This document shows positions 1-64,000 of a stretch of DNA of 64,000 nt, in pieces. Position numbers and translations under genes: made by a program. Origin of the DNA: Candidatus Woesearchaeota archaeon. Lineage in GTDB: Archaea > Nanobdellota > Nanobdellia > SCGC-AAA011-G17 > PNOQ01. The first letter of the stretch is position 1; each line of letters begins with the position of its first letter. Location of the stretch: assembly GCA_964471565.1 (NCBI GenBank), contig CAYYFK010000001.1, positions 36,692 through 100,691 of the forward strand, in the 5' to 3' direction. The notes beneath the pieces were generated by a model that was given only the letters and a program-made list of their open reading frames with translations, ran no database searches and was not told the DNA's origin.

Positions 1-189
1 TTGTTCTCTTGTACATTCATCAACTAATCCTTTAATAGGTTCAACTTGAGAAGCAACAAAAACATCTGCCCTCTCATCACTAGTTATGTTTCCAAGAAGA
101 TCTCCTTGTATAAAAAACAGCCAAGCTAGAACAGCCAAAACAACAATTCCTAAGATTATAAAGATAGTTACCTGTCCTCTCTTTTGCAT
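1..189 (-). CDS. Type IV pilin-like protein with class III signal peptide (partial; continues beyond window start)
   Basis: Reverse-complement translation from ATG at 189: MQKRG|QVTIFIILGIVVLAVLAWLFF..., i.e. KRG followed by about 20 hydrophobic residues. Frame stays open to position 1. Confidence 0.55.
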   Translation of the reverse strand, partial: MQKRGQVTIFIILGIVVLAVLAWLFFIQGDLLGNITSDERADVFVASQVEPIKGLVDECTREQ

Positions 190-227
190 AAATGAAAATA
201 TAAGAACTAAATATATAAAGGTTTCCC

Positions 228-983
228 TTAATCGTTACTAACCCTCGGTGCAAGGATGGTTCTCAACTGTAATCTGTCAGTCAAACCATAAACAATTTCC
301 AATGGATAATCACTTCCAAATTTCAAAGAAACCTTATCTGTTAATTTTGACCCTTTGATTATTTTTTTTAAATACTCAACAGAATATTTTGACTTAACAC
401 TATCCTCATCTCCACCGCCAAACTCGATTTGATTTCCTTCATTAGATTTAATATTTACTTTGGCATCAGAGACATGACTTGCTGCCTCAATAATAAATTC
501 ATCTTTCAATGCAGACAAAATAATGGAATCTGCAATTATTGCCATATCTTCAACAACTTCATTAAAAACACTAGAATTCATTTCAATACTAACTGGAAAT
601 TTTAGCTCTGGAATTTTCTGTTCTCTTTCTCTTATATCAATAAGGCCTAAATTAAATTTTCTTTTACCTTCTCCATCTAACATTATTTTTAATCTATTTT
701 TTTCATTGTCTAGTTCCAAAGTTGTTTTATCATTTGCCTTGGTTCTACTTAATATCTGTTTAAAACTATCTAAATTAATTGCAATTGTTTCCTCCCCTTG
801 AACATCATATTCAACAAAAGAGCTACTCAATAATCTAAAAACAATCATGGCCACATTAGCAGGATCCATAGCAATAATTTCTAACTTATCAGAATCAAAT
901 TTTATTTGAACATCACTTACTAAATCGGAAATAATACTCACGCTCTCTTTTAATAATCTCGGCTCAGCCAATACAACTTTCAT
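228..983 (-). CDS. pcn: DNA polymerase sliding clamp PCNA
   Basis: 251 aa. N-terminus MKVVLAEPRLLKESVSIISDLVSDVQIKFDSDKLEIIAMDPANVAMI matches the archaeal PCNA family in length and pattern. Confidence 0.85.
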   Translation of the reverse strand: MKVVLAEPRLLKESVSIISDLVSDVQIKFDSDKLEIIAMDPANVAMIVFRLLSSSFVEYDVQGEETIAINLDSFKQILSRTKANDKTTLELDNEKNRLKIMLDGEGKRKFNLGLIDIREREQKIPELKFPVSIEMNSSVFNEVVEDMAIIADSIILSALKDEFIIEAASHVSDAKVNIKSNEGNQIEFGGGDEDSVKSKYSVEYLKKIIKGSKLTDKVSLKFGSDYPLEIVYGLTDRLQLRTILAPRVSND

Positions 984-1027
984 CTTAAAAAGGAAAATGG
1001 AGGTTTGTTTTTAATGTTTTCTATACT

Positions 1028-1366
1028 TTAGTATACTCTCCATCTATGTCTACATTTAGTGCACTCAAAAAACCTAGTTTCGGATTCATCACTTGATCGA
1101 GTTTGCAACGTCCAGAAATATGCTTTCTTATTTCCACATTTATTACATTCTTCATCAACCTTTGGCAAAGTTTCAATTTTCTTATCCTGAATTTCTATTT
1201 CTTGCTCTTTAGTTAATCCAACCTTTTCTTTTAAAATCAAATTTTCGGCTTTCCCCCGGGGACTATGTCCACAGGATGAACAACTCGCTTTTTTCTTTTC
1301 ATTATCTAATATCATTAAAGACCCGCATTTTTGACAAAACATTCCGTTCATTTTACCAACCCCCAA
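1028..1366 (-). CDS. tfs: Transcription factor S / RNAP subunit M-like
   Basis: N-terminal C4 Zn-ribbon (CQKCGS...CSSCGH). C-terminal TFIIS-type ribbon CNKCG...QTRSSDESETRFFECTKCRHRW. Confidence 0.85.
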   Translation of the reverse strand: MGVGKMNGMFCQKCGSLMILDNEKKKASCSSCGHSPRGKAENLILKEKVGLTKEQEIEIQDKKIETLPKVDEECNKCGNKKAYFWTLQTRSSDESETRFFECTKCRHRWRVY

Positions 1367-1998
1367 AACATATTTATTATTTCACTAAATTTTATTTTTA
1401 CCCAGCCAAGCAAAGGTAATCTAAACACTGCCTTCCCTATTAATTTGTCTTCACTAATGTCTTCTTCATTTCCAGACATTCTTTCATTATTGTCTCCTTT
1501 TGTTTGGAAATGATATCCTTCATCATCACTCCAAAGATGGACGACCCGATGAATAATTGGGTAATTTAATCCCCCATCAAAAACCACTACATCTCCCACT
1601 TTTATATCTTTCGCTTCTTTCCCAACTAATACAATAACATCTCCTTTGTTAAATCCATTTTTAAAACTATATTCCTCAAAATCTTCCATAGTAATTTCAT
1701 ATTCCTCATACCACTCACCACAAGTTTCCCAATAAGATTTTAAAGAAAAGGGTCCTTTTTTATCAACTTTAGTACCACATAAAATTGGATTCTGACAATC
1801 GTCATCCAAATAACAAGATGACCTATGCTCCATGCTTTCAGAAACAACTGCAACAATTGGATAACCAGTTCCTAAAACGAAACCAATTCCAGGATAGATG
1901 AGAAACTTAACAAGAATAAATGCTAAAATAATAGACACAATCCAACTCCATAAGGAATCTTCGTGCCATAAAAAGTTCCAAATCTTCTTAAAATTCAT
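1348..1998 (-). CDS. Signal peptidase I (archaeal Sec11-type)
   Basis: N-terminal TM segment followed by VVSESMEH (SGSMEP-like catalytic Ser motif). Has a Cys-rich insertion. Confidence 0.6.
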   Translation of the reverse strand: MNFKKIWNFLWHEDSLWSWIVSIILAFILVKFLIYPGIGFVLGTGYPIVAVVSESMEHRSSCYLDDDCQNPILCGTKVDKKGPFSLKSYWETCGEWYEEYEITMEDFEEYSFKNGFNKGDVIVLVGKEAKDIKVGDVVVFDGGLNYPIIHRVVHLWSDDEGYHFQTKGDNNERMSGNEEDISEDKLIGKAVFRLPLLGWVKIKFSEIINMFWGLVK

Positions 1999-2034
1999 AA
2001 CCTAACTTTACAATACTGCCATTTAAAAAACTTT

Positions 2035-2307
2035 TCAAAAGGACTTAATCTTAACTAGGAACTCAGAATTCTTTTTCTTTATCCTTTCAACAGCCAATAA
2101 CAAGGCTTTCTTAGGATCTTCCTTCCCATCCGTTTCAACAATCAAGATTGGATTGCCAACCAAAGGATGGTCTACGTTATAACCTGAAACCTTTATATGA
2201 GAGTCACTCCACAGTTCTCTCCGCAATACATTAGCTAGTGTATGGTCTTCCCCTTCTATCCTAATTTTGAGAGAACTTTTAGATTCTTCTAATATTTTTA
2301 GTTCCAT
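2035..2307 (-). CDS. rpoL: DNA-directed RNA polymerase subunit L (Rpo11)
   Basis: 90 aa. IRIEGEDHTLANVLRRELWSDSHIKVSGYNVDHPLVGNPILIVETDG matches the Rpo11 fold signature. Confidence 0.8.
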   Translation of the reverse strand: MELKILEESKSSLKIRIEGEDHTLANVLRRELWSDSHIKVSGYNVDHPLVGNPILIVETDGKEDPKKALLLAVERIKKKNSEFLVKIKSF

Positions 2308-2336
2308 ATTATAAAATTAGTGAAAATTCTCCTATT

Positions 2337-2933
2337 TTAAAGCTTTCGCTTTAACATCCAGATTCCTACATTTGTAGGGTATTTTTCTGATTTATGAAAT
2401 TTCATAGTTTTCTTTAAAATTATCTCTTTGGCTTCAATTCCAACAACTTCAAACTCATTTTCCTTAGATAATTTATCAATAAATGTTTTACTTTCAATTT
2501 TATGGATAGAATAAATACTATTAGAAATTTCCATTGCCTTTTCTAAAAAATTCTTATCCGCGTGTTCTTGTTGAACCCCGAAAGGAGGATTCATTACAAC
2601 GGTATCAACTTTCTCATCAAATTCCAATATATCCATTTTTCTAAAATGAACATTTTCAAATTTACAATTTCTAATTGCTACATCTAAAGCCCCATTATCA
2701 ACATCTAAAAAATATACTACTTTTGCTCCAAGCAACAAAGCACCAATGCCAAAAATTCCATTTCCACAACCCAAATCTGCAACAATCTTATTCTCAATAT
2801 CTCCTTGCATAAACGCATTCCAAAGAATATGTGCAGCTAATTCGGAATCAGTTGGATACTGTTCCAACTCAGGCTTAACATTTTCAAATTTTTCTAATTT
2901 AGATAATTCTATAGCTAACTTTTTCTTATTCAT
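2337..2933 (-). CDS. SAM-dependent methyltransferase, METTL5-like (putative rRNA adenine N6-methyltransferase)
   Basis: DLGCGNGIFGIGALLLGAKVVYFLDVD (motif I) and VVMNPPFG (NPPF amino-methyltransferase motif). 198 aa. Confidence 0.55.
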   Translation of the reverse strand: MNKKKLAIELSKLEKFENVKPELEQYPTDSELAAHILWNAFMQGDIENKIVADLGCGNGIFGIGALLLGAKVVYFLDVDNGALDVAIRNCKFENVHFRKMDILEFDEKVDTVVMNPPFGVQQEHADKNFLEKAMEISNSIYSIHKIESKTFIDKLSKENEFEVVGIEAKEIILKKTMKFHKSEKYPTNVGIWMLKRKL

Positions 2934-3384
2934 TTTTCTTCAACAAATCACCAATAGTTAAATTCTTATCTTTAAAATCTATTTCCTTGCTTTCTTTTTT
3001 TACATTAATCCTAGGCGCTTTTTCTATAAGTTCAATTTTCAAATAAAAATTTAGTTTCTTGGCTAATTTAAAATCTGGTTTCATTTTCCCAGATTCAATT
3101 TGATGAATTATCGATTCTCTTTCACCAACATCCCTAGCCAATTCTTCTTGTTTTAATCCTTTTTTCTCTCTTGCAGTTTTTATCAGTTCAGAATAATCTT
3201 CAACAATCACTTCAACATCTTCTTCTCTCCTCTCGAAGGTTTTCACTTCTCTAATAACTCTTGGCTCAGATATAGCAACTACTTGACCATGTTTGCTACA
3301 ATCTGGACAAACTTTTAACATAGAGCCTTCAACAATAGCATCAGTTAAGTTGCCTTCTTTCCCACACATTTCGCAAGTAGTCAT
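2926..3384 (-). CDS. mbf1: Multiprotein-bridging factor 1 (Zn-ribbon + HTH-XRE regulator)
   Basis: N-terminal CEMCGK...CPDCSKHG ribbon. C-terminal HTH segment LKQEELARDVGERESIIHQIESGK. Confidence 0.75.
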   Translation of the reverse strand: MTTCEMCGKEGNLTDAIVEGSMLKVCPDCSKHGQVVAISEPRVIREVKTFERREEDVEVIVEDYSELIKTAREKKGLKQEELARDVGERESIIHQIESGKMKPDFKLAKKLNFYLKIELIEKAPRINVKKESKEIDFKDKNLTIGDLLKKNE

Positions 3385-3387
3385 TTT

Positions 3388-4029
3388 CTAGATTAAAGCC
3401 TGTATACTTTCAATCTCATTAAATCCATTTAATAACTTTCCGTTAACAACAATTGAAGGAACTCCTGTAACTTTATACTTTTCCTTAAGAATTTCTACCT
3501 CGGTCAATCCAAGGTCATAATCAAATGAATAAATCCTTATGTTTTCATTCTCTTCATAAATAAAATCTAAAATAAATCCTTGTTTCTCACAAGAAGGACA
3601 TTTTTCTTTATCATTAGAATAAAAATAGAGTATCAAATCATAATCTGTTCCGCACTTTCTGTTTAAATCACTATAATATAAAAAATCATTAATTTCCAAC
3701 AGAGAATAATACGTTTTTAGAGTAAGAACTCTCTCATCTTCTTTTCCTAATTCACTTTCTAGCCTGGCTATCCTAAATCTAATTTCTTCATATTCTCCAC
3801 CAAGTTGGGAATTATCCTCCAAATATTCACAAGGATATTCGCCAAGTAATCTATACTGCAAATCATATCTCAATAGATCTGTCTTCATATCAGATAACTC
3901 ATTCAAAGTACCAGAATAATTTAAACTATTAACAAAAAATCCCAAAAGAAAAGCAACAGCAAAGATTAGAGTAGTAATTACAAAGGTCATAAAATAATAT
4001 TTTTTCGTTATCTTTCTTTTAACTACCAT
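3388..4029 (-). CDS. Membrane-anchored thioredoxin-fold (DsbA/glutaredoxin-like) thiol-disulfide oxidoreductase
   Basis: N-terminal TM helix. CPSC active site followed by VTGVPSIVVNGK (cis-Pro thioredoxin-fold signature). Overlaps the upstream GT2 gene by 7 nt. Confidence 0.5.
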   Translation of the reverse strand: MVVKRKITKKYYFMTFVITTLIFAVAFLLGFFVNSLNYSGTLNELSDMKTDLLRYDLQYRLLGEYPCEYLEDNSQLGGEYEEIRFRIARLESELGKEDERVLTLKTYYSLLEINDFLYYSDLNRKCGTDYDLILYFYSNDKEKCPSCEKQGFILDFIYEENENIRIYSFDYDLGLTEVEILKEKYKVTGVPSIVVNGKLLNGFNEIESIQALI

Positions 4030-5276
4030 TTTTGATTCCTCTGAAATATAAAATCAATGAATACCCCTAACCATATCGTCATAACAAACAACCCGTATAT
4101 GATTAAATAGACAGGTAGGACAAACCACCCATATTTAAATATTTTTTCTTTATGCGCTTCATGCGACCATTTTATCAAAACAGTAGCAAAGAACAACGCC
4201 ATAATAGCTAACGTTAACATGGTATATGATAACGAAAACCAGTGAAACTGTAAATTATCAAATAGGGATAAAAAATCAAAATTAATACCTTGTAGATTTG
4301 ATATCCAATTTAAGGTTTTTTGGGCACCTAAAAATAGCCCCATTAAAAATAGAAGGGCTATCAAAATCCCTGTGGCTAAAAAACTGGGAAATTCCATCAT
4401 TCCAAAATCTCCATATTGCCGATTAAACATCATTTTTCTATATTTCAAAGAATTGACAAGCCCTCCCTTGTACCACCTATTTCTCTGATGATAAAAAGAA
4501 ATTAGATTGTCTGGAGCAGAAGTATATGAGACCACATCTAATACTTGAACTAACCTATAATGGTGTTTCTGCAATCTCAATGATACTTCCAAATCCTCAG
4601 TTAAATTATTTTCAGAAAATCCCCCAATTTTAATCAAGACATCTTTCTTATACACACTAAACGGACCTGGAGCAACAGGAACACAATCTAAAAAAGACAT
4701 AGCATACTTGTAAAAAAAAGTTGCTAGATATTCTATCCACTGAAATTTTTCTATTATTTTTTTTGGATTTCTGACTTTTATAATTGGCAAAACACAGGCA
4801 ACTTCTTTATCTTCAAAATAAGGCAACATTTTTTGCAATGCTTCTTTATCAATAGTTGAATCCGCATCAAAAACAACAAAATACTCTCCTTTAGCAAGTT
4901 TCAGAGCATGATTGATTACTGCCCCTTTTCCCCTATTAACTTCAGAAATTAATTTAATCTTGCTATCTGAATACTTTTCAATAAACTCTTTAACAACTTT
5001 TTTTGTACCATCCTTGCTTCCATCGTCCATAACAAATAATTCTATCTTATCTTTTGGATAATTTAAATCCACAACAGATTTCATAGTTTTCCAAATTCTT
5101 TTTTTTTCATTCCAAGCAGGGATTGTAATACTAACTAAAGGAAATTTTTCAAGTTTTTTATTTTCTTTTTTTGGTTCATTAAAAATCCTATCTAACGCAA
5201 CAAGTAACCAGAAAATTAAGAAGAAGGAAGAAGTGTACAGTACAAATAAATAGAATATATCATAAAACTCAAGCAT
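4023..5276 (-). CDS. Family-2 glycosyltransferase, processive cellulose/chitin-synthase-like
   Basis: FVMDDGSKDGT, VVFDADS (D,D,D motifs), QRNRW (QxxRW processivity motif). TM helices at both ends. Confidence 0.7.
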   Translation of the reverse strand: MLEFYDIFYLFVLYTSSFFLIFWLLVALDRIFNEPKKENKKLEKFPLVSITIPAWNEKKRIWKTMKSVVDLNYPKDKIELFVMDDGSKDGTKKVVKEFIEKYSDSKIKLISEVNRGKGAVINHALKLAKGEYFVVFDADSTIDKEALQKMLPYFEDKEVACVLPIIKVRNPKKIIEKFQWIEYLATFFYKYAMSFLDCVPVAPGPFSVYKKDVLIKIGGFSENNLTEDLEVSLRLQKHHYRLVQVLDVVSYTSAPDNLISFYHQRNRWYKGGLVNSLKYRKMMFNRQYGDFGMMEFPSFLATGILIALLFLMGLFLGAQKTLNWISNLQGINFDFLSLFDNLQFHWFSLSYTMLTLAIMALFFATVLIKWSHEAHKEKIFKYGWFVLPVYLIIYGLFVMTIWLGVFIDFIFQRNQKW

Positions 5277-5344
5277 ACTCTTTACCTCTTTTCATTCCAA
5301 TAATAATACTTATATGTATCATAAAAGGGCAAATAATAAAAAAC

Positions 5345-5872
5345 TTATAAGTCTTTGGAATCTTCATTTACTGCTTCAAATAGCTTCTTTGCATCTAAAG
5401 AGGTTTTCAAACTATCTTCAACAACATCAAAATAATCATAGAATTTCTGTGTTAATTTTAGTATCCTTGTTCTTCCAAATCTTTCAGAAGTCAAAAATCC
5501 CTCTTCTTTCAATTTCTTAATATGATCGTATGATTTATTCCCCCTAATATTTGTAACATCTGACTGAACAGCAGGTTGCCTATAAGCAATAATTGCCAAA
5601 GTTTCTTGAGTTGGTTTATCTAATTCTGCATCAGATAACAAAGATTCTGTCAAATACAAAAATTCTTTCCTTATATTCAGCCTCCACAGATCATTTTCAT
5701 TAACAATTTGTAAAGCAGAATTCTTTTTCTCATAGTCTCCCTTCAATTCTTGTAAAACTTGTTTCAAATAACCAGTACTTCCAATACTAGCCAATTTACC
5801 TAAATCTTCTAATTTCAAGAATTTCCCTGTAGTAAACAAAACCGCCTCTATCCTATTCTTCGCATCTTGCAT
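5345..5872 (-). CDS. scpB: Segregation and condensation protein B (ScpB)
   Basis: 175 aa. IEAVLFTTGKFLKLEDL... has the ScpB winged-helix N-terminal pattern. Confidence 0.6.
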   Translation of the reverse strand: MQDAKNRIEAVLFTTGKFLKLEDLGKLASIGSTGYLKQVLQELKGDYEKKNSALQIVNENDLWRLNIRKEFLYLTESLLSDAELDKPTQETLAIIAYRQPAVQSDVTNIRGNKSYDHIKKLKEEGFLTSERFGRTRILKLTQKFYDYFDVVEDSLKTSLDAKKLFEAVNEDSKDL

Positions 5873-5924
5873 ACTTGCCTAAATAAGTTTAGAATTTATA
5901 AAAGTAATGAAAAAAAAGAAAAAA

Positions 5925-6647
5925 TTAGATGGAGCAGCACATTGTGTGAACCTCTTCATCTGGTGATAATTCATAGTTACAAGTAAGAATATGTCCATCT
6001 TGTGCCATCCATTGCCCAAATACACATTTAGTTTGTTCACCATTCTCACTATTATAGAAGTCACAAACTTCTTTAACATCTACTGGAGTAGAATTATAAA
6101 GACCTGAGAAAGTCAATAAACAGTCTTCCTCAAACATATCCAAAACGTCTTTTTCCTCACAACACATCGTATCCATCTTAATCCAGTGTATAGCTCCTCC
6201 CTCTTCAATAACTTCATCCCAATTATTAATAAGGTACTCATACTCGATTCCTTCATCACATGCCAATAAAGTAGAGGTAGCAATTTCCCCATAAGGAGTC
6301 ACATACTCTACAACAGATTCACTGAATGAACAGGTACCAGAACAAAACTCACTTCCAGTCAAAACTCCATCTAAATTGTCATCTAATGATCTATATCCAG
6401 GATAAGTATAATTATTACCTTGGCTGTCTTCATTTATCTGGACAGTTGGGAATACATCACATGCTACTCCACCTGGGAAATCCTCACTTTCTTCAGTATC
6501 TTCATCTCCCTCATTACCTGGTTTCAATTCTTCATCAAAGGGCAACCCAAAATATCCTTCACCAAAAGGACTCTCTTGGGCCTTAGTACATCCAGTCAAC
6601 CCAATAACTATCATCATCAAAAAAACTCCAAAGATTAATCTTTTCAT
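5925..6647 (-). CDS. Secreted acidic Cys-rich protein with lipobox-like signal
   Basis: MKRLIFGVFLMMIVIGLTGCTK (L-T-G-C). Highly acidic, 13 Cys. Confidence 0.55.
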   Translation of the reverse strand: MKRLIFGVFLMMIVIGLTGCTKAQESPFGEGYFGLPFDEELKPGNEGDEDTEESEDFPGGVACDVFPTVQINEDSQGNNYTYPGYRSLDDNLDGVLTGSEFCSGTCSFSESVVEYVTPYGEIATSTLLACDEGIEYEYLINNWDEVIEEGGAIHWIKMDTMCCEEKDVLDMFEEDCLLTFSGLYNSTPVDVKEVCDFYNSENGEQTKCVFGQWMAQDGHILTCNYELSPDEEVHTMCCSI

Positions 6648-6716
6648 TATATCACCTCAATTATTAATTAATAAAACTAAGATAGTTCAATATATAATCT
6701 TTATTCTGGACAAGCC

Positions 6717-7808
6717 CTAATAAACAGGAAATCTCAAAATGGCAGCAAATCCGCCCATTTCTTTCAGTTGAGTACCTTCTCTAGTTTCAATAGAAATAAT
6801 TTTAAACTCGCTTCCAGAATCTTCGGCTAATTTCTCCAATTCTTCCATATCTTTATCTTCCAAATCTTCAGATAATAAAAGAACTTTAACCGCCCCTAAT
6901 TCCAAGGCCTTACGAACTTCATCTTTTCCATAAGAAACTTTATCAGATTCAGTAGCCAATTTTTGAAAAAATTCTTGCATTATTTTCTTTTCTTCAACAA
7001 TAACTTCATTTGCCAAAATATCTTGACTTTTATCTACAAGCTCATTCAAACCAAAGGTTCCAGTATAACCTAAATCTTTAACACCAACAACTTTATTTTT
7101 CAAAGCAGCATACATATAATCTCCTTTCAAAAAATCTTCTTTAGTTGGCCCAGGCCCTCCGACCAAAATACCTTTCAACGTTTTCATTTCAAAAAATTCC
7201 TTATTCGCTGTCGCACCAACTTTCTTAAAAAACTCTTTAGCTGCAATATCTCTTAATCTAGCATACCTCTGTTGAGATTGGCCTCCTTTTGTTGTTTTCC
7301 CAGGAACATTAGAAGTAAAACTGGCAAGTTCAACAATAGTCGTTCCTTTCAATAACCCAATAGTTCCCTCTCTCCTATCCACAACAACCAAACCATACGC
7401 TTCATCATAATCCAAAAACTTTTTTAGAGGTTCAGTAACAAAAGTCTGATCGCATCTATACATCCGAATATTCAAAACCTCTGGAGGTTCAAGACTAAAA
7501 ACTTCAAGCTTTGGATGTCCTTCTTTCTTAGAAACATTACCTGCAAAAACAGCAAGACCGTTTGTAGGTGTTTTTCCAACAACCCTTAGATGCCTAATAG
7601 CTTTCTCTAAAGAATTAATTACATTATCTCTAGTTTGCTTATCTTTAATATTACTTGCAGTACCTTGCTCTTGTGATAAATGAGAAATAATTTTTGTCAA
7701 TTCATATCCTGCAGGAATATACACACTAACTAACTCCGTATGTCTCCCTCTAACACTATCTAAATTCGAAATAAATCTTTTTAATTTCTGTTTAGTTTTT
7801 GTATCCAT
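6717..7808 (-). CDS. prf1: Peptide chain release factor aRF1
   Basis: GGQSQQRYARLR (GGQ motif) and NIKD (NIKS-like). 363 aa. Confidence 0.9.
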   Translation of the reverse strand: MDTKTKQKLKRFISNLDSVRGRHTELVSVYIPAGYELTKIISHLSQEQGTASNIKDKQTRDNVINSLEKAIRHLRVVGKTPTNGLAVFAGNVSKKEGHPKLEVFSLEPPEVLNIRMYRCDQTFVTEPLKKFLDYDEAYGLVVVDRREGTIGLLKGTTIVELASFTSNVPGKTTKGGQSQQRYARLRDIAAKEFFKKVGATANKEFFEMKTLKGILVGGPGPTKEDFLKGDYMYAALKNKVVGVKDLGYTGTFGLNELVDKSQDILANEVIVEEKKIMQEFFQKLATESDKVSYGKDEVRKALELGAVKVLLLSEDLEDKDMEELEKLAEDSGSEFKIISIETREGTQLKEMGGFAAILRFPVY

Positions 7809-7814
7809 TTTAAA

Positions 7815-10223
7815 CTAAAGATTAATACCAAATTTGCCTACTAAAATATCTTTCGCATTTGTAACTGCTTTCAAATCGTCTAAAACTATATCTAATAATA
7901 GCTTTTCATCATCTCCAATGGTCAAAATAATCTCCTCCTTAAGAGATTTATTATGTTTTGCCTTAAACTCTCTAACTTTACCTAAAACTTCAACAAATTT
8001 ATCCCAAGTTTTTTCAGCAACTTCATTTTTTAATTTTTTATCATATTCTGGCCAAGTAGAAATGTGGATACTCTTATTTTTTTCAAAATCATACAAATTA
8101 TAAATTTCTTCGGTGATGAAAGGCATTATTGGAGCAAATAATTTTAAAGTGTTCAAAATCAAATACCTCAAGGTATACTGAGCACTCCTTCTTTCTCCAA
8201 CTCCCCTTTTATCAGGATTATACAATCTATCTTTAGCAATTTCCAAATAATTATCGCAAATTTGACCCCAAAAAAATGCCTCAGTAATTAATTTAGATTT
8301 AGAATACTCATGTTTTTCAAACAATTCAGTGCTTTCCTTTATCAAATCATTGAACTTAGAAATTATCCCTTGATCAATTAAATTTAACTTAACTTTTTTA
8401 TTATCAAAGTCTTCCAAATGCATAAGAGAAAACTTAGAAGCATTCCAAAGTTTAATTACAACTTTTAATCCATTAGCCAATTCATCTGGTTTATATGAAA
8501 AATCCTTTCCAAGAGCGGCACCAGAGGACCAAAATCTTAAAGCATCCGCACCATATTTTTCCAAAACATCTTTTGGATCTACAGCATTTCCTTTAGATTT
8601 ACTCATTTTCTTTCCTTTAGAATCCAAAACATGCCCAGAAATAACAATATCTTTCCAAGGAATTTCTCCATTATTATAAAGCCCCTTAACAATTGTATAA
8701 AATGCCCACGTTCTTATGATATCATGTGCCTGCGGTCTTAAGGACATTGGATACATTTTACCAAAATCAACATCTCGATACTTCTCATCTTTATCTTTTA
8801 TCCAATTCAAAACAATTTGAGGAGTAACTGAAGAAGTTGCCCAAGTGTCCATAACATCCTCTTCTGGAATAAAATTTTCAGAACCACAACTACATTTCTT
8901 AGAAGGTTTATCTTTTAATGGGTCAACTGGTAAATCTTTTTCACTAGCAAAGATTGGTTTTTCACATTTTTTACAATACCAAATAGGCAAGGGAACACCA
9001 TATGATCTCTGCCTAGAAACTCCCCAATCCCACTCTAAGTTTTCAACCCAATGATTATACCTAGTCTGCATAAAACTAGGGTACCATTTAATTTTTTTTC
9101 CAGCATTAATAAATTTTTTCTTCGACTTCAGAACCTCTATAAACCATTGTTTAGAAGTCAAAAATTCAATTTCAGTTCCACATTTATCATGAACATTAAC
9201 AATATGATTTATAGTTTCTTTATTTTTCAACAATTTTTCCTTTTCAAGTTCTTCCAAAATTAATTTTCTTGCTTCTTTAATCTTTTTTCCCTTATAATGT
9301 TTAGCAAGTTCATTCATAGTTCCGTCTTTATTAAAAACTATTCTAGGTTCAACTTTTCTTTTAGCTATTGCTTCAACATCATATTTGTCTCCATAACTAC
9401 AAACCATAAGAATTCCACTTCCTTTTTCAGGATCAGCAGATTCATCTGAAAAAATAGGAACTTCATAATCAAATAACGGAACTTTAGCTTTCTTTCCAAT
9501 TAAACTTTTGTACCTCTTATCTTTTGGATTTACATACACACATACGCAAGCAGGAATCAATTCTGGTCTTGTTGTAGAAATAATAATCTCTTTTTTTTCT
9601 ACCTTAAACACAACATCATTAAATGTACTAGAAAATTCCTTATCTTCTAACTCTGCTTGAGCTATTGCAGTCTGACAATTAACACACCACATAGTTGGAG
9701 CATATTTTTGATAAAGAGATCCTTTCTTATTGATATCAAGTAAGGATTTCTGAGATGTTTTAATACAGTGCTCATCTATTGTTGAATAAGTAGTATCAAA
9801 ATCACAACTCATCCCTATATCTTTCCAAGATTGTACAAAGGCAGGAGTTATTTCCTTAACTGTTTGTTGACAAAGTTTAACAAAATCTGATCTTTTCATA
9901 CCATTGTGCCTAACTTTTTTCAATTTTTCAACTAATCTCTCAGTTGGCAATCCATTATCATCAGTACCAAAAGGGAAAAAAACATTTTTTTGTTTCATTC
10001 TTTTATACCTAGCAATAAATTCAAATTGAGAATAATGCATAGCATGTCCTAAATGCATCTCTCCTGAAACAGTTGGAGGAGGGGTATCTACAGAATAAAT
10101 TTTTCCTTTTTTCTTGGGATCAAACTTGTAAATTTTTTCCTTTTCCCAATACTTATTCCATTTCCTCTCGGATTCCTTAAAATCATACTTCTTAGGTAAT
10201 TCCATAACAAAATAAACGCTCAA
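7815..10223 (-). CDS. valS: Class I aminoacyl-tRNA synthetase, most likely valyl-tRNA synthetase
   Basis: DTPPPTVSGEMHLGHA (HIGH region) and KMSKSKGN. 802 aa. Val versus Leu/Ile assignment is from the PPP-x-SG pattern only. Confidence 0.65.
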   Translation of the reverse strand: MSVYFVMELPKKYDFKESERKWNKYWEKEKIYKFDPKKKGKIYSVDTPPPTVSGEMHLGHAMHYSQFEFIARYKRMKQKNVFFPFGTDDNGLPTERLVEKLKKVRHNGMKRSDFVKLCQQTVKEITPAFVQSWKDIGMSCDFDTTYSTIDEHCIKTSQKSLLDINKKGSLYQKYAPTMWCVNCQTAIAQAELEDKEFSSTFNDVVFKVEKKEIIISTTRPELIPACVCVYVNPKDKRYKSLIGKKAKVPLFDYEVPIFSDESADPEKGSGILMVCSYGDKYDVEAIAKRKVEPRIVFNKDGTMNELAKHYKGKKIKEARKLILEELEKEKLLKNKETINHIVNVHDKCGTEIEFLTSKQWFIEVLKSKKKFINAGKKIKWYPSFMQTRYNHWVENLEWDWGVSRQRSYGVPLPIWYCKKCEKPIFASEKDLPVDPLKDKPSKKCSCGSENFIPEEDVMDTWATSSVTPQIVLNWIKDKDEKYRDVDFGKMYPMSLRPQAHDIIRTWAFYTIVKGLYNNGEIPWKDIVISGHVLDSKGKKMSKSKGNAVDPKDVLEKYGADALRFWSSGAALGKDFSYKPDELANGLKVVIKLWNASKFSLMHLEDFDNKKVKLNLIDQGIISKFNDLIKESTELFEKHEYSKSKLITEAFFWGQICDNYLEIAKDRLYNPDKRGVGERRSAQYTLRYLILNTLKLFAPIMPFITEEIYNLYDFEKNKSIHISTWPEYDKKLKNEVAEKTWDKFVEVLGKVREFKAKHNKSLKEEIILTIGDDEKLLLDIVLDDLKAVTNAKDILVGKFGINL

Positions 10224-10242
10224 ACTTTTTATTTAAAACTTT

Positions 10243-10998
10243 CTAATACAAATTTAAATTCTTATGTTTCAAAGAAACAGCATAAGTATTTGGATTGATA
10301 GTCATACCATCCCTGGCAGCAATTGTTTGAACATCAGTAATTCTCTGTATTTCTCTAGCTTGATAGATTGGATTTTGCTCCAACATCTTTTGTCCAAAGT
10401 GTGTCAAAATAACTAAATTTGGTTTGACTGCCTGAATAATTTTTACAGCGTCATCAGAACACAAATTACTTTCATCTTTATGCCCCATAGGTTTAAGAAC
10501 GTTCAGAATCAAAATATCGCTTCCTTTTAATTCATCCGTTAGTCCATCAAAATGAGTAGTATCTCCAGAATAGCCAATAACAAATTTATCACAAAATATT
10601 TTAAACCCAATAGCGGTTTCATCTTCATGTTTAGTTTTTAGAGTTCTTACCTCTATATTATTACCAAACTTTACAACATTACTTGCTTCTAAAGCTAAAA
10701 TTTTATCTAGTCTTCCCTTATGTTTTCTAGTAATATAGGACTTTTCGCCCTCTTTTCCCTGAACAAGAGATTTACTTCCGATTAAAATGCCCCGCTTATC
10801 TATTCCGGAGTGAGTCATAGAATCAATAACAACATTGATATCATTACAATGTCCAAGATGGGAGTGGCTACACAACAAAATATTATTGCCCCTCAAAGAA
10901 ATATTATAATCATTAGCTTTAATTAACGCACCTGGGCCAGGGTCTATATGAAACTGGATACCTCTAATTCTTACAATGATTCCTCCAGAGGCCCTCAA
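10243..10998 (-). CDS. Metallo-beta-lactamase-fold hydrolase (start codon uncertain)
   Basis: HSHLGHCN (HxHxDH-like). In-frame upstream codons encode the canonical N-terminal IIFLGTAGG strand with no ATG/GTG/TTG. Confidence 0.6.
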   Translation of the reverse strand: MRASGGIIVRIRGIQFHIDPGPGALIKANDYNISLRGNNILLCSHSHLGHCNDINVVIDSMTHSGIDKRGILIGSKSLVQGKEGEKSYITRKHKGRLDKILALEASNVVKFGNNIEVRTLKTKHEDETAIGFKIFCDKFVIGYSGDTTHFDGLTDELKGSDILILNVLKPMGHKDESNLCSDDAVKIIQAVKPNLVILTHFGQKMLEQNPIYQAREIQRITDVQTIAARDGMTINPNTYAVSLKHKNLNLY

Positions 10999-11169
10999 CT
11001 GCTTATTTATGGCAAATTTACCCCCGGCAGTTCCTAAAAAGATTATTTCATATGGCTCTATTTTAACTCAATTAAGAGAGCTTCTGGTTATTTTTAAAGA
11101 TTTGTAGTTCCTTGTCACCTTGACACGCACGGAGAGATTGTTTATAAGGAATAAAGACATATTAAAGGA

Positions 11170-11940
11170 ATGAAAATTACAAAAGAAGATGTATTGAAAA
11201 CATACAAGTCAGAATTTCATGGTAAAAGGGCCCTGCACCAATACGAACATTGGTTTCCTTTAAGAGCTTCTCCAAGATTAGCAGGAGTGGTTGCCGATTT
11301 AATGGAGGATGGACACTTACAAGATTGGCCAAAGTTAAGATTAGATTATACTTCAAATTCAGAAGAAGAATTAGAAAGGTTCAATCAAGAAATCTATCTG
11401 CTCTTTGGAATAAAAGGAAAGATTAGAGATTGCAAATCAAATAACTATGGTACTAAAAATCTGGGGGTGAATAACAAACCATTATCTAGATTATTAAAAA
11501 TAATTGGAGTTCCAGTAGGCCCAAAAGTATTGACCTCTTTTAAAATACCTAACTGGATAATGGAAAATAAACTCTTATTCTCAAAATTCATAAATAGATT
11601 GATTAGTTGTGAAGGTTGTGTGGATAAAGAAAATAGATACATAGAGATCCAAATGTCTAAATCTATGGGGTTACAAAAGGAAGGTTTAGAATTCTTCAAC
11701 CAAATAAAGCAAGGGTTAGAAAAACACTTTGGAATAATTTCAACAAATCCTTTTCCCGGAGGAAGATACACTAGAAAAGATGGAACAAAAGCAAGAATGA
11801 TTAGATTAAAAATAAAAAGAGCAAAGGCAGTAATATTGTTTAAAGAAAAAATAGGAATAGAAAATCCAGAAAAAAAGAAAAAACTAAGCGAGGTTGCTAA
11901 AAAATTAAAAGAATCTAGTAACATCGAAAGGTTTAAATAA
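11170..11940 (+). CDS. LAGLIDADG-type homing-endonuclease-like protein (free-standing)
   Basis: Two degenerate LAGLIDADG-like motifs about 105 aa apart: LAGVVADLMEDG and INRLISCEGCV. Basic C-terminal tail. Confidence 0.4.
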   Translation: MKITKEDVLKTYKSEFHGKRALHQYEHWFPLRASPRLAGVVADLMEDGHLQDWPKLRLDYTSNSEEELERFNQEIYLLFGIKGKIRDCKSNNYGTKNLGVNNKPLSRLLKIIGVPVGPKVLTSFKIPNWIMENKLLFSKFINRLISCEGCVDKENRYIEIQMSKSMGLQKEGLEFFNQIKQGLEKHFGIISTNPFPGGRYTRKDGTKARMIRLKIKRAKAVILFKEKIGIENPEKKKKLSEVAKKLKESSNIERFK

Positions 11941-11965
11941 CAATTTCTAACAAAGGAAAATTATT

Positions 11966-12042
11966 GGGACGGTAGCTTAATCTGGGAAAGCACTAGACTG
12001 AAGATCTAGGGATTGAGGGTTCAAATCCCTCTCGTCCCACCA
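11966..12042 (+). tRNA. tRNA-Phe (anticodon GAA), CCA encoded
   Basis: Folded by hand: acceptor GGGACGG pairs with TCGTCCC, anticodon stem CTAGA/TCTAG, loop CTGAAGA, T-arm GAGGG-TTCAAAT-CCCTC, 3' ACCA. Confidence 0.85.
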
Positions 12043-12086
12043 TTTTTCAAAATATTTATAATTCAGATTCAACTCCCATTACTAAA

Positions 12087-13769
12087 TTGAGGTGTTTAAA
12101 AAAAGTAAGAGGTGGCCTAGTAGGCATTATAGCTGCCCCTCTAATTTTGGGATCTTGCTCAAAAAATTCTCCAACTTTCATAGAAAATCCTCCAACCGAA
12201 AGCCAAATAGAAATACTAACTTCTAATCAAAATGGAAACTTAACTTTACCAAACGGAAAAATTGTACATTTACAAGAAGAAAGTACCTCAAGCTCAATTC
12301 CTGAACAAGATATAGTTTGTTTTAGCGGGGAAGATTATCAAACCATAATAACAAAAGAAGGCACATACCACCAAGCAATTTTATCTTCAAATAATTCAGA
12401 AACAGATACATTAAAACTTAAAGATTCACAAACATATGATCATGATATAAGGATTATTGAAGATCCCCAAAATTTATTCTTTAATTTTTCAAAAGATATT
12501 CTAGAAGGAAGATTTAACCTAGATAGAACCTCTGAATGCGAAATGTATAAAGGAACAACCTCTGGAGAAGAAGCATTATTGGCATACTCAGTAGCTGAAG
12601 GAATTCTAATGTATGTTGGAGTAGATTGGATAGCCACGATAATTGGAGAGGTATATGAATTAGCTGGAGCTACAGACAATTTAGAATTTAAAGAATTCCT
12701 CCTAGAAAATAACTGGGACTCATATGTGAAAGAAACAATAGTATCCGAACAACCCTTCATATCGACAAAGACTCACTTTAAGTATCCAAGTAACCAACCA
12801 GAATTAACATTGGAAAGTTTAGTAGAAGAAGACAGTGTATCAATACAATTTACTGGTTCTGACAAAGAAATTTATGAAAACCCACTTCACGATACAATAG
12901 AAGATAAAACAATAACATGTAGAGGTCCAACAGAAAATGGAGATTTTAATTACGCCTGGGACTTATATGATTCACAAGACAACTTAATAGATTCAGATTC
13001 AGATCAAACACAAGAGCTAACTTTAACATTTAACTTGCCAGCTGGAAATTACAAACTAAAAACAACATTATATGATGATACATTCTGGAAAGATATCTAT
13101 GATGATTCTGGAACAAACAAAAGTCAACTCGAAACACAGTTTACAGTAGAAGGAGATTTAGAAACATTAATTTTACAACCAGGAATAGAAGATGGGAAAG
13201 ACACATTCATTAGAATAGAAGAAATATGTGATTCAGATTGGAATTGTAATGAATATCACAAGAATGATAATTATGGGCAAGAAGAAACATTAAGAGCATC
13301 AATGAGAACATATAGCGTAAGACATTTTGACAGCACAATAACTCTAATACAATTTAATATTCCAGAGATATCTCAAATAGAAAGCGCAACCTTAGAATTA
13401 TACGGAACAATTACAAAAACAGATTACGAAAACGACTGCGGGGAAGCAAAGATAAGTTGTTATAATATGGAAGGCTTATGGTCAGAAAACACTGCAAATT
13501 TTAATAATTCATTTTATTCAATAGACACATCATACAAAATAGATGAAATAATGATTCCATATAATTCAGATCAGCAACCGCGCTGGATTTCTTTAGATGT
13601 CACAACCCAAGTTCAAAAATGGGTAGATGGAACTAATTCAAATTACGGATTAGCAGTTGCTGGAAGTGGAACAGGTTGTAGTGTGAGTGGCTTAGAAAAC
13701 ATTCCTTCTTCAGAGTATTTAGAAGATTCTACACTAAGACCAAAACTAATAATAAAATATTTGGAATAA
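12087..13769 (+). CDS. Secreted protein with lipobox-like signal (560 aa)
   Basis: MRCLKKVRGGLVGIIAAPLILGSC (L-G-S-C). Asn/Thr-rich. C-terminus ...STLRPKLIIKY. Confidence 0.5.
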   Translation: MRCLKKVRGGLVGIIAAPLILGSCSKNSPTFIENPPTESQIEILTSNQNGNLTLPNGKIVHLQEESTSSSIPEQDIVCFSGEDYQTIITKEGTYHQAILSSNNSETDTLKLKDSQTYDHDIRIIEDPQNLFFNFSKDILEGRFNLDRTSECEMYKGTTSGEEALLAYSVAEGILMYVGVDWIATIIGEVYELAGATDNLEFKEFLLENNWDSYVKETIVSEQPFISTKTHFKYPSNQPELTLESLVEEDSVSIQFTGSDKEIYENPLHDTIEDKTITCRGPTENGDFNYAWDLYDSQDNLIDSDSDQTQELTLTFNLPAGNYKLKTTLYDDTFWKDIYDDSGTNKSQLETQFTVEGDLETLILQPGIEDGKDTFIRIEEICDSDWNCNEYHKNDNYGQEETLRASMRTYSVRHFDSTITLIQFNIPEISQIESATLELYGTITKTDYENDCGEAKISCYNMEGLWSENTANFNNSFYSIDTSYKIDEIMIPYNSDQQPRWISLDVTTQVQKWVDGTNSNYGLAVAGSGTGCSVSGLENIPSSEYLEDSTLRPKLIIKYLE

Positions 13770-13811
13770 AAACCTTTATAAAATTCCCTCTCTCTAAATT
13801 TATTAACAGAG

Positions 13812-14342
13812 GTGATGTTCATGAACAATAAAAAGGGTGCAATTGAAATGTCTATGACTACAATAATAATAGTAGTTATTGGGATTACTCTTCTTAGCCT
13901 AGGTTTAGTCTGGGTAAAAACAATATTTGATAATTTAGGAGATACAACTGTAGATGCATTTGATCAAGTAGATGCAGCAATAGGTGAGCTAGGAACTATA
14001 AATAGTCCACTAACAATTAATCCAGACAAAATAAGAGTTGAACAAAAAGGGGCAAAGAGTGTAGATGTGATAGTCGCTAATTTTGAAAGTGAGGATCTTG
14101 TATTCACAGCGGTAGCTGAGGTAGTTGGAGATAATGAGCAAATAAAATGTTTATTCGTGGACACTCGTGAAGGAGAATCTAAAGAATACACCCTAGAATC
14201 GGGACAACAAGCAAAATTATCTCTAATCGCAGATGATAAAAGTAGCGCTCTAGGATTTGATAATTTTTGTAATGTTCAAATAGAGGGATTGTCTGGAGAT
14301 AATATAGAAACTCTTCAAATAGAAATCGTAATGAAAGAATAA
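13812..14342 (+). CDS. Type IV pilin-like protein (class III signal peptide)
   Basis: NNKKG|AIEMSMTTIIIVVIGITLLSLGLVWV. Same IEMS motif as 59799..60365. Confidence 0.6.
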   Translation: MMFMNNKKGAIEMSMTTIIIVVIGITLLSLGLVWVKTIFDNLGDTTVDAFDQVDAAIGELGTINSPLTINPDKIRVEQKGAKSVDVIVANFESEDLVFTAVAEVVGDNEQIKCLFVDTREGESKEYTLESGQQAKLSLIADDKSSALGFDNFCNVQIEGLSGDNIETLQIEIVMKE

Positions 14343-14344
14343 AC

Positions 14345-14361
14345 TTTTTTTCTTTTTTTCT
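14345..14361 (+). terminator. Oligo-T tract after pilin-like gene
   Basis: ctttttttctttttttc directly after the stop. Archaeal terminators are T-runs. Confidence 0.4.
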
Positions 14362-14400
14362 ATAGAAACCTTTTTAAATAGTTATTTTTCTCCACATGAT

Positions 14401-14811
14401 ATGAAAATAAACGATTTACCACCTGGAAAAATAATTGAAAAAACAGCGGAAGCTCTAAAGAAAATTCCAGAAATAAAGGCCCCAGAATGGTCAAATTTTG
14501 TAAAAACAGGAAGAAGCAAAGAAAGGCCTCCGGCAAATGAAGATTGGTGGTATGCAAGATCTGCTTCAGTTATGAAGAAAATTTCTAAATATGGTCCAAT
14601 TGGAGTAAACAAATTAAAGAAAAAGTATGGTAGCAAAAAAAATAGAGGTCACAAACCAGGAAAAAGATTTGATGCTTCAGGAAATATCATAAGGAAAATA
14701 TTACAACAGCTTGAAAAGGCAGGATTTATAGAGCCTGCATCAAAAGGCGTACACAAAGGAAGGATATTAACAAATAAAGGAAAATCATTTTTAGACAAAT
14801 CATCAAAATAA
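14401..14811 (+). CDS. rps19e: Ribosomal protein S19e
   Basis: PEWSNFVKTGRSKERPP..EDWWYARSASVMKKI...ILQQLEKAGFIE is the S19e signature. Confidence 0.9.
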   Translation: MKINDLPPGKIIEKTAEALKKIPEIKAPEWSNFVKTGRSKERPPANEDWWYARSASVMKKISKYGPIGVNKLKKKYGSKKNRGHKPGKRFDASGNIIRKILQQLEKAGFIEPASKGVHKGRILTNKGKSFLDKSSK

Positions 14812-14812
14812 A

Positions 14813-14986
14813 ATGGCAAGATATAAACCTCTAGGGAAAAAATTACGTTTAGCAAAAAAGGGAAGGCAAACTAGATGGGCCCCTTTTTGGATAGTTCCAA
14901 AAATAGCCGGAGTTGGCAAAAAAATACACCCTTCAGCATTTACTGCTAAGAAAAGAAGTTGGAGAAGGACCAAAACTGGAGAGTAA
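14813..14986 (+). CDS. rpl39e: Ribosomal protein L39e (not in ORF track)
   Basis: MARYKPLGKKLRLAKKGRQTRWAPFWIVPK...KRSWRRTKTGE. 57 aa. Confidence 0.85.
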   Translation: MARYKPLGKKLRLAKKGRQTRWAPFWIVPKIAGVGKKIHPSAFTAKKRSWRRTKTGE

Positions 14987-14988
14987 AG

Positions 14989-15504
14989 ATGGAAAGAGAA
15001 TATATAATCCCCTTAAGAAAAGAATTCTCTAAAGTGCCAAGATATAAAAAATCATCAAAATCAATTAGAGCAATAAAAGCATTTATTTCTAAACACATGA
15101 AAACAGAAAATGTGGTTATTGGAAAATATCTAAATAATGAAATTTGGAAAAACGGTCCAAAAAATCCTCCTTCAAAGGTTTCAGTAAAAGCCGTAAAAAA
15201 AGAGGATAAAGTAAAAGTAGAATTAATTGGGGCACCAGAGGAACCAGTTAAAGAAGAAAAACCTAAGAAAAAAAGTATAAAAGAAAAATTACAAGAAAAG
15301 GCAGATGAAAAGCCAACTAAAGAAGAACCAAAATTAGAAAAAGTTCCAGAAGCAAAGGAAGAACCTAAAAAAGTAATTAAAGAAAAGCCAAAAAAAGAAA
15401 AAGTTCCAACAGCAAGCGAATTAGCTAAGAAAAAAGAAGATAAAAAGAAAGAAGAGAAAGTAAAAAAAGTTCCAACAACAAAAGAATTAAAAGAAAAAAA
15501 GTAA
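14989..15504 (+). CDS. rpl31e: Ribosomal protein L31e with K/E-rich C-terminal extension
   Basis: MEREYIIPLRKEFSKVPRYKKSSKSIRAIKAFISKHMKTENVVIGKYLNNEIWKNGPKNPP. Start placed at ATG 14989, not the track's 14959. Confidence 0.8.
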   Translation: MEREYIIPLRKEFSKVPRYKKSSKSIRAIKAFISKHMKTENVVIGKYLNNEIWKNGPKNPPSKVSVKAVKKEDKVKVELIGAPEEPVKEEKPKKKSIKEKLQEKADEKPTKEEPKLEKVPEAKEEPKKVIKEKPKKEKVPTASELAKKKEDKKKEEKVKKVPTTKELKEKK

Positions 15505-15536
15505 TCCTTATAAATCTTATATTTTGACTTAATTCT

Positions 15537-16514
15537 ATGAAATTACCATCAGAAAGTATTCCAAAAAAAGTATTAGTAAAGAAAGAAGCTGAAACTAGTC
15601 TAGATTATGGAGCAACTCCAGAAAAAAGGTCATTAAAGGAATCTTTAAACTATGGAATTATAAATATAGACAAGCCAAAGGGACCAACATCACACCAGGT
15701 TGCAGACTATGTAAAAAAAATTCTCAATTTAAAGAAAGTTGGACATTCTGGAACTTTAGATCCTGCAGTAACAGGTTCATTAGTAACTACATTAGGAAAT
15801 GCAACAAAAGTTACTCAAGTTTTACTAAAAGGCGGAAAAGAGTATTTATGCTTAATGCATTTACATAAACCTGTAGAAAAGAAAAAAATAGAGAAAGTAA
15901 TGGACGAATTCATCGGAGAAATAACCCAACTTCCTCCAGTAAAATCTTCAATAAAAAGGCAAAAAAGAAAGAGAACTATCTATTACATGAAAATACTTGA
16001 AATTGAAGAACAAGATGTATTATTCTACGTAGGAACTCAAGCAGGGACATATATTAGGAAACTGTGCCACGATATCGGTCAGAGACTAGAAGTGGGGGCA
16101 CATATGGCTCAGTTAATAAGAACAAAAGTGGGACCATACAATGAAAAAACCATGCATACATTACATGAATTAAAGGATGCTTATGAATTTTATAAAGAAG
16201 GCAATGAAAAAGAATTAAAAAAAATAATCCTTCCAGTAGAGTCAGCAATTCAACATTTACCAAAAATTTGGATTCTTGACACAACAGTAGACTCATTAAG
16301 CCACGGTGCAGATTTAAACATTCCAGGGATTTCAAAACTAAATGAATTCTCAAGAAATGAACCGGTGGCAATTCTAACTTTAAAAAATGAGCTAGTTTCA
16401 CTAGCAGAATCCGAATTGTCTTCAGAAGCAATAATGAAAAATGAAAAAGGTTTAGCAGCAGTAACAAAAAAAGTTTTTATGAAATCTGGAATTTATCCAA
16501 AAATAGAAAAATGA
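15537..16514 (+). CDS. cbf5: tRNA/rRNA pseudouridine synthase Cbf5 (TruB family)
   Basis: HSGTLDPAVTGSL (catalytic Asp motif). C-terminal PUA-like region. Confidence 0.85.
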   Translation: MKLPSESIPKKVLVKKEAETSLDYGATPEKRSLKESLNYGIINIDKPKGPTSHQVADYVKKILNLKKVGHSGTLDPAVTGSLVTTLGNATKVTQVLLKGGKEYLCLMHLHKPVEKKKIEKVMDEFIGEITQLPPVKSSIKRQKRKRTIYYMKILEIEEQDVLFYVGTQAGTYIRKLCHDIGQRLEVGAHMAQLIRTKVGPYNEKTMHTLHELKDAYEFYKEGNEKELKKIILPVESAIQHLPKIWILDTTVDSLSHGADLNIPGISKLNEFSRNEPVAILTLKNELVSLAESELSSEAIMKNEKGLAAVTKKVFMKSGIYPKIEK

Positions 16515-17488
16515 CCCATCATATAATTAAAGAAGAATCAGAAATTCCTTTAGTCGGAGCAATAGCTTTTGGAATAATAGATAGAGGAACAAATTTACTA
16601 CAAATCAGACCAACATCGGTATGCAACCAAAAATGTCCATTTTGCTCAACCAACGCAAACAACCCAAAAATTCATCCAAACACTTACGAAGTAGAGAAAG
16701 ACTATTTAATAAAAGAACTAAAAAAAGTAATCAAAGAAAAAGAATGTAGTGAAATAGAGGCAAACATAGATTCTGTAGGTGAAATAACTTGCCACCAGAA
16801 AATAATTGAAATAATAAATGAAATTAAAAAAATTAAAGAAGTAACTTTCTTATCCTTACAAACTAACGGATTAACACTAACTAAAGAAAAAATAGACAAA
16901 ATAAAAAATTCTGTAGATAGAATCAACCTATCAATTCACACTTTAGACAAAAAACAGGCTAAAGACTTAGCAGGAAATAATAGCTACGACATTGAAAAAA
17001 TAAAAGAAATAGCTAAATATGCCACAAAAAATAAAATAGAAGTTCTTCTCGCCCCAGTTTGGCTTCCAAAAATAAATGATGAACAGATTCCAAAACTAAT
17101 TGACTTCGCAAAAGAAATCAAAGCCAAAATAGGAATTCAAAAATATGAAGTTTACAAATACTCAAGAAAAATGAAAGGGGCAAAGGCAACAAACTATTGG
17201 AAATTCTACAACGAACTAAAACAGTTAGAGAAAGAAAAACAAATAAAATTAATTCTAAAAAAAGAAGACATGAATATCAAAAAAGTAAAGAGAATTCAAA
17301 CAACAATGGAAATCGGAGAAACACTAAACGCAGAGGTAAAATTGCCTGGTTGGCTACCAAATCAAATGATAACAATAGCAAAAGAGAGATGCATAACAGT
17401 AAATGATTGTAATGAAAAAACAGGAACATTTCTAAAATTAAAAATAACTGACAACAAAAATAACATATATTTAGCAAAGAAAGCATAA
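16511..17488 (+). CDS. Radical SAM domain protein
   Basis: CNQKCPFC (CxxxCxxC). Start overlaps the Cbf5 stop by 4 nt (ATGA). Confidence 0.6.
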   Translation: MTHHIIKEESEIPLVGAIAFGIIDRGTNLLQIRPTSVCNQKCPFCSTNANNPKIHPNTYEVEKDYLIKELKKVIKEKECSEIEANIDSVGEITCHQKIIEIINEIKKIKEVTFLSLQTNGLTLTKEKIDKIKNSVDRINLSIHTLDKKQAKDLAGNNSYDIEKIKEIAKYATKNKIEVLLAPVWLPKINDEQIPKLIDFAKEIKAKIGIQKYEVYKYSRKMKGAKATNYWKFYNELKQLEKEKQIKLILKKEDMNIKKVKRIQTTMEIGETLNAEVKLPGWLPNQMITIAKERCITVNDCNEKTGTFLKLKITDNKNNIYLAKKA

Positions 17489-17551
17489 AATCAATAACTT
17501 TTTAAATAGTTCAAATTAACTAAATATTAAAGCATTGGAGGTGCAAAACAA

Positions 17552-17713
17552 ATGTTAGTAGTAAAATCTAAAATAAAAGAACATTCTGGTGATCTAAATG
17601 TTGCTGGTGACTTCGCAAATGCACTAGACAAAGAAGTTGAAGCAATGGTCCAAAAAGCTTGTGGACGAGCAAAAGCAAACGGAAGAAAAACATTACAAGC
17701 TAGAGACCTTTAA
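17552..17713 (+). CDS. Short histone-fold protein (53 aa; not in ORF track)
   Basis: MLVVKSKIKEHSGDLNVAGDFANALDKEVEAMVQKACGRAKANGRKTLQARDL. Like archaeal histone alpha2-L2-alpha3 (AKHAGRKTIKAEDI). GGAGGTG RBS 7 nt upstream. Confidence 0.45.
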   Translation: MLVVKSKIKEHSGDLNVAGDFANALDKEVEAMVQKACGRAKANGRKTLQARDL

Positions 17714-17735
17714 TTTCTTTTTCTTTTTTTTATTT
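17714..17735 (+). terminator. Oligo-T terminator after histone-fold gene
   Basis: tttctttttcttttttttattt directly downstream of the TAA stop. Confidence 0.45.
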
Positions 17736-17791
17736 TAAAATAGTTAAATATATATAGTTAGACTCCTCATTATTAAAAAAGGAGGCAAAAA

Positions 17792-18001
17792 ATGAAAACT
17801 AAAACTCTAATTATCATATTAATAGTAATTGCAGTACTCTTAGCAATCTTTTACGGAATTAAAGAAAATGTGCAAAATTCCCCTCCACGGTTTAAAGATG
17901 CTGCTGGTTCGTGCAGTGGCGGATGTGAAGGAGATAGTGACTGTAATCAACAGTCAGGATGTGCTTGCGTAGGTGGAGAATGTAAAAAGGTCTGGGCATA
18001 G
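17792..18001 (+). CDS. Small secreted Cys-rich peptide (6-Cys module)
   Basis: Signal/TM MKTKTLIIILIVIAVLLAIF, then CSGGCEGDSDCNQQSGCACVGGEC. AGGAGG RBS. Confidence 0.5.
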   Translation: MKTKTLIIILIVIAVLLAIFYGIKENVQNSPPRFKDAAGSCSGGCEGDSDCNQQSGCACVGGECKKVWA

Positions 18002-18011
18002 CTTCTAGAAA

Positions 18012-18419
18012 ATGAGTAAAAGAAAAGGTACTTTGTATGAAAGAGAATTATTTCATATGTTTTGGAATAGTAGTTGGGCTGCAGTAAGATCTGCAGGATC
18101 TGGATCAACCCCATTACCTGCTCCAGATATATTGGCAGGAAATAAAGAAAAATTATTAGCTATAGAATGTAAGGCAATAAAAACCAAATCAAAACATTTC
18201 AAAAAAGAAGAAATAGATCAACTAAAAATTTTCTCAGAAACAATAAATGCATCACCAACAATAGCAATGAGATTCGATAATAAAGGCTGGTTTTTCCTAG
18301 ATGTAAACAATTTAAAAGAAAATAAAAATGGAAACTACACAATAACCTTTAATCTTTGTCAAAAAGAAGGAATTGAGTTTGCCGAACTAATCGGTGATTA
18401 CAAACAAGATAAACTATAA
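18012..18419 (+). CDS. hjc: Holliday junction resolvase Hjc
   Basis: KGTLYERELFHMF...VRSAGSGS...DILAGNKEKLLAIECKAIK (Hjc PD-(D/E)xK core). Confidence 0.85.
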   Translation: MSKRKGTLYERELFHMFWNSSWAAVRSAGSGSTPLPAPDILAGNKEKLLAIECKAIKTKSKHFKKEEIDQLKIFSETINASPTIAMRFDNKGWFFLDVNNLKENKNGNYTITFNLCQKEGIEFAELIGDYKQDKL

Positions 18420-18451
18420 GTTTAAAAATCCGAATCAGCTCCCCAAAGAAA

Positions 18452-19849
18452 GTGAGGTTGATTTTATTATTAACAATTTTATTAATAATTCCAAATTCTT
18501 TAGCATCTATACAAATAACTGAAATTATGTATAACCCAGAAGGAAGCGATAATAATCACGAATACATCGAATTAATAACAAATATGAATCTAACTGGATT
18601 TATAATTCAAGATTCTTCTTCAGAAGATGTCCTAGAGTTATTAAAATACATCCCATCAAATTATTCTTTAATTGTAGAAGAAGGATTCAATCATACTGAC
18701 ATAAATGCAACAATTTATTCTGTTGGGGCAACAATAGGAAACAGCTTAAACAATGATGGAGACACAATAATAATAAAAAATCAAACTACTGTTTTTGATG
18801 CGATTCACTATTACTCTTCTTGGGGCGGAGAAAACAACGGAAATTCACTATGTATTCTTGATTACCAATGGAAAGAATGTCCAAAAACTCCTGGATATGA
18901 AAATATTGCATCTCTAAAAAATTATTCAATAGAAATAAATGAATTTTTACCAAATCCACAAGGGTATGATAACGCAGATAATCCAGAGGGAGAATGGATA
19001 GAAATAATAAATTTTGGAGAAAAAGTTGAATTAACTGGTTGTTATTTTCAAGACAATGCAAACCATAAGACGTACATAACAGACACAACCACGATTAATA
19101 CAACAATAAATAAATATCTAGTAGTGTACATTGATGGGCTATTATTAAACAATGAAGGAGTAGAAAAAATAAAATTATTCGACCCATACAATAATCTAAT
19201 AGACCAAGTTTCCTATGGCTCTTCAACAGAGGGGCTCTCTTGGTCAAAAATAAACGAAAATTGGATTCAAACAGTCCCTTCACCAAACCAAGAAAATCCA
19301 GAAAACAAAACATATTTAGAATCAAGTATAAAAATAGAAAAAGTTTATCTAGGAACAGACTATAAGGCAAAGTTTGGAGATAATCTTAGGGTAAAATTAG
19401 AAATATATAAAGGAAACACAACAAAAAATTCTATATCTATGTGGATAGAAAAAAACAACGAACCAGTCAGTAAAAGAACAAGATTCAGCATAGAGAAAAA
19501 ATACGAAGATACTCCAATAACTATACCAATTCAAATATTTCCAAATTGCAACGAGAAACTTGAAGATGGCCGGTACCACATAAAAGTAGAAGGTTTAGAT
19601 AGAACAGATAGTCAAGAAATAAAAATAGAAGGAATAACAAAAAACCTATGTGAAGAAGTAAAATGTTCATCAGAGAAGATTTTCAAAGAATCATGTTCCG
19701 AAAATAATATAAACCCTTCATCTTCCACAGTAAATGAAATTATTTATGAATCAACAAACAAAAAAACAGACAGAATTGCAGTATATCTCCTCTGTTTAAC
19801 GTTGGTTTTTATAATAATACAATTAACTACAGAAAAATGGAAAAAATAA
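18452..19849 (+). CDS. Surface protein with two lamin-tail (LTD) domains and a C-terminal TM anchor
   Basis: IQITEIMYNPEGSDNNHEYIELIT and IEINEFLPNPQGYDNADNPEGEWIEIINFG (LTD signature). C-terminal AVYLLCLTLVFIIIQL. Confidence 0.6.
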   Translation: MRLILLLTILLIIPNSLASIQITEIMYNPEGSDNNHEYIELITNMNLTGFIIQDSSSEDVLELLKYIPSNYSLIVEEGFNHTDINATIYSVGATIGNSLNNDGDTIIIKNQTTVFDAIHYYSSWGGENNGNSLCILDYQWKECPKTPGYENIASLKNYSIEINEFLPNPQGYDNADNPEGEWIEIINFGEKVELTGCYFQDNANHKTYITDTTTINTTINKYLVVYIDGLLLNNEGVEKIKLFDPYNNLIDQVSYGSSTEGLSWSKINENWIQTVPSPNQENPENKTYLESSIKIEKVYLGTDYKAKFGDNLRVKLEIYKGNTTKNSISMWIEKNNEPVSKRTRFSIEKKYEDTPITIPIQIFPNCNEKLEDGRYHIKVEGLDRTDSQEIKIEGITKNLCEEVKCSSEKIFKESCSENNINPSSSTVNEIIYESTNKKTDRIAVYLLCLTLVFIIIQLTTEKWKK

Positions 19850-20292
19850 AAATAAATACAATTATTGAAATTGCAGGCGCACCAGTAGAACATGTAAAAG
19901 GAACCATAGATAAAATGATGGACATCCTTAAAAAAAATGAAAAAATAGAGATAATCAAACAAGAGATAGCTTCTCCAAAGAAAAATGAAGTAGCTCATCC
20001 AAATGACCCAAAACAAAAAGTAGAGGTATTTTCATCGTTCGCAGAATTAGAGTTAGACTTTCCAAACTTTGATGAATTATTACAATTTTGTTTTGTATTT
20101 ATGCCCTCATCAATAGAAATTGTAGAGCCACAAGAAATAAAAATAAAGCAAAAAGATTTGGAAAATCCATTAAATGATCTATTAGCTAAATTACATAATC
20201 AAGCAAGAGTTATAATGGAGTATGATGCTTTAAGAAAACAAATAATGGCAATGCAACAACAAAAAGCTAATTCTTCTCAAAAGGAAGATTAG
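19837..20292 (+). CDS. Hypothetical cytoplasmic protein
   Basis: 151-aa ORF with no recognisable motif. Coding-like composition, overlaps neighbour by 13 nt. Confidence 0.4.
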   Translation: MEKIKINTIIEIAGAPVEHVKGTIDKMMDILKKNEKIEIIKQEIASPKKNEVAHPNDPKQKVEVFSSFAELELDFPNFDELLQFCFVFMPSSIEIVEPQEIKIKQKDLENPLNDLLAKLHNQARVIMEYDALRKQIMAMQQQKANSSQKED

Positions 20293-21502
20293 TATTTCTT
20301 TTTGATTTTTTATATTTTATTAAAATTAAAACTGCGAGAACTATAACAAAGGCCAATATTCCAAAAAGAAGAGACTTATTACTACTGGGCGCATCTGGTT
20401 CTTTCTCTTCCCTAGAATTATTAATTTGGGGAGTAGTATCATTTATAGGTTGTTCTCCAGCCGACAAAATATTAATCATAATATCAATGCTATCATAAAC
20501 CTCATCATTATATTTAACTTCAAGATTTCCTTCATAAACTCCACTTTCTCCTTTTTTGTCTTCATTGACATAAAAATGATTTACAATTTCCTTTCCTGCC
20601 ACAATAGTTTCAACATTAGCAAACTCTAAGTCAATTATATCAGCAAGATTTCCAGTCAACTCAAAATTCACATCATTCAAATCCTGATTAAAATCATTAA
20701 ATACCTTAACAAACCCAGAATCACTTTCGCCAAGCATTAAATCCGCATCAAACCCCCTTTGAATAAATACAAGTCCCCCAACAGCTTGAGTTTCATTGGT
20801 AATATTGATAGGTTCAGAAACATTTTCTTCTTCAGAAATAACAATTCCCTCTATAAATATAGGAATGGAGTAAGATAAATTTTCATGGCCCATATAAATA
20901 AAAGATTCTGACTTGTTTGCAAAAGAAGAAGAGACATAAAACTTAACAACCCTAGACGAACCAGAATTTAAAGAAAAGTAATCATAATTAGTAAAAATAA
21001 AATTGTCCAAAAAAGAGATATTTACAAAGGCAGTTTCTTCAGACGGATTATTCAATTCTATTTCAAACCAATTGCTATTTTCTAAATTAACATTAACCAA
21101 CGCAGGACTAATAGTAAAAACAGGTCCTTCTAAACTAGTTATATCCAAATTAAAAAACTGATCCTCTTCTACTAAAACATTATTATCCACATAAAGAACA
21201 TTTTCTATAACGAAATCATAGTTCCCACTATCTAAATCAACAGGCAAATCAAAATAAAAATAAGTATAATTTTCAAAGTCCACTAAGACTGGATAAATAT
21301 CAAAAGTTGATCCATTAAAGCCCATATAGAAATCATTTGATCTAATTACATCATCAAAGGATTCATCAAAAAATATTTTTCCTTGAACCGTCTCTCCAGA
21401 AAAATATGAGCTTTTTTCAAATTCTAAAGTTAGGGGGGCAGCAAAAGAAAAATTGCAAAAAATAATTGCAAAAAAAACTAAAACTAATATTCGAAGATTC
21501 AT
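20267..21502 (-). CDS. Secreted surface protein, C-terminal TM anchor
   Basis: Signal MNLRILVLVFFAIIFCNFSFA. C-terminal LLFGILAFVIVLAVLILIKYKKSKR. N-glycosylation sequon-rich. Confidence 0.55.
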   Translation of the reverse strand: MNLRILVLVFFAIIFCNFSFAAPLTLEFEKSSYFSGETVQGKIFFDESFDDVIRSNDFYMGFNGSTFDIYPVLVDFENYTYFYFDLPVDLDSGNYDFVIENVLYVDNNVLVEEDQFFNLDITSLEGPVFTISPALVNVNLENSNWFEIELNNPSEETAFVNISFLDNFIFTNYDYFSLNSGSSRVVKFYVSSSFANKSESFIYMGHENLSYSIPIFIEGIVISEEENVSEPINITNETQAVGGLVFIQRGFDADLMLGESDSGFVKVFNDFNQDLNDVNFELTGNLADIIDLEFANVETIVAGKEIVNHFYVNEDKKGESGVYEGNLEVKYNDEVYDSIDIMINILSAGEQPINDTTPQINNSREEKEPDAPSSNKSLLFGILAFVIVLAVLILIKYKKSKRNTNLPFEKN

Positions 21503-21503
21503 T

Positions 21504-23249
21504 TTATTTTTTCAAAACGTCTCTTGCCTTCTTCAAAGATTCCTCCAATTCTTTTTCTAGTTTTGAGTCTCTCCTAGCAAGATTTGGATTCGTAGCTGGT
21601 CTTTTAATTGGAACCCTCTGTCTAGTTGTCTTGAAAGGGAAAGGGCTAGCCTTTGGAGGTTGTTTTCCTCCTCTTTTTTTGCCAGAAGTTTTATCTTTGA
21701 AATATCTCATATAAACATAATAAAATATAGCAACTCCCAATAAAACAGCTAAAACAGCAACCAACCATTTCAACCAAGAACTTTTTTTCTCACACTTATT
21801 AGACGCCTTATTACATCTCTCTCCATCTCCACAATCATCATCATCCACACATTCTTCATCATCATAATCATCGTCATCTCCATCATCATCACCATCATCC
21901 TCTCCACAATAATCTAAACAATCCATACGACAACTAGAGCAACTTTCTCCACCAAGTCTATCACAAAATCCATCACCACAAGGATCCTCATCTGGGTCTT
22001 GAGGATTGCCTGTTTCATTAGTTTCACTTTCTAAAACACATTCACATGAATCTATACATATTTCTCCAAGCGTTACATTACAATGGGTATCAACTTCACA
22101 ATCTTCTTCATCATCCATGTATCCATCGCCACAGTAATTTCCATCATCTACTCCGCCATCATAAGGAATATAATCTTTTCCATAAAGAACATAAAGTATA
22201 AATGCAGTATCTCTTATATTGCCATTCCAACTACCATCATCCATTTGTTGAGTGGCCAACCACTCAGAAGCATCCCTTATATTTGCACTATTTGAACTAG
22301 CTTTTTGTTTCAGTGCCAAGATTGCCAAAGCAGTATATTCTTCTTCACCAGCTCCTTCTTCATCAACGCCCCAACTTCCATCTGGCCACTGAGCTCCCTT
22401 TAACCAAGTAGAATACTGACCAGTATCTGAAGAATCTAATAACATATACAAAAAGGCATTTCTAGCAATATTTGATGGGCATTTAAATCTCAAATAAGGA
22501 TTTACGTATGTTTCTTCTCCAAGCTTGTCTAAAACCCAAGCAGCATAACCACTATACTCACAACTACAACTTCCTTGATTAGTCAAAAAACATCCATTTT
22601 CCAAATTCATATTTTTTCCTTGATCAAATAAATAATATTCATCACTAGTCTGCCAAATCAAAGAAGGAGAATAAGTTCCTCCTAATTCACAAGAAACATC
22701 TATATCTTCATTAATTCCCACTAAACTTATACAACTCTCAAAATCTATCCAATTTGAATCTCCGCAACTAGAACTAATTTGTCCTTCAACTACACTAAAT
22801 GTATGTGTAGTACCAGTTTGATCATGATTTAAAGTACATTCTCCTTCATGGGCCGTATCAACTTGTATATACCAATTTCCTCCAGTAAAAGCCAACACAT
22901 ATTGTGTTTTTAGCCATTCTACTTCCTCTGTCATATCCTCTCCAACGTTATTTAATGCCAAAGTAGCCAAAGAGGTGTCCTTAATTGTATCCCAATATCC
23001 TCCACTATATTCCAATTCTCTCAACTTATCAATTCCTTCTGTAATATTATAATCTCCACTTCCCAAGGCCAAAACAGACAATGCTACTTCATCAACATTC
23101 TCATTCCACGAACTAGAATTCATTTGTTCATATAACCACTCATAGGCTTGAGTTTTATTAATTTCAGAACTAGTAGCAGCATTAGCAGAGCTAGCTAAAA
23201 GAATAACAAAAAATACCAATAAGAATACACTATTCCCTCTTTTCTTCAT
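21504..23249 (-). CDS. Type I membrane surface protein with prenyltransferase/alpha-alpha-toroid-like repeats, CGDG Cys modules and poly-acidic tract
   Basis: Signal peptide. Repeats such as GGYWDTIKDTSLATLAL and DDGSWNGNIRDTAFILYVLY. YCGDGYMDDEEDC and PCGDGFCDRLGGESC. DDGDDDGDDDDYDDEE. TM segment then basic tail. Confidence 0.5.
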   Translation of the reverse strand: MKKRGNSVFLLVFFVILLASSANAATSSEINKTQAYEWLYEQMNSSSWNENVDEVALSVLALGSGDYNITEGIDKLRELEYSGGYWDTIKDTSLATLALNNVGEDMTEEVEWLKTQYVLAFTGGNWYIQVDTAHEGECTLNHDQTGTTHTFSVVEGQISSSCGDSNWIDFESCISLVGINEDIDVSCELGGTYSPSLIWQTSDEYYLFDQGKNMNLENGCFLTNQGSCSCEYSGYAAWVLDKLGEETYVNPYLRFKCPSNIARNAFLYMLLDSSDTGQYSTWLKGAQWPDGSWGVDEEGAGEEEYTALAILALKQKASSNSANIRDASEWLATQQMDDGSWNGNIRDTAFILYVLYGKDYIPYDGGVDDGNYCGDGYMDDEEDCEVDTHCNVTLGEICIDSCECVLESETNETGNPQDPDEDPCGDGFCDRLGGESCSSCRMDCLDYCGEDDGDDDGDDDDYDDEECVDDDDCGDGERCNKASNKCEKKSSWLKWLVAVLAVLLGVAIFYYVYMRYFKDKTSGKKRGGKQPPKASPFPFKTTRQRVPIKRPATNPNLARRDSKLEKELEESLKKARDVLKK

Positions 23250-23287
23250 ATAGAAGAAATAAGGGTAAATTATTTAAAAAAGTTTCT

Positions 23288-23896
23288 ATGAAGATAATTA
23301 TGCAAATATCAAATATAAAAGAGATAGAATACCTAGCAAAAGGAAAAAGAGGCATTATTTACACTGGAATGTTAAATGGAGAGAAAGTTTCGATAAAGAA
23401 AAAACACCCAGACTCCGAAGCAATTGGTAGAATAAAAAACGAAGCAAAGTTCCTCAAAATATTAAATAAATATGATGTAGGTCCAAAATTAGTAAAAACT
23501 GGGAAAGATTTTATAGTTTATATTTATGTAGAAGGAGATTTTCTACCAGAATTTCTTGAAAAAGAAAAAAGCAAAGAGAAAAAGAGAAAAGTTTTAGTTT
23601 CTATTTTAAAAAAAGCGAGAACATTAGATAAATTAAAAATAAATAAATTAGAATTTACACGACCATTAAAACATATTTTAATTAAATATCCTAAAGTTAC
23701 TATTCTAGATTTTGAAAGATGTTATTATACAGAACATCCAAAAAATGTTACCCAATTTTCCCAATACCTAATTAAAAATAATTTAATGGAAAATGACATT
23801 AAAGTTTTTCAAAATTATAAAGAAAATCAAACAGAAAAAAACTTTAAAGAAATTTTAAAATTAATAAAAAAGAAAAAGAAATTAAAGGTAGAATGA
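23288..23896 (+). CDS. Small protein-kinase-fold protein (Bud32/RIO-like, atypical catalytic loop)
   Basis: AKGKRGIIYTG...VSIKKK (Gly loop plus VAIK-like Lys), YIYVEGDFL hinge, ILDFE (DFG-like). No HxD catalytic loop seen. Confidence 0.35.
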   Translation: MKIIMQISNIKEIEYLAKGKRGIIYTGMLNGEKVSIKKKHPDSEAIGRIKNEAKFLKILNKYDVGPKLVKTGKDFIVYIYVEGDFLPEFLEKEKSKEKKRKVLVSILKKARTLDKLKINKLEFTRPLKHILIKYPKVTILDFERCYYTEHPKNVTQFSQYLIKNNLMENDIKVFQNYKENQTEKNFKEILKLIKKKKKLKVE

Positions 23897-24682
23897 AAAA
23901 GCAAACTCCTCATTCTCAAGGTACAAATCTGGTTCATGGATAACCATGTAATTTCCCACTTGGATTTCTTCTTCACATTTCCCATAGTAGCCTCCTTCTC
24001 CGCACTCACCACTTCCTTCTATATTCCAGATGTATAACTCATCAGCCTCGGATGTGTCCGGATGGTATCCAAAGTAGTTAAATGCACTAACATCACATTT
24101 ACCAGTTGACATCCATCTCAAAAGAACCAAATGGTCACCAGTCAAATCTTCTCCACCAATATTAATTTGTCCTTCAAAAGGATTATACCATACCTGAGCC
24201 GATTCTCCATTTCCTGTGGCAGGAATTATTTTGAAATTCATGCCAAAATATTCTTGGAATACTCCATCAGAGTCTTCATAATAGATTGGTCCCCACAGTC
24301 CCCTTACACTAGTTGGAACAACAATAACAACCCTTCCAGTCTCAAAAGATCCAACTTTGAACCCTTTATCCTGACTTTCCCATCCGATTGCAGTAAATTC
24401 TAGAACATCTTTTTCTATACTACTACCACTACCATCATAGATGTCATAATGTTCCTTTATTTCAATACGATAAGGATATTCGGTAACACATGAACCACAA
24501 TCCTCCTCACAAACCTGACAGGTTTCATCAAAATCACAATTACCATCACCACAATAAGGGCCACCGCCTCCGCCGCCTCCGCCGCCCATATACCGAATAT
24601 TACTCTTTTCTGGCAGCTCAGCACAACTAGAAACAAATAAAGCTCCAACTAAAAACAATGCTATAAAAATAAATTTTTTCAT
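23882..24682 (-). CDS. Secreted protein with lipobox-like signal, Gly9 tract and CGDG Cys module
   Basis: LFVSSC lipobox-like. MGGGGGGGGGPYCGDGNCDFDETCQVCEEDCGSC. Confidence 0.5.
   Translation of the reverse strand: MKKFIFIALFLVGALFVSSCAELPEKSNIRYMGGGGGGGGGPYCGDGNCDFDETCQVCEEDCGSCVTEYPYRIEIKEHYDIYDGSGSSIEKDVLEFTAIGWESQDKGFKVGSFETGRVVIVVPTSVRGLWGPIYYEDSDGVFQEYFGMNFKIIPATGNGESAQVWYNPFEGQINIGGEDLTGDHLVLLRWMSTGKCDVSAFNYFGYHPDTSEADELYIWNIEGSGECGEGGYYGKCEEEIQVGNYMVIHEPDLYLENEEFAFSFYL
24558..24588 (-). repeat. GGN-codon simple repeat encoding the Gly9 tract
   Basis: ccaccgcctccgccgcctccgccgcc inside the CDS. GC-rich island in an AT-rich genome. Confidence 0.7.
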
Positions 24683-24736
24683 TATATCACCTCAATTATT
24701 ATTAATTAAAAAAAGAAACTTACATATATATATATG

Positions 24737-25549
24737 TTACGATTTAAGCTTATAACACTCTTCCTTCATAGTGCACCTTGCACATTTATTTCGATTCTTA
24801 ACAAAGGATGGCAACTTGCCATCTAAACACTTATCTATACTATCCAAAATAGTAGAAACATAATCGCCAATGAATTCATTATTCTGAACCAATCTTCTCT
24901 CTTCAGATTCCAAATAATTAACAAACCCATGTTTTACTTTCTTACCAAAATTTCCTTCCGCAAGAATCATATAGCTCTCAACCTGAAGTCTATCTCCTGG
25001 CCAAACTCCTTCAGTTGGACCCTTACTCGTTTTCAACTCAATTGGAACAATATGTTCTGGATAAATTTCAATTCTATCTACAGTTCCTTTCAACATATTA
25101 TTTTCAAGTCTTACCCAACTAAGATATTTAGGAAATAATTCCTTCCATAGTTCTTCAGAATAAATTTTTCTTCTAATCATAAAATTGAAAATATTATTGG
25201 CTCTAAAATTTACTTCCTTAAGAATAATTGGCCAAACTTCATGAAAAAAATCGGCCACTCCACATCCAATTTTTAACAAGCTTTCTCCTCCCTCTTCGAT
25301 AATTTCGTTAGCAATTTCATAATATTTTCTTCTAAACACCATTTGGATTTCGTCTAATTTTTTAAAACTCTTTATTGATTTAACGATTTCTTCATCAACA
25401 GAATTAATTTTGTCAAATATTCTATATTTCAAATCAGATTTAATTGGCATTTTATCTTCAAAAACACCAATTTTTCTAGTTTGTTCTAAGTAAAGCTTTC
25501 TTTTACAATACAAGTAAGTAGAGATCCAACTAATTGGCATAGGTCTCAT
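24737..25549 (-). CDS. Cas4-like (DUF83/RecB-family) PD-(D/E)xK nuclease, stand-alone
   Basis: N-terminal YLYCKRKLYLEQ (conserved Cys). DRIE...IVPIELKTSK core. C-terminal CARCTMKEEC Cys cluster (4Fe-4S ligands). Confidence 0.6.
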   Translation of the reverse strand: MRPMPISWISTYLYCKRKLYLEQTRKIGVFEDKMPIKSDLKYRIFDKINSVDEEIVKSIKSFKKLDEIQMVFRRKYYEIANEIIEEGGESLLKIGCGVADFFHEVWPIILKEVNFRANNIFNFMIRRKIYSEELWKELFPKYLSWVRLENNMLKGTVDRIEIYPEHIVPIELKTSKGPTEGVWPGDRLQVESYMILAEGNFGKKVKHGFVNYLESEERRLVQNNEFIGDYVSTILDSIDKCLDGKLPSFVKNRNKCARCTMKEECYKLKS

Positions 25550-25580
25550 ATTAATAGGGAAGTTATCAAAAACTTATAAA

Positions 25581-26666
25581 TCATTCCAAAACGTATATTT
25601 CTCTCTCAATAATACTCTTTTTGTCCTTATAGACTATTGGAAATTTAATATCATCTACTCTTGCTATTTTAAATCCAGATTTTTTAAAAAAAGAATTTAT
25701 TTCCAATTTATATTTTTGCCTATTTGAAGCTTTAAAGATTGGCATCACTATAGCCAATTTACCATTTTTCTTTAACATTTTTTTCAGATTAATAAAAAAA
25801 GGTTCATATAACTCATTTAATTCTTTAACAACTTCAACAACTTCCTCTTTCCTTGGATAACTCTTAAAATAAGGTCCCAAATAAGGTTCACTGGCCACAC
25901 AATCAAATGAATTTTCCTTAAAATACTTATCAACTTTTGAAGAATCTCCGAGGACAATATTATAATCTTTCTTAGAAATAGAATTTAGATTTTTCAGCGC
26001 CTTTTTTCTAATCTCCTTATCTATTTCAACTCCGCTACAAGTTATTCCTTGTAAAACACATTCTTCTAACAAAACTCCCATGCCGCAAAAAGGATCTAAC
26101 AGGATCTTTCCTTTCTTCCCCCCAGCAAGATTAATTAAAATTTTAGCCAACCTAATTGACATATTTCTTTTAAAATCATTATATGGCCTTTCGTTATCTC
26201 TTTTTTTATACTCTTTAGGATTAGAAACCTGGAAAGTCCTTCCAACATATTTATCACAAACAACAAACTCTAAAACACCATTCAATTCTCTTGGTGTAAA
26301 GTGGGTTTCTTTGGGTTTTTTTCTTGTTGCTTTTATTTTTTGAAATTTAAACCACTTAGATATATACGCTTCAAACTTTTCAAAAATTTTATCACTTCCA
26401 TACGCACTGATGGCATAATTAAGTTTATTCTTGCTTCCCAAATAAAAATCTATGTCTTTAATTTCGTTCTCAAGTATAACTTCAGCTATCTTAATAGTTC
26501 CTCCAAGTTTAGATATGTCTACATCGAATTTATCAAAAGAAAAAATAGCAATATTTTTCTCATAATATTCTAATTTATATTTCAAATTAAAATTCTTAAA
26601 ATAACTAATTAATTCAGCATAAGATAGTTCCGGATCCCTTCCTAAAACAAAAATATATTTCTTCAT
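25581..26666 (-). CDS. N2-guanine RNA methyltransferase, Trm11/TrmG10-like
   Basis: LDPFCGMGVLLEECVLQG (DPFCG motif I), EPYLGPY (DPPY-like motif IV). N-terminus FVLGRDPELSYAEL resembles the Trm11 N-domain. Confidence 0.5.
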   Translation of the reverse strand: MKKYIFVLGRDPELSYAELISYFKNFNLKYKLEYYEKNIAIFSFDKFDVDISKLGGTIKIAEVILENEIKDIDFYLGSKNKLNYAISAYGSDKIFEKFEAYISKWFKFQKIKATRKKPKETHFTPRELNGVLEFVVCDKYVGRTFQVSNPKEYKKRDNERPYNDFKRNMSIRLAKILINLAGGKKGKILLDPFCGMGVLLEECVLQGITCSGVEIDKEIRKKALKNLNSISKKDYNIVLGDSSKVDKYFKENSFDCVASEPYLGPYFKSYPRKEEVVEVVKELNELYEPFFINLKKMLKKNGKLAIVMPIFKASNRQKYKLEINSFFKKSGFKIARVDDIKFPIVYKDKKSIIEREIYVLE

Positions 26667-26685
26667 AAAAAAATAGGCCCTTTAT

Positions 26686-28701
26686 TCATTTATTTAACTT
26701 TCTAATTGGATTTTTCTGCTCCATGGAAAAAATAACAAATGGTCTATTATCCAAATATTTTCTAACTTTTATATTATCTATAATAACACTTCCCTTCAAA
26801 AAACTGTCTGCATTAAAATTAACCATGCCAATTTCTGAAATTAAATCAAAATTCTCCAAGTTCAAAGCAGATTCCTCATTAAAATAAAAATCAAAATTGG
26901 TATCGGATTTCTGAACAATACTAATATCATTCCAAATAAAATGGTCATACATAATTCCAGTAGGTTCCCACCCATCATATTGATGATTATAAACTAAAAA
27001 TTCATTTATGGCTTCTTCTCCACCAAATTTTAGACGTGCACCAAACCTATCTCCATCTAAATTTTTAATTCCCACTTCTCCCCTACTAAAATGGGTAAAA
27101 TAAATAGAAAAATCAACAGCAACCTCGTTAAGGGATTTATTCATAGATTTAGAATCGACTCCCCCTGGCCTATACAATGGCAACCAACTGAGATAATCAG
27201 AAATAAATTCTCCAGAAATAGTTTCATCCTTTTCTGTTTGAATAAATACCTTATCTTCTGAGCTATCCGAACAAAGAAGATTTTGCTTACTTGTGGCATA
27301 CTCTATAACTGCTCCCACCTTGCTTCCATAATTATGGCATTGACTATTGCAACCAAAATAATACATTCCAATTTGATTTGAACCAATGTCATCTTTAACA
27401 ATAACTGGGTCTTCGACCCTAAGAAAATTATATTCTTTGGTTCCAGTCAAAAAAGGGTTTTTTGAATATCTTGTCCAATTAATTAAATCTGTACTATGGG
27501 CAGCACCCAAGAAAAGCTTGAAATTACCTACTTCCTCCCCCCCATTATAAGTCATCAAATATTGTCCAGGAGACAATTCAATTAATTTAGGGTTCGCAAC
27601 GTGTTTCCCATCCCATTCACCCGATTCCCCTAAAAAACCTGCAGACCCATTATGCATAGGGGTCCAATTATATCCATCATCTGAAGTAGCAAAAAAAATC
27701 TGGAAATGATTCAGGCTAGGATCAATTCCTTCCATTCCCATAATATATCCTCCAGTAGAAAGTTTTATCATGTATGGAATAGAAGGTTTTACATTAGAAA
27801 CTCCATCCTGCCCATAAAATTGATATTCTGTCAGTACAGGATTCCCAATATATTTTTCCCAGTTTATACCATCATATGAAGTAGCAATACCAATTCCATA
27901 ATTATCGCTCGAATTTTTACCGACATAATTCATTAAATAATAATTTTCATCCAGCTTAATAACATTTCCAGTGGCAATTGTACTATCATCCCATTCTCCA
28001 ATTTCTCCTTGACCTAAAACAAGAACGCCATCCGACCACTCTGTTCTTTTAAGTCCTTCAGAAACTGTCCTAAATATTCTGGATCCATCCACCCCAGATC
28101 CATACCCCATATAATACCCAATATAGTGTTCATCTTCAACGACCATATATCCTTTTTCATCAATCATGGGGGCAAATCCCCTAATGCTCTTATTATCTAG
28201 GCCATCTCCATGAGGTTCAATAATAGGGTTTTTCTCGTCCTGTTCCCAAATACCAAGAGAAAACTTATCAAATATTTTAGGGCATTTCCTATTTCCAGAA
28301 TAATCATCAAAATATAAAAAAGTACTATATCCGTCACTTAAACTATTGGCATCATCATTTCCATAATAAAGATAAATTTTATTTTTTATAGCCCCTTTTT
28401 TTGAAGAAGGCAATTTCACCCAAAATTTAGAATTCTCCTTTACATTACATTCCTCTGTCCAAAAATCAAGCAAATTACCACTATAATCTGTAAACCGAAT
28501 ATCTGAGCAATCATAATTTATTTTGCCTCCCTTGTATTCCCTAGCAAATCCCTTATTTATCTCAATTTGGTAGTCGCTAACATCCTCAAAAGATGCAATA
28601 TTCACTGGGATCCTATACTCCCAATTACTTAACCAAGCATAGCTTGGACTAGCTAAGGACAAAAAAATCAAAAATACCAGTAAACTTTTCCATAATTTCA
28701 T
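26686..28701 (-). CDS. Secreted DUF2341-domain protein fused to a 5-bladed beta-propeller glycoside-hydrolase-like domain
   Basis: After the signal: WLSNWEYRIPV...DCSDIRFTD...FWVKLP...IYLYYGNDDA (DUF2341 pattern). Then repeated blades (GINWEKYIGNPVL, NWTRYSKNPFL) like GH43/32/130. Confidence 0.5.
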   Translation of the reverse strand: MKLWKSLLVFLIFLSLASPSYAWLSNWEYRIPVNIASFEDVSDYQIEINKGFAREYKGGKINYDCSDIRFTDYSGNLLDFWTEECNVKENSKFWVKLPSSKKGAIKNKIYLYYGNDDANSLSDGYSTFLYFDDYSGNRKCPKIFDKFSLGIWEQDEKNPIIEPHGDGLDNKSIRGFAPMIDEKGYMVVEDEHYIGYYMGYGSGVDGSRIFRTVSEGLKRTEWSDGVLVLGQGEIGEWDDSTIATGNVIKLDENYYLMNYVGKNSSDNYGIGIATSYDGINWEKYIGNPVLTEYQFYGQDGVSNVKPSIPYMIKLSTGGYIMGMEGIDPSLNHFQIFFATSDDGYNWTPMHNGSAGFLGESGEWDGKHVANPKLIELSPGQYLMTYNGGEEVGNFKLFLGAAHSTDLINWTRYSKNPFLTGTKEYNFLRVEDPVIVKDDIGSNQIGMYYFGCNSQCHNYGSKVGAVIEYATSKQNLLCSDSSEDKVFIQTEKDETISGEFISDYLSWLPLYRPGGVDSKSMNKSLNEVAVDFSIYFTHFSRGEVGIKNLDGDRFGARLKFGGEEAINEFLVYNHQYDGWEPTGIMYDHFIWNDISIVQKSDTNFDFYFNEESALNLENFDLISEIGMVNFNADSFLKGSVIIDNIKVRKYLDNRPFVIFSMEQKNPIRKLNK

Positions 28702-28733
28702 AAAATTTAAAATCTTACTAAACTTATAAAGGT

Positions 28734-29933
28734 TTATTTTCTTCTTTTTCTAAAGTAAATAAACCACCCTATATTGATAAGTACCAAAACAACCAAAGCA
28801 ATTACAATCACATTATTCTTATCCATTCCAGGCCCATTGGCTATCACCGCGCCAGTTCCAAAAAAATCAAACTTAATTGAATTTAAACTAATAATTGTTT
28901 TGACATTTTTCTCTATTTTTTCATCATCATAATTTAAAATTATTTTAAAGTTATATTCTCCTTCTTCTACCCCCGCAGAATCCCAGAAAGCGGTTAACTC
29001 CATTTTAGACATTGGAGGAATATCCTCGGAGGCACTCTTGAATCTGCCTATTTCTTCACTTAAATCCATAACAATTAATTCAACAAATGCATCACTTATT
29101 TCTTCAGACCAACGGTTATCAACCAGAATATCAAATCTGGCAATCTCTCCGAGTCTAAAGTTTTTAACGGTTATATCTATAACCTCTACATTCTTTTCTC
29201 CAACATCAAATATCAAATCACCATAACTTACTTCACCATCATAAGTTAATGTAAGCTTAGCATAATATTTCCCTATATTTATTGGGCCATTCCAAGTAGC
29301 CTGAAATTCTTTTCTATTTTGTGCATCTATAGAATCCAGCTTAGTCTCTAATGTAATTATTTTCTCATTAGTCAAACCATATATATCTATTATCCCTTTG
29401 GCATTTACTATTTTTTGATTCCCAAGATTGCTAGCTACAATTCTAAAATCCACTTGATCTATTCTTCCCGTCTCTATTATGTTTAAATCAGAAATAACAT
29501 ATTTCCCAGGATAAGGAACCTTTATTCTTAATTGATGTACAACTGCTACACTTGCCCCCATCATGGTATCCGATGTAGCATAATCTTTTGGAATTTCCCT
29601 TACAACTATTTTGACATCATGGTCTCCAGGGATACCAAATTTATTAGGTAAATTATATGAATATCGAATGGTTTTTGATTCCTCTCCTTCTATAAATTCC
29701 AATTCATAATCTTCAAGTCTCACAACGTTTGCATCATCTCCCTCTAAATAGATAACAACTTTCATTTCTTTATTCTCAGTATTAATTATTTTCAAACTAA
29801 TTTCATCTTCCAACCCTGGTTCAAAATCTACTATCTTCCTTGCTGGAGAAATTCCTAAGGCACTTACTTCATTGATAAAAATAATAAGAACTAAGAAAAA
29901 CATACAAATTCCTATTTTTTTTATTAATTTCAT
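28734..29933 (-). CDS. Surface protein, N-terminal signal and C-terminal TM anchor (paralogue of 38797..39945)
   Basis: Signal ...EVSA|LG. C-terminal VIVIALVVLVLINIGWFIYFRKRRK. Aligns by eye with 38797..39945. Start overlaps giant gene stop by 4 nt. Confidence 0.6.
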   Translation of the reverse strand: MKLIKKIGICMFFLVLIIFINEVSALGISPARKIVDFEPGLEDEISLKIINTENKEMKVVIYLEGDDANVVRLEDYELEFIEGEESKTIRYSYNLPNKFGIPGDHDVKIVVREIPKDYATSDTMMGASVAVVHQLRIKVPYPGKYVISDLNIIETGRIDQVDFRIVASNLGNQKIVNAKGIIDIYGLTNEKIITLETKLDSIDAQNRKEFQATWNGPINIGKYYAKLTLTYDGEVSYGDLIFDVGEKNVEVIDITVKNFRLGEIARFDILVDNRWSEEISDAFVELIVMDLSEEIGRFKSASEDIPPMSKMELTAFWDSAGVEEGEYNFKIILNYDDEKIEKNVKTIISLNSIKFDFFGTGAVIANGPGMDKNNVIVIALVVLVLINIGWFIYFRKRRK

Positions 29934-32900
29934 TCTGTTAAGCTACTCTCAAACAATATATATGAGGTTTTGTTTCCTGCAGGCTCATCTGAAGGAAGTT
30001 CTATTAATATTTCACATTGCGCAGTATCATTAGTATCTTGATATTTCAATGAATCAATAGCAATAACTTGTGCAGTGGCCATGTTTGTCCAAGTAACAAA
30101 AGAGTTCAACCAATCAAATGCTGTTTCTTCACTACTATTATCAATTCTAAACTGGTAGTATGAAGTATCCATTGCAACAGCATCAAATAATGTGGTCGCA
30201 TTAACGCTAATATTAATTAAAGCATTACCATCATTTTTAACTACGATTGGTGTAGGGCTTTCATCAGTGGTATTATCCATATCTCCCGTATATAATCTCC
30301 CAAAATTGGGAGATTCATTAATCAAACTAACCGCCAAGAGAGATTGGACAGTAAAATTATACGGATCACTCCAAACTCCCAAGTCAGAGGAATCATTAGC
30401 CCTAACTCTCCACCAATAACTTAAATCTAAATCTAAATCACTAAGGATAGTATACTCATTAGTCGCAGGAGAAACATTTATTATAATCGGTTCTGAAAAA
30501 GCATCACTATCATCTAACTCCAGCAAGTAGGTTAAACTATCTCCATCAGCATCATTAGGAATACTCCAATTTGATGTCTCAGTCCTATCTACTGTTATGT
30601 TTAAATTTGCCGGGCTATCTAAAACAACTTGATTTGGGGGTTTATTCAAAATAAGTAGGGGATTTGATAAAGTAACCGGACCATCTTCCTCTAGATCATT
30701 TGGAGTTATAGCAACAGACCAATTATGTGTTTTCACTGTACCATTAGATAGAATTCTCATAGGAGAATGATTTGCTAACCCCGCTTGATAATTAGCTAAA
30801 ATTTGTTCACTTGAAAGGGATTCATTATATATTCTTAGTTCATCTACACTTCCATTAAACATTCTACCTGGATAATAGGTATCTCTTCCTACCAGCACAT
30901 CAATACTTGAATCTCTTATATTCCCAGTATATTCTTCGCCCTCTGTCCTTACTCCATCAATATATAAAGAAATATTTTGTCGATCATAAACTCCAACAAC
31001 ATGGTGCCACCCTCCTACAGAAACCCCCCCAGAAGTAGTTGCAGAATAGGCTTGATCGGCAGCTGCAGCGCCCAATATTCTGAATTGTACATCTCCGCTT
31101 GTCCAAGCCCTAAGCAAAAAAGAGTTTCTATGGCCTGCAGTTCCTTCTGCAGCACCAGACCCCTTCATAACAAAAGATTGGTAATCAAGATCTTTAGATT
31201 TATTTACCCATATTTCTACAGTTAGTTCTTTAGTTATATTCAAACTATCGGTGTGACTAAAATTAATATATGGTCTTACACTTTCATTTGGATTAAGAGA
31301 ATACGCTCCCCCCTTTGCTCCACTATTTATCCATACAGGGTAATTTAGTGAAGAGCCACCCTCCCATTGCTGGAGAGTACCATTATTTCCAAAAGTAGAA
31401 TAATCTTTTATTATATTTAAAGCAATAGAAGATTCATTTGAATCAAAAGGAGCATTCAAAACAGCCGAAGAATTTCCATTCAACCTCCAATCTGTTATGT
31501 TATAAATTCCATCTCCATCATTATCTACATAAGTATCAAAATAAACAGTTAAATTTTCATCGGTGTAATTAGTATTGCTATCTGAAGTTGTATTTAATAG
31601 AACATTTGTGTATGCTGATGGAATGGTATTCAAAATAGTTATATTGCTAGAATTCCCCCATCCACCAAAAATAGTGCCATCATGCAATCTTATACTACAA
31701 TTCCATACCTCCCACTTGGTAGTATTTGAACTATTTAGGGTTGCATTAAATAATGTTCCGCTTGCATAAGAATCATTGTAGTCCTGACTCAACCATAGAA
31801 CTGAATTATTATACCACCTTACACTAACATTTAATTTATTAGAATCTGGATCAGTTATTGTAGCTGAACAATTTAAGTTTTGAGTAGTATAATTTGTTGG
31901 CCCGCCTGTAGCATTTAAAAGAGGACTTGGGGTATTGGGAGCAACATTACTAGTCCCTGTAGTAAAATTATAAGTTCCAGTTTCGTTACAATTATTCTCA
32001 TAATCACAAGAGGTTAAATTATAATAATATATTGTACCTTCTGACAACCCAGATAGATTAAAAGAATGGAATAATCCCAAACTTAAGTTTCCATAAGTTG
32101 TTCCTAGGGAAACAGTTCCCCCATAATTAAGGGAGGCATTTGAAGATTCTTGACTAGTCCAATTTATATCTACAGTAGTATAGCCAGTTGTATTAGTTCT
32201 ATTAAGTACCCAAGGAATTTCTTCGGTTGCCGAGAATATTGAATTATAATCTAGGTTATACTTCTTTTGTTGTTCTGTAAAGTTATATCTTATGCCAGTA
32301 TTATTTTCCCAAGATACATTTTGATTGGAGTTATTTAAAATGATTATATTATCGTGGGTTGTAAAATTAGTATTTGAGAAATTTGTTCCATTATCTGAAA
32401 ATCCATAGATATAGCTTTGGTTGTGCACATAAATTCTATTATTATAGACTTGGAGATTAGTTACATTTCTAGGATTTTCATACTTAGCATTCTTTGCTAC
32501 AATGGCCATTGGGCTTTCAGTCCTATTATAATTTGGACAAAAGAAGGTATTATTGTAAATTGTTGTATTGTGTCCTGCCCTTGTTACAAACCCTTCAAAA
32601 TTTGTTTGATTTTCCATAGTATTATTATATGCCCGATATAATGTTTCATGTTTGGATAAAATTCCATATCCCCCCCCTATTACACGATTATATCTTATTG
32701 TAGTATTAAACGTGCTTGCTGTAAATAGTGGGTGTTTACTTGTATGAACCCTTGCCATCCTAATTGTATTATTTTCTATAATTGTATCATTCATATCTCC
32801 TTGAAAATTAGTAACTGTATCTTCCCCAACATAAATTGAATATCCTGCAGGAACAGATATTGCAGAAACATTATGATCTATGGCATTATTCCTTATAGTC

Positions 32901-35900
32901 ATATTTTTGTTTGGTCCGTTGCCTGCTCCTTTTATGTGGATTGGGACCCCATCACTTATGTAAAAAGAGTTATTTTCGAACAAACTATTAGAAACATTAA
33001 TCACCCTAATTGCATATCCATTTGTTGATCCAGTACTCATATTAAGGAATCTTGTATCATTCCCCCATACATTATTTTGTATTTTCAACCCACCATTGTT
33101 ATTTGCAGATGCATGGATTGAAACCCATGCTCCAGAAAAATTTCCATGCCAGAAAGTATTATTTTTTATTAATAGGTTTTGGCTATTATTTATTGTTATT
33201 CCATACCTATTAATATAATCATTTTGATTTCCAAATTGATTATCTTTAATTTGCCAATTAGAACCAATATTATTTACTTCTATACAAGAAGAGCTAGAAT
33301 TTTCAAAATAATTTCCTTGAATAATTGTATTATTTGGAGAAGGTCCATAATATTTTATATGTGTACTAGTTAATTTATATGTAAAATTATTATTCTTTAT
33401 TGTTACATTTGAAGAATCATAACCAGATATTCCAGTCCCGGTATTATTGAAAACATTATCTTCAATGTGCCAATTATGTCTTGGACCGGGGGAGCCGCCA
33501 TAATCATACATTGCTATTCCATAACTTGTTGTATTCACAAAGGTATTATTATAAAGATTTATCACTCCAGTTCCCTGGTCTGCCCAAATTCCATCCTCTG
33601 TATTATTCCCATCTATGACAAAACCCTTAAACGTAACATTATTTGCTCCTGTAATAAATCTTATAACAATAGAAGAAGCACTAGTATTTGCTTGTATTAC
33701 TGCTTGTGATTTATTATAAGAAATAAAAGTTCTATTCTGTACATTCTTATCCATAATTAATAAGTAGTTTGATGCATAAGATTGTTCCCTGTATAATCCA
33801 TCTCCAACATAAATAATCGCATTTGCTCCCGCTGTATTTTCTGCATAATTTATAGTCTTCCATGCATCTTTCCAAGAAGTTCCAGCATTAGTATCGTCCC
33901 CATTCTTAGAAACATAATAAGTATTATTAAATTCTTTAAGAGTAAACTCACTTGAATTACCCCACTCACTTCCAGCAAGGCTATCATTTAATCTCATAGC
34001 ACAATGCCAGCTATCTCCTTCGGCCGTATTTCCAGAATCCAAAGATCTATTGAACAAAGTTCCACTAATATAACTATTAGTAGAATTAGTAAAATTTCCT
34101 TCGACTATGTAATCATTACTTCTATACCACCTTACTGTAACATTCATTTTATCAGAATCTGGATCAGTTATTGTAGCAGAACAGTTTAAATCGACAATGG
34201 GAGAATTAGATCCGTCTGTGGTATTTAGAATTGGGCTTGGGTTATTTGGAGCACTATTAGCAGTTCCAAACTCAAAGAAAATAGATTTATCACTTGTTAA
34301 ATTAACCTCCTTAAATTGTCCATCATAACTAGAATGATTAACTACAATAGTGTAATTGGTTTTATATCCATAATTTCCATGGGTCCTATTAATCAAACGT
34401 TCAGTTAGGTTTTGTCTAACTATATTACCATTAATATCTGTTGTAAGATTAAAAACAAGATTATTGGATTTAAATTTAGGCTTGCTCCCACCAGTATTAT
34501 TATATCCCTGAACAACAGAATCCGAAAGATTGCTATTATCAGTAGATAAATTGGTTTTAACATCCAAAAACCATTTAACCTCAAAAGAGTTCCACCCCCT
34601 ATCCCACTGAATATTTCCTGAAGAAGTATTTAATAACGTGTTATTTTCATCTCGTTCTCCGTTCGCCATTCGAAAATTAAGAGAGGATCCAGACACAATA
34701 GAATTAATAAAAGTATTATAAGTTAAATTGGACATATAAAGTGCAGTAGCAGCAGTAATACTAACATTATTGAAAGTATTGCTCTCAGAATGGTAAGTAA
34801 GCCCCCCATATGTGCCTGCAGCATTACAGCTTGAATTTACTATGTGCCCATAAAGGCTTCTACTCATATACATACAATTTGAGTTAGAATCAAAATTAGC
34901 AGAAGTAAGATTAAAATTATCTGTCTCGTGAACATATAAGGCATAGGAGGAAGAGCCCGCCCCAGTAAAATTATTTACAATTAACCCATCGATAGTATGA
35001 GCATATAAACAATAAGTTCCACAAGAACCAACAGAGTTATTTATTAAAGAAATGTCATTAAGACTTCGAGCATAAACTCCCGTAGTAGTAGAAGAAATGA
35101 TATTATTATTAGTAATATTATTAAAAGGACCGTTTGGATAAAGATAAAAACCATATTTATTCCCCTTAAGAGTATTATTATCAAATATATTATTCCTAGA
35201 AGTACTTTGAACAGAGTAGAATGCTGCTGAAGCAGTTTGGGAAGTATGGTTTTCAATTCTATTATCAACCATAGTGCTATTTTGAAAGTTTAACCCAAAA
35301 TCAATTCCATAGTCTTGTGAAGAATCTGTAGTATATATCGTATTATTAGTTATAGTCCAGTTTCCACCATAGCTTAAAAGCATTCCATGATCTGTATTAT
35401 CATAAATTATATTATTTTTTACAATAATATCATATAAATAGGTAACATATATTCCCCATCTATTACTACTAATATTATTGTTACTAAAATTTAACCCATA
35501 AGATCTAGTTGATGAAGAGGCCCTAATGCCTGCCCCACCAGTAATGTTATAAAAAGTATTGCCATCTACTAACCCCCCATTTGTATTTTTAAAATCGATT
35601 CCTAATAATGAACCAGAACCCTGGTAATTCTTAAAAGTATTATTTACAAAAGAAACATTGCTACTAGTCTGAGATTTAATTCCATAATCATACAACTCAG
35701 TAAAAGTATTATTCAGCCAAAGGTTATTATTTCCCCAATTAAATCCGCCCATAGCAAATTGTTTAATATGACAATTTTTTACTGTTATTCCATGTTTATT
35801 ATAAGCTATCCATATTCCCCAATTAGAATCATCCACATTATCTCCATCTATTATATGTCCATCACAATCCAAAACAGTATTGGTAGCAAGAGATAATCCA

Positions 35901-37474
35901 TTTGCAGCACAGTTAGTTATATCATTCTCCATAATCACAGTACCAGAAATTGCTTGTCCACAACTCAAAACATCATTATAAGCATAGGCAATCTGATTTC
36001 CAAATTCAAATTTTAAATAATGCTTAGCATCAGTCAAAACTTTACTAATTTCAATTCCAGTTTCTAAACAAGAGTAATTTTCAACAAAAACAGAGCCATT
36101 CTCCCATAAATATCCAACGCTCTCATTTCCGCATTTCAAATCTAAAAACTGTAAATCTAAATCATTCTTTTCTTTTATGTCCCAAGTTGTTCCATTAAAT
36201 GGTTTTATACTTAAATTGGCAGTTCCTGTTGTATTAAATCTTACAGTCCAATTTCCGCCCACATATGGATAACTTTGAACATTTAAAATTATAATCTCAA
36301 TTTCAAATTCTTTTTGTTTATCTAAAACTGGAATAATCCATTCAATATAATCAATCAAACCATCCTCATCTAAATCTTTAGTTTCAAATTCTCTCTCTAA
36401 CCGTCCTTCCTTTTCTAAAATATACAAATCAATACTTTCCTTAGGAACATTATCTAAATAAGTGTAGACTAAAACATTTTCAAACTCTTTTCCGCTTACA
36501 AAAACCTTCTTTCTCTCATTTCCAAGTTCAACTTCTTTAGATTCAGGACCAGGAGTAGAATATTTTATCAAAAACTCTTTAGAAGGATTCTTTATAGAAA
36601 GTTTATTTTCATCTAACTCATAAACTACTTCTCCAGTAGTTCTAAAAACATCCTTGAAAAAATTAAAAACAACATTGCCTGTAATCAAATTTTCGGATTC
36701 CTTTTCTTTACCCTTCTCAACAAAATCTTCATCATAGCCTATTTCATAATATTCTATATCAAAAACATCCTCAGGCAATTCAACATCATACAAATCTATT
36801 CTATTTTTTAACTTAACCTTCTTTTCCCAAACAACAGGTTGGTTAATTACAACCCCCAAATTCTTCAATGAAACCTCCTCAATCAAAGTTTCATTTACAA
36901 TTTCTACTACTTCATCCAAACTTAAATTTAACACACTATCATTTTTCACATGACTAGAAATATTTTCATCAAAGGTAGATTCATTATCCTCGGGGGTTGT
37001 TTCATTTAAATCAGTAGATTCATTATGTTCAAAAGTAGAATCATTTATTTCTGTAGAAATATTTTGTTTAACTCCCCCTATACCTTCATCCTCCAAACTA
37101 TTTTCAAAAGAGGGTTCTTCTTCAAAAATCTCTTCCTCAGAATCATCTTCTGGAAGTTTTTCTTCTTTCAATTCTTCTTGTGCAGGTTCCTCTAACTGTC
37201 CCTCCCCAGAAAGGCCAGCCACACCTTCTGAACCACTTTCAATATCAGATATTTCAACAACATCAAATCCTTGATAAGCAAACATTCCTAAAAAACCAAA
37301 TAAAAAAAGTAGTGCAACTAAAAAAAATAAAGTAAAAAAAGAAGTATTTCTCTTGGTAGGATCACTAGTTCCTAAATAAACACTTTTTACTTTGCCATCT
37401 TTTGTTCTAACACTTTTAAAATAGTAAGGACCAAATTTCTTTCCAGCTCTAGATATATACTTCTTATAAACCAA
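29930..37474 (-). CDS. Giant (2514 aa) membrane-anchored surface glycoprotein/adhesin with beta-helix repeats, Ig/FN3-like internal repeats and a LamG-like domain
   Basis: TTG start with GAGGGG RBS. N-terminal basic region plus TM. Hundreds of N-x-S/T sequons. PbH1-like repeats (NNIIYDNTDHG...ITNNTIY). LamG signature DELRIYNESLSSEQILANY. Two ~105-aa repeats. Confidence 0.8.
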   Translation of the reverse strand: MVYKKYISRAGKKFGPYYFKSVRTKDGKVKSVYLGTSDPTKRNTSFFTLFFLVALLFLFGFLGMFAYQGFDVVEISDIESGSEGVAGLSGEGQLEEPAQEELKEEKLPEDDSEEEIFEEEPSFENSLEDEGIGGVKQNISTEINDSTFEHNESTDLNETTPEDNESTFDENISSHVKNDSVLNLSLDEVVEIVNETLIEEVSLKNLGVVINQPVVWEKKVKLKNRIDLYDVELPEDVFDIEYYEIGYDEDFVEKGKEKESENLITGNVVFNFFKDVFRTTGEVVYELDENKLSIKNPSKEFLIKYSTPGPESKEVELGNERKKVFVSGKEFENVLVYTYLDNVPKESIDLYILEKEGRLEREFETKDLDEDGLIDYIEWIIPVLDKQKEFEIEIIILNVQSYPYVGGNWTVRFNTTGTANLSIKPFNGTTWDIKEKNDLDLQFLDLKCGNESVGYLWENGSVFVENYSCLETGIEISKVLTDAKHYLKFEFGNQIAYAYNDVLSCGQAISGTVIMENDITNCAANGLSLATNTVLDCDGHIIDGDNVDDSNWGIWIAYNKHGITVKNCHIKQFAMGGFNWGNNNLWLNNTFTELYDYGIKSQTSSNVSFVNNTFKNYQGSGSLLGIDFKNTNGGLVDGNTFYNITGGAGIRASSSTRSYGLNFSNNNISSNRWGIYVTYLYDIIVKNNIIYDNTDHGMLLSYGGNWTITNNTIYTTDSSQDYGIDFGLNFQNSTMVDNRIENHTSQTASAAFYSVQSTSRNNIFDNNTLKGNKYGFYLYPNGPFNNITNNNIISSTTTGVYARSLNDISLINNSVGSCGTYCLYAHTIDGLIVNNFTGAGSSSYALYVHETDNFNLTSANFDSNSNCMYMSRSLYGHIVNSSCNAAGTYGGLTYHSESNTFNNVSITAATALYMSNLTYNTFINSIVSGSSLNFRMANGERDENNTLLNTSSGNIQWDRGWNSFEVKWFLDVKTNLSTDNSNLSDSVVQGYNNTGGSKPKFKSNNLVFNLTTDINGNIVRQNLTERLINRTHGNYGYKTNYTIVVNHSSYDGQFKEVNLTSDKSIFFEFGTANSAPNNPSPILNTTDGSNSPIVDLNCSATITDPDSDKMNVTVRWYRSNDYIVEGNFTNSTNSYISGTLFNRSLDSGNTAEGDSWHCAMRLNDSLAGSEWGNSSEFTLKEFNNTYYVSKNGDDTNAGTSWKDAWKTINYAENTAGANAIIYVGDGLYREQSYASNYLLIMDKNVQNRTFISYNKSQAVIQANTSASSIVIRFITGANNVTFKGFVIDGNNTEDGIWADQGTGVINLYNNTFVNTTSYGIAMYDYGGSPGPRHNWHIEDNVFNNTGTGISGYDSSNVTIKNNNFTYKLTSTHIKYYGPSPNNTIIQGNYFENSSSSCIEVNNIGSNWQIKDNQFGNQNDYINRYGITINNSQNLLIKNNTFWHGNFSGAWVSIHASANNNGGLKIQNNVWGNDTRFLNMSTGSTNGYAIRVINVSNSLFENNSFYISDGVPIHIKGAGNGPNKNMTIRNNAIDHNVSAISVPAGYSIYVGEDTVTNFQGDMNDTIIENNTIRMARVHTSKHPLFTASTFNTTIRYNRVIGGGYGILSKHETLYRAYNNTMENQTNFEGFVTRAGHNTTIYNNTFFCPNYNRTESPMAIVAKNAKYENPRNVTNLQVYNNRIYVHNQSYIYGFSDNGTNFSNTNFTTHDNIIILNNSNQNVSWENNTGIRYNFTEQQKKYNLDYNSIFSATEEIPWVLNRTNTTGYTTVDINWTSQESSNASLNYGGTVSLGTTYGNLSLGLFHSFNLSGLSEGTIYYYNLTSCDYENNCNETGTYNFTTGTSNVAPNTPSPLLNATGGPTNYTTQNLNCSATITDPDSNKLNVSVRWYNNSVLWLSQDYNDSYASGTLFNATLNSSNTTKWEVWNCSIRLHDGTIFGGWGNSSNITILNTIPSAYTNVLLNTTSDSNTNYTDENLTVYFDTYVDNDGDGIYNITDWRLNGNSSAVLNAPFDSNESSIALNIIKDYSTFGNNGTLQQWEGGSSLNYPVWINSGAKGGAYSLNPNESVRPYINFSHTDSLNITKELTVEIWVNKSKDLDYQSFVMKGSGAAEGTAGHRNSFLLRAWTSGDVQFRILGAAAADQAYSATTSGGVSVGGWHHVVGVYDRQNISLYIDGVRTEGEEYTGNIRDSSIDVLVGRDTYYPGRMFNGSVDELRIYNESLSSEQILANYQAGLANHSPMRILSNGTVKTHNWSVAITPNDLEEDGPVTLSNPLLILNKPPNQVVLDSPANLNITVDRTETSNWSIPNDADGDSLTYLLELDDSDAFSEPIIINVSPATNEYTILSDLDLDLSYWWRVRANDSSDLGVWSDPYNFTVQSLLAVSLINESPNFGRLYTGDMDNTTDESPTPIVVKNDGNALINISVNATTLFDAVAMDTSYYQFRIDNSSEETAFDWLNSFVTWTNMATAQVIAIDSLKYQDTNDTAQCEILIELPSDEPAGNKTSYILFESSLTE
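31631..31948 (-). repeat. Internal domain repeat copy 2 in giant gene (NVAPNTPSPLLN...CSATITDPDSNKLNVSVRWY...)
   Basis: See copy 1. The copies are about 2.3 kb apart within the same ORF. Confidence 0.7.
33944..34258 (-). repeat. Internal domain repeat copy 1 in giant gene (NSAPNNPSPILN...CSATITDPDSDKMNVTVRWY...)
   Basis: About 30-nt near-identical DNA core (agaatctggatcagttattgtagcagaaca) shared with copy 2. Protein copies about 50% identical. Confidence 0.7.
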
Positions 37475-37566
37475 TCTACACCCCTCTTTTTAATAAAAAT
37501 AAACAAGAAAAAGTGATATAAAAACCTTTCTAAATCAGTTTACCTACAAAATAATAAAAAGAAAAA

Positions 37567-37884
37567 TTAAATGTCTCTAAGTTCTTCTTGTATTTTTCTA
37601 ATTTTTGCTAATTTTTGTTTTATCTCTAGCACTTTAGCCTGTGCTTTAGATTTATCTTTATTATAACTGCCCTCTTTCTCCACCAGCTTAGAAATCTGAT
37701 CTCTTAATTCCATCTCCTTAGACTGAGCATTCACCATTTTACTATTCAAAGAACCCACCCTTTTAGATACCTTATCTCTTTCGGCCTTCAGCTTCAGCAA
37801 CTCTTTTGATATATCTCCCAAAGCCTCAACAAGGGAACCTCTCTTCATGGGTGTTTTAAGAACCTTCTTTTTTTTAGTAACCAC
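37567..37884 (-). CDS. Small coiled-coil protein
   Basis: 105 aa. Heptad-like K/E-rich sequence (LKLKAERDKVSKRVGSLNSKMVNAQSKEMELRDQISKL). Confidence 0.45.
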   Translation of the reverse strand: MVTKKKKVLKTPMKRGSLVEALGDISKELLKLKAERDKVSKRVGSLNSKMVNAQSKEMELRDQISKLVEKEGSYNKDKSKAQAKVLEIKQKLAKIRKIQEELRDI

Positions 37885-37924
37885 TTTATACCTTTTTAAT
37901 TTTATTAATATATAAATCTTTCTT

Positions 37925-38800
37925 TTATATTTTTTTCACCATATTATTTATTCTCTTTAGTCCTTTTCTATACGCATCCTGCCCTATATATTTAGAATCG
38001 TATGCTTTTTTTAACAATCTTTTTTGCCTACTTAACTTATTTGCCATAGCAGTCTTTGCTTCTCGTGTTTTTTTGTTTTTTCTGTATGTTCCATACATTC
38101 TCTTTAATCTCTTAGATTGCGTTTTTTCTATTCTTCTTAATTTTGTTTGGTGGAATATAAAAACAAGCAATATAGCAATTCCCAACAAAACTAAAACAAA
38201 CCAGAATCCTACTTCCCATCCGGATGGAAAGAAAATCATTGGTTGTTTAATCTTTTCAGTTCTAGTTCTAGGAACACTCTTATCTCCAATAAGAGTCAAA
38301 TCGAGTGCTTTAAATTTTATTCCAACCCCATTAAAACTTGCCACTAAATCATCAGAACCATCCTCATCCAAATCAAAGAACAATAGTTCATCTGGAAGAA
38401 GACCAAACTTCTGACCAGAAATTTCTAAAATAAGTTTTTCATTGGCCCTATAGAAATAAACACTAAACTCAAACTCAGTTCCTAACTCAAAAATAGTAAG
38501 TACTTTATCCCCCGCTGATAAACCCTCTATCAAATATTCTTCATTTTCTGTAAAATCTAGAGTATGTGTTACAGGAGCAGCTCCACCTCCGGCTCCGCCA
38601 CTTCCCCCTCCAGATCCACCATCATCTCCAGGAGGATCAGAAGGTACAATTACATTCAAACCAACAGTGGCAGTAGCATAAGAATCTTCAGGAGCCACAG
38701 AAGAAGAATACTTAAAATACAATACACTTGGCATAACTATAGAAATAATTATTAATGCGAAAGCTAAAGAGGCAATTACTTCTCTTTTATACACTTTCAT
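37925..38800 (-). CDS. Bitopic membrane protein with Gly-rich linker and basic C-terminal tail
   Basis: N-terminal TM. DDGGSGGGSGGAGGGAAP. Second TM VGFWFVLVLLGIAILLVFIF, then a K/R-rich coiled tail. Confidence 0.5.
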   Translation of the reverse strand: MKVYKREVIASLAFALIIISIVMPSVLYFKYSSSVAPEDSYATATVGLNVIVPSDPPGDDGGSGGGSGGAGGGAAPVTHTLDFTENEEYLIEGLSAGDKVLTIFELGTEFEFSVYFYRANEKLILEISGQKFGLLPDELLFFDLDEDGSDDLVASFNGVGIKFKALDLTLIGDKSVPRTRTEKIKQPMIFFPSGWEVGFWFVLVLLGIAILLVFIFHQTKLRRIEKTQSKRLKRMYGTYRKNKKTREAKTAMANKLSRQKRLLKKAYDSKYIGQDAYRKGLKRINNMVKKI

Positions 38801-39945
38801 CTTTTACCATCTCTTTTTTTCTTTATTCTTATCAAAATAAAATACCCAATTCCAAATACAATAATAAAAATACCTGCCCCTACCCAAAGAATGGAATAAT
38901 CAAATGATTTAACTTCAATATCAAATTCTTCTTCAGTGTGTATATCATCATAAATAAGGCTCAATCTAGCAGGATATTTTCCAGAACTCATTCCTTCAGC
39001 ATCCACATATATTAAAACATCTCTTTCCTCCCAAGAATTTAATCTAAATGTCTCACTTTTGAAAGACTTAAATGGATTATGATATATTTCTAAAAAAGCA
39101 ACTACATTATCTATTTCATTACCCCAATCACTTTTCACTCTCAAATAATATCGGTTTATTGTACCAACCTCTACATCATTATCATAATCTAAAATAGAAA
39201 CATGTACATCTCCCAACTTAAAATTTGCCATAGATTCAGAAGTTTTACCTTGAAAGTTTAAAGTTGACATGCCCCAATAGTCTCCAAATGTATTATCTTC
39301 AGGATTCCATTTCATTTGTATCTCTTTTATTTCTCCCAATTCTAATTGATCATTAAAAGAAAGTTGACCAACACTCTCGTTATAAACATTAAAAATATCT
39401 ATAACTCCTTCAATATTACTAAGAGCGACACTACCTGTATTTTCCATTTTTAAATAAAAAGGAACTAGCTCTCCAACCGAAACACTAGTAGCTTTCAATC
39501 TTGAGCTCAAGTATGGCCCTTCAAAAGGCACTCTAACAATAAAAATACTCGCAGAAGCAGTTAAAACACTAATAAAATCGGTTGATTCTTCAATAGCGAT
39601 TTCACTAGCAACAAAATCAAAACGATAATCTCCAGGTTTTTCAAATTTTTCTGGCATGAGAATATTAAATCTAAAAGCTTTAGTTTCCCCAGGTTGGAAT
39701 AAATACTCCTGAGTTACAAAGTCTGTATAGTTTTCCATTTCACCATAAACAAACATCTTTCCAAGAACTTGCTCTTCATTAGAATTTCTAACATGAACAC
39801 TAACTCCTTTTGCCATTCCAGATTCAAATGTAACTACATCCTTACTTGGAGTTACCTCCAAAGCATACGCACTAGAAAACATACACAACAAAACCAAGAA
39901 AATAATTATTCCCCTCTTTACCATGTTTAAAGAAAAAGAAAGCAA
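38797..39945 (-). CDS. Surface protein, N-terminal signal and C-terminal TM anchor (paralogue of 28734..29933)
   Basis: Signal ...SSAYA|LE. C-terminal ILWVGAGIFIIVFGIGYFILIRIKKKRDGKR. Shared blocks with 28734..29933 (PGDYRFDFVASEI vs PGDHDVKIVVREI; GVIDIFNVYNE vs GIIDIYGLTNE). Confidence 0.6.
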   Translation of the reverse strand: MLSFSLNMVKRGIIIFLVLLCMFSSAYALEVTPSKDVVTFESGMAKGVSVHVRNSNEEQVLGKMFVYGEMENYTDFVTQEYLFQPGETKAFRFNILMPEKFEKPGDYRFDFVASEIAIEESTDFISVLTASASIFIVRVPFEGPYLSSRLKATSVSVGELVPFYLKMENTGSVALSNIEGVIDIFNVYNESVGQLSFNDQLELGEIKEIQMKWNPEDNTFGDYWGMSTLNFQGKTSESMANFKLGDVHVSILDYDNDVEVGTINRYYLRVKSDWGNEIDNVVAFLEIYHNPFKSFKSETFRLNSWEERDVLIYVDAEGMSSGKYPARLSLIYDDIHTEEEFDIEVKSFDYSILWVGAGIFIIVFGIGYFILIRIKKKRDGKR

Positions 39946-39963
39946 GGTTTTTAAAAATTACTA

Positions 39964-40530
39964 TTATCCTGTAAAGGTGCAAATAAAAGTTATAGTTCCA
40001 CTTTTCATTCCTGATCCCTCTCCGATTGGAACAGTAGCATTTACACTAACATTCATCTCATCAGTAGCAGCCGCAAAAGCTAGATCAGAAACCAAAATTT
40101 CGGCCGCACCAACAGAATTATTAATAATTTTAAAGCCAGTTACGCAAGTTCCACTTTCAGTTTCATTACATTGCATTGTCCAATTTTGAGTTGGTGCTGT
40201 CTCTGTTATAAATAAATCATCCGTAGAATAACCAGTTATGTTCTGCCCCACATTTCCTGTATTCTCCAAAACTATAAAATCTGGAACCGTAATCTCTTCG
40301 CTCCTATTATAATTTCCCCTAGTTATATTTCCTAAATTAATTGTACTATCTATAGCACTACAGGCAGTAGTGGTATTGACCTCCAATTTAACAGTTCCAG
40401 TAGTAGTAGCAGCTCCAGTTATAGTGTCCATAAAAGAAACACTAAGCCAAGTTCCAGAAACAGAAGCGATAATCGCCATAGCCAATAAAATAGCTAAACT
40501 ATTATTCGATGCCTTCATTTCCCTCAACAC
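39964..40530 (-). CDS. Secreted N-glycosylation-rich small surface protein, tandem paralogue 1
   Basis: Signal MKASNNSLAILLAMAIIASVSG. About 10 N-x-S/T sequons in 188 aa. About 75% aa identity to 40779..41321. Confidence 0.6.
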   Translation of the reverse strand: MLREMKASNNSLAILLAMAIIASVSGTWLSVSFMDTITGAATTTGTVKLEVNTTTACSAIDSTINLGNITRGNYNRSEEITVPDFIVLENTGNVGQNITGYSTDDLFITETAPTQNWTMQCNETESGTCVTGFKIINNSVGAAEILVSDLAFAAATDEMNVSVNATVPIGEGSGMKSGTITFICTFTG

Positions 40531-40801
40531 CCTCTTCTTTTATTTCATCAGCCACGACATTCAAACCTACAAATCCAGTAGCACTAGACTCCAAAACTAT
40601 ATTATTAGTGACTGGCCCACCATAAGAATGAGAATAGTCATAAACTGCATATGCCCCAAAGATGGAAACAATAACTGCCACAACCAACAAAGCAATAATG
40701 ACCTTGTCAGAGACCTCTCTCTTATCACCTTTTTTCATATAAAGAATATGAGAAGTAAAAATATATAAATCTTTTCCTTTAACCAGAGTATGTACAAACA
40801 A
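40502..40801 (-). CDS. Small membrane protein (likely starts at internal MKKGDKRE...)
   Basis: MKKGDKREVSDKVIIALLVVAVIVSIFGAYAV: one TM helix, acidic C-terminus. Lies between the tandem paralogues. Confidence 0.35.
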   Translation of the reverse strand: MFVHTLVKGKDLYIFTSHILYMKKGDKREVSDKVIIALLVVAVIVSIFGAYAVYDYSHSYGGPVTNNIVLESSATGFVGLNVVADEIKEEGVEGNEGIE

Positions 40802-41321
40802 AAGTTATAGTCCCAGTTTTCATTCCAGAGGACTCTCCGATAGGTACAGTAGCATTCACACTAACATTCATCTCATCAGTAGCAGCTATAGTAACCAAAT
40901 CATTAACTAATGTTTCCGCAGTTCCTACAGACGAATTTATTATTTTAAACCCATTCACACAGGTTCCACTCTGGCTTACATTGCACTGCATTGTCCAATT
41001 TTGAGTAGGGGCAGCTGAAGAATCAAACAAATCCGAAGTAGAATAACCAGTTATATTAAGTAAAACATTTCCGTTATTCTCAATAACAACAAAATCAGTA
41101 TCAGGAGTGCCATCAATCTCTTCACTCCTATTATAATTTCCCCTAGTTATATTTCCCAAATTAATTGTACTATCTGTAGCAGTACAAGAAGTAGAAGCAT
41201 TAACTTCCAATTTTATAGTCCCAGTTGTAACTGCTGCCCCTGTTATAGTATCCATAAAAGAAATTGCTACCCACGTGCCAGTTATAGTAGACACAACTGA
41301 AATTACCAACAAAATCACCAA
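40779..41321 (-). CDS. Secreted N-glycosylation-rich small surface protein, tandem paralogue 2 (non-ATG start)
   Basis: Long DNA stretches identical to paralogue 1 (e.g. ctcctattataatttcccctagttatatttcc). No in-frame ATG; upstream in-frame codons still encode ...SNNFLVILL matching the paralogue-1 signal. Confidence 0.55.
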   Translation of the reverse strand: MVILLVISVVSTITGTWVAISFMDTITGAAVTTGTIKLEVNASTSCTATDSTINLGNITRGNYNRSEEIDGTPDTDFVVIENNGNVLLNITGYSTSDLFDSSAAPTQNWTMQCNVSQSGTCVNGFKIINSSVGTAETLVNDLVTIAATDEMNVSVNATVPIGESSGMKTGTITFVCTYSG

Positions 41322-41379
41322 AAAATTATTCGAAAGTCTAATTTATTCTCCTCTTTTTACTGAATATAAAATATTTATG

Positions 41380-42249
41380 TTAGTATTTAAACTTTTTGAA
41401 AACAAACTGCCCAGACACATTGTCATTTAATAGTTTCTCAGCTTTTTTTGTTAAATTTCCATTTGTAAAAAATAAAACGGGTAATTTGTTATTATTTCCT
41501 TCTTCCCAAGCAAGTTGTATGTCTTTATCATTAATCACTTTTTTTGTTTTTGCTTTGACAAAATATCTCAATTTCCCCAAGGTGGTAGGAATATCTACTA
41601 CAAAATTAAACTCTTTATTTTTTCTAACTACATCTTGAGAGATAACATAAATTTCCTTCTCATTGAAATATTTATTTAATTCTTCAAATATTTCTCCTTC
41701 ACTAGATTGTGTTTTTTCTTCTTTCTTCAAAGGTTTCTTCTCAGCCCTTTCTGGTTCTTTTTTAGGAACCTCTTTTTCTTCGGTTTCTTTTTTCTTTTCA
41801 GAAACACCGAGCTCATTTTTTATCAATTCCTTTGTCTTTTCATTATCTTCCAAATAATATTTCCAAAAGATTTCATACTCTCCAGAGATCCCAACATTTA
41901 ATGGAACTGCAAAATCTTTCAAGGCCCTCAAAGCAACTCTCTGCCATGGTTCAGCAGTCTTATCTCGAATAACTCCTTTTTCTTTTAATAGTTGAAATGC
42001 CTCCTTTTCTTTTCCAGACAAATATTCAGAAAGATTCTCTAATTTATTTTCTTGACCTTTTAAATAGTAAAATGGACTGCCTCCTTTCTTCAAACTACTA
42101 ATTTGAACTTCCTTCTTATCTACTAGATTAGATAAAATAGCACTAGCAAATAAAATATTAGTATTAATAACTTTGGCAAGTTGAGCCGGAATAAGAGGCC
42201 CCTCTCTTTTTATAATATCTAGAATTTCTGCTTTATTATCTTTAACCAT
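41380..42249 (-). CDS. Winged-helix DNA-binding protein (TFE/TFIIE-alpha-like N-terminal wH) with K/E-rich linker and C-terminal domain
   Basis: ILDIIKREGPLIPAQLAKVINTNILFASAILSNLVDKKEVQ...GGSPFYYL resembles the TFE wH (GWYYYYW). Rest unassigned. Confidence 0.3.
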   Translation of the reverse strand: MVKDNKAEILDIIKREGPLIPAQLAKVINTNILFASAILSNLVDKKEVQISSLKKGGSPFYYLKGQENKLENLSEYLSGKEKEAFQLLKEKGVIRDKTAEPWQRVALRALKDFAVPLNVGISGEYEIFWKYYLEDNEKTKELIKNELGVSEKKKETEEKEVPKKEPERAEKKPLKKEEKTQSSEGEIFEELNKYFNEKEIYVISQDVVRKNKEFNFVVDIPTTLGKLRYFVKAKTKKVINDKDIQLAWEEGNNNKLPVLFFTNGNLTKKAEKLLNDNVSGQFVFKKFKY

Positions 42250-42281
42250 GCAAAAAGAGAAATCAAACCACTATAAAAAAT

Positions 42282-42812
42282 CTATGGTCTTTCCCAATTT
42301 ACATTATAATATGTAACATCCCCTTCATCATCTACAATAGCAATAAGCAAATTTTTCCTAGTTGAGTGAGCAACCCTATTTTTAGCAGAGAACTCATACC
42401 AACTAAAATTTTCTCCCTCATGAACAGCATACATAACCCATTTAGCATGATCCTCTCCTGGCTTAACCCCTCTTTCATAAACCCTAAAATCTGCTCCAAA
42501 TTTTAAAGCAGTTTTTACAATATATCCTCTGCCCCTTATATCCTTATACACAGAATATCTTGTCCAAAATCGAGGCTCTAGCTTTCTAGCTTTTTTTACA
42601 AAGGTTTCTATTTTCATTACTTTATTCCTACCATCAACAACGTCCATCAAACCTTTTTCAATTAAATATAAGGATTCAGATAAAGAATATCTAAATTTTT
42701 TGTATTTAAGCTCTCCAAACCTACTTTTATCATAAACCGATCTAGTTTCCGGACTATCTGAAGCTACTATCGAAAACTCCTCAAATTTTCCAGTTATCTT
42801 TCCTTTATACAT
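42282..42812 (-). CDS. endA: tRNA-splicing endonuclease EndA
   Basis: RGRGYIVKTALKFGADFRVYERG...HAKWVMYAV...AHSTRKNLLIAIVDDEGDVTYYNVNWERP (catalytic Y/H/K region). Confidence 0.85.
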   Translation of the reverse strand: MYKGKITGKFEEFSIVASDSPETRSVYDKSRFGELKYKKFRYSLSESLYLIEKGLMDVVDGRNKVMKIETFVKKARKLEPRFWTRYSVYKDIRGRGYIVKTALKFGADFRVYERGVKPGEDHAKWVMYAVHEGENFSWYEFSAKNRVAHSTRKNLLIAIVDDEGDVTYYNVNWERP

Positions 42813-42862
42813 AAAAAAACAAAAGGAAAAATTATTTAAAAACCTTTCCTTAACAGAAAAAT

Positions 42863-43756
42863 ATGAAAATTACATTTTTGGGGACATCTGGCATGCAGCC
42901 AACAAAAGATAGAAACGCCTCTGCAATTTTAGTAAACCATAAAGAAGAAAACATTTTAATAGACTGCGGAGAAGGAACCCAAAGACAATTCAGAAAACTA
43001 AACATTAGTCCAACAAAAATAACAAAAATTCTAATTTCCCATTGGCATGGAGACCATATTTTAGGATTGCCAGGATTAATTTTAACATTAGGAGCCTCAG
43101 AATATTCAAAAACTTTAGAAATTTATGGCCCAAAAGGAACAAAAAAATATATGAAAAATATATTCAAATCATTCATAACAAAAAACAAGATAGATTTGAA
43201 AATAAAAGAAATAAATAAAGAGGGAACCTTCTTAGAAACAAAGGATCTAACAATTTCTAGTGTAAATCTAATCCATTCTTCTCCTTGTCTTGGTTATTTA
43301 ATAAAAGAAAAAGACAAAAGAAAAATGAAGATGCCTTATCTAAAAAAGTTTGGATTGACAAAGGACCCAATACTAGGAAAATTACAAAAAGGAAAGAATA
43401 TTTCTTACAAAGGGCACAAAATATTAGTTAAAGATGCAACTACACTTATTCCAGGAAAAAAAATATCAATAATTTTAGATACATCTCCATCACAAAAAAT
43501 AATTAGTGCAGTAAAAAACTCAGACTTACTAGTAACAGAATCAACTTTTTCTTCGAAACTAAAAGAAAAAGCAAGATTATACAAACATCTAACATCAGAA
43601 GATGCTGCAAGAATAGCAAAAAAATCTAATTCGAAAAAACTGGTATTAACTCATTTCGGAAAGAGACATAACACTACAACGCTTTTATTAAAAGAAGCTA
43701 AAAAAATATTCAAAAACACTAAAGCTGCAAAAGACCTTATGACTATTTCACCTTAA
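42863..43756 (+). CDS. rnz: Ribonuclease Z (tRNA 3' endonuclease)
   Basis: MKITFLGTSGMQPTKDRNASAILV...IDCGEGTQRQ...ILISHWHGDHILGLPGL. Confidence 0.85.
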   Translation: MKITFLGTSGMQPTKDRNASAILVNHKEENILIDCGEGTQRQFRKLNISPTKITKILISHWHGDHILGLPGLILTLGASEYSKTLEIYGPKGTKKYMKNIFKSFITKNKIDLKIKEINKEGTFLETKDLTISSVNLIHSSPCLGYLIKEKDKRKMKMPYLKKFGLTKDPILGKLQKGKNISYKGHKILVKDATTLIPGKKISIILDTSPSQKIISAVKNSDLLVTESTFSSKLKEKARLYKHLTSEDAARIAKKSNSKKLVLTHFGKRHNTTTLLLKEAKKIFKNTKAAKDLMTISP

Positions 43757-44324
43757 CAACATATTCAAAATATCCATCATATGGGTTTTCAATTTCTAAC
43801 ATTTGCTTCACAGACAATTTTTCAAAATATCTCCTAAGTGGCCTCATAGAATTCCCATGAGCAGAAATAGCAACATTAACTTTATTTTTTTTAACAAATT
43901 TAAGTAGCTCTTCAATAAATTTCTTTACTCTTATCTCAACTTTATATATAGACTCACCGCCAGGCGGAGAAACTTTATATCCTCTATGAAAACCATCATA
44001 TTTCTTTGGAGAATTTTTTCTAATATATCCATAGTGTGTCATTCCAGTAACATCTCCATAATCTCTTTCAATTATTCTATCATCAGTGATTATACTTTTA
44101 CATTCTGGATGAAATTTTAAAACTTCTTTCATTGTTTGTTTAGATCTCTTTAGACTAGACTGATAAGCAACATGTATTTTTTTATTCTTTAACCTCAAAG
44201 CAACTATCTTGGCGTCTTCCTTTCCTCGAACATTTAAAGTTGTTTGTCTAAAGCCAGAAAACTTGCCACGAGCATTATCCCAGGTAGTCCCATGTCTAAA
44301 TAAATAGATATAATAATTTTTCAT
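43743..44324 (-). CDS. Histidine phosphatase superfamily (phosphoglycerate mutase-like) protein
   Basis: YLFRHGTTWDN (RHG catalytic motif). 193 aa. Confidence 0.6.
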   Translation of the reverse strand: MKNYYIYLFRHGTTWDNARGKFSGFRQTTLNVRGKEDAKIVALRLKNKKIHVAYQSSLKRSKQTMKEVLKFHPECKSIITDDRIIERDYGDVTGMTHYGYIRKNSPKKYDGFHRGYKVSPPGGESIYKVEIRVKKFIEELLKFVKKNKVNVAISAHGNSMRPLRRYFEKLSVKQMLEIENPYDGYFEYVVKVK

Positions 44325-44402
44325 ATTAAATTCTTGATTTTAACAAATTAAAAAACTTTCCATTACAAAAACTTAATAAAGACTTAATCTTTTCTTTCCA
44401 AT

Positions 44403-45038
44403 ATGACAGATATGGCCATAACTTATGAAACCTTGTATGATATTCTAAGAAGAGAGAAGAATAGAGCAGAACTACAAGAATTAGACCAATTATTTTACCA
44501 AAATTTAATCACTTACTTAAAAGAAAAGAAAGAAATTCTAAGATCTCAAGAGCAAAAAGACTCTATATTCACCACAGTAGAAGTCCAAAAAACTAGAAAA
44601 CAGATAGAAAACATACAAAAGATAGTAAAGGAGCTTTATGAAAAGAGAGAATCCAAGATAATTCAGCTTGCTTTAATAAATTCAAGGTCTCAAACTCAAA
44701 AAAATGACAAGATTTCAATGTTAAATTCAGAAAAAGAAATATATGATTCAATAATACAAAATTTGGATAAATACAGAAAAGATATCCTCCATAACATAGT
44801 TTTAGGAAATAACCTAAATCAAGCAAAAATTGAACCAAAAGACTTAAAAAAGGATGAAAAACCTAAAACTACAACGAGAGAAGTAATATTCAAGAAGAAA
44901 ACAGAAAAATTTGTTGGCACAGATTTGGAAAGCTATGGTCCATTTGAGAAAGGAGATATAGTAAAATTGCCAGCAGAAATAGCTGATTTCATGATAAACA
45001 AAAATCAAGTTGAAAAGGTAGAAAATGAAAACGCCTAA
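44403..45038 (+). CDS. GINS subunit Gins51-like (putative)
   Basis: N-terminal helical ITYETLYDILRREKNRAELQELDQLFYQNL. C-terminal B-domain-like YGPFEKGDIVKLPAEIADFMINKNQV. Confidence 0.4.
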   Translation: MTDMAITYETLYDILRREKNRAELQELDQLFYQNLITYLKEKKEILRSQEQKDSIFTTVEVQKTRKQIENIQKIVKELYEKRESKIIQLALINSRSQTQKNDKISMLNSEKEIYDSIIQNLDKYRKDILHNIVLGNNLNQAKIEPKDLKKDEKPKTTTREVIFKKKTEKFVGTDLESYGPFEKGDIVKLPAEIADFMINKNQVEKVENENA

Positions 45039-45336
45039 AACAAGAAAATCATATTGTAAAAAGTGTAAGAAACACACAGAGCACAAATCTAGTCAGAACA
45101 AGACAACTGGAAAGAGGGGAGCATTAAAAAGAGGATCAATTGACAGAGCAAAGAAAAGAGGATTAGGTACAGGATATGGAAATTTAGGAAATTATGGGTC
45201 AAGACCTGCAGTAACTAAATGGAAAAGATCAGGTTCAAAAACAAGTAAAAAAATAGCATTAAAATTGACTTGTAATGAATGTAGTAAATCAAAATTATTG
45301 CAACAAAGAAGATCAAAAAAGGTAGAATTTGTATAA
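45025..45336 (+). CDS. rpl44e: Ribosomal protein L44e
   Basis: KTRKSYCKKCKKHTEHK...GYGNLG...KIALKLTCNECSK (C4 ribbon). Confidence 0.85.
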   Translation: MKTPKTRKSYCKKCKKHTEHKSSQNKTTGKRGALKRGSIDRAKKRGLGTGYGNLGNYGSRPAVTKWKRSGSKTSKKIALKLTCNECSKSKLLQQRRSKKVEFV

Positions 45337-45337
45337 A

Positions 45338-45505
45338 ATGGAATCGAAATTTATAAAAATAAGATGTAAAAAATGTAAGAATGAGCAAATTATATTTCAA
45401 AAAGCTTCAACAACAATTAAATGTTTAGTCTGTGGAGAGATATTAGCTACCCCAAAAGGCGGAAAAGCAGAAATAAAAGCTACAGTCTTAGAAATTTTAG
45501 AATGA
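45338..45505 (+). CDS. rps27e: Ribosomal protein S27e (not in ORF track)
   Basis: MESKFIKIRCKKCKNEQIIFQKASTTIKCLVCGEILATPKGGKAEI (C4 Zn finger). 55 aa. Confidence 0.85.
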   Translation: MESKFIKIRCKKCKNEQIIFQKASTTIKCLVCGEILATPKGGKAEIKATVLEILE

Positions 45506-45509
45506 TAAA

Positions 45510-46283
45510 ATGTATTACAAGAAAAAAGGCATGCCCGAAGAAGGAGAAATAGTTCTTTGTACAGTTAAAAAAATTCTTTATCACTCAGTTTTTGCAACAA
45601 TTGACGAATATAATGCACTAGAAGGAATGCTTCACATTTCTGAGATTTCTCCAGGAAGAATAAGAAATATAAGAGATTATGTGAAAGAAGGAAAACAAAT
45701 AGTGTGCAAGGTTTTAAGAATAGATAAAGAAAAGGGGCATATTGATTTATCCTTAAGAAGAGTAAATAATGCCCAAAAAATAAACAAAATACAAGATAGT
45801 AAATCAGAACAGAAAGCAGAAAAAATTCTGGAATTCATTGGAAAAGACTCTGGGAAAGACCTTCCTCAAATGTATAAAGAATTAGGATATACATTAATAG
45901 AAAAATATGGATCAATAAACGCTTCTTTTGAAAATTTTTCTCTAGATCCAAGTCAGATAGATGAATTAAAACTAACAAAGAAATTATCAGAATTCCTAAA
46001 GAAAACAGTAGAGGAAAAAATAAAATCTCCGGAAGTAGAAATAAAAGAAATAATTGAAATAACTACAGATAAACCAAATGGCATAGACATAATAAAAAAA
46101 ATATTAGCAAAATTACAGAAGGGAGATATCAAGATATCTTATATTGGCTCCCCCAAATATAAAATCTCTATTAAGGCCTCAGACTATAAAACGGCAGAAG
46201 GGCTAATCCAACAACTAAATGAAGATGCAGAAAAAATGGCAGAAGAAGAAGAAATTACAATAACTTTTTCTAGAGAAAAATGA
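45510..46283 (+). CDS. eif2a: Translation initiation factor 2 alpha subunit
   Basis: S1 domain EGEIVLCTVKKI...MLHISEISPGRIRNIRDYVKEGKQIVCKVLRIDKEKGHIDLSLRRV. Confidence 0.85.
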   Translation: MYYKKKGMPEEGEIVLCTVKKILYHSVFATIDEYNALEGMLHISEISPGRIRNIRDYVKEGKQIVCKVLRIDKEKGHIDLSLRRVNNAQKINKIQDSKSEQKAEKILEFIGKDSGKDLPQMYKELGYTLIEKYGSINASFENFSLDPSQIDELKLTKKLSEFLKKTVEEKIKSPEVEIKEIIEITTDKPNGIDIIKKILAKLQKGDIKISYIGSPKYKISIKASDYKTAEGLIQQLNEDAEKMAEEEEITITFSREK

Positions 46284-46450
46284 AAAGAATTCTAAGATGC
46301 TCTAAATGTTCAACATACACTATGAAAGAAACGTGTCCTAAGTGCAATATAAAAACAATCAATCCAAAGCCTGCAAAATATTCTCCAGAAGACAAATACG
46401 GAAAATATAGAAGGATAGCTAAAGAAAAAAAACAATTCCAAATTAATTAA
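46280..46450 (+). CDS. nop10: H/ACA RNP protein Nop10 (not in ORF track)
   Basis: MKRILRCSKCSTYTMKETCPKCN...KYSPEDKYGKYRR. Start overlaps the aIF2a stop (ATGA). Confidence 0.85.
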   Translation: MKRILRCSKCSTYTMKETCPKCNIKTINPKPAKYSPEDKYGKYRRIAKEKKQFQIN

Positions 46451-46728
46451 ATTCCATTTAGGAAAATATTATCTACTCTTACAGAGAAATCCTTATCTTG
46501 AGAATTAAACACAATTTTTGCACACCCTTTAGTACTCCAGTCATCTCCAACAACATAATTTTTATAATCCAATCTTATAGTTGCTCCAAATATTCCATCA
46601 TAATTTTCTTCAGTAATAGAAACACTCCATGCCTCTTTTGGATCATTTTTTCCGCATGTAGACTCAAAACAATATTGATCTCTACACCTTTCTTCCCATA
46701 ATTTAACATCTAAAGTTCCTGGTGCCAT
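46447..46728 (-). CDS. Hypothetical protein
   Basis: 93-aa ORF flanked by real genes. No motif recognised. Confidence 0.3.
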   Translation of the reverse strand: MAPGTLDVKLWEERCRDQYCFESTCGKNDPKEAWSVSITEENYDGIFGATIRLDYKNYVVGDDWSTKGCAKIVFNSQDKDFSVRVDNIFLNGI

Positions 46729-46744
46729 AACAAGTCTATTATTT

Positions 46745-47086
46745 TTGTCTTTCGGGCTTAAATCAAAATTTCTATATGATTCATTAAAAAAGGAAGATTT
46801 ATTCCTAAAGAGAAAATATGATAAAGCAATTTTGTCTAAAGAGTATTATTCTGAGCAAGACGAAATAAACAAAAAAGGGAGGAAAATAAAAAATTTAGAA
46901 ACTAAATTTAATAAAGACATAATAACTTTGATTAAACACTACTTATATAAAAACGAATTAACTCCAAAAGAAATAACTAAAGAATTTGAAATTGGCCATT
47001 CAACTTTCTACAAATGGCTATATAAATATAAAATACCAACCAAAAAAATAAAAAATGGACAAACACGAAGCATTGAAAATAATTGA
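46745..47086 (+). CDS. Small helix-turn-helix protein
   Basis: [21 protein letters not shown] (HTH-like). 113 aa. Confidence 0.35.
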
Positions 47087-47660
47087 AAAAGAAATACTAG
47101 AGAATAAATCCTTGCCCTTAAGAGAAAAAGCAAAAAACCTAGTTTTCGGTAAAGGCAATCCAGACGCAAAAATCATATTTGTGGGAGAGGCTGCAGGTAG
47201 ATTAGAAGATGAACAAGGAATACCGTTTGTAGGTGCCGCAGGAAAAAATCTTGACAAGTTGTTAGAAAAAGTAGGACTAACATTAGATGATGTTTATGTT
47301 TGTAATATATTAAAATATAGGCCTCCAGAAAACAGAGATCCAAATCCAGAAGAAATAAAATTGCATACCCCATACCTACTAAAACAAATAAAAGAAATAC
47401 GGCCAGAAGTAGTTTGCTCCTTAGGAAATTATGCAACAAAATTCTTTTTAGCAAAAGGAAATGTAGAAGAAATGAAAAAACAGCCAGGAATAACCCAAGT
47501 TCATGGAAAATCTAAAACAATTGAAATAAAGGGGATAAAACTAAAATTAATTCCCCTATTCCATCCTGCAGCAATCATCTACAATCAGAGATTACTTCCA
47601 GAATGGGAAAAAGATATGCAAATAGTTAAACAAGAACTATCTCAAAAAACTTTAATATAA
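47055..47660 (+). CDS. udg: Uracil-DNA glycosylase, family 4
   Basis: [39 protein letters not shown] and FHPAAIIYN. Confidence 0.85.
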
Positions 47661-47681
47661 AAAAGAAAGAAATTAATAAAG

Positions 47682-48659
47682 TTATTGATTACTCAATATC
47701 TTTATATCTCTTTTAGTAGTTTCAGTGTATTTATATTCAACGCTTACATCTAAGCTTTGAGTATATTGTGCAGTTTGATCCACATCCATTATACATACAA
47801 GGATCTTTTCTTGCCCTTCAGCCAAAGTTAAATCTCCTTCAACTCCACTTCCGGATGGGAAATTACAAGAGATTGCCTCTGGATCAACATTGTTTATTTT
47901 AACATGCACCTTATTCTTTTCTTGTTGTGCAGCTAAAAGATCGATATCTTCACAAGAGACTACATCACTATATACATTCCCAGTTCCTTTATTTTCAAAG
48001 CCTATTTTAAAACTAACTTGACTAAGTCCTCTTAATTCCTCATTAAAGCTAGTTATCTGTACTGGTCCACTAGAAACACTCCCACTACCCAAATTAACTC
48101 CAGCATAATCACATACTTCTTCTGAATCTGAATCTTCTATTCTCTTAGAAGTAACACATGCCTCTATATCAGATTTAGTTTGATATGGATAACAAATCTT
48201 AGCAAATAACGTAGTGTCATAAAATTGCTGATTAATTGTTCCAGAATAATCTATTTCTCCCATATCAACCAAGGCCTCTCCACCAACATCAAAAATATCT
48301 TTCTCAATTGGATATAGGCTATTTGAGACTAATTTAAAATCGAAATCCAATGTACTAAATTCATTTGGTGCTACACCAAAAAGTTTAAGTTTCACAGTAT
48401 TTTCTGGAACTTCGTACTCGCCCATATTAATAACTTTAATTTTAACATCTACAACATCATCTTCGCCAAATTCAGAAGGGGGCATTCCCTCTTCAAATTT
48501 CATTTGTAAAGCATCATTTCCACCGATATATGGTCCAATTCCTCCACCAGTAGGTGTAGTTCCCTGCTCACAAGCAGCAACAAAAATCACCATCACAGCC
48601 AAAAACGCTAACATTATTTTTTTCATAATATCTCCCTCCTTTATTGATCGTCCCACCAA
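47682..48659 (-). CDS. Secreted protein with lipobox-like signal (IFVAAC-EQ)
   Basis: MKKIMLAFLAVMVIFVAACEQG. 3' end overlaps the next gene. Confidence 0.5.
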   Translation of the reverse strand: MVGRSIKEGDIMKKIMLAFLAVMVIFVAACEQGTTPTGGGIGPYIGGNDALQMKFEEGMPPSEFGEDDVVDVKIKVINMGEYEVPENTVKLKLFGVAPNEFSTLDFDFKLVSNSLYPIEKDIFDVGGEALVDMGEIDYSGTINQQFYDTTLFAKICYPYQTKSDIEACVTSKRIEDSDSEEVCDYAGVNLGSGSVSSGPVQITSFNEELRGLSQVSFKIGFENKGTGNVYSDVVSCEDIDLLAAQQEKNKVHVKINNVDPEAISCNFPSGSGVEGDLTLAEGQEKILVCIMDVDQTAQYTQSLDVSVEYKYTETTKRDIKILSNQ

Positions 48660-49555
48660 TCGGTATTGAACACAATTTTCTTAGATTTTACTGATTTATA
48701 TTTGTATCCTAAATTTATATTGAGATTATCTTTATAAATTATAGGCGATTCATCAAATTTCAAGTCAGCCGTACACTCAATTGGGTCTCCTTCTTGGAAT
48801 ACAACTCTTCCTTCTCTATCCTTACATGTAAACTCTGCTTGAGTTCCACTTAAAAAAACATGAACATCAATCAAATCAAATTGGCTATCTTTTTCCTTAA
48901 CTATCTCTCCAGTTGATGCTTTGTTTAGATATATTTTCAAATCTATTTTGCTATTTCCAGCAACTCTCCTTATATCCTTCTCAATTTTAGAAACAACCAA
49001 CGGAAATGCCTTTTGTTGTATTTCGGAATTGCCTAAACTTTCCTCTGCGTCACAATCAATATCATATTGTAAATTTGGATTATCTAAAATACATACATCA
49101 ACACTAGAAAGGCTATCAATCGAAAATTTCATCTCAGCGTATATATTTACATCTCCAACACTATCGTCAAGATCATGATAAGAATAAGTAGCCATTTCAG
49201 AAGGGAAATAAATTATTTTCTCAGAAGGAATAATTGTTCCCTTGCTTCCTTCATATGCTTCATCTACATATTCAGAAATACAGTCCTCAGTTACAGGAAC
49301 CCCCCCATAATAATCGGATCTATCTCCTTTGATGCACAAATCAAATTCTGCCCTTTCTGTCAATTCATTAAAAACTTTTAATCCTACTTGAAATTCCTCC
49401 TCTTCTGACAGATCTTCTTGAGGATAATCTTCTAGAAACTCAAAATCTAAAACCTTTGGGCCAACTCCGAGTCCCTCTTGACTAGGTTGCTCACAAGAAG
49501 AAATCACTAACAAACTAATTACTAAAAAAAATACAATTCCTCTTTTTTCAACCAT
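48641..49555 (-). CDS. Secreted protein with lipobox-like signal (VISSC-EQ)
   Basis: MVEKRGIVFFLVISLLVISSCEQP. Acidic, Cys-containing. Confidence 0.5.
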   Translation of the reverse strand: MVEKRGIVFFLVISLLVISSCEQPSQEGLGVGPKVLDFEFLEDYPQEDLSEEEEFQVGLKVFNELTERAEFDLCIKGDRSDYYGGVPVTEDCISEYVDEAYEGSKGTIIPSEKIIYFPSEMATYSYHDLDDSVGDVNIYAEMKFSIDSLSSVDVCILDNPNLQYDIDCDAEESLGNSEIQQKAFPLVVSKIEKDIRRVAGNSKIDLKIYLNKASTGEIVKEKDSQFDLIDVHVFLSGTQAEFTCKDREGRVVFQEGDPIECTADLKFDESPIIYKDNLNINLGYKYKSVKSKKIVFNTDWWDDQ

Positions 49556-49593
49556 AATTTATAAAACATAAAGGATGTTTAAAAATGTTTCTT

Positions 49594-50922
49594 TTAACCA
49601 TTAGATTCTAAAATTTCCACATTGGTAATACTTGTAATACCAAAGTTATACCATACCTCTACCTTAACAGATTCTCTAATTGGAGCAATCTCAGGAGAGA
49701 CTATAACATCAAAATAACACCCAGAACTAACTACTCTTTTTTCATCATAACATTTTTTATCCGTACATTCTTTATTCAAACTTTCATAAACCTCATTCTT
49801 AAGACCAAAAACTTCAAAATTTCCATCAATATAAGAATTACTCAAATCAAATTGACAAGCGGAGTTATCAACAAAACTTATTACTCCTTCTGGAACATGT
49901 ATTCTAAAATCTGTAACTTCTTCTAATTTAATTCTTTGGTCTGTGATTATATTAACTTCTAAATATGGATTAATTATACTTTCCAAAATAAACGGTTGGG
50001 GATAATCAATTTTTATTGGAACCGTAACTGGCCCAGGACTATATTCACTTCCAACTGGTTTTCCTTCTTCTGATTCATCTGCATCTTCCTGGTTAACAAC
50101 ATGTAAACTAATATTAGATTTACTAAAAAATCCATCAAAAGAACTTATCAATTCTACGGTTCTAGTATCTTTCCTACCTAAATATTCTACACCATCCTCA
50201 AACACACAAGAAATTGTTTGGGTTGGAAACTTCTGATTAGGCAATTTTTCAGAATAAGGGGGCAAAATTATTTCCTCAGGAAATATTTCATCTGCACTCT
50301 CTTTCCCATATCCTTGAAGTTTACAATCAAAATTAACTTCAGTACTCTGAGAACTCAAACTTCCAATATCTATTTTGGCTATAACATTAATTGGATGATT
50401 TTCCTTAAATTCATTACCAGGAGTTCCCTTGAAACTAGCAACAGTAACACCAATTCCCTCTTTTTTTAATTCATTGTCTTCAAATCCCCCAACATCTTCT
50501 AAATTAGAAAAACTAAATAAATTAGTAAAAAACCCTTTAATTCCCTCACCAGATACCTCTCTATTTTGCCATCTTTGCACAACATTTTCTTCCCACCATC
50601 CGCTTTGCCAAGCAAAGATATAAAACGTTCCAATTAAAAGCAACAAAATGAAAACTTTAGTAACTATTCCCCTACTAGAGGGGGCCTTAAATATCACAAA
50701 CAAATAAACAACTACAACCAAAAATCCAATTAACCCCCATTTACTTTGCCAATTATATGCTAAAATGGCTCCAATAATTACTCCAATTAGAAGAATAGCC
50801 CATTTAAAAATCCATATAATTGCCCTTTTCGAAAGCACATCTTCTGACAAATCTTCTGGATTTTCTCCTTCCCGTATAACTCTATTTAACAAAAATCTTG
50901 CGATTTTCTCCTTCATAATCAA
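49594..50922 (-). CDS. Polytopic membrane protein with large extracytoplasmic domain
   Basis: Three N-terminal TM helices (AIIWIFKWAILLIGVIIGAILAY; GLIGFLVVVVYLFVIF; VFILLLLIGTFYIFAW), then a 330-aa soluble domain. Confidence 0.5.
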   Translation of the reverse strand: MIMKEKIARFLLNRVIREGENPEDLSEDVLSKRAIIWIFKWAILLIGVIIGAILAYNWQSKWGLIGFLVVVVYLFVIFKAPSSRGIVTKVFILLLLIGTFYIFAWQSGWWEENVVQRWQNREVSGEGIKGFFTNLFSFSNLEDVGGFEDNELKKEGIGVTVASFKGTPGNEFKENHPINVIAKIDIGSLSSQSTEVNFDCKLQGYGKESADEIFPEEIILPPYSEKLPNQKFPTQTISCVFEDGVEYLGRKDTRTVELISSFDGFFSKSNISLHVVNQEDADESEEGKPVGSEYSPGPVTVPIKIDYPQPFILESIINPYLEVNIITDQRIKLEEVTDFRIHVPEGVISFVDNSACQFDLSNSYIDGNFEVFGLKNEVYESLNKECTDKKCYDEKRVVSSGCYFDVIVSPEIAPIRESVKVEVWYNFGITSITNVEILESNG

Positions 50923-50930
50923 ACCTCTTT

Positions 50931-52091
50931 TTATTCATAAACTATTTTTAATTCATCAATACTAAATTCGCTATCTGGCCTAACCTCTACAAAATTATTT
51001 CCTTTTCTAATAAAGTTACTAATATCAAATTGAGCAAAAGTATTTTCAGTGTTTAGATTAATTATTTCATCATTAATTATAATTTCAGCTTTTTTCCTAT
51101 CTCCAAACATTTCCAAACTAAGATAATAATCTTCTGCATCTTCATATACATCATTTCTTATATAAAACGAGTATGATGGAAAAACCCTTCCTTCAACTTC
51201 ATTTCTGATCTCTATATCACTAATTAAGTAATCTCCTCCACTAACACTAAATTTAAGTTCATTAACTCCAGATTCAAAATCTTCTTCATCTAGTTCAACA
51301 GTATATTCATCACTCATACAAGGAACTAATTTACTAAATATCAAACGGCTATTCAAATAGGCTTTCATAATGTTACTTTCCCCAGCATTGCCCTTGCAAA
51401 ATACAAAGAATTGTAATTCAGAATCTTGAATTGATCTTTTCTCAGAAGAACTAACTGAAAAATCTAGAATTTCGAAGGAGTGAACTATCTCATATTCTTT
51501 TTTTAGTTTTATATCCTTCAAATAATATTCATTGCTAGACCAGAAAACCAAACCTGAAGGACTAACTTGTAATCTAAGTTTATTTTCCTCTTCCAAATAT
51601 TCCTTTGGTAAACTAATAGTCTCTATTCTATTTTCATTAAGTTTTTGATTTAGAATTTGTTTTCCATTTAAAGTAAGAATCAAATCTCCACTAGCATCAA
51701 CTACTGCAAATCTCAAGGACAACCTATCTATGGAATCAAGGTTATTCAAACCAAATTCCAACTCTTGATCTAATTCTCCAAATAATCCATTTCTAATTTC
51801 TAAAGAATTCGATAATATTACAGTTTCTGGTTCATCATGAATAAATAAATCTACAGATTCAAGGGGATGATCAATTACATCATCATAATCCAAATCCAAA
51901 TTTCCTGGAGAAACCTTCAAGAGTACTCCTTCAGACAACTCGCCATCACATTCCTCACTACAATCATCACCCAATAGCCTACATCTTTCACAAGGGGGCA
52001 TAACAAGGGTATACAAAATAATAAGAATCGCAATTAGTATTATCAGCCCTTGTATCTTTGGGTCATTCCCTCTTTTATTCATAAAGAACAT
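50931..52091 (-). CDS. Secreted/anchored protein (KRG N-terminus, Cys-rich start)
   Basis: MFFMNKRG|NDPKIQGLIILIAILIILYTLVMPPCERC... Confidence 0.45.
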   Translation of the reverse strand: MFFMNKRGNDPKIQGLIILIAILIILYTLVMPPCERCRLLGDDCSEECDGELSEGVLLKVSPGNLDLDYDDVIDHPLESVDLFIHDEPETVILSNSLEIRNGLFGELDQELEFGLNNLDSIDRLSLRFAVVDASGDLILTLNGKQILNQKLNENRIETISLPKEYLEEENKLRLQVSPSGLVFWSSNEYYLKDIKLKKEYEIVHSFEILDFSVSSSEKRSIQDSELQFFVFCKGNAGESNIMKAYLNSRLIFSKLVPCMSDEYTVELDEEDFESGVNELKFSVSGGDYLISDIEIRNEVEGRVFPSYSFYIRNDVYEDAEDYYLSLEMFGDRKKAEIIINDEIINLNTENTFAQFDISNFIRKGNNFVEVRPDSEFSIDELKIVYE

Positions 52092-52131
52092 ACATTATTT
52101 AAAACTTAAAAATAATTTAAAAGCCTTTCTG

Positions 52132-52539
52132 TTAAACAAAGTATTTTATGTATTTCGGAAATTCTTCTTTCATCATCAAATCTACTCTATTTTCCGACTT
52201 TATCTCTTCTTTAATATCTTTACCACTTACTTCATTCTTCAAAAAAACATGACATAATTCGTGAAAAACAATTGCCTTAACAAAATTCGAATCGCTAGTT
52301 AAATTATTTATAATATCTTCATTTAAGCAAATTCTCTCTTCTTCACCATGAACAACAAGTGCTCCAACCTTTAGAGGAATTTTCATCTTAATCTCTTCCT
52401 TAATCAATGGACTCTTTTTAGCCAATCGCCAAAATTCATCCAAACTCACCATAGAAATCTGGCAAGTCACTTTATGTTTCTTAGAAAATTCATTATGGGC
52501 CTCTCCAGCCAAAGATTTTACTTCTTTTTTTGAAAACAT
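52132..52539 (-). CDS. Small HExxH zinc metallopeptidase-like protein (DUF45/YgjP/WLM-like)
   Basis: AIVFHELCHVFL; HELCH is the DUF45 signature. 135 aa. Confidence 0.45.
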   Translation of the reverse strand: MFSKKEVKSLAGEAHNEFSKKHKVTCQISMVSLDEFWRLAKKSPLIKEEIKMKIPLKVGALVVHGEEERICLNEDIINNLTSDSNFVKAIVFHELCHVFLKNEVSGKDIKEEIKSENRVDLMMKEEFPKYIKYFV

Positions 52540-52613
52540 AAATAAAAAAAGTAAATTAAATTTATAATGATTTCCATACTAAATTTTATAAATACCCTAT
52601 TCTCTCTAAAGAT

Positions 52614-53492
52614 ATGGAAATTATGATTATAGCATTGGTTTTTATCTATCTAATAATTTCTACAATTTCAGATATAAAAACTACAGAAATTCCTGATTTC
52701 TTAAATTATTCATTTATTTTTATTGGAATTTTCATTTATGGATTAAAAACGTTAGTGACTAATAATAATACTTATTTTCTATCCTCGATAATAACAGTAG
52801 GCATATTTTTTATACTTGGGGCAATTATGTACTACACTAAACAGTGGGGGGGAGCAGATTCAAAATTACTTATGGGTCTAGGGGCATTAATCCCAATATA
52901 TCCAGCGATTCTGTTAAATACTTTTTCACTTAAAACTTCAACATTTTTGGGAATAGATCTCTTTCTAAATCTATTAGTAGTTGGGGCAATTTATTCATTG
53001 CTTTTCGTTATCCACCTTATTATAAAAAACAGAAAAAAATTCAAAAAAGAATTCAAAAAAATATATCAAAAAAAGGAAGTAAAACTATTCGAAAAGATTA
53101 TGTGGATTTCAATAATCCTAATTAATGTACTTAGTTTTTTCTTATTTCAAAATAGTTTACAAAAGAATTTTGTGATTACAATCTCTTTGATTATCCTTTT
53201 ATTTAATTATTTAACAATCTCTATAAAAGCTATAGAAAACGTTTCAATGTATAAAACAATATCTACAACAAGATTGAGAGTTGGAGACTATATAACAAAA
53301 GAACTAAAAACCAACAATAAGATAATATACAAGCCAATAGTTCATGGAATAAATGAAAAACAAATGAAAGAAATAAAAAAACATTTCTCAAAAGTCGAAG
53401 TAAAGGAAGGGATAGTCTTCGCACCTGTATTTTTAGTTGCAACAACAATAACTTTATTTTTCGGAAATATACTTCTCTACTTATTACCCTAA
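52614..53492 (+). CDS. Prepilin/preflagellin peptidase (A24 family; PibD/FlaK-like)
   Basis: ISTISD(20)IKTTEIPD (D-x7-IPD) and WGGAD(82)SKLLMGLG (GxGD-K). Asp-Asp spacing of 62 matches FlaK/PibD. At least 6 TM helices. Confidence 0.8.
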   Translation: MEIMIIALVFIYLIISTISDIKTTEIPDFLNYSFIFIGIFIYGLKTLVTNNNTYFLSSIITVGIFFILGAIMYYTKQWGGADSKLLMGLGALIPIYPAILLNTFSLKTSTFLGIDLFLNLLVVGAIYSLLFVIHLIIKNRKKFKKEFKKIYQKKEVKLFEKIMWISIILINVLSFFLFQNSLQKNFVITISLIILLFNYLTISIKAIENVSMYKTISTTRLRVGDYITKELKTNNKIIYKPIVHGINEKQMKEIKKHFSKVEVKEGIVFAPVFLVATTITLFFGNILLYLLP

Positions 53493-53789
53493 TGCCCTTC
53501 TAACATCAACTATTTCAGCAGAAGCAACTTCTTCAAATTTTTCTATAGTTTCAGCCAAAGGATCTGGACTTCCAATTGATTCGTCCATTACAAAAATAAT
53601 TTTTAAAGCATTTAAACCAAACGCAACTGGTTCAATTTCAGTTTTCATATCTGAATCCTCATTAATAAATTTTTTAATTTCAGATTTTACTTTGATTTCT
53701 AAATCTTCAAGATTTATTTCAGGATTTTCTGGCATAATCTTAATAGTTAGAATAACATCGGCCATTTTAATTTGGACCCTCAAAACCAC
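53484..53789 (-). CDS. ef1b: Elongation factor 1-beta
   Basis: MADVILTIKIMPENPEINLEDL...VAFGLNALKI. Confidence 0.85.
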   Translation of the reverse strand: MVLRVQIKMADVILTIKIMPENPEINLEDLEIKVKSEIKKFINEDSDMKTEIEPVAFGLNALKIIFVMDESIGSPDPLAETIEKFEEVASAEIVDVRRALG

Positions 53790-54003
53790 AGCTAGGGCAA
53801 ATATATTTTATAACCTTTACTCTGCAAGACTTGCATCTAATTATTTCTTCTTTTCCACAATCTGGGCACTTAAAACAAACAGAAGCATCCAAACTTCCCA
53901 TTTTTGTTTTGCATGAACAACAATATTTTTCTTTTTTTGCCATAATAGAATTTTGGGAACATACTTTATTTATAAAGGTTTTGTTAGTCTCTAGGGACTT
54001 CAT
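53767..54003 (-). CDS. Zn-ribbon protein
   Basis: Four CxxC pairs in 78 aa (CCSCKTK...CFKCPDCGK...CKSCR...CPSCG). Confidence 0.55.
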   Translation of the reverse strand: MKSLETNKTFINKVCSQNSIMAKKEKYCCSCKTKMGSLDASVCFKCPDCGKEEIIRCKSCRVKVIKYICPSCGFEGPN

Positions 54004-54577
54004 GGTGTTCTAAACATCTTGCTTCATATTCTTGATCACCAACCAAAATTAAAGGACTGTTATAGTGGGCGGGTTTTCCGTCAATTAATCTTTGTGTTCT
54101 ATTTGCCCTTTTACCACATCCCTCATAGTCACATGCAGCGGGCAATTTAACAACTTTGTCGGCCATCGCCAATAAACTTGACATAGGTCCAAAAGGCTCT
54201 CCCTTAAAATCTAAATCTAGTCCAGAAACTAAAACTCCCTTTCCAATAACTTGAAAATCTCTTACTATTTTAATTAATTCATTAGAAAAAAAGTTAGCTT
54301 CATCAAATGCAAAAACATCTATATCTTTCAACACATAATCTTCTAATCCTTTCCAGGGATTTTCTGAATTTAAAATTTTAGCATCTATTTCTTCACTCAT
54401 ACCTCTACTAACAAGTTTATCTTCAGAAAAACGATTATCTATATCTGGTTTAAAGGCAATATAATTCAGATTAGTATGATCCAAACGTTTCAATTCTAAA
54501 ATTAATCTTCCTGTTTTTCCAGATTTCATCGGTCCACAAATGACTTCCAAGTATCCGGGTGTATAAATGTCTGACAT
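53984..54577 (-). CDS. tdk: Thymidine kinase
   Basis: VICGPMKSGKT (P-loop) and C-terminal CDYEGCGKRANRTQR Zn motif. Confidence 0.85.
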   Translation of the reverse strand: MSDIYTPGYLEVICGPMKSGKTGRLILELKRLDHTNLNYIAFKPDIDNRFSEDKLVSRGMSEEIDAKILNSENPWKGLEDYVLKDIDVFAFDEANFFSNELIKIVRDFQVIGKGVLVSGLDLDFKGEPFGPMSSLLAMADKVVKLPAACDYEGCGKRANRTQRLIDGKPAHYNSPLILVGDQEYEARCLEHHEVPRD

Positions 54578-54622
54578 ACAAAAAAATAGAATTAAAAAAG
54601 AAATTAAAAAGATTTGTATACT

Positions 54623-55660
54623 TTAGACATCATCTCTGATTCCCTTATCAGTTATGTAAAACATACATTCTCCATCAGCTAACGCAGGAGCATCTACTAA
54701 CTTTGCAACTCTACTTCCTTTTTTACCTCTTCTCAAATAAAGTCTAGTTGTAGAAGCGTGTGCAACTATATGCCCCCCTATAGCTTCAGTTGGATCTCCA
54801 AAGAATGTATCTGGTTTAGACATAACTTGATTTGTTACATAGACAGCAATATTATAAGTATGTGCCAACTTCAATAATATATGCATATGCTTATTCAGTT
54901 TTTGTTGTCTCTCAGATAATGTTCCCCTTCCAATAAACTCACTTCTAAAATGACTCATTAAAGAATCGACTATAACAATTTTCACAGGAACGTTTTCTTT
55001 ATTTATTAGTTCTTCAACTTTCTCTGCCAATAACATTTGGTGGTCAGAATTAAAAGCTCTAACAACCTTAATATTCCCCAGTAATTCTTCAGCATTCAAA
55101 CTGTTCTCCTCTGCTATTTGTTGTATTCTTTCAGGTCTAAATGTTCCTTCGGTATCAATCCAAACCACTGCTCCTCCAGCACCTCCTTCTTTTACAGACA
55201 TTTGAGCACTAACTGCTAGCTGATGTGCCAAAGCCGTCTTGCCACTTCCGTAGGCTCCATAACACTCAGTAATCGAACCAGATTCAAACCCTCCTCCAAC
55301 AAGTTCATTGAAAGCATTGCTCCCAGTAGTTATCTTAATCACACTTTCTCTTTTTTTGAGTAAATCCAAACCAGTCTCAAACCCCATATTCAATTTGTCT
55401 CTAGCAACTTGAATTATTTTTCTGGCAATTGCATCAGAAACTCCAGAAGCTTCCCCTAACTTGGAGGGGGATGCTACTGCAACACTCAATAAAGTGTCAT
55501 ATCCTGCATCCTGCAATTTTTCAGCCGTAGCAGGCCCAACTCCTGGCAAATCATTAATAGTAAAATTCTCTTCTACTAAATTTTCTTCTTCAACAATATT
55601 AGTTTCTTCAATATCTTTATTAGATTCCTCAATATTTTCATTTATTATCTCTTCACTCAT
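54623..55660 (-). CDS. radA: DNA repair and recombination protein RadA
   Basis: HhH LPGVGPATAEKLQDAGY, Walker A GAYGSGKT, Walker B VIVDS. Confidence 0.9.
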   Translation of the reverse strand: MSEEIINENIEESNKDIEETNIVEEENLVEENFTINDLPGVGPATAEKLQDAGYDTLLSVAVASPSKLGEASGVSDAIARKIIQVARDKLNMGFETGLDLLKKRESVIKITTGSNAFNELVGGGFESGSITECYGAYGSGKTALAHQLAVSAQMSVKEGGAGGAVVWIDTEGTFRPERIQQIAEENSLNAEELLGNIKVVRAFNSDHQMLLAEKVEELINKENVPVKIVIVDSLMSHFRSEFIGRGTLSERQQKLNKHMHILLKLAHTYNIAVYVTNQVMSKPDTFFGDPTEAIGGHIVAHASTTRLYLRRGKKGSRVAKLVDAPALADGECMFYITDKGIRDDV

Positions 55661-55919
55661 CTTCTTCTGCCTCCCATTCTGATTGTTGCATTAACAACTC
55701 TTCCTGTGCTTTCTGCAAAACAAGTATGGCTTTGATTAAATCCTGTCGTCTTAAGTTTAAGGACTCAGATCTCCATATATCTTCTCCTTTTTTCTTATAA
55801 CTCCTAGTTAAAGAAACCGTCTTAAATTCTACCTTATTTTCATTAAATGTCTTTTCATTACTCCATATTGCAGCCTCTATGGCTCCAGATTTATATTTAT
55901 TTATTGGTTTATTTACCAT
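55653..55919 (-). CDS. Small PC4/Sub1-like putative ssDNA-binding protein
   Basis: 88 aa. KKGEDIWRSESLNLRRQDLIKAILVLQKA resembles the PC4 C-terminus (RKGISLNPEQWSQLKEQI). Overlaps the radA start by 8 nt. Confidence 0.3.
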   Translation of the reverse strand: MVNKPINKYKSGAIEAAIWSNEKTFNENKVEFKTVSLTRSYKKKGEDIWRSESLNLRRQDLIKAILVLQKAQEELLMQQSEWEAEEDE

Positions 55920-56975
55920 TTAAATACCTCCTTTGCTTTCGCATTTTGTTTCAATTTCAGATAATTCGCCAAAAGTTGGCAAAACAGACTGACTATTATC
56001 TATTTTAAACCTATTTAATTTTGACAGGACTAATTTTTCGCTTAGTTTTTCATAACAAGTAACTTCAATCAAAGTAATGCCTTTTTCAAAACAAATGTTT
56101 CTTTTTATTTTGTCTCTTAATTTTTGTCTTTCAAATTCTTCATAATTTTTCCAAAACATAGTACTACTAAACTCGAAATGTTGTCTTCCCTGATACTCAA
56201 AAGCCAATTTTAATCTAGGAATAAAAATATCTAACTCAAGTTTTACTCCTAAAGCAGCCCAATCATGAATTATTATTATTTCATTTGGAAATAAATTTCT
56301 AACATAAAGTAAAAGTTCCTGCTCCTTTCTAAAATTATTGCCAATAATAGGCAAACCTAATTTTAACCTTCTTTTATTCTCTTTATCTCTATTCCTCGCA
56401 CGATATTTTCTACTTAGCCCCCCATGGTATTCTCTATGTTTTTTTCTGTGTTCTACAAGCTTAGAATATGCATACTTTTTACTACATAATTTACATCTTT
56501 TGCCTCTAAAATTTTCCAAAACCGCCCCACAACCTAAACATTTGGGTTCTGGAAGTAAAGATTTTCTCAAAAGTTTAAGTTTATTATAATATTTTCTAGC
56601 TATCTCAGACTTTCTCTCTTTATTCCTTTCTCTCCATTTACGATCATTCTCTTTCTTGAGTTCCTTATTCTCTTCCCTCCATTTTTTATGTTTTAGCCTT
56701 AATCTCTCCTTATTTTTAAACTCCCAATCTTTTTTGTAGCTTTTTCTGTATTCTTCAACACAACCTTCACACACCACAGCATTTTTATTTAATTCAGTAA
56801 CATCTTTACTACAAACCCTGCAAAATCTAACCTTCATCAATCCCAAATTTTTAGCTTTTTTTACTATAGTATGAATAGGAAATTTTAATTGCTCAGATAA
56901 AATTTTATTTTTAAGAGTTGGATAGTTAATTTTTAAATATTCTATTTCTTTTTCTTTCCAGCTCATTAACATCAC
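55920..56975 (-). CDS. Multi-Zn-ribbon protein fused to a DUF559/Vsr-like PD-(D/E)xK endonuclease domain
   Basis: Four CxxC pairs separated by a K/R/E-rich coiled region. C-terminal LELDIFIPRLKLAFEYQGRQHFE (DUF559 core). True start probably an internal ATG with a GGAAGG RBS. Confidence 0.55.
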   Translation of the reverse strand: MMLMSWKEKEIEYLKINYPTLKNKILSEQLKFPIHTIVKKAKNLGLMKVRFCRVCSKDVTELNKNAVVCEGCVEEYRKSYKKDWEFKNKERLRLKHKKWREENKELKKENDRKWRERNKERKSEIARKYYNKLKLLRKSLLPEPKCLGCGAVLENFRGKRCKLCSKKYAYSKLVEHRKKHREYHGGLSRKYRARNRDKENKRRLKLGLPIIGNNFRKEQELLLYVRNLFPNEIIIIHDWAALGVKLELDIFIPRLKLAFEYQGRQHFEFSSTMFWKNYEEFERQKLRDKIKRNICFEKGITLIEVTCYEKLSEKLVLSKLNRFKIDNSQSVLPTFGELSEIETKCESKGGI

Positions 56976-56998
56976 CTTCCTTTCGGGTTTTTTTCATT

Positions 56999-57017
56999 CC
57001 CCATTCAAAAAATGGGG
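56999..57017. other. Perfect 7-bp inverted repeat hairpin (CCCCATT-caaaa-AATGGGG)
   Basis: Seen directly. Lies between the DUF457 gene 3' end and the nuclease gene start, next to a T7/A7 run. Confidence 0.5.
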
Positions 57018-57059
57018 AGGTGTTTAAGCTAGGGTAGTAGGACTTATTTATAAACTCTT

Positions 57060-57075
57060 TTGCCGTGCGTGGCAA
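57060..57075. other. GC-rich hairpin (TTGCC-gtgcgt-GGCAA) about 20 nt downstream of the DUF457 gene stop
   Basis: Seen directly. GC-rich against an AT-rich background. Confidence 0.45.
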
Positions 57076-57093
57076 GCTGGCAAGAAGAAAGAT

Positions 57094-57564
57094 TCAAAAC
57101 AACAAAAACCCAATCCCAACTAAAACAGCTATAAAAACAACCCACTCTAAAAATCCGCCAACTTTGATAAATCCATTAACTCGGGTCTTATTCAAAGGAA
57201 AAAAGAAATATAATCCCCTAGTACTTAACATATCAACAATCAAGTGACTCATATATCCTAAAAAGAAAGCTCCTGCCCATAGAGTCTTATCAAATACCAT
57301 AAATAAAAAGTAGATAAAAAATGGAAACCACACTGTATGCATAAACCCTCTATGTCCGAATAACAAATTCAATAACCAAGATAAAGGTTTAATCCTACTT
57401 CCCAATTTACTAAAAGGATGATCCAAATCTGCCAAAACAGCAGAAACAACACATATAGAAACAAAAAGAACCTTCTCACTTATATTAAAATACTCAATCA
57501 TGAATAGTCCAACCAAGAGACCAAAAGCCAGGTGGGTTTTGAACATCATATCAATAAAAAGCAA
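57094..57564 (-). CDS. Membrane-bound metal-dependent hydrolase (DUF457/YdjM-like)
   Basis: MFKTHLAFGLLVGL...ADLDHPFSKLG...GHRGFMHTVWFPF (His/Asp-rich TM protein). Confidence 0.6.
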   Translation of the reverse strand: MLFIDMMFKTHLAFGLLVGLFMIEYFNISEKVLFVSICVVSAVLADLDHPFSKLGSRIKPLSWLLNLLFGHRGFMHTVWFPFFIYFLFMVFDKTLWAGAFFLGYMSHLIVDMLSTRGLYFFFPLNKTRVNGFIKVGGFLEWVVFIAVLVGIGFLLF

Positions 57565-57580
57565 AGAGGTTATTTAAATA

Positions 57581-58116
57581 TTACTTTTCATAATGTTTCC
57601 TGTCTAACTCTCTAAATGCATCTTTAGAAGGTTCTGGAATTAATCTATAGTCTAATAAAGTCAATCCTCCTCTAGAAAAAGGGTTACAATTTTTAATAGA
57701 AACTATGACTCCATTATTAGTTTGAAAAGCATCATACAAATTTTCCAAAATATGCCCATATTCTCTACTTCTAACTCCAAAACTTTTATCATCCCACGCA
57801 GTAACAAAAGGAGTATTTTCATTTGGTTTAGTCAATCTCATTCTCAACAAAGCATTAAAACGATCCTTCTCTCCAGATATAAATTTATCATATAATAAAA
57901 TAGAACTTAGGTCTCTTCTCTTAAAAATCAAGTCTTCAGGAACAAGGGTATTTCTTCTATCTTCAAAACCATACTCTTTTCCTAACTCAATGCCAAATCT
58001 TCTTCTAACTCTTTAGTTCCTCTCTCATGCTGTCCAACAAAATCCCAACCCAAATTGATACCAATAACTTTTCCATACTCTACAACTACATCAGTATCAT
58101 GAGTAGCTCTCTTCAT
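57581..58116 (-). pseudogene. Frameshift-disrupted gene of unknown function (44-aa N-terminal piece 57982..58116 plus 116-aa ORF 57581..57931 in another frame)
   Basis: ATG at 58116 abuts the RPA stop. Frame 1 stops at 57982. A second frame is open from 58015 through 57581. The frames overlap 57982-58015 and differ by 1-2 nt. Confidence 0.5.
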
Positions 58117-58117
58117 A

Positions 58118-59095
58118 CTAAACTTCCTCCATCAACTCAACAGGATTCGCTTCTTTTATCTTTCTAGCTACAAACTCCAACCTGTTAAACATTTCATTGT
58201 TATTGACCTTCCCTTCAATGATTAGTTGTTTTCCTAGAGCCTCATTACGCCACTGGTCAAACAGTCCTAAAGAATAGTTTTCCATATTCTCTTGATTAAA
58301 AGAGAATAGTCCTTGAATAACATCTCCAAAGCCAACAACCCTTATATTTCCAGTGCCATCATCAAAAAAGAAATTTATCACTCCTCTCTTCTCGACATCA
58401 ACTTTCCCATGTTCCTTACAAGTACTGTCTTCCAAAACTTTCTTTCCACATTTAGTACAAACAGTAAAAAATCTTGGTTCAAATAGTTGAACAACTGTAC
58501 CATAAACTTCAACAAAATCTCCTGCTTTAATTTCTTCTATCTTTTTCCTGCCTAGCTTACTAGTTGTCTGAGAAACTTCTCCAACCTTCTCTCCTTTAGG
58601 ATTAACAATAATTTGTGAGCTATTACCCATATGAACCTCTACAAAGCCATTATTATCCCGAGAATAGCCATTTTTAATTTTAACAATATCATTAGCCTTA
58701 AACATATTTTTTTCAATTTCATTAATTATTGGTTCATCCCAAACTACAATTCTAATAGAGCCAGTTTCATCTCCAATTGTAAAATTAACAACTCTTCCAC
58801 TTCTTCCATTTTTATTAAAACTAACTACATCTCTAACTTCCATAACCTTTCCAACAATAGAAATTCCAGACATCCCTCGGGGAATCTCTTTCACTTTCAA
58901 ACTTTTTTCTGCAGAAACACTTTCAAATAATTTGACCCCTAACTGATTAGCAACTATATGTGCAGCGCCTTCCTTACTAATTAAATCAGACAACTGACTT
59001 ATTTTCTCATTAACTTTTTGTTCAATTTCTTCATTAGAAAGTCCCTTTTCCTCTTTTATTTTATCAATAATTTGATTATAACTGAATTTTAACAT
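58118..59095 (-). CDS. rpa: Replication protein A (OB-fold ssDNA-binding protein with C-terminal Zn ribbon)
   Basis: LISKEGAAHIVANQLGV (RPA N-terminal signature), OB-fold region, CTKCGKKVLEDSTCKEHG. Confidence 0.8.
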   Translation of the reverse strand: MLKFSYNQIIDKIKEEKGLSNEEIEQKVNEKISQLSDLISKEGAAHIVANQLGVKLFESVSAEKSLKVKEIPRGMSGISIVGKVMEVRDVVSFNKNGRSGRVVNFTIGDETGSIRIVVWDEPIINEIEKNMFKANDIVKIKNGYSRDNNGFVEVHMGNSSQIIVNPKGEKVGEVSQTTSKLGRKKIEEIKAGDFVEVYGTVVQLFEPRFFTVCTKCGKKVLEDSTCKEHGKVDVEKRGVINFFFDDGTGNIRVVGFGDVIQGLFSFNQENMENYSLGLFDQWRNEALGKQLIIEGKVNNNEMFNRLEFVARKIKEANPVELMEEV

Positions 59096-59814
59096 TTCAC
59101 CCCTTCCTCCCCAAAGTTTAGTTCTTCTTCAAAATCTATACCTATTTTTATAAGTATATCTTCTTCTAAACTTGGGGTAGTGAAGGATATTTTAAAAAGA
59201 TTGCCCTCTTTTTTATAACTAAAACCAGAAGATTCAGAATTCCAACAACTTTCTAAACTTCCACACTCATCTACTACTGATTTAATCTTATCAACTTTAC
59301 TTATAAACTTATCAAAATTGAAATCTTCAATAACATGATTTTCCTTAAATTCCTTGGTATATACTAAATTGTAGGTTTCCTCTTCAACTTGTTTAATAAT
59401 AGGAAAATTAGCTGAAACAACCAATCTATCTTCTTCTCTAGAAACATCATATCCTTCCCCTAAATCTGAAATAATTATGCTCTTCAACTTATCCCAATCA
59501 TTTGGGAAACACTCTATGTCTTTTTTCCACAATATGTACTCTCCAACAAAAACTGGATTTTCAAGACCTGCGTTATTCAATATTTTCATAACGGATTCCT
59601 CAGACTTTTCTTCTAATTGACTTTTCAAAAAATATTCTTCTTCATTAGCTAAAACATAATTTCTAATAACCTGTGTAGGAACCTCCCCAATTTCGAAGCT
59701 GTATTTCTGATTTTCAATTTTAAAAAGAATTGTAAGGGCCAAACTAACAGCAAGAATAGTAAAGATTAATACATATACCATTAATATTCCTCTTTTATTC
59801 ATGGACATCCCCAA
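59089..59814 (-). CDS. Pilin-like protein (class III-type N-terminus)
   Basis: MGMSMNKRG|ILMVYVLIFTILAVSLALTILF. Confidence 0.5.
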   Translation of the reverse strand: MGMSMNKRGILMVYVLIFTILAVSLALTILFKIENQKYSFEIGEVPTQVIRNYVLANEEEYFLKSQLEEKSEESVMKILNNAGLENPVFVGEYILWKKDIECFPNDWDKLKSIIISDLGEGYDVSREEDRLVVSANFPIIKQVEEETYNLVYTKEFKENHVIEDFNFDKFISKVDKIKSVVDECGSLESCWNSESSGFSYKKEGNLFKISFTTPSLEEDILIKIGIDFEEELNFGEEGVKC

Positions 59815-60365
59815 TCACCACCTATTTGGATATCATCTTCTACATAAAAATAAACATAGTCATCTTCATTTAATCTTTGGTATATCACTGGACCATCAAA
59901 AGTATACGGCGCAATAAAAAAACCATTATGCCAAGTAAATAATTTCATTTGCTGAACTGAATTCATATTACTCCACTTATCACCATTAGATAATCCAAAA
60001 ACAAATCCTCTTTTCTTTAATTTCCCATCTACATGGTAACAATATGTTATTTCATCCAAAAATCCCTGAACTTCTCCCTCAACTAAATCTTTATTTTCTC
60101 CATCAGCCATATAATCTTTTATCAAATCACTAATTAAAATATCTTCATCATCTAGCATTACTCCTGTATTCAAAAAATTAACAACATCTGGATAATAATT
60201 GTAATTTTTTACTTTATTATCTGCCTTAACAACACTTTCTATTTCGCCAGTATTTAAAGAACCAGTAAAGGCATAGATAGAATAGAATATCAATATTATA
60301 AAAATAAACATAATTGCCACTATATCTGACATTTCTATCTGTCCTCTTTTATTTTTTAAGATCAT
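59799..60365 (-). CDS. Type IV pilin-like protein (class III signal peptide)
   Basis: MILKNKRG|QIEMSDIVAIMFIFIILIF. Shares the IEMS motif with 13812..14342. Confidence 0.6.
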   Translation of the reverse strand: MILKNKRGQIEMSDIVAIMFIFIILIFYSIYAFTGSLNTGEIESVVKADNKVKNYNYYPDVVNFLNTGVMLDDEDILISDLIKDYMADGENKDLVEGEVQGFLDEITYCYHVDGKLKKRGFVFGLSNGDKWSNMNSVQQMKLFTWHNGFFIAPYTFDGPVIYQRLNEDDYVYFYVEDDIQIGGDWGCP

Positions 60366-60822
60366 TTACAACCTCAATCTCTAATATTCCATTTTTATTT
60401 TCAAATAAAACATAATGTTTAGAAAAACTGCAAAAATATCTTTCTCTTATATTTTTCATATTATTCAACAGACATTGACTTGTTAATTGTTTATTAATTT
60501 CCACTTCATCAACTAAATTTTTATCTAAATCAAATAATTTCAAATGCAACCCTAGTTTAGAATCTTCATCCAACCCAGTGCATTTTTTTATGTTTTCAAT
60601 ATCAAAATTATCTAAATTTATTTTACCAAACTCTTCAGAAGCAAGACAATCTTCAGAAAACAACAATCTAGAAACAACCAACTCATTTTCTATTTCCTCT
60701 ATTTCAAAATCTTGGATAAAATAAGCAGCAGCTCCAACCATAATCACTACAGCCACCAATAAAATAATAACTACATATACAATCATCTTTTGAGTCTCTT
60801 TACTTACTTGATATCCAGCCAT
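60349..60822 (-). CDS. Pilus-associated small membrane protein
   Basis: N-terminal TM KMIVYVVIILLVAVVIMVGAAAYF. Overlaps both neighbours. Confidence 0.45.
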   Translation of the reverse strand: MAGYQVSKETQKMIVYVVIILLVAVVIMVGAAAYFIQDFEIEEIENELVVSRLLFSEDCLASEEFGKINLDNFDIENIKKCTGLDEDSKLGLHLKLFDLDKNLVDEVEINKQLTSQCLLNNMKNIRERYFCSFSKHYVLFENKNGILEIEVVNDLKK

Positions 60823-61223
60823 GATGTATCTCCATAAACTAATAATTTATTATTTTTTAATTCAAATATTAACGGATCCAAACTAGAACTTATTGAGTCT
60901 CCTTTATCAACAAACTCATTATCCAAACAATAATATCCTTCGTAAAGATACTCTGAAGCTATGCTTCCAACCCTAACTTCACAATCACTTTTAGTCTCAA
61001 CTCTAAATTCCTTTTCAGTTTTTGAATAAGTGTATCTCAAATCTAAATCTCCTTCAGAAGTTAGAATAGAACTCTCAATAAGAGCGATATCTCTAGAAAT
61101 TAAATTTTGGTAAACTGCATTATTATTTCCTAAGTTAACTAATGCTGCAGCTATAATAAAAAACACTACAACTGACAATAAAGAATAACCTATCCATAAA
61201 TACAATCTATTCCCCTCTTCCAT
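60804..61223 (-). CDS. Pilus-associated small membrane protein
   Basis: N-terminal TM LWIGYSLLSVVVFFIIAAALVNL. Confidence 0.45.
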   Translation of the reverse strand: MEEGNRLYLWIGYSLLSVVVFFIIAAALVNLGNNNAVYQNLISRDIALIESSILTSEGDLDLRYTYSKTEKEFRVETKSDCEVRVGSIASEYLYEGYYCLDNEFVDKGDSISSSLDPLIFELKNNKLLVYGDTSWLDIK

Positions 61224-61252
61224 TGATCAATATTTAAAAATAGAGATTTATA

Positions 61253-61750
61253 TTAGTTTTGTTGAACAATATCAAAAGAAATCTTTCCTTCACTCTTTTC
61301 AACAGCTAATAAAAATCTTCCACTATTGCCTTCTTCAACATCTAAACTAGTAATCTTTTCAACTTTATTAAAAACAATATTTTCATCAAACAATCTAACC
61401 ATATCTTCAGAAACTAATTTTTCACACCCTTCATCAAAACACAAAGTGATACATGCGGCCATATAACACTCAGGAATATCAGATTCCTTATTATAGGCAT
61501 TTAAATATATTTCATCCCTATCAAAAGCATAAAAGGGCATTTCTTTTCTTTCACCTTCCTCAACATCATTAATCACATCTCCCAACTCTACTAAAGAAGC
61601 TTCTAAAAAATGAGCATCATCATTATCCATATCAGAAGTAAGAGTTCGAATAAAAGGTTCAACAATAAATATAATTCCAATAACAAGCACAGCACCAACC
61701 AAAAGCCCCATTAAAACACTAATGCTAAGTTTTGCTCCTCTTTTTTTCAT
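61253..61750 (-). CDS. Type IV pilin-like protein (class III signal peptide)
   Basis: MKKRG|AKLSISVLMGLLVGAVLVIGIIFIV. Confidence 0.55.
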   Translation of the reverse strand: MKKRGAKLSISVLMGLLVGAVLVIGIIFIVEPFIRTLTSDMDNDDAHFLEASLVELGDVINDVEEGERKEMPFYAFDRDEIYLNAYNKESDIPECYMAACITLCFDEGCEKLVSEDMVRLFDENIVFNKVEKITSLDVEEGNSGRFLLAVEKSEGKISFDIVQQN

Positions 61751-61919
61751 TTTAATTAACTAAATCAAAAAATCCCCCTAATTTTTCCATAAAAACATTC
61801 GCCTGTCCGCCAAATAAAAAGATCATAAATATTAAAATAAGCAAAGCTATCAAAAGATAAACTAAAGTATCAGTAGCCAAAGAAAATCCTTTTTTCATTT
61901 TAAAAAAAAATAAAAAAAA

Positions 61920-62279
61920 TTAAGACAGACATCCGCCTGCGCTTTCTATTGCTCCACATGTCACTAAATCTTGACATCTAGCATATTCGTCAACCTTTCC
62001 ATCACCAGTAGTATCCAACTCATAGTCGATTGTACAGAAATTTGTCTTAAATTTCTCTAATTCTGTAGTATCATAACTGCTACAAAATCCATTACATTCA
62101 ACTACTACTTCTTGAACAGGAAGTGCCCCTTTTTGCCATATGCCTTGGATTTTATCCTTAAAAGTTTCAAAACCTCCAGTAAAGAAGATTGCAACTATTA
62201 TCAAGACAAGTACAGCAAGGATTACAACTATGATTGTGTTTGTTGAAAGCTCTTGACCTCTTTTTTTCATAAACCTCAC
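61920..62279 (-). CDS. Type IV pilin-like protein (class III signal peptide)
   Basis: MRFMKKRG|QELSTNTIIVVILAVLVLIIVAIF. Closest to the canonical KRGQ|E pattern. C-terminal Cys pairs. Confidence 0.65.
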   Translation of the reverse strand: MRFMKKRGQELSTNTIIVVILAVLVLIIVAIFFTGGFETFKDKIQGIWQKGALPVQEVVVECNGFCSSYDTTELEKFKTNFCTIDYELDTTGDGKVDEYARCQDLVTCGAIESAGGCLS

Positions 62280-62322
62280 CTCTTACTAATTTTACTCTAA
62301 ATGGAATTTTTAAGTGTTTTGG

Positions 62323-62976
62323 TTAACATAGTGGCGAATCTTCTAGTGATTTAGCACTAGCTTTGTCCACAATACATATCGTATCTTCTGAGACCTTATA
62401 AAATAATAAGCTCAAATCAACCTCACTTTTAGTTTCCCCTAGAAGATCATTCATTGCAGCAAACTCAGACATTTTATCATATTCATTTAACTCAAAAAGA
62501 ACATAAGATTTTCTACCTTTTTGAATAGTTATTTTTTGATTTTTAAATCGATCTAAAATAGATGTTCCACCAAGTTTAGATGTATCTAAACAAGATTCTG
62601 AAACAAAAGTAATATCTTTAAAATTTCCCTTATCATTATCTAACAAACTAAAGGTAGTTCTTTGACCTTCTTGCTTAGTCTCAAGAAAAAAACCATTTGG
62701 TATATCAAATTTTTCTTTAGTACACCAACAACCAATTTCTTTAGAATCCAAACAAGAGTTATATTCTTGAATAAACGAGTCTTCAAAATATACAACGGCC
62801 TTGCTTCTTAATGTATCTTGATCTTGATTAAAGGAAAAAATTTTATTACTAAACTCATCAAAAAATTCTCCAACTTTAGAATCACTAGGGACTAGAAAAT
62901 TATAAAGGATAAATAAGCCAAATAAAACTAACAAAATCATCAAAGTTCCGTAGACCATAGGTTTCCAATCAGTCAT
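62323..62976 (-). CDS. Pilus-associated membrane protein
   Basis: N-terminal TM MVYGTLMILLVLFGLFILYNF. Confidence 0.45.
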   Translation of the reverse strand: MTDWKPMVYGTLMILLVLFGLFILYNFLVPSDSKVGEFFDEFSNKIFSFNQDQDTLRSKAVVYFEDSFIQEYNSCLDSKEIGCWCTKEKFDIPNGFFLETKQEGQRTTFSLLDNDKGNFKDITFVSESCLDTSKLGGTSILDRFKNQKITIQKGRKSYVLFELNEYDKMSEFAAMNDLLGETKSEVDLSLLFYKVSEDTICIVDKASAKSLEDSPLC

Positions 62977-63127
62977 TATCCTCCACCAAACCTCAAAAAG
63001 GATTTTAAACTATCTAAGATTTCCACCATTCTTTCTCTATTTGAAAAAACCATTATTAAAATAACAACTAAAAATGCTAAAACCAAAATCCAAGTATAAA
63101 TACTCTCCCAACCTAGCTGTCCTTTCT

Positions 63128-63973
63128 TCATTGTCCACATATTTCAATCACCTTATTTGAGTTTCCCACATACAAAGCACTAATATAATCAGTTTTCCTT
63201 CCTACCGCTTCCACTGTATATCCAATTAACATCCCAGAACCACACCCTATTACTGCTCCAGCAAGAGTTCCAACTCCAGGAGTACCAACAACAGAACCAA
63301 TAACAGACCCAGCTTTCCCACCAGCCAAACAACCACCAATAACAGTTGCAATCTCAGTTTTATCTATACTGCCGAAATCCTCCCAAAAATCTTTTCTCTT
63401 ATCCGCAAAGAAAACTACATAATTAGTTTCATCAGTTTTCAAATCAATACCACTAGAAAGAGGATCTATAACTTTACTATTCTCTTCTCCATAAATATAA
63501 GAATAAAATGTTTCGCCCAATATAGGAATCTCCGTATCTCTCAAATACCCATCAAAATTATTTATCTTGGGAATTTCCTTCTGAACTTTATCATTAAAAT
63601 CAATTCTAGAACAGATATGGCACCAATTATCTCCCTTTCCAAAATTCGTATCGCTTAAAAAATCTTTTTCCCCTTTACCAAACATATACCAACAAGAAAA
63701 CATTTCAGTAGCAATCTGTTCCTTTATAATTACTTCATTTTTACTATCTATAGAAAGGGCATTAGTTTCACATTTTAAATCGTCCAAAATGGGTTTACCA
63801 AGAATTTTTGATTTAGCTCTCAACAAAACACTAGTCTTACATGATTCTCTCAATGAAGCTTGTTTTCCCTCTTTTATAATCTCTGGGACTACCCAGAAAA
63901 TAATTCCAGCAACAACTAAAGTAATTATAATTCCAGCAATGATCCACTCCATCTTACCTCTCTTGTTAAACAA
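63128..63973 (-). CDS. Pilin-like protein with Gly-rich C-terminus
   Basis: MFNKRG|KMEWIIAGIIITLVVAGIIFWV. C-terminal GGCLAGGKAGSVIGSVVGTPGVGTLAGAVIGCGSG. Confidence 0.5.
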   Translation of the reverse strand: MFNKRGKMEWIIAGIIITLVVAGIIFWVVPEIIKEGKQASLRESCKTSVLLRAKSKILGKPILDDLKCETNALSIDSKNEVIIKEQIATEMFSCWYMFGKGEKDFLSDTNFGKGDNWCHICSRIDFNDKVQKEIPKINNFDGYLRDTEIPILGETFYSYIYGEENSKVIDPLSSGIDLKTDETNYVVFFADKRKDFWEDFGSIDKTEIATVIGGCLAGGKAGSVIGSVVGTPGVGTLAGAVIGCGSGMLIGYTVEAVGRKTDYISALYVGNSNKVIEICGQ

Positions 63974-64000
63974 TTTGATTCACCCGAGTTATCACAAAAA

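Follow-up and report, generated by a model that had tools for sequence, protein, structure and literature searches.

What structure is encoded by the run of small membrane-protein genes at the end of the window, i.e., the whole 64,000-nt stretch that was analyzed, is the question raised by this locus. The initial annotation had assigned the minus-strand ORFs of 59089-63973 to pilins of a type IV pilus-like structure. That assignment is supported here by ATPase and platform genes, a peptidase gene, synteny, and motif conservation. With a probability of roughly 80%, the pilin-like genes of the region belong to a type IV filament (TFF, type IV pilus-like) operon in a tiny marine Woesearchaeota (DPANN) archaeon. 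The region makes up the distal portion of this type IV pilus-like cluster, whose minus-strand genes follow the order ATPase (772 aa), platform (703 aa), p0 to p10, and RPA-like gene.

Gene organization

All eight ORFs described previously were present in the ORF list of the window, but the count was too low. Ten small minus-strand ORFs, p1 to p10, lie inside the window, and an eleventh, p0, crosses its end (Table 1). The gaps between the genes had been given as 30-170 nt, but the largest, of 150-170 nt, are occupied by the micro-genes p2 and p5. Both were called by public gene callers, and the position of both is kept in related genomes. From p1 to p10, the successive spacings are -13, -1, 43, 21, 1, 29, -19, -17, and -16 nt, and the three pairs reported to overlap by 16-19 nt, i.e., p7/p8, p8/p9, and p9/p10, do so.

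Only 63966-64000 of p0 falls within the window. The full ORF (7666-7785 of the public contig L002) equals window positions 63966-64085 and starts with MLKRG/VMAGYF. Public gene callers did not call p0; in about 12 related loci, the platform gene is likewise followed by a p0-like ORF of 35-40 aa, whose start is KKG-like and which encodes one TM helix. An alternative ATG at 63952 would give a 274-aa p1. The p4 ORF reaches a GTG at 62279 (119-aa version), but the Shine-Dalgarno site GAGGTGA puts the start at the ATG at 62270, giving MKKRGQELS. In p10, the Shine-Dalgarno site GGTGGTGA precedes the ATG at 59808.

Table 1. Features of the filament locus and related genes in the window. Slashes mark predicted cleavage sites.
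Feature	Position	Strand	Length	N-terminal start	Remarks
Stand-alone pilin-like gene	13812..14342	+	176 aa	MMFMNNKKG/AIEMSMTTIIIVVIGITLLSLGLVWV	Strict class III-like pattern
Class III signal (prepilin/preflagellin) peptidase	52614..53492	+	292 aa		A24 family, FlaK-like
RPA-like OB-fold protein	58118..59095	-	325 aa		PF01336, 46.5 bits
p10	59089..59814	-	237-241 aa	M(S)MNKRG/ILMVYVLIFTILAVSLALTILF	Last pilin-like gene
p9	59799..60365	-	188 aa	MILKNKRG/QIEMSDIVAIMFIFIILIFY	Fits strict class III-like pattern
p8	60349..60822	-	157 aa	MAG/YQVSKETQKMIVYVVIILL	19-nt overlap with p7
p7	60804..61223	-	139 aa	MEEG/NRLYLWIGYSLLSVVVFF
p6	61253..61750	-	165 aa	MKKRG/AKLSISVLMGLLVGAVLVIGIIFIV	Pilin-like minor subunit, ectodomain with Cys
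p5	61752..61898	-	48 aa	MKKG/FSLATDTLVYLLIALLILIFMIFLFGG (MKKG/FSLATD)	Second domain-less pilin-like micro-protein
p4	61920..62270	-	116 aa (from ATG)	MKKRG/QELSTNTIIVVILAVLVLIIVAIFFTGG	Shine-Dalgarno site before ATG
p3	62323..62976	-	217 aa	MTDWKPMVYG/TLMILL	N-terminal TM helix; Shine-Dalgarno site GGTGGAGG
p2	62976..63140	-	54 aa (called as 54 or 51 aa)	MWTMKKG/QLGWESIY	C-terminal LRFGGG
p1	63128..63973	-	281 aa (from TTG)	MFNKRG/KMEW
p0 micro-ORF	63966..64000 (3' end)	-	39 aa	MLKRG/VMAGYFRTILILLAIVLALGILFFFVITRVNQIV	From ORF chain in extended contig

Assembly machinery and peptidase

The machinery had been expected just outside the window, on the downstream side. The public contig, which is 100% identical to the window across 12.7 kb, extends past the window end, and both an ATPase and a platform gene were found there on the strand of the small ORFs. 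The genes lie outside the window as expected, but upstream in the direction of transcription. The ATPase is a FlaI/GspE/CpaF-type secretion ATPase of the T2SSE family (PF00437, 53 bits vs. a cut-off of 24.9) with the Walker A motif GGTRSSGKSS. Its homology to solved structures, i.e., afGspE 2OAP (3e-28), CpaF (4e-22), and FlaI (6e-16), spans residues 305-664.

The ATPase gene overlaps the platform gene, which ends 124 nt past the window end. The platform candidate is a polytopic membrane protein with about 8 TM segments, and it matched no entry of Pfam, NCBIfam, or PDB. T2SSF matches were found in 8 of 28 platform orthologs, all under the gathering score, at about 176-303 and about 463-602; this is the two-repeat arrangement of PilC/FlaJ.

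The peptidase gene, missed by the initial annotation, is located 5.6 kb from the pilin-like genes on the opposite strand. The protein matched PF01478 with 46.3 bits (cut-off 26.5) and NCBIfam FlaK_Arch with an E value of 1.8e-14, which is below the equivalog cut-off. It was also aligned to FlaK 3S0X (E 5e-7). Both catalytic positions are filled, i.e., Asp20 and the Asp of G-G-A-D82. This A24 peptidase is expected to be the enzyme that cleaves MNKKG-type leaders.

Synteny was found in other Woesearchaeota. The order of ATPase, platform, 11 small TM proteins, and RPA is also present in L014, L015, and L021, and near-identical runs were found in L008, L013, L022, and L025.

Class III signal motif

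All ten ORFs p1 to p10 have an N-terminal uncharged hydrophobic segment of 21-37 residues, so the TM segment ascribed to each of the eight ORFs is real, and [KR]G stands directly ahead of it in seven. The control set was the 57 other window ORFs of at least 100 aa, of which 17 have an N-terminal TM segment and five carry [KR][GA] just before it. By simple binomial calculation, with independence assumed, the chance of 10/10 ORFs with TM is about 6e-6 and that of 7/10 with the motif about 4e-6.

In related Woesearchaeota, nearly every small protein starts with M(N)KKG or KRG; a few polar residues come next, and then a stretch of about 22 hydrophobic residues. Judged from the sequence, this start is a class III (prepilin) signal. 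Of the 94 run ORFs in ten loci, 76 carry the motif. Its consensus is N(-4) K(-3) K/R(-2) G/A(-1), and the residue most often present at +1 is Q. No alternative start codon lies between the motif and the TM helix in 52 of the 76, so KKG must be translated there. These leaders resemble the processing site KG/Q of Methanococcus maripaludis Epd pilins (PMC4371748).

Five class III signatures had been listed before. The five K/R-G strings are present, but the motif alone is not diagnostic because Sec or lipoprotein signals of the ordinary type also start with KRG in this window (21504, 38797, 48641, and 12087); the argument is therefore carried by context. A strict FlaFind-like pattern accepted only p2, p5, p9, and p10 of the small operon proteins in the window, and the KRG/VM of p0 also fits it by eye. 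In p0, p1, p9, and p10, an ATG follows 1-4 codons after KRG, and the KRG codons (AAAAGAGGA) resemble a Shine-Dalgarno site, so the leaders of these four could be untranslated.

Small proteins of the operon

The best-conserved pilin-like protein is p4, a candidate for the major subunit. Its alignment showed an invariant K-G-Q-x-L-S-T-N-T, six invariant Cys, and an EF-hand-like D-x-x-G-D-x-K-V-D loop, and relatives numbered 1536 cluster representatives at E<=1e-3 and 260 at E<=1e-10. The p2 protein, a candidate Flp/EpdE-like subunit, has no globular domain and carries Q at +1, W at +4, and E at +5. Eleven p2 orthologs were found by phmmer, and its KKG-x-x-x-W-[ED] start and LRFG tail are kept in 15 loci. 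Direct matches of p5 were seven and weak; in relatives, its position holds a 58-77 aa protein like the p4 N-terminus, which matches p4 in L008, L014, L021, and L011. By iterated local profile, p6 had 11 members in 11 loci. Orthologs were also found for p9 (L014 and L008) and p10 (L008, 4e-20, and L015).

AF2 models of p4 and p1 showed an N-terminal helix of 35-54 residues followed by a small globular domain (p4: helix 13-47, pLDDT 74). In p1, the N-terminal TM helix leads into a Cys-rich alpha/beta ectodomain. Beyond it there are a second hydrophobic stretch, rich in Gly and unusual for a pilin, and a C-terminal tail that is conserved. The protein would be a minor subunit of pilin-like type or else a factor for assembly in the membrane. 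The invariant Cys of p1 and p4 fit with an extracellular location.

The pilin-like proteins of the operon matched no Pfam or NCBIfam family, and 86 diverse p4 relatives matched no Pfam pilin family. No solved pilin was found by profile searches or matched by AlphaFold models of two of the proteins, and the p4 model had no PDB match. Calling them pilins is therefore based on context, motif conservation, and overall layout rather than on homology. The stand-alone gene at 13812 had no Pfam match, and its product matched the N-terminus of UpsA only faintly (E 0.27); this protein may be a further substrate of the A24 peptidase and the filament machinery.

Comparison with known systems

The locus resembles the Epd pilus of M. 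maripaludis, i.e., archaeal TFF system 1 or clade 1, in being a multi-gene operon with ATPase, platform, and several minor pilins. The Epd operon has 11 genes, its prepilins are cut at K-G/Q with Gln preferred at +1, and its major pilin has no globular domain, as would be the case with p2 and p5 (PMC4371748; 10.64898/2026.04.22.720090). In contrast, the platform of Epd is encoded by two separate genes and a peptidase of its own (EppA/EpdA) is assigned to it, whereas here one platform with two weak T2SSF repeats was found, the peptidase gene lies 5.6 kb off on the opposite strand, and the ATPase has an N-terminal extension of roughly 300 residues. In sequence, the operon proteins were not found to resemble Epd pilin families.

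The extended ATPase N-terminus and the single-gene platform are shared with euryarchaeal system 2 or clade 2 pili, e.g., Haloferax volcanii PilB3-PilC3 with PilA pilins and the GspE-type ATPase of Archaeoglobus. Shared as well are several pilins alongside pilin-like proteins without a clean SPIII motif, and among solved structures the ATPase matches A. fulgidus GspE best. The signature pilins of system 2 are those of arCOG02911 (PilA family), and no Pfam or NCBIfam pilin model matched the proteins here. The stretch examined showed no MinD/FleN-like ATPase, and the leader is a very short MNKKG, not of the haloarchaeal type.

The bacterial Tad/Flp pilus (CpaF, TadB/TadC, Flp, TadE/F/G) has a homologous ATPase core. 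Very short pilin candidates, the Gly cleavage site, the acidic residue near +5 (p2 G/QLGWE), and a set of larger pseudopilin-like proteins are also alike. However, the organism is an archaeon with a FlaK-like peptidase and no secretin or outer-membrane component, its platform is a single fusion protein, and G/XXXXEY, the Flp motif, is not matched strictly. With the archaellum, the locus shares the ATPase superfamily, a related platform, and a FlaK-type A24 peptidase, whereas its ATPase is about 230 residues longer than FlaI, and archaellin (PF01917), FlaF, FlaG, FlaH, FlaC/D/E, and FlaX-type matches were absent from the operon and the window ORFs scanned.

Alternative readings

It is quite possible that the machine is the same but of mixed composition, with only p2, p4, and p5, and perhaps p0, p6, p9, and p10, as cleaved pilins, and p1, p3, p7, and p8 as uncleaved membrane-anchored assembly or alignment components. 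The latter might then be functional analogues of PilN/PilO, TadG, or the system 2 pilin-like proteins without SPIII motif. The window copies of p3, p7, and p8 carry no basic residue at -2 (in p7, acidic residues replace them), p1 has its second hydrophobic stretch and conserved tail, and the p3 position has lost the motif in L014 (METKTIVYG), L024, and L011. However, most p3, p7, and p8 orthologs do carry MNKKG. They start with MNKKG, MKKAG, and MKSLNKKG at p3 (L021, L015, and L008), with MNKRG/EFGG and MNKKG/VNTRLVLW at p7 (L014 and L021), and with MKKG/YDLG, MVNKKG/YILQ, and MNKKG/KTFS at p8 (L014, L008, and L021). The G at -1 is also kept in p7 (EEG/N) and p8 (AG/Y), and PibD-type peptidases reportedly tolerate D/E at -2, as in the processing sites DAVS and DSAV (PMC4371748).

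A short pseudopilus, not a long adhesive pilus, is an unlikely product of the locus. Such a piston would drive DNA uptake (competence) or protein secretion, and it would explain why minor-pilin-like genes are so many and why the ssDNA-binding RPA is translationally coupled. The RPA-like gene shares 7 nt with p10 and seems to close the pilin transcription unit, the order is kept in five other genomes (L008, L013, L014, L015, and L021), and RadA and thymidine kinase are encoded 3.4-4.5 kb downstream. Type IV-like pili were reported as necessary for natural transformation in methanogens, and DPANN archaea are generally nucleotide auxotrophs, both of which favor DNA uptake. In ultra-small prokaryotes, competence genes co-occur with pilin genes (PMC9938205). 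However, the window ORFs scanned included no gene for a DNA channel or receptor (ComEC, ComEA-like). As RPA is a replication protein with a housekeeping role, its position may be a neutral relic, and no evidence here makes it a part of the pilus. More distant Woesearchaeota have the ATPase and platform without a pilin run behind, and their RPA-related matches are only weak, to short opposite-strand OB-fold ORFs.

That the small proteins are membrane or surface proteins with ordinary Sec-inserted signal anchors, adjoining the ATPase and platform by chance, with K/R-G as the usual positive n-region of signal peptides here or a translated Shine-Dalgarno site, would fit the KRG of Sec and lipoprotein signals, the ATG positions, and the missing pilin homology, but is very improbable given the tight packing with overlaps from p7 to p10, the gene order kept in several species-level genomes, the frequency of G/A at -1 with translated leaders, hydrophobic cores of about 20+ residues vs. 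about 12-15 in Sec and lipoprotein signals, the lack of AxA or lipobox after the cores, and the dedicated A24 peptidase nearby.

Proposed filament and its meaning

In the type IV filament operon proposed here, the N-terminal hydrophobic helix would insert each small protein into the membrane, and the A24 peptidase would cut after Gly or Ala, removing leaders of 4-8 residues in the window; those of relatives are mostly 4-5 residues, i.e., M-(N)-K-K/R-G. The hexameric ATPase, via the platform, would then pull the mature subunits out of the membrane and stack their helices into a filament. The shaft may be formed by p4 and/or the domain-less p2 and p5 (mature about 45 aa, like Flp or EpdE), and the larger, fast-evolving, Cys-rich p1, p3, and p6 to p10 may be minor, tip, or priming pilins or membrane-anchored assembly factors. 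The role is likely attachment to surfaces or host cells. The system is thus of the expected kind, i.e., an archaeal type IV filament locus, and its pilin-like proteins stand outside all described families.

Gene content of the pilin-like run

Ten small ORFs were identified on the minus strand at the window edge and numbered p1 to p10 in transcription order. The initial annotation had counted eight, and all eight are present, but two micro-genes of 54 and 48 aa fill what it had taken for large gaps of 150-170 nt. The spacings between the ten ORFs are -13, -1, 43, 21, 1, 29, -19, -17, and -16 nt, and the last three values agree with the overlaps of 16-19 nt described before. An uncharged stretch of 21-37 residues heads all ten proteins. 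The five K/R-G strings reported earlier were found directly before this stretch. With two further ones, i.e., MKKG↓QLGWES and MKKG↓FSLATD (↓, putative cleavage point), the motif takes this position in seven of the ten ORFs. Among 57 other window ORFs of at least 100 aa, 17 showed an N-terminal transmembrane (TM) segment and five showed the motif. By a simple binomial, the chance of the ten-ORF run is approximately 6e-6 for the TM segment and 4e-6 for the motif; a run of this kind is therefore very unlikely by chance. The start of p4, the 119-aa ORF, was placed at the ATG at 62270 by a strong GAGGTGA site, which gives MKKRGQELS.

An eleventh gene, p0, lies on the same strand between the platform gene and p1; this micro-ORF (MLKRG↓VMAGYF...) runs across the end of the window. 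It is not annotated by public gene callers. Its counterpart, a single-helix ORF of 35-40 aa, was found in the same place in approximately 12 related genomes.

Features of the locus and of the surrounding window (L002, public contig that extends past the window end)
Feature	Position	Strand	Product	Match or remark
Pilin-like run, p1-p10	59089-63973	minus	281, 54, 217, 119, 48, 165, 139, 157, 188, 241 aa	
p0	L002 7666-7785 (window part 63966-64000)		39 aa	
Platform candidate	ends 124 nt past window end	same strand	703 aa, ~8 TM segments	overlaps ATPase gene by 17 nt
Secretion ATPase	L002 3214-5532, 2.2 kb past window end	same strand	772 aa	T2SSE, PF00437
Candidate accessory genes	L002 463-3147, outside window			upstream of ATPase
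A24 class III signal peptidase	52614-53492	plus		PF01478, 46.3 bits (cut-off 26.5); 5.6 kb from run, opposite strand
Archaeal signal peptidase I	1348-1998	minus		TIGR02228, 77 bits (cut-off 51.85); below Pfam threshold used
RPA-like OB-fold gene	58118-59095	minus		overlaps last pilin-like gene by 7 nt
tRNA-Phe	11966-12042			Rfam/tRNA scans
Stand-alone gene	13812-14342	plus	176 aa	45 kb from operon
Four consecutive ORFs	47682-52091	minus		no Pfam match
First of the four ORFs	50931-52091	minus	386 aa	Cys-rich
Secreted/surface protein block	26686-41321	minus		includes a DUF2341 protein
Long ORF of the block	29930-37474	minus	2514 aa	
Paralogous pair	39964-40530; 40779-41321		~185 aa each	common N-terminus

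Probable assembly genes beyond the window

The exact-protein look-up returned 23 contigs. One of them, L002, is a 130.9-kb contig from a JGI marine metagenome; it matches the last 12.7 kb of the window at 100% identity and continues for another 7.7 kb. The secretion ATPase encoded there scored 53 bits with PF00437 against a cut-off of 24.9. Its core, residues 305-664, is homologous to Archaeoglobus fulgidus GspE (2OAP, 3e-28), CpaF (4e-22), and FlaI (6e-16), the Walker A motif is GGTRSSGKSS, and approximately 300 extra residues are present at the N-terminus.

The platform candidate itself showed no Pfam, NCBIfam, or PDB match, by profile or by sequence search of the PDB. Sub-threshold T2SSF matches were found in eight of its 28 orthologs (best 22.5 bits, gathering score 25.2). 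They sit at residues ~176-303 and ~463-602, which is consistent with the two-repeat layout of PilC/FlaJ proteins. [quoted passage not shown] Judged from these sequence comparisons, the 703-aa membrane protein is a likely, rather than a proven, platform of the PilC/FlaJ type.

No ATPase or platform was found among the window ORFs scanned, from which 10243-10998, 11170-11940, and the 2514-aa ORF were left out, and this is in line with the initial annotation. The machinery had been predicted just downstream, outside the window; the genes do lie outside it, but upstream in the direction of the operon. The lack of both genes on an extended contig had been named as evidence against a pilus, and this is not what was found, because L002 carries the ATPase and the likely platform.

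The region upstream of the ATPase encodes three paralogous membrane proteins of approximately 170-180 aa and two divergently transcribed coiled-coil proteins of 126 and 238 aa. This module adjoins the ATPase in 44-57 of approximately 57 related loci, a wider distribution than that of the pilin run. Its proteins are candidate accessory subunits with no family assignment.

Putative class III signal sequences

At the level of sequence pattern only, eight of the eleven proteins show a class III-type layout, i.e., a short basic leader, Gly or Ala at -1, and a hydrophobic helix of approximately 20 residues. Of 94 run ORFs in ten related loci, 76 show the motif; its consensus is N(-4) K(-3) K/R(-2) G/A(-1), and most leaders are 4-5 residues long. 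Gln is the commonest +1 residue (20 of the 76 motif-bearing ORFs) and is not universal; K/R-G↓Q is present in p2, p4, and p9. The window copies of p3, p7, and p8 have no basic residue at -2, but have orthologs starting with MNKKG.

The motif alone does not identify a pilin here, because KRG also heads clear Sec or lipoprotein signals in the same window, i.e., MKKRGNSVFLLVFFVILLASSANA↓A, MVKRGIIIFLVLLCMFSSAYA↓L, and two lipobox-like sequences. In these signals, the hydrophobic core is only approximately 12-15 residues long, and the cleavage site can be recognised.

The K-R-G codons (AAAAGAGGA or AAGAGAGGT) resemble a Shine-Dalgarno sequence, i.e., a ribosome-binding site, and the motif could be read as such a site merely translated. 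An in-frame ATG lies 1-4 codons after KRG in p0, p1, p9, and p10 (window 59781-59814, 60332-60365, and 63952-63973; L002 7666-7686), and the shorter form of p1 is the one picked by public gene callers. However, between motif and helix, 52 of the 76 orthologous ORFs offer no start codon at all, so that translation of the leader is genuine in most family members. As a general explanation, the translated Shine-Dalgarno site was rejected on this ground. It possibly still applies to p0, p1, p9, and p10 of this genome, in which the codons may be a dual-use sequence or mark alternative starts.

Candidate filament subunits

In Pfam and NCBIfam scans of all ten proteins, no family was found at threshold. 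The best-conserved protein is p4, with a family of 1536 cluster representatives at E<=1e-3. This family has an invariant K-G-Q-x-L-S-T-N-T, six invariant cysteines, and an EF-hand-like loop, D-T-T-G-D-G-K-V-D-E, at residues ~86-97 of p4. Among 86 diverse relatives searched against Pfam, two gave weak EF-hand_5 matches and none matched a pilin family; the p4 profile matched no solved structure in the PDB. The head domain of p4 may bind calcium. Its conservation, its own strong Shine-Dalgarno site, and the longest upstream spacer make p4 a candidate for the shaft subunit.

The head domain is missing in p0, p2, and p5, and the head-less p2 and p5 are also shaft-subunit candidates. The p2 protein has a conserved Trp at +4, Glu or Asp at +5, and a C-terminal LRFGG tail, and it recalls Flp and EpdE. 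In p1, residues ~205-281 comprise a second hydrophobic region, which resembles a glycine zipper, and after it a conserved tail, K-x-D-Y-x-S-x-L-Y-V-G-N...C-x-Q. This arrangement is unusual for a pilin, and AF2 confidence is low there.

Conservation and synteny

ATPase relatives numbered 4929 at E<=1e-10 and span at least 599 species-level genomes. The 80 best ATPase-bearing genomes are mostly labelled Woesearchaeota or Nanoarchaeota, with about a dozen Methanosarcinales, and the platform comes after the ATPase in 69 of the 80 loci fetched. Some Woesearchaeota homologs of the ATPase (P0052, P0062, P0096, and P0119) are approximately 1280 aa long, with intein and LAGLIDADG domains (PF14528, PF14890).

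In the closest relatives (loci L008, L013-L015, L021, L022, L025, and others), the same series of small proteins follows the platform, i.e., ~37, ~280, ~52, ~200, ~120, and ~60 aa, then five of 120-250 aa. The RPA gene ends the series in five of these loci (L008, L013-L015, and L021). The small proteins evolve fast, and several window proteins had only 1-5 phmmer orthologs; despite this, their position and N-terminal design persist across relatives. Iterated local profiles gave no clean families because the N-terminal segment is common to the proteins and made the profiles merge, with 43 members found by both p2 and p4. More distant Woesearchaeota have the ATPase-platform pair without the pilin run, and pilin-like runs lie some kilobases off.

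Peptidases and other genes of the window

The window is archaeal, with approximately 31% G+C, and encodes RadA, eIF2-alpha, GINS, tRNA-intron endonuclease, Hjc, PCNA, eRF1, L31e, and S19e. The nearest relatives of its proteins are annotated as Woesearchaeota or Nanoarchaeota. A single tRNA gene was detected in Rfam/tRNA scans.

The class III signal peptidase gene of the A24 family had been overlooked. In alignment to FlaK (3S0X), both catalytic Asp residues are kept. The signal peptidase I is its Sec-type counterpart.

The RPA-like gene adjoins the run, and this position is kept in five other genomes. RadA and thymidine kinase follow within 4.5 kb (54623-55660, minus strand).

The stand-alone 176-aa gene has a class III-like start, MMFMNNKKG↓AIEMSMTTIIIVVIG..., no Pfam match, and a faint match to the N-terminus of UpsA. 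In the group of four ORFs, the first starts with MFFMNKRG and a 22-residue hydrophobic stretch, and two others are lipoprotein-like (...VAAC and ...ISSC). The group may be another surface module beside the prepilin peptidase. In the long block of secreted or surface proteins, the paralogous pair shares the N-terminus ...ISFMDTITGAA.TTGT.KLEVN...

Proposed function and significance

In the proposed mechanism, the prepilin-like proteins would insert via the N-terminal helix, and the A24 peptidase would cut after Gly or Ala and so release the MNKKG-type leader. Lifted by the ATPase hexamer through the platform, the subunits would then leave the membrane and join a helical filament. The larger Cys-rich proteins are candidates for minor or tip pilins, or for anchored assembly factors. 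Adhesion, either to surfaces or to host cells, would be the most likely role. A pseudopilus for DNA uptake or secretion is a weaker alternative to the adhesive filament. The one feature that suggests it is the translationally coupled RPA gene, the placement of which may mark a functional tie to DNA uptake or be conserved gene order and nothing more. An archaellum was excluded because archaellins and Fla accessory genes are absent: no archaellin, FlaF, FlaG, FlaH, FlaC/D/E, or FlaX Pfam match was found in the operon, the 7.7 kb past the window, or the window ORFs scanned.

Functionally, the closest analogue is the Epd pilus of Methanococcus maripaludis, which is encoded by an operon of 11 genes and has K-G↓Q sites and a major pilin that lacks a head domain (PMC4371748; 10.64898/2026.04.22.720090). 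Epd has two separate platform genes, flanking or adjoining the ATPase, and its own EppA-type peptidase, whereas here one fused platform gene is present and the only A24 peptidase seen lies 5.6 kb off on the opposite strand. Three features agree with the description of euryarchaeal system 2: an ATPase with a long N-terminal extension, a platform encoded by one gene, and pilin-like proteins both of the SPIII and of the non-SPIII kind (10.64898/2026.04.22.720090). The best structural relative of the ATPase is Archaeoglobus GspE, and a CpaF-type ATPase and very short pilins are shared with bacterial Tad/Flp systems.

A broader reading, which we regard as unlikely, is that the locus is the first example of a TFF subtype that spans the Woesearchaeota and differs from the archaeal systems described so far. 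Such a subtype would have an ATPase of approximately 765 aa with an N-terminal domain of 300 residues specific to the lineage, a platform that is fused and highly divergent, and a private module in which two coiled-coil proteins, divergently transcribed, accompany three paralogous membrane proteins. It would also have eleven pilin-like proteins outside Pfam and NCBIfam, three of them micro-pilins of 39-54 aa. Its role would be host-cell attachment and/or DNA uptake, the latter hinted at by the co-transcribed RPA gene.

Type IV pilus genes are routinely recorded in DPANN genome papers (PMC9938205, PMC8561730), and TFF loci of DPANN are already included in a 2026 census (10.64898/2026.04.22.720090). 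In surveys of metagenome-assembled genomes, "type IV pili (FlaIJK) present" is logged and the filament subunits are rarely identified (e.g., PMC8561730). Current understanding is not overturned, because the architecture found here is the expected one. The added value is that eleven unannotated pilin-like proteins, micro-ORFs among them, are given in order, together with the conserved accessory module beside the ATPase, outside the window. An attached life on other cells is presumed for DPANN archaea, including Woesearchaeota. The locus supplies a concrete candidate subunit set, with an order conserved in the closest relatives, micro-ORFs missed by annotation pipelines, and a p4 family of approximately 1500 cluster representatives without annotation. 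These candidate subunits are targets for metatranscriptomics, proteomics, filament structure prediction, and antibody or cryo-ET work on DPANN-host contact.
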